Shown piece by piece: positions 1-64,000 of a stretch of 64,000 nt of DNA. The notes below the pieces were generated by a model. It saw only the letters and a program-made list of their open reading frames with translations, made no database searches and was not told where the DNA came from. This DNA comes from Orbicella franksi (taxonomy: Eukaryota). The position numbers were made by a program, and so were the translations under genes. The stretch's first letter is position 1; each line of letters begins with the position of its first letter. The stretch spans positions 4,464,001 to 4,528,000 of the forward strand of contig OZ116707.1 in the NCBI GenBank assembly GCA_964199315.1, written 5' to 3'.

Positions 1-1047
1 CCATGCAATTACTATTTAAATGACTCTGAAGAAGTCCACATTTACTTGACATACATTCTTAATCAGCTGAGCTATCAGCTGAGCTATCTTGCTAACCTAC
101 ACAAAGGTTTGATTCAAACCATCCTTTCACATCTTCTATGATATCTCTTTAAGAGGAAAGATCTATATCACTCAATGTTAAGTTCCCATACTTTGCTGGA
201 TAATTAACTAAGACATAATTCTTGTGAATTAAAGTTTGAGCAAGCAACTTGGAAACCACTGGCTTAGGCTTTCCTCGCACACTTGAAACTTTGAGAAATT
301 GGCAAGCAGGTAAAATCTGGTTGTGCAGTTTCACATCACAAATTTTCTTTTCCCCAAATTCCACCATGAGGATACCCACTGAAATGGTAATACAGAAAAA
401 GACTATCAAAGTAAGTGGAGTACATGTATGCACCAGTCAGTGCCTAAAACAGTTTATTTTGAAAAGGATTTAGAGGAGTTTTTTGTGTGCACAAAACATG
501 AGAAGACAGCAATCAAGGGAACATTAAGAACAATGTCATTCTCTGGAAAACTTAGTTTTTTGTCATGGAATAAAAAAGTAAAATTTACAATCAACTGGCC
601 CTTACTGTCTGTTTCTCCCTCTTCAGACATGTTATCACTGTTGTCACAACTTGAACCACTAGAACTTGCAACACTGTCATTAAGTGCTTTCTTTTGGCGA
701 GGTTCAAGGTCACTACTACATTCACCTGAACTTGATCTCCGTTTGCTCTAAACAATTAGAAAAGGGGTCAGTTACAATGTGTTAAAACATTTATGCCTAT
801 AAAATTTTGGCACAGAATCCACACAAATCCCCCAGAAGACCTTTGACAATTTTAAACAAATTATTAACTTCAGTCAATTCATAAATGTAAAAGTTACAAA
901 AGCCACCTGTTTTTGGTTTTTCAGTTACCTTTAATAAATAGAATCAGTTTCAGCAGGCTGACTGGTTTTAGATAAACTAATTATTTTAATAAATGCTGCT
1001 TTATAAAATGAGAGACACCTCCATTACTGTCTCCTTCATTTTCCTCC

Positions 1048-1475
1048 ACAGCAATAAGGTTTCATCAAAGGAGAGGCTTTAAGACTTCTCAGAACGAACT
1101 CTTCTAAGAAAATATTTGAAGAGAAAATCAAAACCTTCAAGTCACACCTTATTGAGAGAGGTTACCCAGAGAATCTTATTCAAGCAACCCTCTCTGAAGT
1201 GAACTTTGAAGAGAGGAAACTAGCCCTCCAACCAAAACAGAGAGAAAACAAACGAATCTTGCCTTTTGTCACACAATATCAACCATCAGTGCCAAACCTA
1301 AAACAAATCCTAATGAAAAAATGGCATTTAATAGAACAACCATTACTGAGCGAAATCTACAAGGATCCGCCCCTCGTTTCATACAAAAGAGGGCGTTCGC
1401 TCAAAGATATACTTGTGAGAGCCAAACTATAAAAGGCTAAAACACGCGCTTGAGAGTCGTGCAGGCCTGTCAACC
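1048..1475 (+). mobile_element. 5'-truncated Penelope-like element: RT thumb C-terminus ending in a stop codon, with no C-terminal GIY-YIG
   Basis: Translates GFIKGEALRLLRTNSS...ERGYPENLI...LPFVTQYQPSVPNLKQIL...PPLVSYKRGRSLKDILVRAKL* (stop 1430-1432), a typical PLE thumb motif, followed by a short 3' tail. Confidence 0.8.
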
Positions 1476-1570
1476 CCATTTTACGCACATGAGTGAGGTG
1501 AAATAATCGCATTTCATTGACTTTTCACCAGAAAAGGAATTTTTTTGGAAAAATTAGGATCCCAGGGTGT

Positions 1571-1649
1571 TGGTCTCCTACACAGCTGTTTTTTGGGATG
1601 TCACGCAAGGCTTGCATGACATCACGAAAAACGGCTGCGTGGTAGACTA
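1571..1649. mobile_element. Short palindromic MITE-like repeat
   Basis: tggtctcctacacagctgttttttgggatgtcacgcaag / cttgcatgacatcacgaaaaacggctgcgtggtagacta forms an imperfect 79-bp hairpin. Confidence 0.7.
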
Positions 1650-2129
1650 CATACTACAATGGTGTCGGCGGGAGTGAAAACCCTAGCATAAAATTAGCCA
1701 AACCCAATCCCACTACAATTTTCAATAAGCTATTTCCAAAATCTGTACTATTTTTTTGACATGTGATCTGATATTTGTCATGATTTTCCTCACTGCCATA
1801 CCCTAAGTCCAAAAGCTTTATTTTTGAAATTATTGTGTGTAATCTATTGCGTCTGTTTAAAAATAAATTAGCGTGTCGTTGTTTGTTTATATAATTTCTT
1901 CCTTTTTCCCGTTTTCTCATTTTTTCATTCAAGTCCACAAAGTTTATCTTGGATTTTTATACCCAAGTGTTGGAAGACAAACTGGGTACCACCTCTGTAT
2001 AATTTTGAGAATAATCTTGAATATTCGTATAAAACGATGGGTCTCGATGGTTGAATAGCACATTTCAGTTTGGAACGCAACATGCCAACTGAGGCTAATT
2101 TCACTCCCTATTGGACTACTAAATTTCTA

Positions 2130-2403
2130 GGGTGCACTTCTTTAAGAAAATCCAAGATTGAATTTTTAATCCGAAAACGGATTATACGTTTCTTTACTAA
2201 ACAGATGAATCCAAGATCACCTGGATCAGGGTGTATCAAAGGAACCGAAGAATCCTTGCCCAGAGTGGATTCTTCGGTTCCTTTGACGCACCATGATCCA
2301 AGAGATCTTGGATTGATCTGTTTAGTGAAGAAACGCAAAATCTGTTTTCGGATTCTTTCGGATTTAAGATTCCAATCTTGGAGTTTCTTAAAGAAACGTA
2401 CCC
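2130..2403. mobile_element. Fold-back MITE, PIF/Harbinger-type (3-bp TSD)
   Basis: Ends GGGTGCACTTCTTT...AAAGAAACGTACCC; nearly the whole 274 bp is self-complementary; flanked by CTA at 2127-2129 and 2404-2406. The overlapping ORFs called on both strands are artefacts of the palindrome. Confidence 0.75.
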
Positions 2404-3060
2404 CTAGTTTGAATTTCCCAAGAACGAAACAATGAAAACCCAAGTGGTTTGGATACATCAGTACTCTTGAAATCCCATAAAGACCCTTGAGTGTTAGCTA
2501 CGTGAGCACAGAGCAACCGTTTTCTATTATAAAAAAAAAATTTAAAAAAAACAGTGCTTTGTAAAGCTGAATTATAGGGAGTTGGAGTAACAAAACATAA
2601 CATAACAATGACGAGAGCTTTTACAATGCCATATATTTTTTCATTTCCATGGCCATTTAACTGTTATAACAATGACAAAAACCTAAGACCTTTTTGGCTA
2701 AATGGGAAACTACCCTAGGAAGCAACACAGGGATGATTCAATTCTCTTGGTAGCAAATTTTTACAGCTCTTACACCTGTGACAGGTGTACAATTTCTACC
2801 ATTAGTCACTAGCTTCAGTGGTACAATAGTATTTTACAACAGTTCACAAAGTTTTCCAAAAAAAAATTATGCTATACTCTGTAAAGTACTTCTACATACA
2901 GATTTACATTTTCCTGTCTGAAAATTTAACCCCTGTATGGGTATGCTTCAGTTCAATTTTATGTCAGGGATACAACAGGTATCCATACTTGTTTGCATGA
3001 ATTCTTGTGAAAAACCTTTTTATGGGGTCTCACTACAATAGTATCCAGATTTTCTTTTGC

Positions 3061-6000
3061 TCATAAGTAGCAAACTGTGGTCAGAGAGCAAATAGAGAGA
3101 CCCATGCCATAATTTTGCTTAGTGTTTGATCAACCCAAGCTGAAAATGCTTTTGCCTGATTGCCCTGATAAGCGTCAATTCGGGCAACCAATGCTCCATT
3201 ACGACCGTAAATATGAGAGTCAATGAAAATTATACTCCCACTACCGTCCACAATGATCATCATTGTCTTTTCATTAGCTGTTAACAAATGGCATGACTCT
3301 TTCTGCTGAAGAATCAAGTCTATACCCGCATAAAACTGATATAGTAGATTTACACCAAACACATTGTACTCATGCAAAATTCCACAAATGTGGCAATGAT
3401 CACCAGCTGCATCAATGGCATCATCCACAGCAACATTAATCCCCTCACCTCCAAACAACTCATCATGGATATCATTTCCAGTCCTGATTGCTTCTGTTAC
3501 TGCCCCCTCCCATTGTTGTGTGAGGGGTTGTCCAACAGGGGGTGTAGGTAAACTGGAGTGGTAGTAAATGTGGCCAAAGAAAAGAGCAATGAAAGTGCAT
3601 GCATTGCTACCATTTCTGCCATCAATGGTTGACTGACTGACATTTCCTGGAAACAACCACTCATTGATGCCACATCCAACATTTGTTCCAGTCACAGGTG
3701 TCATCAAAGTTGTTGGGACAGGTGCTGATGAAGAGTTGGGTCCTACAGGTGATGATGTTGTGGGGGCAGGCATGGATGATGGTGCAGGTACAGATGCAGG
3801 TGCAAGTACAGGTGCAGTGGGTACTGCTGCTGTTGGTACTGGGGTAGATGCTGATGGTGGATATGAAGATAGAGCAGTTGCAGAACCAGAGGGGTATGTC
3901 TGTCTGGATGCTGAAGGAGAAGCTGATAGATTGGCATTTCCAGCTGGTGGTGCTCTTTGAAGGTTTTGGATGTCTGCAGCCATACCCTCCATTTCTCGTT
4001 TCCTCTTTTGGTGGTATGTGCTCCACCAGCTCTTAATCTGCGCTTCCTTGAGTGGCTCCAGGCCTCTCTCCCTCGTGGCTGAAATGCACTCCACAGGGTC
4101 TGCCCTTATCCCATAGTTCGCCTGCCAGTTATAAAATTCTATCATGACCTCCTGCTGAAGTGAAAACATGCGAGTGCACTAACCATGGGGTACAAAGGAA
4201 GTACAAAAATCTTGTGTGCTCTGTGCTTTTAAAATTTTGAAAGTTAGAGGGCATAACACTGTATAAAAAGAGTCAGACATTCTGGGGACATCACCTTTAT
4301 CAGTCTTTTCGGCTTCAAATGGGCCATTCTTGATGGTTTTCTTTACAGCACTAAGCACTCTAACTTACCAATGCAATGTTATTTTATACCCGACAGAATA
4401 TCAATGAGGGGAGCAGGAGTGAACACTTTTTACTTCTGCTAAGTCATGGTCAGATATTTAATCATGTTTTGCTTTCTAAAGAAAACAATTCCACATAAAC
4501 AACAACATATTGCATGTACTCCTTGTACAGTGCAATATACAAGGCTGCTTATTTGGGTGCTTACTTGAGATAGAGAAAAGGGGAGGATGGGCTTATTTCA
4601 AACATTAGCCAGTATGATAGCTGCTTATAAAGAGCTGTACTATCAAGAGTTGAAATCAAACAAATAAACATACCCCAATCAGTTCTCCCAACTGACTTCC
4701 TGTATTCAAGTTGTTACCCACTCTAACCCATCAAACAATCTTATGACTAATGTGGGCAACGTGGGTATCCAGCTTTGATTTCCCCTCACCGGCCTCAAAG
4801 TTGTTGTATTCGACAAGGGTCAACTGGAATGCTTTGCTGACTTCTGCCAAATAGAGGATAAATCCAGTATTGTGGTAGTGTGGACCATTGTCTGAAACAA
4901 CAAAAGATTTTACCATGTTATAAGGTACTCGCCCTTTATAATTTTAAAATGTTTGCTTTGCAATTTCCTGAATTTTGAGACACACGAGTGGACACTGTAT
5001 GTGAATAAGAGTACTTGACTGCAAAAAATGTTGAAAAGTACACTGAAAGATGATATTCTGTACAATAAACATTGAAAAATCATAGCTGTTGATAGCTTAA
5101 AATAATGGAAACAGGCATACAATACTTCATTAATCTAATGCCCTTTTAAAAAAATTACATGTAAATTTACCATAGGGCAAATAATTCCTAAGGAGCTTTT
5201 AGCCACTGAATTTTGGTTAACCCTTTTTAATAAGCCTAAAAGAAAAAAAACATGATAGCATTTCACCCCACAATCAATCATCAATCATGACAAAATGAAA
5301 TGACAACTAAACTGCAAGATAATTTGATACGTCACAAGTTTGCCCAAATAGAACGATACAAAAACATATGGATACTAGAAAGGAGATTTTGTCTGATAAT
5401 CCCTAGAGATATTCTATTCCAAATTGTGTGAATCCTTGAAACTATGGCTCAAAATTACTATAATAAGGAATAATTAATCAGTAATATGTTTAACAATTTA
5501 TATTAAGGCTTTTTCCATGTAATGTTCAAAGAAATACAAACTAAGCCTTTTTACACTACAGTTGTTTTCGATTTCTAACAGTATTATTATAACTAAGTTG
5601 ACTGCTTACCAGAAAATAAGTACACTCGAAAGCCAGGGAACTCCTTTTCCATCCAGTGGAAGCCAACATCCATAGCACTCTGGCTGAACCAAGCATCCTG
5701 TTTGGTGTCCTCGCTCCAGAGGTCGATTACCTCTTCTTCTCTCTGTTTCACTCACTTCGGCAATGGCAAGGAAGCCATGTAGGGAAATTCCACGCTTCCC
5801 ATACCAGTCTCTCTGGATTTCTCTTGTTCTGACACCCAACTCCAATTTCATTTTGTAATCCACGATTACCACAGCCTCGCCTGGTTGCAAGTTATCCAGA
5901 ATGTACTTATAGTAATCGCATCGGTGTCGTGTGCGTAGTAGATGTGCCACATATTGGGTATGAACCTTCATGAGTTCATCAAGTTCCTTTGTCAGGTTTT

Positions 6001-6790
6001 CTCGTTCACTGGCTCTCGGGACACTGGACAGCAGTGTGTGTAGTTGCTTGCAAACATCGTAGAGCACACATGCATCGAGGCAAAACCTGTCATGTGGCTG
6101 CGAACAAGAGGCAAATGCATTGTTCATGCAGAGTTCTAAGCATGGGGAATGCCTCTGCACTTGATGGGCAAATTGGGTCTTCATAAAGTACTGGTACTGT
6201 AAAACTTTGCCCTTAAAATCATTCACAGAAACAGTCGTTGCTCTTTCTACACAAGTAAGGAAAGACATAAACTTCTCAAAATTTGAGTAACCAAACTCAT
6301 CACATAGGTTGCACAACCCTGCCAGCATTGTGTTGTAGCGAAAGTTGGATGGAAGGTGGGTGTAAATGTAGGTGCGTTTTACACCACTGGGATATTCAAG
6401 CAAGCACTGGTTAACAAGTTCCTTAATGCTGTCCTTCCAGTACCTTACTGGTGTTTCCTGGCCGTCAATCATAACACTTTGCAGGAAGAAGGCCTTGAAA
6501 CACTTTCTCTATTGAAAAATTCAGATAGTTCCATCAGTATGTCAGGACTGACACACTGTCTCCTAAACTTGAATTTTGCTGGAGGGGTTCCACCACGACC
6601 AAACAAAATGCAGTGGACCTTAACAGTTGCTATCGTCTTTGACGAACAGTTAAACAAATCCTGCAACACACTGTATGTAATTGAAGCTACAACAATCACA
6701 GACAAATTGAGAAGTGTCGGCTTTGGAGAGAAGTATTTTACGGAGAATGCGACCACAGAAGGCGATGAAAGTTCTGATTAATGCTCGTTT
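3061..6790 (-). pseudogene. Multi-exon Sola3-like DDD/E transposase relic (copy 1)
   Basis: Motifs VIVDYKMK...REIQRDWYGKRGISLHG (exon ending 5610), GT-AG intron 5609-4892 splitting the Asp of S-D-NGPHYHN, then FEAGEGKSKLD. Frameshifts near 6470 and 5740 and in-frame stops. The family call rests on recalled Sola3-type motifs (DxxMK, FGKRG, SDN..YH, GK..D). Confidence 0.65.
3081..4154 (-). CDS. Terminal exon: homeodomain-like HTH, Pro/Ala/Ser-rich linker and papain-like cysteine protease (herpes tegument DUB/C76-like)
   Basis: Open 362-aa frame with acceptor ttcacttcag at ~4155. LKEAQIKSWWSTYHQKRKR resembles homeodomain helix 3; SQSTIDGRNGSNACTFIAL (Cys ~3598) and IIFIDSH..GRNGA (His ~3214) form a Cys/His pair. 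Probable 1-bp frameshift near 3115. Confidence 0.55.
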   Translation of the reverse strand, partial: QEVMIEFYNWQANYGIRADPVECISATRERGLEPLKEAQIKSWWSTYHQKRKREMEGMAADIQNLQRAPPAGNANLSASPSASRQTYPSGSATALSSYPPSASTPVPTAAVPTAPVLAPASVPAPSSMPAPTTSSPVGPNSSSAPVPTTLMTPVTGTNVGCGINEWLFPGNVSQSTIDGRNGSNACTFIALFFGHIYYHSSLPTPPVGQPLTQQWEGAVTEAIRTGNDIHDELFGGEGINVAVDDAIDAAGDHCHICGILHEYNVFGVNLLYQFYAGIDLILQQKESCHLLTANEKTMMIIVDGSGSIIFIDSHIYGRNGALVARIDAYQGNQAKAFSAWVDQTLSKIMAWVSLFAL

Positions 6791-9679
6791 ATTTCTGCAC
6801 AACGTATGTTGATTCTCATAAACTGAAAATAATGATTATATAACTAAATAAACTAATGTGAACGTACAAAGGCAAAAACTACACTAACTATAACCGAAAA
6901 ATAAGGTATAAATAAAGAAACTAAAACGATTTTAAAGGTTAAACTTGCATGCTGAATTCATATTTGGAGGCGGAACCCGCTAGTTACATAACAACAATAC
7001 TACAAGAAAAACACGAAAAACAACAGAAAAATCTAACAAAATATGCAAGGTATAAATGCTGAACAATAATTTCTAACAGCTAGGGACTAATACACTTGAA
7101 ATAAATGCGCGAAATCCTAGCATTTGCCACGCTGGAATGCTCCTAGCCTAAGCACGTGGTCCCTCAAGAAACTTACTAAAAGCTTAATAATCGATGAAAA
7201 GCGAACCAAATGGAATATAACTAAAATAAAGAAAACAATAAAACACTTACATATCTTTTCCGCGCAGTAATGCCTCTAGCTGGCTTATAAAGGTCCTTAA
7301 AATTCGACGATGATTCCTACAACAACATAACACCAATGATCCTCTAACAGAAGTGCGACAACTAAGCAAGAACGTGACATGTCCCAAGAGTCATAGCGCG
7401 GCGAAATAGATAAATGAAAGAAAACCAAAAGAAACACTGTCACGCAATCCTGATGCAATAAAAAAAATATTTGAAAACCATTTAGTGGATAAAGTCAAGA
7501 AATTGTGACGTTATAGGAGATTAATGAAGATGACACTTCTCTAATTTTTAAGTCTGTGCGTTTTCCCAACCCTCAGATATTCCTCGAAATAATTTGCACA
7601 AATTTACAGAGCCCAGTATGGTGGTGTACCTCCACATTACACCAACATTGCAGCTGGAAAATAGTGTAAGCTTACTTTGGCTATCTAGGCGACTGGTTAT
7701 CTGTACTGAACAAACAAGCATTTACATAAGCACTTTTCCTGACACTTTAACTTCTGAATGGGCTAAAAATCACAAGATAAGTTTATGTTTTTCGACAAAT
7801 GCGTTCGCAGCTCTATGTCACGCACCGCCATAACTCTGAAATTCAAAATGTCTCGCTTGCTTGAGAAACGCAAAAAAACAACAACTAATGAAAGTAGTCT
7901 GAAACGTTCATAGGCTGATATAAAGACCTTGACTCATTTCATGCCCTAAAGGCCTGCAAATGAGTAATAAGCTAATAATCGATGCCAAGAAATGCAGTCA
8001 AAGGCACAATAACTTGAGCACATCGATTCGATTCAATTTCACATGACTTCAAATGCAGAACATTTGGCTCAATTGCAATATAGCTAGTGCTTCTCAGTAT
8101 AACGACTGCCTGGGTACACGCAGCAAAGCATCTAGTTTATAATAGAGTGGTTTTCATTCGAGTGTCAAGGTAATCACACAACTGCCTTTTTATCAAAATA
8201 TTTATTTTCTTCAGTTTGGTCTTTTCTTATTCTTTCCATTATATAGTTCCATTTGCTTGTTTTATTCAAAAAATAAATATAAAATGTGGGAAAATCCATA
8301 ATTTTTATATATCTTTGTCTCCAAATGTTTATGGTAATTTTTTTTTGTCATATCATTTCTTATTTTTAGCTATTGTTTCTACATGTTTTGTAAAAAAAAG
8401 CAGCTACTATTGTTGTTGACTTGGAAAATTACATCCAATGTGAAGAATGGTATCTTTAATTAAAAATTATAATAAATAATAATGATCATAACAATCAAGA
8501 AATATTTAAGAGGCACTCTTTCATCTTCATCTTCTACCTTACACCAGCCATCTCGCATTAGCAACGTCAGCAATGTTGATCCTGTAAACCTAAATAAAAA
8601 AATGCAATTGTGTACAGTTTTATCCAGCACAGTGTTAGTCTCTGTACCATTTTTTTTTTTGTGGGAAAGGGGTTTCTGTATATTTGGGGTCTAGAATCAT
8701 TTTCTTCATGCCTTTTACATTGGGTTTACTTCCCTTCATTAGTTGAATTTTCTTTGGCAAATATCTCAACAATGTTGCAAAATTTGTCATCCTGACCTCC
8801 AATTAGCACATTATTCAAGGAGAATATTAGGGAGGCAGTGAAAACAACAACAAATGGATGATGAATTTCATTTTCTCTTTCAAACGACTGGTATGAAGAA
8901 ACACTGACTAGGAAGTGAAGAACAGTCTCAACTTACCCTTGCATGATTTGGATCAGGATTATCGATCAGATCTCCTGGTATAATGTGTTGTATAACCCTC
9001 TTCAAGGTTGTAGGGTAAACAAAGGTTGCCTTTCCCACATGGGCACCAAGTGTCTGCCTGCTCCCAAACTAAATAAGAAAGAAAAACATGACAATCTTAA
9101 TTTTGAAATAGAACACCTAACTCACACCTCATCTGAAATCAGAAGTCACAGTAATGGATTATCGATTATTTACATCTAGTAGATCATATGCATAACGTGG
9201 AAAATCATTGTACTGAAGTATTCAGAGATAACTGTTGGACTTCAATTCGGTGAGATGGTTATACAAATGGGAATTCCAAAGAAATGAATAAAACATATCA
9301 AAATACTTAACACTACGTTTCTCAAAATTAAAAATTGGAATATGTCCAAATCTTGCAAATAATCTGTCATTATTCACTGCCTTCCCAATCCATGTGCAAC
9401 AAAACCTTTCATCCATAAAACTAGAGCTTGAACATAAAGTAGAATTTTCAAACACCAAGCAAACAGCACACAAATGGCAAAATTAGCCACTTACCCAAAG
9501 AAGTGACCATAACCTTTTCTAAAGCCTGGCTTGCCCTTCATCAGGAGTTTCGTTGAGTTTCAAAAAAAAATGTCTCGATAGGCTGATGAGGCCTTTGGGG
9601 GCATCAAATCTTTGAAAAACAAAAGACATCTAACTTTTGCTACAGCAAAAACAGATACACAACATAAAGTGACATAAAC

Positions 9680-12600
9680 AACTTACCCATTTCTTGTAAA
9701 TTCGGCTGTGAAAGCCCCAAATGCTGGCTCTTGTGATGCAACTTTGATTGCCGCCATCTTCTTTTGGCAAACAGCACGCCTCTCACAGAAGACCACTGTC
9801 TATAATTTTGCATACTCAACTGCTTCCCTGACAACCCGCCCAGATCCTTCCTCGGTTGATGGAACCAACTTCCAGTAAAAACGCAAACTTGCCTAGTAAA
9901 AGGATACTACTGGTACTGTATATCGGGATAGAAACATATTTTTTGGGTATTAGGTCACATAATCTATAAATAAAGCTAAGGACATGAAAATTACCCTGGG
10001 CAGGTACCTTAAGTGTTGAACACATTCTTCTGGCAAGTATTTTCTATTCTCTTGGCGGAAGGTTAACTGGCGTGTCTGGTACTTCAAGTTTTTAGGAACT
10101 GCTTTTGTTGGTGGTTGTAGTCCAATTAGGCTATTGCTCTGAGGTACTAGTAGTACGGAGATGCAAACTCTTTGTTAACTACACTAAGAGCTAAATACTG
10201 GGTCCCTTCATTTTTCTCTTCGCCTGTTGGCATCATCAACTGAATTGCTGCTTCCAAGGAAAAACCTGCATAATCTGTAGAGTAGCCTATTAAATTAATT
10301 GGTGTTTTACGTATTTTCCCCGATTCGTCATGACAACAACCTCTTCTGAGAGCTGCCCACTGTTCCAGAGGGTGTTTAGCTTTGTAGCCACGATCAAGGT
10401 TTGGCCACATGCAATTTATTATCGTTAGCACGGACATTTATGCCATAACAGTGAGGTTATGCACATTTAAACATGGTCGTAATTGTTTTAGTGTGTTGAA
10501 AAAATGCTGCAACAAGTTTGATTGTCTCATTAATGAGATGTTACTCATTAAACAATTACAAACATGTTTAACCCATTGATGCCTGAACAAAATTGCCCGC
10601 GACCCACCCCTAATTCCCTAGCGTTTTTTTGGAATATTTCAGAGCGAGCGAAAGCACAAAAATAAACCATATGCACAGTAACCACAGACACAAGATCAGG
10701 TTTCAAGATATCGTTTATTTAAAGTTGAATAATTGAAGGGTCAAAATATTAAAAAATATTAACAAAAAGAACTCAACCTGATGTGTAAAACTGATAAGTG
10801 AACAAGAAATTATATTATTTCTTTTTCCGTGCGACAAAATGTCCCACAGAAGCTGAGAAAATTGACTTTGTGAAAATGAGTTAATTATTGACTTTGGAGG
10901 ACAAAAAACGAAACCAAATTCAACAGAATTTCATTCTTGTACTATAATGGCTAACATTTGAGAAAACAACGAAAAAAATAAAAGCGAAGAACTCATACAA
11001 AACTCAATCTGAAAACAAGAAATCGAGTAATTTCTTCGCTGCGCGACAAAAATATTACGACACTGCGAAAGAAAGATGAAAGTCGTAAATCAAAAAGACA
11101 ACAAAAACAAGCGAATTATTTTGAGATCAGTCAAATTTCAACTGTGTTAATCAGTGGCCATTTAGTTCTTCTCTCAGCGGTTCTGTAATAGCTGAATAAG
11201 ACTCCAAAAAGTATTTCAACGAAGCGAATAAACTAAATAAACAAAGTGCCTGGAGGTCGCTGTAAATTAAATATGCAGAAATCAAGCGTGCAAATTACTG
11301 TTCACTTTTAAAACCTAACATTCCTAAATACAAGGAACTAAATGAAAGAAATACGAAAGGAAGTTCAATAACAATAAATTTTCATTCAAGCTGAGGCGAA
11401 GAAACCTATTCAAAAGCAAAAAATTGTTCAAAATTTCGCAGCCGTGCTTCACTGCATGAACCGCATGTGTAAATTATTCTTCACGCTAACGCGAAAGGTT
11501 GAGTTTTGGCTGACCGCTTTTGCAGTCATTTTAACGCCTGTGGCTTTACAAATCATTTCAAAAGTTGAATTCAACTTCAAAGTAATAATGTACATTACCA
11601 TTTTTGTTTCTTAAGTCCGAAAAGCTGCTTTCAATCTGCGATCTGTCGTCAAAACTTACTTGAAAGCACTCCGATCTTCATGTTTTCGCAGCGGTTGTAG
11701 GAAGAAAAACTTCTTCACCAGAAAGTTTTGAGGACTCTGTACTCCTTGATCCCCCATTCTGAGGCCACCTATACATTGATTTGCATTTTTCCTTTCTATT
11801 TTAAAGCCCAAATCAGTAATTTATCCGTGTCAGGAATGAAAACAAGACCTTGGAAGTTCTTAGATTTGGCCCACAACGTGCCACGATTACCTGCACTTTT
11901 TGAGCGCGCGATTTCAAGAAGAAAAACCGTCTTTCTACGACCCCTTAAGTCCTCTAAAAATATGCTCAGAAAGCCCATTCTGATTGGTTTATTTGTCCTT
12001 AAGAACAATAGAACAATAGGAGAACCAAAAAGTCTTCAGCGAGGGTAGGAAAGGCAATTGTCCCCACGTGCTTTTTTTCGGGCGGTTACGGGCGGCACAG
12101 GGAAATGGAGGAGTTTTTCACACGGGCGGTTACGGGCGGCAGAGGCGTCAATGGGTTAAATGTACAATCAGACTCAGTTCGCGCTAAGGTCTTTGTCTAA
12201 CTTATGCAAATTAGTAACTCTGAACTCTTAGTTACTCTTGAAATCGCATATTTAATTAGTTTCCCTTGACAATGGCACCAAGATGTCACCGAAACGTTGG
12301 ATTTCTCTATCGTTAGTTTTTTACCTCTGATATCCTTCATGAAATCGACAGAATGGTTATTGTTGGCTCTCTGAAGCTTGGACACCAAATTTTGGATGAC
12401 CAGCATCTGCATAGGACTGTGTTCCGATATACCCATCCTAGGGAAATGAACAAGACTAATAACGAACCTCTGATCTTCCCCATTTAGGCATGCAGCATGT
12501 AAATTATCCTTCCAATCTTTCAGAGTCGACGTTGTTTTGACCAGCTGCTTCATTTTTTCTTCTGATTGTTTGTGCTTGGAGTCTCGATTTCCAACGCGTC

Positions 12601-25111: not shown

Positions 25112-26900
25112 CCGTATTTACCTGTGTATAATGCGCACTTTTTTCCCCTGAAGTTAACCTTCAAATTTCCAGTGCATATTATACACGGATTGCATCGCAT
25201 CTCATTAGCATAAGATAAAAGGAAAACAAACACAAAAGCTTTACAGTAACTGGTTTTTAATTGACATGGCAAAATTAACTACCAATTAAAAGTTTTCAAT
25301 TTCAATCCATGAATAAATTAAACTGAGTATTTAAGAAACAGTTGATAAGTAAAACAACATGTGAGAGTGTCAACCTCGAGCAATTTGAACTGCAATATGG
25401 CAACGAAACTTACCGCTACGAAACGTCAAAATTACACTGTGTCCGACAAGTTAAGAATTATCCAGTTCGCAGAGCAGAATGGAAATCGTGCTGCTGAATG
25501 GGAGTTCAGTGTTTCCGAGAGCAATGTTAGGCTTTGGCGAAAAAGTAAAGAAAACCTCGAGAAGATGCCACAACTGAAGCCTGCGAACCGCGGAAAGAAA
25601 GCTGCATGGCGAGAGTGTGAGATCGATCTGCTGGAGTGGATCACCGAGAAAAGAAACAATGGTCTTGCCATTCTGCCATCCCTAGTGCGACTGAAAGCCC
25701 TTGAACTTGCGAAGGATGAGAAGTACAACATTCCTGAAGGACAATTCAAGGCTGGAAATCACTGGTGTCAACGCTTCATGAAGAGGAATGCTCTGTCACT
25801 TCGACAGAAAACAACCTTGACACAACGTCTTCCAGCCGATTACGAGGAGATTGTCAGATTCCATCACTTTATCATTGGTCGCCGTAAAGAACAGTTACCC
25901 ACTCCATCTTATTGCTAACATGGATGAAACTCCACTCACTTTTGACATGCCACCAAACTGTACGATCAATAACACGGGCGAGAAAACCATCAAAATCTGC
26001 ACCACAGGAAATGAAAAGAATCGAGTTACAGTCGTATTGGTGTGCTGTGGGGATGGTTCAAAAATAAAGCCGATGGTCATCTTCAAGAGAAAAACTGTTC
26101 CAAAGATCAACAACCAACACGGAGTCGTTGTTTCAGCCCAGCAGAAAGGATGGATGGATTCAGAGCAGATGAAGGTTTGGATCGAGAAAGCATGGCATAG
26201 GCGGCAGGGTGGCCTGGGAAGGAGAAAGAGCCTGCTTGTTTATGACGCTTTTGAAGCCCATGTGACAGACACCGTGAAAGCAGCATTCAAACGAGAGAAC
26301 ACTGATCTTGCTGTTATTCCCGGCGGGTTAACATCAATTCTCCAGCCCCTCGATGTATCTTTAAACAAGCCGTTTAAAGATGGAGTCAGAAAAAGATGGA
26401 TGCAGTGGATGGCAGATGGAATCCATGAATTTACGGCAACTGGGCGACAAAAGAAGCCTTCAGAAGAACTGATCTGTTCGTGGATTTCGCAAGCATGGAA
26501 CGAGATTCCAGCAGAAATGATCACTGCCTCTTTCCTGAAGTGTGGCATTACGAACAATATGGATGGAACAGAAGATGATTTAGTCTATAATTCAACTGAG
26601 GACACTGTTGAACTTGACGATTCTTTCGTCCAAGAACTATTTGCATCAGACTCCGAGTCAGATTTTGAAGGTTTTATTGTTTAAAAGACATCGAACATTC
26701 GAACACATCGAAATGCTACTGAACGCTAGCTTCCCTCAGTACTGTGAGTACAAAGTATCTTTTGTAAGCTTAAGAATTTTTGTTAGGTAATTTAACTTTG
26801 GTGATATGTTGTGAGTTTAGGTCAAATGATTTCACGATTATCGCATCTGTAGAAGCGTTTTATTGAATAGAAAACACAAATAATTGTAAGTCACATCAAA
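25112..26900 (+). mobile_element. pogo-like (POGK-type) DNA transposon, left end intact, right TIR not found
   Basis: TA|CCGTATTTACCTGTGTATAATGCGCAC terminus at 25112 with an internal inverted copy near 25172; transposase follows. Right boundary is approximate. Confidence 0.8.
25397..26684 (+). pseudogene. pogo transposase (BrkDBD-like + HTH_Tc5 + DDE_1) with one frameshift
   Basis: MATKLTATKRQNYTVSDKL...FKAGNHWCQRFMKRN; frameshift at ~25891 (KE.SYPLHLIANMDETP); catalytic NMDETP, YDAFEAH and QPLDVSLNKPFK; acidic tail. Confidence 0.9.
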
Positions 26901-27068
26901 GTTTTTAAATAAGTCTTGCGTGCGATAACTACAGTGAAGAAGCGAATAGTTTATTGTTGTAGATGCCTAAGTTAATTTCAAGTTCTAGTTAAGATTAAAT
27001 CAATAAAAAAATTGGCTGGAGTAACTGCAGAATACCCTGCCATTTCAAAGCTGCTTCCTTGAAGACTG

Positions 27069-27348
27069 CGGATATGTGGATACGTAGTGGCGAACACCAC
27101 CCCTCTCCTAAATATAATCCAAGTGTATATGGAAGTGGATACGCAGATACGTGTATACGTGGTGGCAAAGACCACCCCTCCCCTAGAAATGATCCAAGTG
27201 TATATTGAAGTGGATATGCGGATACGTGGATACGTGGTTGGGAAGAGCACCCCTCCCCTAGAAATAATCCAAGTGTATATTGAAGTGGATACGCGGATAT
27301 GTGGATACGTGGTGGCAAACACCAGCCCTCCCTTAGAAATAATCCAAG
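27069..27348. repeat. 75-bp minisatellite, ~3.7 copies
   Basis: Unit cggatatgtggatacgtggtggcaaacaccacccctcccctagaaataatccaagtgtatattgaagtggatacg. The length is a multiple of 3, which explains the repeated ORFs in three minus frames. Confidence 0.9.
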
Positions 27349-27618
27349 ATTCGAAGTATTAATGGACGAAGATACTTTGATCCATGAAGTGTAAAATGTT
27401 TTAATATTTAAAACCATTTTGACTGTAGCACGCCAATCTGAAATGTAATAATCACATTAACTAATGAAAACTTTTTCGAAAACTATATGTGAAAATATTT
27501 TACATAGTTTATATTGATTGGAAAATGTTCTTAACCGATGGAACCAGAATATCATTTACGACAAAAATTAGTTCAAAAAGATATGGGAATGTGTTGTACA
27601 TAGTTCGTATGATCGTCG

Positions 27619-28037
27619 TTAATCACTGAAAAAGCCTGAGGGTACATGGCCTCTTGATTCTAACCCTCTCTTGATGGCAGGAGTGACACTGCGATGCGTT
27701 GGTAACTGGTATCTTTGCCGAAACTCTGTTTGTGAGCACAGATCACTCGGCCATGTTATTGAATCTGGGTTATTCTTCACAAAAACTGTGACAGGGTTTG
27801 TGGTTCGCGGGATCCTGAAGGAAAAGATTTTTCCCATTCCAGAGTTTTCCAAACTGACTATAGCATCTCGAAATTCTGCTTCCGCAATCCCACGCAACTT
27901 TCGAGTGGCGCTCTGCTTGAATGCCCTGAAGGTGAAGACAGGTCCGGAGAATAGGATGCAGGCGGTCTTCACTGCTAATGCTGTCGGCTGCGGTTTTTCG
28001 TCGTCCAGTGTTGATGTTATCAACTCGCCCAGGAACT
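27619..28037 (-). CDS. Isolated terminal exon of an unidentified (probably TE-borne) gene
   Basis: Acceptor gtgatatttttag at ~28038, then an open frame FLGELITSTL...ILFSGPVFTFRAFKQ...EAEFRDAIVSLENSGMGKI... to TAA 27619. Protein-like, possibly winged-helix; no upstream exon found. Confidence 0.4.
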
Positions 28038-28860
28038 AAAAATATCACATAAAAAGGGGGACATGTTTGTTTTTGTGGTCAAAAAAAAACAGATGTGCGC
28101 TATTATACTCGTATGAATTGGAAAGCGTGGTCGTTGTTTTAAAGAACGAATGATTTGTATTCACATTTTTTATTGCTAGGCGCACTCTTAGGTTCTTCGC
28201 TGTGTGATCTTAGGGTAATTTTTTTCGAAGCACAAAATCGGTTGGAAATTCTTTGTGAAATGTGCTATTTTAGCTTATTTTACGTAAACTATCATTTTTA
28301 AAATGGAAAACATACATTCTGTTTAGCTCTGTTGGGCTCTGACTCTTAAAAGAACGTAGAATGTACTCTCCATGTTATGGGTTATTATTTTCCCTTGGTA
28401 AAGTAGTCGTTAAAAGACAACACTGCGTACGGTGTAGCAAGCACAATGCATAGGTACGCCATTGTGACATTATTTAAAATTACGTGCATTTCAAATTAGT
28501 TACCGACTGGGTACGGCGTAAGCGGTCTCGTGGAAATTCGTGTGTATGGCAGGGTATGTACGTGGGGGAGAAATTGCAGAATACCTGGCCACTCGAACTA
28601 TAAACAAATCTTTAAGCCTTGCTACCCGACTACACAGTTTGTGTATTACTTTCTTTTTTCACGTTTTTAGAACGAGAAATTGACACTTCGCTACTTACGT
28701 GACTATGGCTATTTGGCTGCGCGTTTTTGGATGTTATCACGTTGTATTATAAAGGAAGACCTGTGTTTTGTTTACATGTTTTGTATCTGAGAGAGATAGG
28801 ATGAGGGGAAGTGAAATACTATGTACAATGCTTACCTCAACAAATATTTCTTTTGTCTAG

Positions 28861-29032
28861 GTTCAAAGGTATATGAAAAAGTTGCAGGGAGCCTCACTAA
28901 TACCCAGCTCATGAATGACATAAAAAAGTTGTCAAATGATGCACAGACTAGCTGTCTAGAAGGTTATCATGCAACTCTCAACTTTTGGCATCCAAAGATG
29001 ATATGCTTTTCTTGGATGGGAACATATTGCAG
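28861..29032 (+). pseudogene. Kolobok-type DDE transposase exon
   Basis: AG/GT-bounded exon encoding LMNDIKKLSNDAQTSCLEGYHATLNFWHPKMICFSWMGTYCR, matching the recalled Kolobok motif DIxKLS..QTSxLExxH......PK...FS. Confidence 0.7.
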
Positions 29033-29077
29033 GTAAAAAATATTATGTATAAATAAGGGCCATCTATTTATCTATCT

Positions 29078-29394
29078 GTGGGAGGTGCAGTGGCCTTGTG
29101 GTTAGTGTGCTTGACTCCAGTCTGGGTTTGAACCCTGGCCAGGGACATTGTGTTGTGTTCTTAGGGAAGACACTTAACTCTCACAGTGCCTCTCTCCACC
29201 CAGGAGTATAAATGAGTACATGCGAATTGTTGGGGAAACCTAACAAGTTGCATGGGAAGTGACCTGCAATGGACTAGCATCCCATCCAGGGGGAGTAGAA
29301 ATACTCCTAGCTACTTCATGCTTCAAAACCAGGATGAGCTCCCAGCAGCTACAGCTGTATGAGCCAGTCATGGCTCCAAGGCTTCACTTTTTTA
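29078..29394 (+). mobile_element. tRNA-derived SINE with a CORE/Deu/Nin-like central domain
   Basis: A-box-like GTGGCCTTGTGG, B-box-like GGTTTGAACCC, conserved AAGACACTTAACTCTCACAGTGCCTCTCTCCACCCAGG, T-rich tail; flanked by the direct repeat ATCTATCT (29070-29077, 29395-29402). Confidence 0.85.
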
Positions 29395-29399
29395 ATCTA

Positions 29400-30228
29400 T
29401 CTACTTTATGCATAACACTTTCCTTAAAATAATTATAGTTGCAAGCTTTGTCCAAACAACTAGAGGGAGTCATCCAATTATGGTACTGTACACATTTTTT
29501 TCTCCATATTTTCAGACATATCATAGCATTTGCCAAATTCTCTACTTTGCATTTGCCACCACACAAACACCTGTAAAAAGTTAAGATAAAAGAGGAAATG
29601 TTACCACAGTAATCCTAATGTGAGTGCAAACATGGACAATTTTTTGTTTTAAAATTCTGTTATAATAATCTTGGCTAAACAAAGATCAACGGGCAAACGA
29701 TAATGATCTTGAGAGGGCGAGCGTGTGAACAAAAGAATCTTCAATGCAATACAAGCTGCGGCAACACAATGAGAACTGGCATTGGACTTAATAAAGAATC
29801 ATGTAAATATTTTCCCAAGCTAAAAAAGTAAATTAATGAAGGAAGCAACTAGAACATGCGTCTGGTTGAAGCTTCATGTTTGCTTCAAGCTCAGGTGTGA
29901 GATTTGCAAACCGCGATTGGAGTGGTTTAATTTGACAACGCAAAATGCCTTTTGCAATTTTCTTACATTGAAGACATGGCAGTTAAATAGCTTACCAATT
30001 ACTGACTGTTTCTTTGCTTTCAAATTGGGATTCTAGGACTGCGAAGCGTATGCCATTCTTGTCGTCCTCATCGTCTTCCTCAATCTCGTCGTCTCCTTGC
30101 AAGTCAGCAATAGGCTCATCTTGGTAAGGTTGAACTATCGAATTAACTGAGCCCTCCACTTCTCCCATTGACTCCAGCGACTCATCAGACGAAGATGTGC
30201 TAGCAGAAAGTTCATCATTTGGAGACAT
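29400..30228 (-). pseudogene. Second Kolobok gene (P2X7-like / KolX-type Cys-rich protein), two exons
   Basis: ATG 30228 MSPNDELSAS...VQPYQDEP...acidic...VSNW, donor gtaagc at 29995, acceptor ttttacag at ~29575 giving W|CLCGGKC. Convergent to the transposase exon. Confidence 0.6.
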
Positions 30229-30229
30229 T

Positions 30230-30510
30230 TTTGCTGTGATAAAATTGCTAAGAAAATGGCTCAAAGAGTAGCAAGTTGCAGTAAATACACTGATGCGAAA
30301 TGACACATCGAAAGTAACGCACCTTATGACGTCACTAGTCCCAGGCCTCAGAAAACGACATTTGTGATTTGGCAACTTTTGAGTTGTAAAAAAATATGTT
30401 TTACGCACCGGACCAGAGCTTAAATTGGAAAATTATGAATCAGTGCAATATAGACTTCACTTTTGTAGAATAAAAAAGCGGTCAAAAATTTCAATTCATA
30501 GGCACTTTAA
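30230..30510. mobile_element. Kolobok-like terminus
   Basis: ...TTCATAGGCACT|TTAA at 30506/30507-30510 (reverse complement TTAA|AG..., the TTAA + RR terminus rule), directly upstream of the P2X7-like gene. Confidence 0.5.
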
Positions 30511-30851
30511 GGGACACCGGCCCCTAATACAAATAACAGTGAAGGGCGCAAAGTAGCCGCCCCAATAAGGCACTAATTACACACCGGACCACATCCAGGC
30601 CTGGCAAGAGAAAAAATGTACCACACCCAGCTAGCACATTCCACTTGCACAACTCAGCACGAAGGGTCAAAACAATAAAGGAACAAACCGGCTCTGAAAG
30701 ATGAAAGCAACACAAAAAAATGCCAAACAAACACAATGCGCAGGATGTAACAAAATTGAGGGTGGCGCTCGTTAAGCGACGTTAAGTATAGACAGATCCT
30801 TTAACACCGCCCCTCTATAGCTCCTATAAAGTTTAATTGAGCCAAAGTCAT

Positions 30852-31352
30852 TTAAATGAATGCCGTCCTTGAGGTAAATGCCACTGCTCGGGTTCCAAAA
30901 CCCAACGTGCCACAATAGAAGCAAAATTGCAAAGGCTCAAGAACAACCTTTAAGTATTTATGTAGCTTAATTACTCGGGAGTTAAAGTCAAGCATCTTGG
31001 GCGACAGGGGACAGTGCTTAATGACCTGACAGACCTCAATCACTTTAACACTACAATTCTCATGAAGGAGCTGAACTAGTTCCTCAAGGGAAGAACCAAC
31101 AGATTCTGGAGAGGATGTGGTGAGGTTGTTGGTGCCCAACTCGAGAATTACGATGTCAGGTTTCCAGCCACGCACAAAACCAAGATCGAATTTTTCAACT
31201 TTCATGACCGTTCGCCTGCTGACCCCAAAAAGAGCAATTTCTGCAACATCCTTAAGTCCCAGATTATGGGAGTAAATGTTAGAATAGGACAGAAAAGAAC
31301 TTAAGTGATCAATGAAAGAGAGACCTAAGATAAGAGCACGTGGTGGAGACAT
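30852..31352 (-). pseudogene. SGNH hydrolase ORF typical of Ngaro/DIRS-class retroelements
   Basis: PRALILGLSFI (degenerate GHSF), PDIVILELGTNNL (block III), VCQVI, FNSRV; frameshift before the DGVH block. The flanking element spans ~30515-31500. Confidence 0.75.
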
Positions 31353-31539
31353 TGCGTGAAAAAGAGTATTTAGGAAATTTTGTTAAACCTAACGAGTGAT
31401 AGCTGATGCTGCTGCTCACCAAAATGACAACCACTGATCAGAATATATATTAAAAGGCACCTGCCTGATATTAAAGTAGTTAAAACTTTTGACAGCTACG
31501 AGCAGTGACATTTACACTCAGGCGGCTAGGACTCTCACA

Positions 31540-32717
31540 CACACCTTTATGCAGAAATCTGATATGATCCATGAAGCCAATTGTTCTCTGCCAAGCAGGT
31601 ATCCTTAACAATGACCCTTTCTCATCTTACATAAACCTAATTATGCATGCTGCATAATTGGTGGGTTTTTTGTTTACAAATATTTTTTTAAAAGATCCTT
31701 GTGAAATGTGAGGAAGGACTATCTCTTTTATCCTTGTTTTAAAAAGTTCTTGTTTACTGTACTTTAATTTTCCTGTGTATGGCTAAAACTTCAGGTACTC
31801 TGTTTTCCTAATAGCAGACAGCAATATACCTGTTCCTACGGATGACCATGATGCAGTAGAAAAACAGGAATCTTCGTTTCGCCATGGCGTACATTATTTT
31901 CTTGAATCTACCTGCTCAGATAAAGGTCTGTTCAGCCACAGGTGTGTTGAGATGAGGATACTTTTCCTTGAGGTAATTGCTCCTGTATTTAATCCTACAC
32001 AGTGGGTCTTTATGGTTCCTCATGTGTAATCTATGCAGAATGTTTTGCACCTCGAGCCACATTAAATTGTATGGTTCGGGAAAAAGTAACTCTTTTCTGG
32101 CAGCACAGAGTCTGTCCAAGCTACACATGTCATTTGAAACAATAACCTCTCCCCACTTGCTTTTGGGGATGCCTTCAAGTCATTTGAGAAGCTACTGAAG
32201 TGTGATCAGGAAGACCTGGCCAGGACCTTCTGAGCTGCAGAAATGTCAAAAAAGCAAAGAACTCATGAATGGAACAAAAAATATTTACACTGAATTAAAA
32301 AGGGAATGCCGGGAATGTTTAACCCTTTTTTTACTTCTGAATGTACGTTCATGTGTAAATTTTGTAAATTCTCCTCCAGACAAGTGCTCAATCCAAGAGT
32401 GTCATAAGAAATAGGACACTACATTGGTAATGGTTCTCATAACCGAGAGTTTGTTACAAAAATGTTCCTGGTCCAATCCCAAGATTAACTGAACTTTAAA
32501 TAAAGGGGCATCTTCATAATATACTTATGCCAATGGATAATTATTACTTACACATAGAGAGGGCACCATCTTTCAATATGACCTCCACGTACAAAGTGGA
32601 GTAGGCTGTGGGACCATTTCCCTAGAGACCTTTGACTTTCACTGGTATCCTTATTGCAAATGGCATTGCCATTTTCATCAGACTCACATCCCTGAAGGAT
32701 TGAATGATGCCTACTAG
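31540..32717 (-). pseudogene. KDZ (Kyakuja-Dileera-Zisupton; HMGXB3 C-terminal-like) transposase relic, multi-exon
   Basis: Exon 1 ends GKWSHSLLHFVRGGHIERWCPLY|gtaag; exon 2 SEGPGQVFLITLQ...SNDMCSLDRL...LPEPYNLMW...LHRLHMRNHKDPLC...NTPVAEQTFI; stops and small deletions. Confidence 0.7.
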
Positions 32718-33479
32718 TGAAACTTTCTGTCCCTGGAAAGAAAACGAAACCATGACTTATCAGTCGATATTCTAGTTGAACAAAAACCTTTGTTTTCCAT
32801 ATGAACTCAGTGCATGTCTAATGTTCAGGGCCCTAGTGCACTGAATCTATCCTCTTGAAAATGCGTCAGCAATAGTTACCAATGACACAATGGTGGTCCT
32901 CATTCTTTGAAAGACACCAAGTACTAGTGCGCAGAACCGCACAGTGAGTCAGGACAGCAAGAAGGCTAGCTTGTCATATAACAAAACGGTCTACTTAAAC
33001 CAGTGGCCCATCTAAAAATGTAATTGATTCTGATGTCAATACCTTGAGATTCAGCGGCAGATGAACCCCTGTGCCTACTATTGGTCTGCAGGTTGGCAAC
33101 AACATGGTTTATTTTCTTGGCATTTGTGATGGTCACGTCTGTAGGATCTGAGCCTATTATGAATGGACCAAAAACACAAATTACACTAATTGAGAATACC
33201 AATGGCCCATACATTAAGTGGACTTGAAACTTACAGTAATATGGCGAAAACGAGAGAAACCTCTGGAATATTTCAAATGCCCTAGACGCCTGGTAAATTT
33301 TCCGAAAAAGGATAAAACTTGTTGTCTCATGTGGTTGTAAAGGAGAGTACGAGATCTGGAGATCCGCCATCTTTGTTATGGTTGTCTTTATGTTTTGGTT
33401 AAACACCCCTGTGGGCTCAAATGTCCAAAATTTCTCGCCATGACCAATGTCACACACATGCTGTTGCACTGTGCTACTT

Positions 33480-36100
33480 CCAAACTTCACATGCCTCTTC
33501 GCATGCTGTTTGTAACAAGTAACTTATTCTTCTTTCAGCTTTACTTACTTATGTAAGAAACAATGTACATTGCAGAAGCATAGACATCTAAAACAAATTG
33601 AATGTCCACATTTGTCCTCCATGCCAAAAGACAACTATTGTTATAATTATTGATTCTTAGCTCATCAGCTTGACTTTTCAGGAAAATTGTTGGAGCATTC
33701 AAAGATGATCTTAAAGCTAAAATAAAATCTGCTTCACGATGTTAAGTTCATCTAAGAACTCATCAAAAGTAACACATTTTCCTTCTTTCATGTCATTTAA
33801 CTGGTTTCTAATTCTGTGCCAAGATGCATGATGTACTTTTTTGTTTTTATTTGATTCATGATTTAAGGGATAAAGTACTACAGTTTCACGCATAGGTGCC
33901 TGGGGATAGTTGAACCTGCAAATATTATAATTTTTCTTTTTAAGACAAGTGCAAGAGTTGTTGTGGTACTGTTGACTAACTAATTCCTTTAATTCTCGTC
34001 TGTCATCAGGTGGTTTTGCACATGTAATAATGGAGTCTATGTAACCCATCACATGTGCATCAGAATGAACTCCAAATTTTGGGGCAACCCTTATCCATAT
34101 CAGCACAATTATGAACATGAGGAGAGCTATGTTGCTGAATTTCAACTCTACAGAACCAATCTGCGACTTGTCTTAGAGGAGCACAATCACTCAGCAGAAA
34201 GTCTCTAATGAAAGTCTGAACTTGGTAGTCAAATTGACAAGCACATGTGACTGGGTCACTTTGAATGAGCCTACAATTGTCCTCCGAAGTCACATTCTCA
34301 AGCTGTTCATTTGTATAATCTTTAGTATCAACAAGTTTCCCCAACATTTTCAAAAGATGAACCCATTTAGTTTCTGCAGCAGAAAAACTACAAAATAATG
34401 TGGCTGGTCCTAATCGTTGAATCATAACAAATATCTTTCTTTGCCTTTTCAAAGTAGGGAGGTGATCCTTGAATTGAGTGTAAGAATCTGTACCCTTATT
34501 CTGCATGCTCAAGTTTGTCAAGTGCACTTTCCTTTTTCAGCTGACTTGCTGTTATTCTATTAGATCCTGTTTTGTGTTTTCTTAAAGCAATCTGTGACTT
34601 CCCAAGAATAATTTTCATTTGCAACTTTTTTGTGTTGAAAAATATATTCTCCACACACTTTGCAGCTCTCCTGTTTGTGCGTCTAAGCTCTGACTTACAA
34701 ATATCACTGTAATGAACAGGAACAAACCTTTCATTGTTATCTGCTCTTCTCTGCCCACAGAATATATGTGACCCTCCAAGGAAAAACAGGGATAAAGGTG
34801 ATAGCACGCTTATAACATACTTCCACTTGGAAATAAAAGAATTTGACTTTAGCATGCTTAAAGCGTGTTCAGGAGCACACTTCATGAGTAAACTCCTTTG
34901 TTTGGCTGGACACAAAGAACAATAAGCATACACACACTAACAATGCAGTCAAACAAAGGAGCATGTTAAACTTCAAAAACACAAGATAGCGTGCCACAAC
35001 ACGCTTTAGTGAGCAAAATAGCACAACATGCTTAAAGCGCAATACTTTCAACTGCTGTGCGGAAAGAGTTTTGGGCGGAGAGAACATTGACGAACATTGC
35101 AGTTGCTCATCGATCAACACAATCAGAGACAGCAACTTCTTTGCCTGTATTTGTTTTGAAAGGAAGAAAGGTGATCGTTTGTCTAAAAACATTCTACTTG
35201 TGTTTGAGGTTATTCAGAATAATAGTATCTTTTTTTCATTGTCCAACACGGATGCCAAGTTTTCTCCCGTACTTTGTCGCTATTTATTAATTGTCGCTAA
35301 TTTAGAAGCTTTTAGAGTAAAATAGTAAGATTCCAACTTTTTGGAGAGCAAGATTGCAAACTTTCTGCCGTGTTCCTTTTAGCTTTAGCACGTTCTAGCG
35401 TGCTAACTCACACACTAAGCGTGTTACAGTTAGCATGCTAATCAAAACAAGAGGTTTAGCATGTTAACATATTCAAAACAAATCGTTGTGTGTCCTTCAT
35501 TGTCCTTCAGTACTTATCTTTAAAAATGCTCAAAGGTTTATTACCCTCTCCTGGGGCAACATTAAGCACCTTTTCACATTCTGAATTATCCATGAAATTT
35601 GGAGAAGTTAAAATCGTGTCTGTTACACCAGAGTTGTGAATCATCTACTTCAATTTTCTCTGGAATTGTCTCCATTAAGGTTACTATCCTCTAAATGTAA
35701 ATCAGAATCATCAGATTCAGAAGCATTTTCAGTACCTATACTCTTTCAACTACTGACTGTTGATCTTAATATTTTCTTGTTTATAAAGCTTGGGTGTGTG
35801 AATAAGCCACTGAGCAATTTGGATAAGTCTCCTTAGTTAGGATCACAAATTTGTGGAGTTAATGAGGATTTATAAATATTATCTCAAAATATTGCCAAAT
35901 TTGTTAGACTCCTGATTTGAACTGCCTATTGAATTTTGTCAATGCCCTTCGTCACAAGTTCAAATTTGTCCTAACATGATTAAAGGGATTAGTACCAGGG
36001 ATTTGTTGCTGCAACAACCTTCACATGTACACTCAAGGAACAGTCTTGCTACATATGAACCAGTTTCCCCATGAAATGACTCCGGAGATAATGCCTTTAC
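33480..36100 (-). pseudogene. Helitron (Helitron2/Helentron-type) Rep relic
   Basis: VLNVAPGEGNKPLSIFKDKY; SELRRTNRRAAKCVENIFF; MIQRLGPATLFCSFSAAETKW; RLIQSDPVTC; HUH motif RVEIQQHSSPHVH.MLIWI; CRFNYPQAPM. Multiple frameshifts; helicase part not seen. Confidence 0.85.
34771..35504. mobile_element. ~730-bp unclassified insertion inside the Helitron ORF
   Basis: Helitron coding sequence breaks after DKY (~35505) and resumes at HIFCGQRR (~34770). The insert has repeated (A/T)AGCA(T/C)G(C/T)T(A/T)A motifs near both ends. Confidence 0.55.
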
Positions 36101-36419
36101 CTAACTTCTCACCAAAGTAAATTTACAAGTACAGAAATAATTTCAGCAGTTATTGTTTATTTGGTAATTAGTATAAACCAGATGCAACATCAGTCCACTT
36201 GACATAATTCATAGTGTTAAAAATGTCATGTATTGGTAGTTAGAATAATTTTGTAGTAAATGAAAACAAATATTTTTAGCCATTTGGCTGGGGCAAAATT
36301 TAGTTTATACTGGTGTTTTTTTTTAGTTAGACAAAAAAGTAGAACATATTGTACACAAGGCTGGCCTTAAACATATTCAATCATTGGGCCCGTATAATTA
36401 CATGGTTGTATTGTCATTA

Positions 36420-37232
36420 CTAACTACTTAATACCCGAGAGTGAGGTTGTTATGGAAAATCTCAAACTGAGGCCTTGCCGTGTTGACCGAGCGGTAGCGA
36501 GTTCAATACGGTAGGTGGAGGTTTGAGATTTTCCCATAATGGCTGAACGGTCAAGGTTATTAAGTTGTTTATTATATGGCTTATGAATTAAAGAAGAGAA
36601 AAAAATTATTCTGGCATTTATGGATGAACTTTTCAAGCATTGTGAACATCTAAAACCTTCTGCAGCTATCAGAAACACTGCTACCGAGAGAAACCGCCTG
36701 ATTGTTTACATCTGATGATCCTGGAAGCTGATTTACACTTGCTTGTGTTAAAGCGAGGGAATCTATTTGATGAGAACTGTGACGGAGTTTAATATTTTGG
36801 TAATTGTTGTGACTAAGATAATAACTTTTAAGTTTCTTTGTGTTGTTTTGCTCAGGATGCATGACAGATCTGCCAATGGTGTTTTTCACTTGGTGATTTT
36901 AGCTTTACTTAAGACTCGGCAAACTTTGATTGTTTTTCACCAGTGCTCGCCAAAGTTACCGGCTGGTAAGTCAAAAACAACTTCCATATAAATTTTATTA
37001 AGGAAAAATCTCTAAACTTTTAGCTACTTGGAATTAAATTTACTTTCTCTTACTGTTTTTAATCGGCTTTCATCGTTTCAATACGCTTGAATTTTCAGAG
37101 CTGAGCTCTTCCTAATTTGCATAATCCGTAATTGGCCCGTGGGCATTACGGCTACATAATGACTGCTCAGGTCTCACTCTTAGCTGATCAGAGCGTGCAT
37201 CACATCAGCCACAATCCAAAGCCACATAATAA
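36420..37232. mobile_element. Non-autonomous Crypton-like dispersed repeat
   Basis: 5' imperfect hairpin (gaaaatctcaaac...gtttgagattttc) with ttattatatggc, and a 3' end agccacataataaa, the layout I recall for cnidarian Crypton-derived repeats. Confidence 0.45.
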
Positions 37233-38598
37233 ATACAAATATCTAATCAAGGAATACTGAAATATACTATTTCTGAAAATTTGAAATACTTTGACATTCC
37301 CTGTTGTTACAAGCAATGTTTTCCAGACATTTGGAAGAAAAGCAGTCAAATGCTTTGGTGTGGCGTGACATTTTTGTATAAACCAAAGATGAAACATAAT
37401 TTTATTCCTTGTTATGTTCAGAGAGTCCACTTGACAAGTGTGCAATTCAGATTGTTAAACATGGCACATGTTATCAGTTACCATAATTTTGTAGTATATC
37501 AGAACAATACATCCTCTGTGATTATATTTTCTTAGTTATTATTGCCACTGTGTAACTTGCCTGGTTCTGCACTGATTAAATAATCATAAACCCACATTTA
37601 CAAGACCCACTGCATTTCCAATGAAATGAAGAGGAACAATTTGGAAAATCATAGCAACCAAGAACACAGTCATGTTCACTATAATTGGTACTTGTTCAAA
37701 ATAATTGGGACTAATTGGTGTTAGTGGTCATTGCTTGTTATCGCATATTAGAGCCAATCAGGATCTTCCATTTTTATGGCCCACGGAGTCAATAATGTTA
37801 TCTGCTAACAAAGCAGTTATAACCAAGGAGTGGTTTGTTATTCCCAGGCAGTGAGGTCTGGGTTTAAATTTCAGCTCTGTTTTTTTTTCCTCGTTCAGTC
37901 ACAAATCACCGTCTGGTCTCTAAAGCGCATGCATCACCTGTGCATGTGTACAGCAAATGGAATTTACAGAAGTTGTCGTCGTGAAAGGTTAGCATGGATT
38001 CCATGATTTCTGGGGCGATGAAATCATATACAAATGAGCACACCTTTCAAGGTAGACCAACACTAAAGGACATTAAGCGTTTTCGGAACGGGGTGGTCTG
38101 CAAGCCTTACAAGAGATCAATTTTACGACCAAACATTTTGAGTGAATTTATCAAGAATCATGTTATACCAAAGGAGCCATCAACTGGGGCTATCAGCTCT
38201 TCAACTTGATAAAAAGCATCTTCAGAAGCGTCATCGTAGGATCGTGAACCAAGTAGAATCCCAGTATGAACTCAAGAATGTCTGAGCAACAAGAGCAGAA
38301 AGGTTAGAAAATTTGTTTACGAATGTATCTGTTTGAGTACACCTAAGTAAAATGCTCCGAGGAACTTCATTAAGTATAATAAAGATAAAATCTTGAACTA
38401 AACGATATTTTCTCGTTATTTTCTTGTAACAGAGTTGTGTCTTTACAAGAGTGAAACCCATGGAGCGAATTACTGTACATTTAAGCTGAAAGAAACTAAT
38501 GTACATGTATGTTGACCCCAGCAAAACAATTTGCCAGGTATTACAGTTCAAACATTAGGTTTTAGCGGCTCTGAGGTGAATGTATAATCCCACTAGTT

Positions 38599-41031
38599 GA
38601 AGAAGCTAGTCATAAAAGGGGATAAGTGACGATTTTGGTTGCTTTTCTTTTTTCTTGCTCCAAATTAGCTGAATTTTTGCATGTGGTCTTCAATGTAATA
38701 GAAAAACGTGTTCCTGTATTTTTGCCGCTGGTTTTTGCTTCGCTTTATAAAGACGCCGCTAGGAAAACCGAGTGTTTTTTTGCATACGCAATATCCTGAA
38801 AACGAAGCAAGGTTTAGCGCAAAAACTACGGGACATTGCTAAACATACCTAAACAAAACTCTATGCAAAATTTGGAGCGTTTTCGACAAAGTTCACTTTT
38901 GATTAAAATACCTAACGCCCTTTTCCCGCCGAGGCTGCAAATAAACGAAGCCGGGCCTTTGTTATGATAAACAGAGCCGATCCTTTGTTATAATAACCAA
39001 GCCAAGCCTTTGTTATAAGTCGAAGTCTTGCCTCGGTTTATCATAACAAAGGATCGGCCCGCCGTGACCGCAGGGACTTTGATCTCACTTAGAAAGCAGC
39101 AAAATGTCAATTTCACGCAACGTATAAGCTCAAAAATGTTGATTTCACGTTAACGCGTGACGGCAAGGATGTTGGTTTCACTTAGAAACCAGCAAAATGT
39201 CAATTTTACGCAGCGCATAAGCTCAATGATGTTGATTTCAGGTCTAAGTAGGTTGAAATGTTGATTTCACGTTAACGCGTGACAGCAAGGAGGTTGATTT
39301 CTCTTAGAAACCAGCAAAATGTCAATTCCACGCAACGTACAAGCTCAAAAATGTTGATTTCAGGTCAAAAAAGGTTTAAATGTTGATTTCACGTTAACGC
39401 GTGACGGCAAGGATGTTGGTTTCACTTAGAAACCAGCAAAATGTCAATTTCACGCAGCGCATAAGCTTAATGATGTTGATTTCAGGTCTAAATAGGTTAA
39501 AATGTTGATTTCACGTTAACGCGTGACGGCAAGGATGTTGGTTTCACTTAGAGACCAGCAAAATGTCAATTTCACGCAGCGCATAAGCTCAATGATGTTG
39601 ATTTCAGGTCTAAATAGGTTAAAATGTTGATTTCGCGTTAACGCGTGACGGCAAGGATGTTGGTTTCACTTAGAAAACAGCAAAATGGTAGGAGCCCATG
39701 ATGGGCTCCTGAAAATGGTAATTTCACGTAACGTATAAGCTCAAAAATGCTGATTTCAGGTCAAAAAAAGGTGTAAATAAAAATAAAATGAAACAAATAA
39801 ACATTTCAATAAACACTTTTTCAAATACGGCAACGTCTTCAATGGCTAAAAAATCACGAGATAAAATATAGTTTTCGACAAACGCGATCGTAGCTTTATG
39901 TCACGCACCGCCATAACTTCCAAGTTCAAAATGCGCTGGTACCTCTTATGCCTGATGAGGACAACAACTTTGGCGGCTGTTTAGTTTTGGATTTAAGAAT
40001 TTGATGACTCCACGTGAAAACGCTCTATAAATAGGGCTGACAGATTAACAGATTAACCCTTCTGCACAACGTACGGGTCTCCATACATCTGCATGTCCCC
40101 TGATCCCAGAAGCTCAAAACACTACAAATCATGCCGATTTGAAATAAAATCAACGCAAACTGGATCACAGATCTGTTACAATCGATCGCCACTTGCTGGC
40201 CATTATTATGTTTAAATCTAGTTACCAGTTCGAGAAACGTCCGCAGAACGTAATCGCAATGCATGCCGGGAAGGGTCTTTACACCTTGTGCGCGGGAAGA
40301 CATGGCGGTCGATACAAGACAAATTTTATAAGTCTAAAACCAGTTCTCGCTTTCCAAACTTTGACGCTAGCAACGCTTGGCAAATGGGCCACAACTCGCC
40401 AGAGGGTATTTTTCTTGGACAAGAACTGCTCTTGGACTTTGCTACCTGGCTCGATCTGACTTCGAACGCCGATAACACGATTACGGTATATCAGCTGCCT
40501 TCGAAGTTTCAGAACACATTTTGATTCTTTAAAACGTGCTGATGACTTACGGGTTTATCGAGGCTTTATGATGCCTCTCAACCACCAGGTAGGCACACAA
40601 GGTACTTTAAAACAATGCTTAAGATATTAGTTGACAGAGCTCTAATACGGCACATCTCTTTTTTGTTTGATGGCATTTCGTTTGACGCTCGATCGATTCA
40701 CGTGTTGTGTTCACGTCACAATAACCGGTGTAAACAATCCGTTCCCAGATTTCCGCTCTATATGCTGTGGGATTTGGTTTTGACTTCATACACTATAAAC
40801 AGTCTGCCTGTTTGCTGTTCAACAAATAAACTCCTAAAGACATGGCTAGGAAAAGCCAAGTTTTTTGCCTACGTTTTAACTCGAAAACAAAGCAAAAACC
40901 AGCGACAAAAATACAGAACCACATTTTTCTATTACATTGAAGACCACATGCAAAAATTCAGCTAATTTGGAGCAAGAAAAAAGAAAAGCAACCAAAATCG
41001 TCACTTATCCCCTTTTATGACTAGCTTCTTC
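38599..41031. mobile_element. Non-autonomous TIR DNA transposon, GAAG element copy 1 (2433 bp)
   Basis: ~148-bp TIRs starting GAAGAAGCTAGTCATAAAAGGGGATAAG; TSD AGTT (38595-38598, 41032-41035); about 99% identical to 52649-55338 outside the array; no credible ORF. Confidence 0.92.
39085..39770. repeat. 122-bp higher-order tandem array (5 full units) inside GAAG element copy 1
   Basis: CGTTAACGCGTGAC recurs every 122 bp; each unit has four ATGT(T/C)(G/A)(A/G)TTTCA cores spaced 33/28/32/29 bp. Confidence 0.95.
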
Positions 41032-42111
41032 AGTTGTTAACTTGGGTCTGGAACTTTTTGTTAAATCTTTTCAACTTATTCCATTTTGTGCCAAAATATG
41101 ATCGTTTGCCACAAAGTCCGTGCTTGCCCTCGAAGAAAGAGACATGCTTTTACTATTGAAAAAGTTGTTTTTAAATGTGCTTAACTGTAAATAGTCAAAA
41201 CATTAGGTTTTAGCGGCTCTTAAGTGAAGGTATGATCCCGATGGTTGTTAACTAGAGTCTGGAACTTTCCTTAAGCTAAAATCATTTTAAACTTATTCCG
41301 TTTTGCACCAAATGCGCGCACGATCGTCTGTCGCAATGTCTGTGCTTTTTCCCTCAAATAGACATGGAAATGCTTTTGCTATTGAAAAAGTCTTTTTTAA
41401 ATCTGTCTTGTCTGTTCTGTTCTGAATTCATTGATTAGGAGAAATGCATGTCAATTGAACTTTTTATTAAACTCACCTCTGTTGTTTCGTGTGAAACTCA
41501 AAGAAAGATGAAGTCTCCTCAATATCGATTTTCGCCTTTCAATGTCTCCACTCGGTGTTAAGTTCTCTACCTCTTCGCACATTATTATATAGTATTTTTA
41601 TACTTACATTTGTTGACAATTGATAGGCGACCAGTCATAGACCTGCATGAGTTTGCATGCTGAACACACAAAGTGAATGCAAAGCCTAATTGTTCATACC
41701 GAAAACAGTCCTATGGGTGGTAGGGTGGGTGCGAGAAAAGGCAGTTTAGGGTCGGGTGTACGGCGTGTCTTAAAGAGTATTTTATTTAAAAGTCAACTGA
41801 AATGTGATAAAATAACTTTATTTCACACTCTTGATTTGAAGCTGTAAATTAAATACTTTAAATTTAAACTTGTGAGTGGTACTGAAAAATTGTACGTGAA
41901 GCATATGGGCACAATGTCAGTTGTGCATGACCCTTGGTTGTTCTATTTATGACCTGACAGCGATAAATGAATCAGAGGTGAGCCCCGAGCCCATCAGGTA
42001 GGAATTTGACCCAAGGTCAACAACAATGACATGTTGCAGGTTTTGCTTTCAACTGCATTGTTGTCAAGATGTATACTTAAAATTGACTTGTTCGATGGAA
42101 ACTGTTTTCTT

Positions 42112-45100
42112 TTAGAAATACTTGAATGAAAAAGCTTGAAACCTGTCTTTGATTAACTTAATATTTTTGACGTTGAATGTTATAGCGCCTTCATCAGCTT
42201 GCGTGACTTCGACATTGCAGTGGAAGATGAAAATGGCCTTAATGTCTTGTTTATCAGGGACTCATGGCCAGATGAGAGCACCTTGTTCATTCTCTGACAG
42301 AAAGTTGATCTGAACCTTATTAGCCAGAATTTTTTCTACTTTTCCAATGTAGAGACCTTCTTTGTAGGCAATGGCAACCCACTTGTTCAATGTTAGTTTC
42401 TTCAGGTCATAATCCTACAGAACAAAACAAAAAATGAGTTAATTTTTTCTGCCGATTTCTAGTTTTGATACCGTCTCAAAAATTCTGACGACCATAAAAC
42501 TGACATTTGAAGTTTAGGTTGTTCATGCCGATGTATGTGTCTTTTGAGATTATCACAGGTTGAAGTAATTTACCTTGTTTTTTAAATCTCTCGCTTCCAT
42601 TCTAATCATTTCGGCCTTTGTTAACAACTCACATTCTGACTCAGAGGTAAAACCCTTTGAAATACAAAACATATAGAGGCCAGTTAAAATCATTTGTTCA
42701 CTAATAGCTTATAATTTATTGTACTGAAGCTGTCCTCATGAAATGAGATGGTGAAATTTTGTTGCTCAAGAATCTAGAAGGGAACACTTGCACTATATAG
42801 TTATAATTCAATTCAATTCAGTTCAATTCCTTTTTCTATAATATACTGGTTATTTACATACAATTATAAGGTAAAGTACTGAAAATAATAAAAAATTAAG
42901 AAATGTGAGATTTTCAGTCTTTTTACAATTCATAACTACTGTGCTGGTTTGCACAAGGTGGCTGATCTAACTCGGTTGAACTACTGTTTCTTTTACTTTG
43001 CACTTTATAGGTAATGTAGATAATACTCTTCTGAAGTAATTGTGAGCAGTACTTTAATACCTGTGGTGAATTCACTCAATTTACTTGATTCACTTGATTC
43101 CTCTATCCTTTCTATATGGTTAGCCTGCCAAATTAAGAAGGCATTTGATTATATAGGGCAGACTATGCCTAAACGCTCCTGAAACTGGAAAAGAGCTGAC
43201 AGAGAAGGTCACGCAAAGTTTGCTAGAACTACTGTGCTGCTATTTATAATAATTTAACTGTAAGAATCTTAGCTACTTCTATACCTTCCAAAGCATTGAC
43301 AAGGGCTTGTCAGCTTCACTATCACCATCGCTGTTGTATTCTAAAAGATTTAGGTCAAATACATCATTCACCTCACAAAGGTAGGCCAAAACAGCAGTGT
43401 TGTGATAATGAGGGCCATTGTCTGTAGATAGAAGAGCACATGTAAGAGAAACATGAAGATGACAGCATAGTAATATTCATATTATCTTGAACAAGTGACC
43501 TCTAGAAAAGTTTCATACTATTATAAATAGGTACAACAATAACTTGCATTTTGGAAGTGTGTGAACTCAATCATGATAACACCCAGGGAATTAACCCCCC
43601 TTGGCAAATGATCACCCCTTTTCCCCCTCTCCATGTAGTGCCTTTGCTTCAACTAAATGTATACTAGCAGAAAAAAAAGGCATCCTGTTTGGTGTCTTCT
43701 GACCACACGTCAAAAACTTCACTGCTCTTCTCATTGTCCGAGACTTTGGCAATCATGTAACATCCACGCAAATAAAAATACCTCTCTTCCCATACCAGTC
43801 CCTCTGGATTTCTTTGCTTCGCTTTCCTAGTTCAAGTTTCATTTTGTAGGCAATTATCATGACACACTCTCCAGGCCTCAATTCTTCACAACAAACTTTT
43901 AGTAGTCACCCTGATGTTTTGTTGGTAGCAAATGTGACAAATAGTCTTGATGTATTCCATACAGTTCTGTTAACCTTGGCTTCAGCTCTGTTTTGCTAAC
44001 ATCTGGAAGCATTTCAATCTCTTTTAATAGAGAGCTGTACATAGCACAGAAGGGTGGAACATCTGCACACATTGCTCTGTGGTCTTCTGTGCAGGCATTA
44101 AATGCATATAACATGCACAGTTCAAGGCGGTGACTGTTTTTGTGCCAATTTCGAAAACTTGGTTTTCAAAAATGTCTGATAAGCACGCACATCTTTTATC
44201 ATGGATGATACGTTCAGATCCGGACACATTGAAGATATCTCTTCAATAAGTGGACACAGTTCATCAAAATTACTGTGGCCAAAGTCGTCGCAAAGGTCAC
44301 ACAAACCTGCCAGCATCATGTCCATATGGAAATTGGTGGGCAAGTGGATGTAAATATATGTTCTTTTGACTCCATTGGAGAATTCCAGCAGGTACTGATC
44401 CACAAGTCCCTTGATCATATCTTGCCAGTACCTGACTGCTGTCTCCTCACCTTCAACCATAACACTACAGTATGATGATGCCCGTGAAACATCATCTCGA
44501 TAGAGAAATCCGCTTAATTCTCCAAGTACTTGCGCACTGACACATTCGCAGGTGAACTTGTACTTGTCTGATGAAACACTTCCACGACCAAAAAGTATGC
44601 AATGTACCTTTGTTGCTGTTATGGTTTTTGAGGAACACTGGAAATATCACTGCAAAGTGGAATAGGAAAAGTCCTTGGCAACAGTTGACAGAAGCCATCT
44701 TTTCTCATCAGGATAGCTTTGAATCCTGCCTAGATCTTGTGCTGCCTCAACACAGGACTTGAAGATGTCTGAGGTAATGCCACTGAAGGAGATTTTACTG
44801 CCTTTCAAACTGCCCCCAATCAGTACTCTTTGCATCTGTTTAGCAGAATTCAAACAAATAGCTTTGTTTTCAGTTCTGTCTTTGCAACTGTGATAATCAG
44901 CTGCAAGTTTACGCAGGAATAATCGTCAGTGTCAGGCTTTGTCTGGCAAATTTCACCAAATGTTCCCTTCACTTTCCACTGAGGACCAAATCACTGATAA
45001 AGTGAGGAATGTTCTCACCCTTGAAGTGAACAAATTTATTAGCAGAATCTGCCAGAAGGTCAATCGTTTTAGCCCTCAGTACTTGTTGTGTTCTTTTTTC

Positions 45101-45800
45101 AGCATTCTTGTAAGGCCTCAGCAGTAGATCTGGAACCTGGACTTGCTTTGATTCTGAAGGCACCAAACAAGAACTTGGATCGTTAATGTTGTCCTCAAAT
45201 GGTGGAATGTCAACGCTGAAATTGTTGAATTATTTTCCAGGGCTGAATCGTTGAGGCAAACAGTTAGACTGGCTCTTTCTTCCTAAACAGAAACAACAAA
45301 GAGAAAATTAATTTCTCACTATTTCATTTATTGCAGACTGCTAAGCTCGGGGCTGATGACACTGTAATGTACACTAAAAAACTACTTCAAACTATTTCAT
45401 CTTCATCGTTCAGTAATGTACAATGATTCGCTTACCTCTAACTTCCTACACTTTTTTCCAGCACAGATTTTCCTCTTCCTATTTGTTTTTTAGAAGAGTT
45501 GTAGTCGCAGAAGTGAACTTCATCTGGAGCCACAACACGCAAACTGTCTGAAGAAATCTCTCTGTGATGCCATGTGCCATATTTCAGACACGCACATTTA
45601 CCCACAAACAGCATTCGCACGAAAGCCAGGAGACGAAATGAAACATGGAATGAAAACTATATACACTATTTGTACTATATACAATATCTACACTATTTAC
45701 AATATTGACAAGCGAGATTTTTTGAGAGAGAGCCATGGATATCATCAAAGATGGCTGTCTAGTTGAACTGACTTCGGTAACTTCTGAAAACCTAACTTCC
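42112..45800 (-). pseudogene. Multi-exon Sola3-like transposase relic (copy 2, diverged family member)
   Basis: Homologous to 5606-6760 (CSSKTITATKVHCILFGRG, VRYWQD, GVKRTYIY.HLP.NF, LAGLCDLCDDFGHSNF, REIQRDWYG). Same phase-1 intron before DNGPHYHN (acceptor 43422-43423). Downstream exons 42654-42574 and 42414-42112 encode a Tudor-like barrel (KWVAIAYKEGLYIGKV...INFL...IWP). The 5' boundary is approximate. Confidence 0.65.
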
Positions 45801-46012
45801 GCACATTCCAAACCTCTGAAACTTCACCAACTTGTAGAACAATAGATTCTATACCATAAAAGGAAGATACTTCAGCTAAAATTGACTGTCTTTATTAGAA
45901 CATCGGAGAAATAAAGCTTTTAGCCAATCAGAGAAGCGGCAATTAATTAATAAATTCACTTGAAGCGGGGCACTACTGCTCATGCGTTGCGCACCACCTC
46001 TTTCCCTCTTAA

Positions 46013-46200
46013 GCAATGTATTACTTAAAGAGTTTGCCATGCATTGTTTTCCTCAGTTTTCACAAAAAAGAAGAGAGACTGTGAGTAAGGAGCACAAATA
46101 GTTTTACTGGCATCAAAGTCAAACACAACTGGGCCTGGGTTTGTCTCAACGTCATTGGCTAGTTGCATTAATTCAGGGTAGCTGATATAGAAGCAATACA
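46013..46200 (-). pseudogene. 2A-like peptide (DVETNPGP) followed by the start of a C76/herpes-DUB-like protease
   Basis: LMQLANDVETNPGP at 46153-46130, then KTICAPYSQ...GKQCMANSL (one frameshift, one stop). Confidence 0.7.
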
Positions 46201-47414
46201 AAAATATCTGTGTAAGCCAGAGACAATTCATTTTGGTTGGTTTGGAATAACAAATCACACATTTCAGTACTGGTAAGTAAATCGCTGCGGAGTAAAATAA
46301 AAGTAGCATAGAACACCAGAATTTTTCCTTGAAGCATCCTTGATACTCCCTGAGAGCTAAATATACGCAATGCATGCCAACAACAAGTCTGTGTTGTTGT
46401 AAACTGTTCTCCATTTCAGCTTTGTTTTGCCCAAATCAACTTCAGATTTAGGTGGTCAAGACTAATTCCACGTTCCAGTAAACAATTCTCAGGGAAATGA
46501 TCAAGGTATTTCTCAATGTATTAGCTCAAATTATACTTGGTTTGCTCAGGTTTGCTCAAGAATGCGTCAAAGTTATCTCAGTCACACAATCGTGCAATCA
46601 CTAAGAGATACAGGCTTGCGATCGAAGTCAGCTATTCACCTGAGTATGGATTCCCCCTCTCATGCAATGTGTTTATACATGTAAACAAATTAAAACAAAG
46701 AAGAAATACTGACCTTTTGTTCCTTGAAAACCTACTTCGCACACACTTAACAACCAACTAAGAAACAACTTTGCTGTAAACAGCTGCGCCACATTCTTAG
46801 GGGGCGACTATTGAACTTTCAGGGGCTGACGAGGGGAGAGTGGGTTATTCAAGCTGGGCCTGAAATTTATTTAGTTTTGGACCAGAACAATCAAGATATA
46901 TCTTTCTCAATCCTGTACGATTGTCTTCTTTAGTTACATTACTATGCAATGTTTTTCCTCTAAGGGGAAGCTTGGATCACTTTTCTCATCACAATTACCT
47001 CACCCCACCCCCCCCCCCTCAACAGAACACTTTGCACAGCTTGAACAACCATCCAACCCCCTGTCCAGCCGTGCAGCCTGCCTGATTGAGTACCACCTCG
47101 CTTCTCGGTTACATTGGCTGGACATTAGTATGTCCTCCCAAAAAGCATTAAAAGCTCTTATAGTAAAGTTCTTTTATTATTTTCTCATCAATTTGACTGA
47201 AAATGTCTAAATAAGCTCTTGTTGGAAAACAGAGGTAGAGCAATGGGGGCAGCCATTCACCTTCTCTACCTATTCTCATTTCTACCTAAAAGTAATTAAA
47301 CAATTAAGACCACTACATGAAAAAATAGGTACGCAGTGTGTACATGGTCGGACATGCAATACATGCATATTATCTTATTAACAGTAATAAGTTTTCTAGT
47401 TATCCTTCACCATT

Positions 47415-47664
47415 TTATTTGAAACATGAACAATGCATATATAGATATGGAACCAACAAAAACTTTTGCTGAGTGCACTTTGACAGCGAGCTGTGTAAAG
47501 AATCTCCTTTGCGTAAGATTTGAGCCATAGCAGCAGCACTGGAAATCAGTCCGTGGTGTTGATAAATTAGAGAGTTTGCCATGCAGTCTTCCCTGTGAGT
47601 AAGGAGCAGAAACAGTTTAACTGACATCAAAGTCAGTCACAATTGGGGCTGGGTTTGTCTCAAT
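47415..47664 (-). pseudogene. Second, degenerate 2A plus C76-like protease fragment
   Basis: IETNPAP (Gly to Ala), TVSAPYSQG, CMANSLIYQHHGLISSAAAMAQILRKGDSLHSSLS; nucleotide similarity to 46030-46153. Confidence 0.6.
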
Positions 47665-48510
47665 TCAGTCAACACTAAATAAATCAATATGAAGTAAAAC
47701 AAAAGCACAATAGCACACCGTAATTTTTCCATTGTCACAAATTATGTAGAGTATTGTCATTTGTTGCTTTTGTTGTAATTTATGTGATTTAGTTTTGTTT
47801 TGATTATAAGCAATGTGATATGAGAAAGTGTTAAGTGACAGACAATGCAAGGGAATCTGATAGCCTTGACTTTGGAACCTTATAATTGAAACCCAAACCA
47901 AATGATTGACAGTGATAGGAGAGACAATAGAACACGAGAATAAATGAAAAGGGACTTTTGTAATCTTGAGCTTGAGAGAGATCTTTTCCAGTGATCAATA
48001 AAGTAGAAATCAGGATTTCGTGTTAGTGTGTTGGTGGTTCAATCTTGCAGGCAATTTCCAACACAAGTGGCACCTCCGACGGGACACATATACTGGGATT
48101 AGACTCGATCAAGAGCAAAGCAAGGATCATTGCAAAGTGATAAAGGAATTGTCCAAGATTTTACTGAGCTGAAGATTGCCATTTTGTTGGTTTATCTCAT
48201 GACGTCAATTGAGTTAACCCACTTCATAACCCATTTCAGTGCGGCCGCTCATAAAATATAACAAATGTTTTAAAAAATGTTTCAGCTGTTGTCACTGCAA
48301 AGGAATTCATATGTGAAAGAATCAACATTGAGTCAACAAACAAATTTTGAAATAATGGAATGGTGAGTACAAAAGGGGAAGTAAGGCTTATTTTATTAAT
48401 GACGATTGTGTACATGTCAGTCAGGCAGTGAAAAATTTTTCTTGACTTAAAATAGACTAGTTAAAAACTATAGTGAAGCAAAAGAAAAAAATTATTTGCC
48501 CTATGCAGAT

Positions 48511-48660
48511 TTGGATGAAATACATTTAGCGAATGGCTGGCAGGCAAAAGAAAACTGCCCAGATTTGAAGCCAGTAGATGCGAGTACATTTGCTCGTGTG
48601 ATTGAAAAGGTCTTGCCAAATGTCACAGAAACCAAACGAAGAACTGAAGGAGGGATCCCC
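48511..48660 (+). pseudogene. Exon fragment resembling an RFX-type winged-helix domain
   Basis: Acceptor gccctatgcag, then LDEIHLANGWQAKENCPDLKPVDASTFARVIEKVLPNVTETKRRTEGG (RFX-like P.DA..F.RVI..V.P...R). Confidence 0.4.
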
Positions 48661-50529
48661 TTGTCTGCGATTCTTGTCCACCTGGCAGAAGTTTTCCCTC
48701 TTGGTCCTTGTTCACTCTTAACTACAGTCACCCCGAATGGTTAAAATCAAGTGCCAGTGCAAATGGAGTGGAATTCATCACAGTTGCTCCTTTACTCACT
48801 GCTTTACTATGTAATGATGGTCAACTGAAGTAAAACCAAAACCAAAAACAAAGTCATTGCCTGATTGTTGGGGAGGGGAGACCAAACCCTAAATCCCAAA
48901 GTATGACTTACGTCATACCATGAGGTAAAGATGGCTTTCCAGGCCCAGACTTTCAGGAAACAGGCCCCAGACTCTGGCCCCTTGTACTGCTCTACTTGTA
49001 GCTTCCTCAAGATAATTTTTGGTAAAGAACACAAACCTCTGATTTTCCTTTCTGAATGGCGATTTTTGATACCCCATCAAAGTACAGTCAACGGAAGTCA
49101 ACACTCCAGAACTAAAACCTGTTCCCTATCGGGCCACGTGCCCCCGAGGAGCCCTTAAAGGGGTACCCCCAGGCGTTGGGCTCGCTCACTTGAGATGGCT
49201 GACTGTACAAGCATGTGAAAAGAAGCTTTATTTTTCTGGGAAGATAGATTGCATGGTAAATCCAAAGAACATGTTACATGTTAAATTTTGCCATAAACCT
49301 ATGCATGGATGTAGGTTACCTATGGAAAACGTATCCTACCACCAATACTTGAAGACATGAATCTCACTCAGAACCTGAGCCCGGGAACCCAAGCCGGAAC
49401 CCGAGAAACCAAGCCTTTGGTGGAAACATTTACTTTGACATATTGGAAATGAGGTTAAACATAAATATTTGGCAACTTTGATAAGTAGTGAGCAACCACA
49501 CAGAAAATTTACAAAACAGAAATTAAGATGCACGCTTACCATGGGTTAACTTCAAAAGACTTTGAAAGGATCTTAACCCTAACCCTAAAAAAAGTCTCAC
49601 TGGCGGACATGGAGTATTTTCAAAAACCTGTCCGGCTGCCAGAAATGTAGCCACAGTGGTCTATCTTGTACTATACTTAATCTAAACGGCTACATCACTT
49701 ATTTTTGGACACTTTTTGTCTGAAATTAAAATCGTCTGAAACTTTATGCAAGTAATGTCTACTAATTTGAAATTTGTGATTTATTTGCAATCAAACATAC
49801 AATAATTTTCTTTTTACTTTGTGTTACAGTCTTCTTACAGTGTGTTAAGCTCTCTTTCTAGAACCCTTGAAGCCAATGAACTGAAACATGTTTGTACTAC
49901 TACCTGATTCTTAACATAATGTTTAACAGCTGGCAATTCCCTATGCTTTACATTTTTTCTCAAACGTCTTGCATCCTTTCTCTATTTTTTTTTATTTTTT
50001 ATTTTTTATTTTTTATTTTTTTTTGACACTTGAATTGTGATTCACGCTACTTACAAACAACATAATCTGTTCACAGGCTTCCTCTTTGAGTGATGTTTCA
50101 CACAAAATGGAAAATGAATTGTTCCCTCGAGTTTGTTGTTTGTAAAGCCCTTTAAATATCTTTTTGCCTCTTGTTTAATAAGTGTGATATCTTCCCACAG
50201 GTTGCTGCACAAAATAGACCAAATAGCTCACTCTGTGTAGCTGTCGCACGTTTATTCAGTTGTGTAAACCGATAATTTAAAAACATAGGTTTCTTCTTCC
50301 ATTGTTTTTCCTCAGTTCTTGGTAGAAATCTGTACTCTTCCTGTGAACAGACGAAAGTTATATGAAGCCAAATATTAGCAACTGTTAGTTAGAGATACGC
50401 TTAAGCACAAACAAGATCTTGAGTGGGGACATACCTGCAAAGACCGTAGCGAGGTCAGCCATGTTTGGTATCAAAGTGAAGCTCTCACCTTCTAGAATGT
50501 AAAATTAGTGCCAAATCAACGATCAATCA

Positions 50530-51441
50530 AACTATATCGTCGTTAGGCTTTGTATAAAACGGCCGATCTCGACAACGCACAGAAAATATTATTTGAGCCC
50601 AGTCTCCCAACTTCACGGCTTTGCAATGTTGCACACAGCGAACCCGGTAGTTTTGATGGCACGTGTGCCCAGCGTGGTCATCGTAATGATAAAGACATAA
50701 CAGGTTTTTCCTAAAAGTAGAGCAGTGTTCAAACAGAGTTCCAGTATTCCAGAACTTAAAAGAGGAAAAGGCATGACCTCTGAAGTTGTGGTCATGTGAT
50801 GCATCACGTAAAGTTGCTCGCGCACTACAAACTTTTTCTATCACACTAGCTTTTTTTTCGCTTCATCTATAGGTTATGTTCAAGTCATCAAGGACTTCTT
50901 TCAATAGACAAAAAGTCATTATCTTCCGGCAGCCCCATTTTTTTCCTTTCAGCCTCTTGCTTTTTTAGTGTCTCTTCCTTTCAAAGTTGTTCTTCTGCAG
51001 CTTTTCTAGCTGGGATAACAACACTTTGAGAGCTTCTGTATTTACTTCTAAAGGACAATTCCTTCTTTCCAGAGGACCATTAAATGTTGGTAAGTGTGTA
51101 TAGCACTTGCTCCACATTACTTCAGTAGTTTCCACTAATAGCCACTTTCCATTGCCCTTTTTGTTGTGTGAGAGAACTTTGAAACACACCAAAACTTTGT
51201 CTCTTACATTGTTGTCTTTCTTCCATTCGAATACTGGCACTGCAGACTTCACAGATGTCTTATGCAGCAAGCGTAAGACCTGGCTGCACTTTGCACCAAT
51301 CCCTGGTACCAAGAAAGCTGAAATGTCATTTGAATAAAGTCCATTTGTAGTCTTTTTTGGATTAACAATTGCTTCAATTCTCTCATAAAAATCATTAAAT
51401 GCCATCCACTTGGCCATTCTTGAAGTGGAGGGGTTGTACAC
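50530..51441 (-). pseudogene. Unassigned frameshifted coding relic (~300 codons)
   Basis: A 158-aa open frame continues after frameshifts into MGLPEDNDFLSIEEVLDDLNITYR.SEKKASVIEKV (SAP/HeH-like helix pair) and a Cys/His-rich stretch. Confidence 0.3.
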
Positions 51442-51509
51442 TTTATCTCATTGCAACAATAAGAAATTGGTAATGTGGTAGAATTTCCCCTTGTATTCAA
51501 CATAGTTCG

Positions 51510-51700
51510 GGGAGAGGGCCCGGGTGGGGGTACTCCCTTATATGGGCTATATAGGTATGTGCTGCGGGGTAGGGTATGGTTTTTTGAGGTTCTCGATCCT
51601 TAAATAGGGTATCGTTTTCACCCATGTTGGCGTAGTGTCCCGGTGTGATCCTTAGATAGGGTGCCTAAATTGTATCAGCTAAAATAGCAGTGCATAAACA
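51510..51700. repeat. Dispersed repeat fragment
   Basis: cccgggtgggggtactcccttatatgggctatataggtatgtgc...gggtatggtttt, a terminal motif I recognise as a common cnidarian non-autonomous DNA element; family not assigned. Confidence 0.4.
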
Positions 51701-52648
51701 CCCAGTTAAGCGGAAAACAAATGATCTGTTAAAGTTCATTTATATAAAGATTGTGTTTTTCCGTGGCAGTTAGTCGTTGTTTGGATCGTCACGCAACGTT
51801 TCTCTCCCCTCCCCCATTAGTCTGCGAACACTGACAGTTTTCTGGCTTTTGTTCTACGCCAGTTCTTTCCGGCAGCGTGGAACAAAAGCTGGAAACTGTA
51901 TGTGTTCGCACGCCACTCCATTAAATATGGCTTTGTGGTTAAATAATAAACTCTGTAATAAACAGACCTACACATACTTGATGCGAATTTTTATATTCTT
52001 TTCTTGTTGTCACACCCGGCTGCCACATTTTCAATATCCAATAACACACAAAATAAACTTAAAATGTCATCTAGTCAAACTGCTGTCCAGGGTTGCTGTC
52101 TTGAGTTGTACTATTCAGCGGTGGTCGGGGGAATTATGTCACAGGAGAAACCACAGTCACGAACGATCCAAACTAAAGCTTTGGCCTTTGCCTTTTCCGT
52201 ATTAATCCTGACTGTAAGTGGGATCTTTATGCCTCCTCCTATGCACCATCTTCCTTTTGGGTCACTGCATGGGCTTCCAGTTACAGCGCCGTAAGGTAAG
52301 TGTTTCACATTAATTATATTGTAGTTCTTTATGTCACTGAAGCGAACTATGTATAAACAGGATATTTTCCTGGACATTTCTTGATCGAGGTACTTACCAC
52401 TGAAGTCTTTCGAATGACCACAACGGGTGGACAAGCTCACGCTCCAGATGACCTAGTTGTCCACGATAATTCGAAATCTTAAGAGTGATTTTCTGAGTGT
52501 CGAGAATCAGAAGACGGTCACGAAAAATTGATTTTTCTTTTATTTTGCCAAAACATACCTTTGGGTGAACTTATTTATGGAAAAGTAGTTTAAACTTCCA
52601 ACGATTCATTTTAGGGCCAAAATTTAAGAAAGTTCGAAATTTGCATAT

Positions 52649-55338
52649 GAAGAAGCTAGTCATAAAAGGGGATAAGTGACGATTTTGGTTGCTTTTCTTT
52701 TTTCTTGCTCCAAATTAGCTGAATTTTTGCATGTGGTCTTCAATGTAATAGAAAAACGTGTTCCTGTATTTTTGCTGCTGGTTTTTGCTTCGCTTTATAA
52801 AGACGCCGCTAGGAAAACCGAGTGTTTTTTTGCATACGCAATATCCTGAAAACGAAGCAAGGTTTAGTGCAAAAACTACGGGACATTGCTAAACATACCT
52901 AAACAAAACTCTATGCGAAATTTGGAGCGTTTTCGACAAAGTTCACTTTTGATTAAAATACCTAACGCCCTTTTCCCGCCGAGGCTGCAAATAAATGAAG
53001 CCGGGCCTTTGTTATGATAAACAGAGCCGATCCTTTGTTATAATAACCAAGCCAAGCCTTTGTTATAAGTCGAAGTCTCGCCTCGGTTTATCATAACAAA
53101 GGATCGGCCCGCCGCGACCGCAGGGACTTTGATCTCACTTAGAAAGCAGCAAAATGTATAAGCTCAAAAATGTTGATTTTAGGTCAAAAAAGGTTTAAAT
53201 GTTGATTTCACGTTAACGCGTGACGGCAAGGATGTTGGTTTCACTTAGAAACCAGCAAAATGTCAATTTTACGCAGCGCATAAGCTCAATGATGTTGATT
53301 TCAGGTCTAAGTAGGTTGAAATGTTGATTTCACGTTAACGCGTGACGGCAAGGAGGTTGATTTCTCTTAGAAACCAGCAAAATGTCAATTCCACGCAACG
53401 TATAAGCTCAAAAATGTTGATTTCAGGTCAAAAAAGGTTGAAATGTTGATTTCACGTTAACGCGTGACGGCAAGGAGGTTGATTTCTCTTAGAAACCAGC
53501 AAAATGTCAATTCCACGCAACGTACAAGCTCAAAAATGTTGATTTCAGGTCAAAAAAGGTTTAAATGTTGATTTCACGTTAACGCGTGACGGCAAGGATG
53601 TTGGTTTCACTTAGAAACCAGCAAAATGTCAATTTTACTTAGCGCATAAGCTCAAAGATGTTGATTTCAGGTCTAAATAGGTTAAAATGTTGATTTCACG
53701 TTAACGCGTGACGGCAAGGATGTTGGTTTCACTTAGAGACCAGCAAAATGTCAATTTCACGCAGCGCATAAGCTCAATGATGTTGATTTCAGGTCTAAAT
53801 AGGTTAAAATGTTGATTTCACGTTAACGCGTGACGGCAAGGATGTTGGTTTCACTTAGAGACCAGCAAAATGTCAATTTCACGCAGCGCATAAGCTCAAT
53901 GATGTTGATTTCAGGTCTAAATAGGTTAAAATGTTGATTTCGCGTTAACGCGTGACGGCAAGGATGTTGGTTTCACTTAGAAAACAGCAAAATGGTAGGA
54001 GCCCATGATGGGCTCCTGAAAATGGTAATTTCACGCAACGTATAAGCTCAAAAATGCTGATTTCAGGTCAAAAAAAGGTGTAAATAAAAATAAAATGAAA
54101 CAAATAAACATTTCAATAAACACTTTTTCAAATACGGCAACGTCTTCAATGGCTAAAAAATCACGAGATAAAATATAGTTTTCGACAAACGCGATCGTAG
54201 CTTTATGTCACGCACCGCCATAACTTCCAAGTTCAAAATGCGCTGGTACCTCTTATGCCTGATGAGGACAACAACTTTGGCGGCTGTTTAGTTTTGGATT
54301 TAAGAATTTGATGACTCCACGTGAAAACGCTCTATAAATAGGGCTGACAGATTAACAGATTAACCCTTCTGCGCAACGTACGGGTCTCCATACATCTGCA
54401 TGTCCCCCGATCCCAGAAGCTCAAAACACTACAAATCATGCCGATTTGAAATAAAATCAACGCAAACTGGATCACAGATCTGTTACAATCGATCGCCACT
54501 TGCTGGCCATTATTATGTTTAAATCTAGTTACCAGTTCGAGAAACGTCCGCAGAACGTAATCGCAATGCATGCCGGGAAGGGTCTTTACACCTCGTGCGC
54601 GGGAAGACATGGCGGTCGATACAAGACAAATTTTATAAGTCTAAAACCAGTTCTCGCTTTCCAAACTTTGACGCTAGCAATGCTTGGCAAATGGGCCACA
54701 ACTCGCCAGAGGGTATTTTTCTTGGGCAAGAACTGCTCTTGGACTTTGCTACCTGGCTCGATCTGACTTCGAACGCCGATAACACGATTACGGTATATCA
54801 GCTGCCTTCGAAGTTTCAGAACACATTTTGATTCTTTAAAACGTGCTGATGACTTACGGGTTTATCGAGGCTTTATGATGCCTCTCAACCACCAGGTAGG
54901 CACACAAGGTACTTTAAAACAATGCTTAAGATATTAGTTGACAGAGCTCTAATACGGCACATCTCTTTTTTGTTTGATGGCATTTCGTTTGACGCTCGAT
55001 CGATTCACGTGTTGTGTTCACGTCACAATAACCGGTGTAAACAATCCGTTCCCAGATTTCCGCTCTATATGCTGTGGGATTTGGTTTTGACTTCATACAC
55101 TATAAACAGTCTGCCTGTTTGCTGTTCAACAAATAAACTCCTAAAGACATGGCTAGGAAAAGCCAAGTTTTTTGCCTACGTTTTAACTCGAAAACAAAGC
55201 AAAAACCAGCGACAAAAATACAGAACCACATTTTTCTATTACATTGAAGACCACATGCAAAAATTCAGCTAATTTGGAGCAAGAAAAAAGAAAAGCAACC
55301 AAAATCGTCACTTATCCCCTTTTATGACTAGCTTCTTC
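52649..55338. mobile_element. GAAG element copy 2 (2690 bp), nested in the Sola3 MITE TIR
   Basis: Same TIRs as copy 1; TSD ATAT (52645-52648, 55339-55342); same orientation as copy 1. Confidence 0.92.
53135..54077. repeat. 122-bp higher-order tandem array (7 full units) inside GAAG element copy 2
   Basis: CGTTAACGCGTGAC at about 53211, 53333, 53455, 53577, 53699, 53821 and 53943. Confidence 0.95.
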
Positions 55339-56784
55339 ATATAATGGCGGTTTTTGTGGCTTAAAGTGTTCACAATTTCGCGCTTCTTTACGAAAACAGC
55401 AGGGGCGTAAAAACAATCCTATGAAAACAAAACTCTGCAAAAATATTATGTCACCCATACTTTAAAATCGTGTAATGAGTTTCTTGAAGTTTTGTTCGTA
55501 GATTTTTAACGAAGGGTATTTGTACAGCCGCCATTCATGTCTCTTGGCAAGGAACAAGTAAAGGCCAACTTTGACTAGTATAGATGCCCTCTGGTATATA
55601 TCATTTGGTCAAAATATCTACATTTTAGGACGCCTTGGTTATTGTTTTTTTTCACCCAAAAAGTTATAGCTCTGGGAATTAAAATGTTCTCCATCAGTAA
55701 AATAATTTAAGCAAGTTCAATTTTACTCAAATCACAAGGTTATTCTTTGGAAGTTAACAGTTTAAGAAAGGAAACAACGACTCACCGTTACGTTACTTCT
55801 GCTGCTATAAAAATGATTTTAACTACCCAGTGTCCTTGTGAGCTGTTCTGTAAAATATTTTCAGTAAAACAGCGAACATAAACGACCATAAAATTCAACA
55901 AGGTCGACATTGTTTATATTTGAGATGAGACACTGAGTGGCATACACAGTCCTGGCCGTTTTCATCGTCTTGCTCAGTCGAGAGTGCTATAAAAATATGA
56001 TAAAATATACGCTTCAAACAAAACTTGAAGAAACATATTACACGATCTCAAAGTATAAGAATGAAATAATACTTTTGCCAAGTTTTGTTTTCCATTATAT
56101 GCAAATTTCAAACTTTCTTAAATTTTTGCCGTAAAATAAATTGTTGGAACTTTAAACTACTTTTCCACGAATAACTTCACCCAAAGGTATGTTTTGGCAA
56201 AATAAAAGAAAAATTAATTTTTTTGCGACTGTCTTCTGATTCGCGACACTCTCAGAAAATCACTCTTAAATGCCCTCCCCTTCAAGCGGTACTCCTGCAT
56301 AGCCACAAATCGCTCTCCAATTTCGACTTGAAAAGTGCACTCATGGTAGTCTTTAGCCACACAGTAAATTTCAACTGTGCTGAAAACATTATTTGGACTA
56401 TTTGGGACAGATAAAGACTCCAAAATCATTCATAGACTGTGACACTCAACACAACCAGAATTTTAAACCGCATATTATATTGAAAGTGTCATCTGTTGAA
56501 TAAAGGGAGCCCCGTGAAGTGCCAGAACTGACACTTAAATAAATTAAAGCTACTAATAATCGTATTTCAGTGCCTCGTGCAATTATCATTTGAGGTATGC
56601 CGAACAAATTTGTAGCTAAAGAATAAAAATACATGCCATTGCCTTGTCTCCCTCAGCCTTTGTCTGAATTATTTCAAACAACCTGTAGGTTTGCCTGAAA
56701 GACATTAGCTTCGTTTCGCTCATTTAGGACACAAACTCAGCGACAAAAGATGTAATAAATATGTGGTTTACAGGTCTCTATACT

Positions 56785-57263
56785 ATGGGAAAAGACAAGT
56801 GGGGTATCAAAAGAGCTCACTGCATTGAATGTGAATGTGAAGAGTACGAAAGCAGTGCAATATGATGCGACTACTGTGGACACACCCCGATGAGTCATGT
56901 TCCATTTGAACCTTTATCTAAGAGGCCAAAATATGACGAGGCACAGACCAGAGAAGGCTCAGAGCAAGCAAACAAAGTTTCCATTGCAGAGCTTAAAGAC
57001 GACCATCCGCAGAACCTCAACTTGAGGAGACAAGGCATGGTGAGGAGTTGGCCGAACAGGGGGCAGGGCCCAGCAACGCAGAGCCCACAAAGGAAGTTTC
57101 TCTCATAGAGGTAGATGCCGGTGTCCATGTTGAAGTTGTATGATTTCAGAGGAAGGTAGATAGCATCACGAAAGTTGGAAGATTTGTTATTAGCAAAGAT
57201 AACGGAAAGCTTGTCCCCTTTTGTAATGTGTGCAGTATCAAGATGGTTGCCTGAAAAGAGCAG
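56785..57263 (+). pseudogene. Cys/His-rich zinc-binding protein N-terminus, cut by the Gypsy insertion
   Basis: After an acceptor at ~56773: MGKDKWGIKRAHCIECECEEYESSAI*CDYCGHTPMSH..., later GRFVISKDNGKLVPFCNVC, which stops at the LTR. Confidence 0.45.
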
Positions 57264-57382
57264 TGTTATATCCCGTGCGACTTACACGAAGTCGTGGTTA
57301 GATGATATATATTTAGTGTGACTCACATGAAGTGTGTAATAAAAAACCATGTGCTTTTGGAGTGTTACATTGGCGACGAGGA
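57264..57382 (+). promoter_or_regulatory. 106-bp 5' LTR (57264-57369) and primer-binding site TGGCGACGAGGA (57371-57382)
   Basis: TGTTA...TTACA boundaries, AATAAA inside; the PBS is complementary to the 3' end of a tRNA-Ser(GCT)-type tRNA (...TCCTCGTCGCCA). Confidence 0.75.
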
Positions 57383-60300
57383 GAAAAACAAGAGAGAATT
57401 ATGACAGAACAAACAGCAGCAACAAGTGGAGCAGCACAAGCGATTCAAGTCGTCACAGAGACTAGAAACCTTCGAACACAGCCATTTATCATCCCCGACG
57501 AAGCGAACAGCATCGGCAAAGCATGGGAAGAATGGCTGGAGGGAATTGAGCGAGAATTCCGATACTTCAGAATTACGAGGGCCGTCGATAAGAAGGATGC
57601 TATAATAATTTATGGCGGGAAAGAGATAGCTCGATTAGAAAAGAGCCTACCAGATCCAGAGGTGGAAGATGTGTACCTGAAGTTGCATACTAAGCTGAAT
57701 GATCACTTCACTCCAAAGAATAAGCATCATGCAAGGTATTTATTTTTGAAAATGAGGCCACACATGGGTGAAACCACAAGTGCACACGCGGCAAGGATGC
57801 AAGAGAAAGCGAAGGAATGTGAGTTTGGAGCTACATTCGACGAGAGAATTTTGGAGCACATAATTCAAACCATTGATGACAAGAAGATGATTGAGAAAGC
57901 CATTAGCAAGATGTGGGATCTAACACGATTTCTGACCGAAGCAAGCCAGATGGAGGATATTGCGAGGCAAATGAAAGATATGGGAAGTGAGAATGTTTCC
58001 CGTGAGAATGTTTCTCCTGTGCATTCCGATTTGCAATACCCCAAACAACAAAGCAATGGATCCAATGAAACACAGCGGCCTGGGAAAAAGCACAAATGTC
58101 AATATTGTGGATTGTTTGGAGTCCGTGAGAAAGGGAAAGATTGTCCTGCCTATGGTAAGAAATGCCATAAATGCCACAAATTGAACCATTTCTCCTCTAT
58201 ATGCAAATCTGAGATTACTCGTAGCCACAAGTTCAGAAGACAGAAGCAAAGTAAAAGGAGAAGCAGTGGGAGAATTAAGAAGACAACTGAAGATGCAGAA
58301 TCCACGAGCTCGGATGATGATTTTTTCGGCCAGGCAGTGCAACACTTAAAGCAGGCCAAGAAGATAAGAGTGATTGGCAAAAATGGTGATGATTATCGAA
58401 CTGTTATGGTGAGATTAAATGACGTGGATGTCTTGATGGAAGCTGACAGTGGGGCGGATGTTAATATTATGGATGAACACCAGTTTAAGGCATTCAGCCA
58501 CAGAACACATGACAAGCCAATCCTTGCAAACAGTAATGTCAAGTTGTGTACTCTCCAGCACAAACTTGAGGTCAAAGGAGAATTTCAAACTGATTCGTAA
58601 TGAGACGTGTGGGAAACCGACCAAATTTGTTGTAGTGTCAGGAAAGATCCAATCACCTCCACTGATTAGCAAGGAAACACTAATAACATTAGGAATGTTG
58701 AAGATTCAACCAGATGGCAGCTTCGCTGAGCCCAATGATCTGGCCATATCTGTGGAGAGACAATGCTAACACTTTTAAACAGGCAGAAGGTGAACAGGAT
58801 ATGAAAGATTTAATCACCAAGTATAGCCACTTATTTCAAGGTATTGGCAAGATAGAGGACAAGAATGGTGGCGAGATCCTAAGCCGATTCCATATGAAAC
58901 CCGGAGCAGTGCCGGTAGCACAGAAACCTAGGCAGGTACCATACTATCTTCAAGAACCGCTGAAAAAGTGGTTGGACTTAGGCATTCAAGAAGATATCTT
59001 TGAGAAAGTACCTGACAATGAACCAGTTACCTGGTGCTCCCCTTTGGTGGTGCAACCAAAACCGAGGTTTGCAGGTTCGCGATTGGACCAGCTGGAGCCA
59101 CACATGATCAGAGCGAGTGTTGACCTACGAGTTCCGAACCAGTACATGGAAAGGAGCCGGATCTCACAAGCACCAATAGTGGAAGATTTCATTCACAAGT
59201 TCCATGATTGCACTATCTGGACAAAATTGGATCTCCGACGGGGATACCACCAGCTAGTACTACACCCAGAATCAAGATCAGTCGCTACCTTCAGCACCCC
59301 CTGGGGTAATTTTAGACCTAAAAGGCTTGTATTTGGTGCAAAGGCATCACAAGATCTATTTGATGAGGCAATGTACAGAATTTTTGGCGACATTCCCCAA
59401 TGTCTTAACCAGAGGGATGACATCTTGATTGGAGCGAGCAATTGGAAGGAACACAATGAAACACTGGAGTCAGTATTTCAGAAAGCTGAAGATTATGGAA
59501 TCACCTTCAACGAGCCTAAGTGTGAATTTGGCCAGAAACAAATCACCTTCTATGGTTACCAATTTGGCCAGGGTGATTTAAGACCTACACCAGAGAAGGT
59601 ATGGGCCATCCATGAGTGCAAACCCCCTCAATCGAAGGCAGAGGTAAGAAGTTTCCTTGGTATGACTGGTTATCTATCCAAATTTATACCTCGGTATGCT
59701 TCGCTCATGAAACCACTGAGAGAGCTTACTCACAAGGAGGCTATGTTTCACTGGGGAAGAGAGGAAGATGATGCATTTGAAGAATTGAAAGCCAACATCT
59801 CCAGCAAGGATACAATGGCATTCTTCAACCCCAAGCTACCAATCATGGTGAGAGTCGAAGCTAGTTACAATGAAGGTTTATCAGCTGGCCTTTTTCAGCA
59901 ATCTGCCAGGGGCTGGCAACCAGTGCATTTCATAAGTCATACTCTGACTGATGTGGAAAAGAGGTATAGCCAGACAGAGAAGGATGCTTTATGTGTTAAA
60001 TGGGCCAAGGATCGATTTTCTATCTACCTTCTTGGTGCACCCAGGTTTACGATTATTACTGCACACAAACCACTCCTGCTATTGTTTAATAAGCCAACGG
60101 CAAAGCTTCCCCCCGGATCGAGAAATGGGTGATGGACATGCAGGATGTGGACTTTGAAATGAAATACGAGCCTGGTAAAGATGAGGCTGACCCTCTAGAT
60201 TTCTTGTCAAGGCACCCATTACCAGTTGTTGGAAACAATGACACTGAGAAGATTTTGAAGGCAAGCATTGAAAAGGAGCATGCAGTGGTGCTAGACAGAG

Positions 60301-60920
60301 TTGGAGAAGAAACACGTGATAGAGCTTTGCAAAAACTGAGCCAAACTATCAGGAAAGGTAATTGGGAGACCAACAAGAAGGATGCTGACCTGGCACCATT
60401 CTACCCGATTAAGGACGAAATTTATGAAGCACAAGGTCTGATATTCAGAATGGAAAGAATTGTTTTACCAATGGTGTTACAGCAGAAAGTCATCAGATCA
60501 GCCCACAAGCTGGGACATCTGGGAACCACCAAGATGAAACAGATGCTTAGGGCTAAGTATTGGTTCCCCGGCATGAATGCGATGATTGACCAAATGATAG
60601 GTCATTGTTTTGACTGTCAAGTTACTACCAAAGATCGCAGACAATTGACAATTGATCAAAGAACCCGATACCCAGAAGTAGAGGTGGTGTCCTCAACAGC
60701 AGTGAAGCCGACTAAAGAGAAGTTGAAGAAAATGTTTGCTCATCACAGTGTACCCAAACGAGTGCAGTCTGATAATGGTCCGCCATTTAATTTGAAAGAG
60801 TTTGCAACCTTTGCAAAAGAAGAGGGTTTTGATCATCGTGTGACACCAGAACACCCCCGAGCCAACGGCCAGGTGGAACGGTTTATGCAAGTGTTAAACA
60901 AGACGGAACAAATCGCATGT
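57264..60920 (+). mobile_element. Ty3/Gypsy (Mag-like) LTR retrotransposon, 3'-truncated
   Basis: 5' LTR, PBS, gag with CCHC (CHKCHKLNHFSSIC), protease (MEADSGAD), RT (WCSPLVVQPK; KLDLRRGYHQ; LNQRDDILI), RNase H (RYSQTEKDAL), integrase (HKLGHLG, CFDCQ, SDNGPPF, NGQVERF) with an internal deletion. Several frameshifts; no 3' LTR. Confidence 0.95.
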
Positions 60921-61066
60921 ACTTTGACTACTCATCTTTCAAGTTAAGTTTCTGTTACAGTGGTCAGTTTTTGTATATCGAGTATTAAATTGTTGGTTTG
61001 TCGCATGTTAGTCTAAGTGATGAATTATGCACTTTGACTACTCCTCTTTCATGTTAAGTTTGCTAC

Positions 61067-61072
61067 AGAGGA

Positions 61073-61103
<31 letters not shown>

Positions 61104-62932
61104 TCAGTGGGGAATATAACAAGATAATTTGGCTTTTTCAACTGGGTTGATAATGTGTCAGTTATGGCCTAATCATCTAGGCTGAAGTAAATAACTTCAT
61201 ATATTTACTTTTTACCTAAAATTCACAAACTTAACAACCCAGGTCGACCTATCATCTCTGTCTGTAGTTGCCCTACTGAACTCATTTCCAGCTATTTAGA
61301 CAAAATTATGGCACCTATCGTCAAATCTTTACCGTCATATGTTAAAGACAGTCAACACATGCTTCAAATTTCTCACAATTTCAATTTCCTGGGCGAAGAC
61401 AAACTAATTTTCACCATGGATATTATGTCTCTTTACACCATCATCCCAAATGGTAAAGGTTTTCTAGCCCTCAAACATTTTTTCGATTTACGCAGTGTTA
61501 AGGAACCAAGCTCAGAAACACTGCTCAGCCTGGCTGACCTAGTGTTAACACTCAACAGTTTTTCATTCACAGACAATTATAAACAAATAAATGGCGTGGC
61601 TATGGGTACCAAAATGGTACCCAGCTACGCCAATCTTTTCATGTGCTACATTGAACACCAACTTTTTAATCAGTACAACAGTCCCAAACCTGTACTCTAC
61701 CATCACTACATTGACAACTGCATCAGCGCTACCTCTTGTACCAGAGAGGACCCCCAATCAATTTATAACTGCTGTCAATTTGTTTCATCCTGCTCTTAAA
61801 TATACCTGGGAAATTTTCGATACTTCTTTAGCTTTTCTGGATATCAAAGTTTCTATCGAAGGCTGCGGTTTAGCACCAGTGTGCACTACAAAAGCACAGA
61901 TTCTTGTACTTATTTGTATTCATCTTCACATCCATCATATGTCAAGAATTCCATTCCTTATGCTCAGTTTCTTAGACTTCGTCGTCTTTGTAGAGATGAC
62001 TGATTTTTCCTTAAAATCAGAGGAAATGTGCGACTTCTTCGACAAACGTGGCTATCCTGCTTCTGTTGTTCAAGTGGGCCATCATCGTGCCCAACATCTT
62101 GATTGACAGTCAGCACTAGAAATGTCACAGAAGGAAAATAATGATAGAATTCCATTCACCCTCGCATTTCGCCCTCACAACCATGCAGTAAAATCCAACA
62201 TTCTAAAAACCTTTAAATTACCTCAAAATGATCCTGATACTGGTAGAATCTTTTCGCAACCTCCATTAATTTCATTCAAACATTACAAAAACAGGAAACT
62301 TTTTAGTCAGAAGTGCATTCCAAACAAGTGATCAAACCGGAACTTTTAAATGCCCATGCACACGATGCGAAACATGTCCTTTCATTCGAAACTTTGAGCG
62401 ATCCATCGAGATCACTGATTATTTCACCTGTACCTCAGCCAATGTCATCTACTGCATAACTTGCACTTTTTGCCAAAAGTTATACATCGGCAAAACAGGG
62501 AGACGACTAGGCGACCGATTCTGAGCACACCTTCGTGACATAGAGAAAGACGACAAAAATGCATCTAAACCAGTTGCGAGACACTTTAATCTCCCCGATC
62601 ATTCTAAGCAACATATGGTAGTCTGCAGCCTTTCCCTACATCAAGGAAGAACAGAAAGCCGCAAAACTGTAGAACAAAAATTTATTTTTCAAATTGGCAC
62701 TCTTAATCGTCACGGTATCTATGAACGCTTTTCATTCAACTAAAATGTATTCTGTTGTTTTTCAAGTTACCATGCACCAACCAATAGGGTAGCTCCATCT
62801 TTCTGTATATAAACCACACACAACCCACAATTCCTCTATTTGCTCTGACGAAGGGCTAACACTTAAAACGTCAGCTTTCTAACCTCTTTACGGTGGCCAA
62901 TTCACATTATCAACCCAGTTGATAAAACCAAA
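61067..62932 (+). mobile_element. Penelope-like (Neptune-type) retroelement, 5'-truncated, with an inverted 5' segment
   Basis: RT (YFLPKIHK, GRPIIS, FTMDIMSLYT, GVAMGTKM.PSYANLF, YIDN), GIY-YIG (NVIYCITC..C..LYIG.TGRRL..RF..HLR) ending TAA 62743. 13-bp TSD TTAAGTTTGCTAC (61054-61066, 62933-62945); 61120-61158 is the reverse complement of 62903-62934. Confidence 0.9.
62841..62875 (+). ncRNA. Decayed hammerhead ribozyme motif in the PLE terminal repeat
   Basis: CTGACGAAGGGCTAACACTTAAAACGTCAG versus the usual CTGACGAAGGGCTAACGCTCGAAACGTCAG; the catalytic GAAA is lost through CpG-type changes. Confidence 0.7.
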
Positions 62933-63278
62933 TTAAGTTTGCTACCGTCGTCAGTTTTTATATAACAAGTATTAAATTGTTAGTTTGTAGCACATTAGTC
63001 TAAGTGATGAATCATGTACCTTGACTACTCATCTTTCATGTTAAGTTTCTGTTACAGTTGTCAGTTTTTATATAACAGGTATTAAATTGTTAGTTTGTCA
63101 CAAATTACCTAAGTAATGAATTATGTACTTTGACTACTAAGCTTTCATGTTAAGTTTCTGTTACAATTGTCAGTTTGTATAAGATATGAATATGATTCAC
63201 AAAGATAATTTGAACTTTCACATACTAATGATTCCTTACAAATAAATTGTGTTATTGTTCTTGTTGGATGACAATTTC

Positions 63279-64000
63279 CAGGGCTGTCATTAAGGGCCGC
63301 AACCCGTAACACCTGTTACGACTGAGTTCACTTGATGTTACGGGTGAAGATGTCGATGGATGGTACGAACATGCTACACTTACCAAATTTATTTTTAAAC
63401 ATTTCCCTATTGAAATAAACATAACTGTTTCTTGGTGTCTTGTCTCCTTGGTTCTACTATTTATATTTTACCCTGGAGATGAACTTTCAGTTTGCTTAAT
63501 CGTCGTGAATTACTTTTAGACGCCATTTTAAGCAGCAAAACTTATCTTGCAATGCGCTGCTCCTGCCTTTTGAGAAATTCCGCGGACCGATGTAGAGTGT
63601 TGTCCAGGCTGATCGATCGTGTTTGGTCCCGCTCGTGTGTAGAGAAAGTTATGTTTTAATATGAATAAGAGAAAAGAACCCACGTCAAAACAGCCTGGGA
63701 TCGACAGATTTTTTTCTAAATCCCAACGGACCGATGGAAATGAGGAAGCTCACAAAACAGCCAGTCGAAGTGGTCGACAAATACCAGCGATCACAGCTTC
63801 AAGTACTGCAAGGACTTCAGCCACATGCGGGCAGCCTGTAGAACTGAGTATTATGCTACAAAGAGTGGAAGAAAAATTTCCCGAGTCTAGAAATGGTAAA
63901 GCATTTTATTCTTATTACCACTGTAACGGAAAGAGACGTTCAATGTCTGATCCAGCTTATTTGAGCTCCTCTAACGGTAAGATAGCTCAGTAATGTAGAG
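63279..64000 (+). mobile_element. Probable 5' end of a hAT-like DNA transposon
   Basis: CAGGGCTG terminus, subterminal CGTAAC/GTTACG repeats, ORF from 63661 (MNKRKEPTSKQPGIDRFF...). The other end lies outside the window, so the TSD cannot be tested. Confidence 0.45.

Follow-up and report, generated by a model that had tools for sequence, protein, structure and literature searches.

The window, a 64,000-nucleotide stretch of the coral Orbicella franksi genome, contains two copies of a TIR transposon that we refer to as the GAAG element. Copy 1 occupies positions 38599-41031 (2433 bp, plus strand) with 99.5% identity to the family consensus, and copy 2 is located at 52649-55338 (2690 bp, plus strand). 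Copy 1 is bordered by the TSD AGTT at 38595-38598 and 41032-41035, and copy 2 by the TSD ATAT at 52645-52648 and 55339-55342. The TIRs of both copies begin with GAAGAAGC, measure 148-149 nt and are 95-96% complementary. In copy 1, the left TIR (38599-38746, 148 nt, plus strand), which starts with GAAGAAGCTAGTCATAAAAGGGGATAAGTGACG, is 96% complementary to the right TIR (40884-41031, minus strand), and the TIRs of copy 2 lie at 52649-52796 and 55191-55338. The 21-nt terminus occurs four times in the window, as compared with zero occurrences expected by chance. The copies are 14 kb apart in like orientation and share 99.6% identity over the right 1245 nt, and ~99.6% outside a 122-bp tandem array, whose unit number (4.5 vs 6.9) accounts for their difference in size. 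Homology ends precisely at the termini, beyond which flanks and TSDs are unlike. The element is non-coding, and the longest ORF detected by an ORF scan did not exceed 116 aa. The first-pass annotation of this DNA had reported two ~99% identical, non-coding copies, and its positions, TIRs and TSDs were all reproduced. We also observed that the host site of copy 2 is a TIR element flanked by TTAA, and that copy 1 resides in an unrelated tandem duplication.

The interior of copy 1 consists of several modules. A segment at 38733-38873 (minus strand) carries a GCTAGGAAAA...TACG motif and matches, in reverse, the TIR of a 17.9-kb relative described below; positions 135-275 of the GAAG element correspond to the reversed positions 172-315 of the long TIR with 67-68% identity, and 40 nt of this segment show 87.5% identity in reverse orientation. 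Next come an iteron cluster at 38940-39055 (plus strand), with three direct copies of CCTTTGTTAT at a 26-bp period and one inverted copy, and the 122-bp array at 39063-39687 (plus strand; ~4.5 units, each with four ATGT(T/C)(G/A)(A/G)TTTCA-type motifs), which in copy 2 extends over 53158-53994 with 6.9 units. A palindrome read from the sequence, AGGAGCCCAT-G-ATGGGCTCCT, has arms of 10+10 nt at 39690-39710 and lies between two copies of an 8-bp direct repeat, AAAATGGT, the whole spanning 39682-39717. Finally, a unique non-coding region at 39800-40883 (plus strand) includes CACGTG at 40011-40016 and TATAAATA at 40026-40033, and yielded 2077 first-look candidate matches genome-wide, the best at 99%. 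An Rfam search of the GAAG element returned no family match, with only a sub-threshold miRNA-like match on the iteron hairpin.

The iterons (three direct, one inverted), the array, the hairpin, CACGTG and the TATA-type site are thus all present as first described, but the "unusually elaborate cis architecture" that had been proposed from them is not supported in that form. The GCTAGGAAAA...TACG motif indeed lies in plus orientation just inside both TIRs; this orientation is, however, accounted for by the inverted piece of TIR, and the same-orientation motif represents a ~140-bp inversion within a TIR that was ancestrally longer. In the 17.9-kb autonomous relative, nothing corresponds to the iterons, the 122-bp array, the hairpin or the unique region, all of which look like unrelated filler.

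We found independent evidence for the insertion of copy 1 in other coral samples. Contigs of two runs from such samples (X1 and X13) join 38594 to 41032, skipping 2437 nt, which equals the element plus one TSD. In addition, the segment at 41193-41390 (plus strand) is a tandem paralogue (~80% identity) of the target in its uninterrupted state, and aligns straight over the insertion point. The 4-bp TSD of copy 1 is therefore backed independently by the paralogue and by the empty-site contigs of two samples, and the presence of the empty-site allele in these samples indicates that the insertion is recent or polymorphic.

The 497-Mb coral genome contains 337 GAAG termini (at most two mismatches in 33 nt), corresponding to roughly 150 elements, which supplies the genome count of the TIR that the first-pass annotation had asked for. 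Sampled copies share 97-99.8% identity with their consensus. Of the 22 stand-alone copies checked, every one is flanked by a perfect 4-bp TSD that fits the pattern A-N-N-T (ATAT in nine, AATT in four, ATTT in three, AGTT and AAGT in two each, ACTT and AACT in one each), 16 of them of the AWWT type, so that tabulation revealed no copies lacking a consistent TSD. When three multimers and the 17.9-kb element are included, all 26 TSDs are perfect 4-bp repeats that open with A and close with T, and TTAA is found in none of the 26, which departs from the target of piggyBac-type CMITEs. The young copies, the empty-site allele and the uniform TSDs agree with the earlier proposal of a recently active non-autonomous TIR family. 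Element lengths range from 2340 to 5830 bp; the longer copies (3-6 kb) hold additional 122-bp units or nested inserts, and no transposase was found in them. Because the size of 2.3-5.8 kb exceeds the strict MITE limit of under ~800 bp, the correct label is "non-autonomous element" and not MITE, other MITE features being present. In a sister subfamily, G*, GAAG and TAAGTGACGATTT are retained within termini that otherwise differ; its whole interior is shared at 88-92% identity while the terminal 71 nt are unlike. As for transcripts, a raw polyA RNA run (X21) gave 0 reads, which without a positive control carries no weight either way, and the "RNA" contigs of X15 span element and flank alike, so DNA carry-over is possible.

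We then considered the longer copy with a transposase ORF that the first-pass annotation had suggested looking for. Only one long element in the genome has GAAG termini, a single 17.9-kb element (C3:14160647-14178507) with the TSD ATTT and ~1.1-kb TIRs that are only 80% alike. Its first 43 terminal nt are identical to those of the GAAG element, including the left TIR of copy 1, and the two share 82-86% identity over ~190 nt, falling to ~82% past the first 43 nt. The element carries a transposase gene of four predicted exons, whose alignment to an intact 779-aa paralogue encoded at C4:24204957-24207296 covers residues 235-757 of the latter. Pfam detected DUF7869 as the only domain in the exons and the paralogue, and no domain, including a BEN domain, in the other ORFs of the element; our literature search for DUF7869 retrieved no paper naming it. 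A protein search with the last exon retrieved exon-sized relatives only, with at most 90% identity, and no spliced product. A link to ISAzo13/Zator, hinted at by a protein atlas, was rejected, as Pfam PF07592 does not match the protein and the TSD measures 4 bp instead of 3.

The Sola superfamily is reportedly due to Bao and colleagues (2009). Within it, Sola1 corresponds to class E.10, whose published rows read FDLQQCLPTP, FYKRQLWTYN, SDNCGGQNRN and FLERGHT (Majorek et al. 2014, supplement). The putative partner transposase contains the core motifs DMITFDFQKNLETP, FGIHDC..QGYLYLWDE, SYSDGCGGQNKN and LERGHTYLENDRDF, with the Sola1 core pattern FDxQ.NL.TP, SDxCGGQNKN and ERGHT, and the C3 exons and the 779-aa paralogue match the E.10 rows of Sola1-1_AP and A. 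pisum at the motif level. In contrast, neither the Sola2 motifs (DFAENYT, DGCAGQYKN) nor the Sola3 motifs (DYCQKV, SDNASSYHGN) of the same supplement were found in the partner, which reads FDFQKNLETP and SDGCGGQNKN. Since the partner has Sola1 core motifs and the AWWT/AWDT target is a Sola1 hallmark (PMC3845634), the AWWT/ANNT target leads us to regard the GAAG terminus as the family's own version of a Sola1 end. By this motif-level comparison with the published alignment and by the DUF Pfam family, the assignment to Sola1 appears well founded, and, compared with published Sola1 elements by description, the GAAG element would represent a non-autonomous family that is new within an already known superfamily. 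The label "possibly unclassified" is thereby withdrawn; the suggestion that an A..T 4-bp TSD pointed to Sola survives through the ANNT targets, but its Sola2 option falls with the Sola1 motifs of the partner.

Taken together, we consider it highly probable that the two window copies inserted independently and recently, by cut-and-paste, and belong to a non-autonomous Sola1-group transposon moved by a transposase supplied in trans. Of an autonomous Sola1 element with long TIRs, the GAAG element would retain only the ~150-190 bases at the ends; its remainder (iterons, 122-bp satellite-like array and 1.1-kb unique sequence) would be unrelated filler. A Sola1 DDD transposase would bind the common terminal sequence, excise the element and insert it at A-N-N-T tetranucleotides, preferably ATAT, whereupon those 4 bp would be duplicated. 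The likeliest source of the enzyme would be the 17.9-kb element or a close relative. We infer from the sequence that the C3 transposase is intact and moves the GAAG element, and that excision is of the cut-and-paste type; as a counterweight, this candidate partner is single-copy and its gene model, including N-terminus and splicing, is a prediction. Another source, unassembled or lost, is possible given the ~82% TIR identity past the first 43 nt.

The proximity, like orientation and near identity of the window copies could also reflect a local segmental duplication instead of two transpositions. We regard this as scarcely credible, since the homology stops at the termini, the host sites and TSDs differ, copy 1 has an empty-site allele, and ~140 further dispersed copies are as alike as the window pair; the unlike flanks beyond the TIRs refute it. 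It is likewise very unlikely that the family belongs to another superfamily with ~4-bp TSDs (Sola2, Sola3, Ginger1/2 or Academ) or is unclassified, the termini in common with the Sola1 element being coincidental or captured. The window does hold a Sola3-like ORF (5606-6472), which would suit this idea; however, the ORF has no similarity to the partner transposase by BLASTP and no GAAG termini nearby, and was rejected as the partner. Moreover, the only long element with GAAG termini displays Sola1 and not Sola2 or Sola3 motifs, its target is the Sola1 hallmark, and Pfam reveals neither an rve integrase, an Academ-type transposase nor any other additional domain in the partner exons or paralogue, which argues against Ginger1/2 and Academ.

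A further alternative concerns the interior rather than the ends. The iterons, the ATGTTGATTTCAC-like motif array and the subterminal motif may be functional cis elements, such as extra binding sites for the transposase or host factors, or a promoter, that explain the success of the family beyond that of a passive deletion derivative. The modules are kept in all copies, and the interior of G* remains 88-92% alike despite its different terminal 71 nt, recalling Acropora CMITEs, in which the interior is better conserved than the TIRs (PMC2872659). Nevertheless, conservation among such young copies tells us little, the autonomous relative lacks the modules, the array is free to vary in unit number among elements of 2.3-5.8 kb, and no Rfam family was matched. 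We therefore judge a functional role improbable, though less so than the two alternatives above, and favor the trans-mobilized Sola1 derivative with a filler interior.

The GAAG element also occurs as dimers, located at C12:6.072 Mb, C14:10.709 Mb and C1:33.32 Mb, and as a 61-kb tandem array of 22 units on C5; in these, a 91-bp foldback unit (H) links one element to the next. These multimers consist of whole elements arranged head to tail, with one 4-bp TSD around the whole in the three multimers checked and none at the inner monomers, and the H-H junctions read ACTGT and ACAGT. Models of sequential insertion were rejected, as the inner monomers have reverse-complementary flanks and not direct repeats. 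Tentatively, the family may also move and amplify as multimers, one insertion having perhaps grown into the 61-kb array, and the H-H junctions look like footprints left by the excision of internal monomers, although we hold this to be rather doubtful. If the transposase indeed acts on the outermost composite ends, and if Sola1 ends either generate H as a by-product or prefer it as a partner, the multimers would reveal how a eukaryotic cut-and-paste transposon can turn into a young satellite array that still bears visible scars of excision. The multimers and the array would offer a traceable case of a DNA transposon seeding tandem repeats.

To our knowledge, nearly everything known about Sola elements comes from sequence data, and assays have yet to demonstrate activity for any Sola transposase. 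The roughly 150 near-identical copies, the empty-site allele and the candidate partner provide a concrete pair of transposase and donor to test. In addition, the copies and the empty-site allele can serve as insertion-polymorphism markers for coral population genetics, and for annotation the copies should be labelled Sola1 non-autonomous, not an unclassified class.

Among known systems, the GAAG element resembles Sola1 transposons in its 4-bp TSD, AWWT-type target and TIRs, and in a partner transposase with Sola1 core motifs and a DDD-type triad context. It differs in that the coral termini start with GAAGAAGC, whereas insect Sola1 MITEs start with GGACCG (PMC3845634), and in that the autonomous coral relative is very large (17.9 kb), with ~1.1-kb TIRs and a gene split by introns. 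The Sola1_NA MITEs of Bombyx mori and Rhodnius prolixus (PMC3845634) likewise have only the termini in common with autonomous Sola1, target AWWT/AWDT sites and number in the tens to hundreds, but measure 0.2-0.7 kb, in contrast to the 2.3-5.8 kb of the coral element with its expandable 122-bp array and its multimers. Finally, the CMITE arrays of Acropora (Wang et al. 2010, PMC2872659) also represent a coral non-autonomous element in whole-element tandem arrays with near-identical spacers and an interior conserved between subfamilies. The Acropora elements are, however, piggyBac-related and target TTAA, whereas the GAAG element targets ANNT, has a Sola1 partner and is linked by a foldback unit.

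The two copies of the GAAG element in the window, copy 1 (38599-41031, 2433 bp, TSD AGTT) and copy 2 (52649-55338, 2690 bp, TSD ATAT), start with GAAGAAGCTAGTC and end with its reverse complement, and their TIRs are 148-149 nt long with 95-96% complementarity. The copies are ~99.6% identical with the 122-bp array left out, and the difference in length lies in this array, with 4.5 units in copy 1 versus 6.9 units in copy 2. Within the window, four occurrences of the 21-nt terminus were counted, where zero were expected by chance. The near-identical pair described in the first-pass annotation was thus recovered with its coordinates, TIRs and TSDs, and the internal features listed there (iteron cluster, array, palindrome, CACGTG, TATAAATA and a unique region, here ~1.1 kb) were all found, as sequence only. 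The element contains no ORF longer than 116 aa, and an Rfam search of it gave no significant family.

The two copies have unrelated flanking sequences. Copy 2 is nested within a TTAA-bounded TIR element (52483-56265), which is a piggyBac-type non-autonomous element; this host has ~170-bp inverted repeats with termini GAGTGATTTTCTGAG, and TTAA at 52479-52482 and 56266-56269. The sequence around copy 1 is a ~210-bp tandem duplication of ~80% identity (38545-38598 plus 41036-41160 versus 41193-41390), and the alignment to the paralogue 41193-41390, in which an uninterrupted version of the target was kept by chance, crosses the insertion point unbroken after removal of the element and one AGTT. 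Contigs from two further coral samples in public data (X1 and X13) were placed on 38000-41600. The X1 (1221 nt) and X13 (556 nt) contigs joined 38594 directly to 41032, omitting 2437 nt, namely the element plus one TSD, indicating that the copy 1 site also exists as an empty allele. The copy 1 insertion is recent or polymorphic, and the two copies are independent, precise insertions.

We surveyed the 497-Mb coral assembly containing the window (C-numbers denote its chromosomes or contigs). The first 33 nt of the terminus occurred 337 times in the whole assembly with ≤2 mismatches; 54 of these termini belong to multimers, leaving ~140 dispersed elements. In a sample of 31 copies, identity to the consensus of these copies was 97-99.8%. 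Element sizes range from 2340 to 5830 bp, a spread that mainly reflects the number of 122-bp units. A perfect 4-bp TSD was present in 22/22 stand-alone copies examined (ATAT 9, AATT 4, ATTT 3, AGTT 2, AAGT 2, ACTT 1, AACT 1), with A at position 1 and T at position 4 in every case; the target hallmark of Sola1 is AWWT/AWDT (PMC3845634). The proposed 4-bp TSDs with an A..T preference are therefore consistent across these copies, and the suggested recent activity is supported by the identity to the consensus together with the empty allele. The GAAG element is real and young, and is probably still mobile today.

A search for a longer copy with a transposase ORF, as advised from the first pass, yielded one terminus pair 17.9 kb apart (C3:14160647-14178507), without the GAAG interior and with a transposase in four open blocks. 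This 17.9-kb element has the first 43 nt in common with the GAAG element ends and is 82-86% identical to them over ~190 nt; its own TIRs are ~1.1 kb long with 80% identity to each other, and it is flanked by ATTT. The four blocks, on its minus strand, align to residues 235-757 of a 779-aa paralogue, and also to relatives from other cnidarians and insects. The paralogue, an intact, intronless DUF7869 ORF (C4:24204957-24207296; locus excerpt L042:3958-6297), is ~50% identical to the transposase of the 17.9-kb element; a protein 99% identical to the paralogue exists in a public protein collection (P0001). The exact transposase of the 17.9-kb element is single-copy in the assembly, a protein search with its last exon gave only exon-sized relatives of ≤90% identity, and a polyA RNA run, performed without a positive control, gave 0 reads. 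Thirteen occurrences of the autonomous-type TIR variant were counted. Among them, three 0.6-0.9-kb pairs (C6:2467105-2467667, C6:25554364-25555156 and C14:3155254-3156054) have the appearance of true MITE-sized derivatives of the 17.9-kb Sola1 element. There are also five solo ends of this variant.

Pfam detected DUF7869 as the only domain of the transposase, and database names were uninformative. Reference rows for the Sola groups were taken from the alignment in the supplement of Majorek et al. 2014, in which Sola1 (E.10) carries FDLQQCLPTP, FYKRQLWTYN, GYCYMWDE..KRG, SDNCGGQNRN and FLERGHT, Sola2 (E.12) DFAENYT and DGCAGQYKN, and Sola3 (E.13) DYCQKV and SDNASSYHGN. The coral motifs are DMITFDLQQNLPTP, FYLRQLWTYNFGIHDC, GYMFMWHE, SDSCGGQNKN and LERGHTYLENDRDF, and this motif match assigns the coral transposases to Sola1; the C4 ORF is a Sola1-type transposase. 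On the Sola1 motifs of the relative and the AWWT-type 4-bp target, the GAAG element is placed as a non-autonomous family, probably a new one, within the known Sola1 group, and not as the possibly unclassified family once supposed. A Sola3-like ORF elsewhere in the window was rejected as a partner, as it is unrelated to the coral transposase, and a link to ISAzo13/Zator, hinted at by a protein atlas, was rejected since Pfam and TSD length disagree.

The motif noted in the same orientation inside both TIRs is present as described; it is explained, on sequence comparison, as part of an ancestral longer TIR. The right-end copy of the motif retains the ancestral orientation; on the left, positions 135-275 of the element match the TIR of the 17.9-kb element in reverse (87.5% over a 40-nt core, 67-68% over ~145 nt), and a ~140-bp inversion has therefore cut the visible TIR to 148 nt. 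The rest of the element, including iterons and array motifs, has no resemblance to the 17.9-kb element, and the interior looks like unrelated filler of a kind common in non-autonomous elements; the "unusually elaborate cis architecture" is not supported for modules lacking a counterpart in this relative. Module conservation is uninformative because the family is so young. Within the last 122-bp unit, the 21-nt palindrome ("perfect hairpin") has the 8-bp direct repeat AAAATGGT on either side (39682-39717 in copy 1, 53996-54031 in copy 2), and looks like the remnant or footprint of an 8-bp-TSD insertion in one array unit. The palindrome with its repeats is fixed throughout the family.

A sister subfamily, G*, is 88-92% identical to the GAAG element in its interior and differs in its terminal bases, GAAGGGGTGAGTGC (C2:15972000-15979000, L071; C1:28510900-28511700, L065; C2:4133300-4134100, L068). 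GAAG and TAAGTGACGATTT are kept in its termini, making them good candidate blocks for recognition by the transposase.

Insertions of the GAAG family are precise and duplicate ANNT; its copies are numerous and nearly identical, one site has an empty allele, and the termini are shared with a Sola1 element. A Sola1 DDD transposase supplied in trans, for which the predicted C3 gene of the 17.9-kb element is the candidate source, would bind the common terminal ~40 nt, excise the GAAG element and integrate it via a 4-bp staggered cut. The element and the C3 gene offer the prospect of a testable Sola1 transposase/donor pair in a coral.

The second main source of interest is the multimers. On C5, 22 whole GAAG elements lie head to tail over 61 kb, mostly with a 2733-bp period (C5:3797052-3858164; L038, L061, L062), and dimers occur on C2 (C2:14704577-14709347, L039), C1, C12 and C14. 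Adjacent monomers are always linked by 1-3 copies of H, a 91-bp near-perfect foldback unit also found without the GAAG element, through the junction GCTTCTTC-A-(G/A)TGCTCCC...GGGAGCA(C/T)-T-GAAGAAGC. Inner monomers have reverse-complementary flanks without a duplicated TSD, and single outer 4-bp TSDs flank the C5 array (ATAT), the C2 dimer (ACAT) and a partly deleted C3 dimer (ATGT). The H-H junctions within spacers are ACTGT or ACAGT, i.e. ACT plus AGT minus one base, and look like footprints of a monomer excised between two H units, with the ends rejoined. G* forms its own tandem array with a 2650-bp period, whose linkers are direct repeats of half H. In the simplest reading, the multimers are composites of single origin, moved by their outer ends and grown by unequal exchange; the CMITEs of Acropora provide a precedent for such arrays of whole non-autonomous elements.
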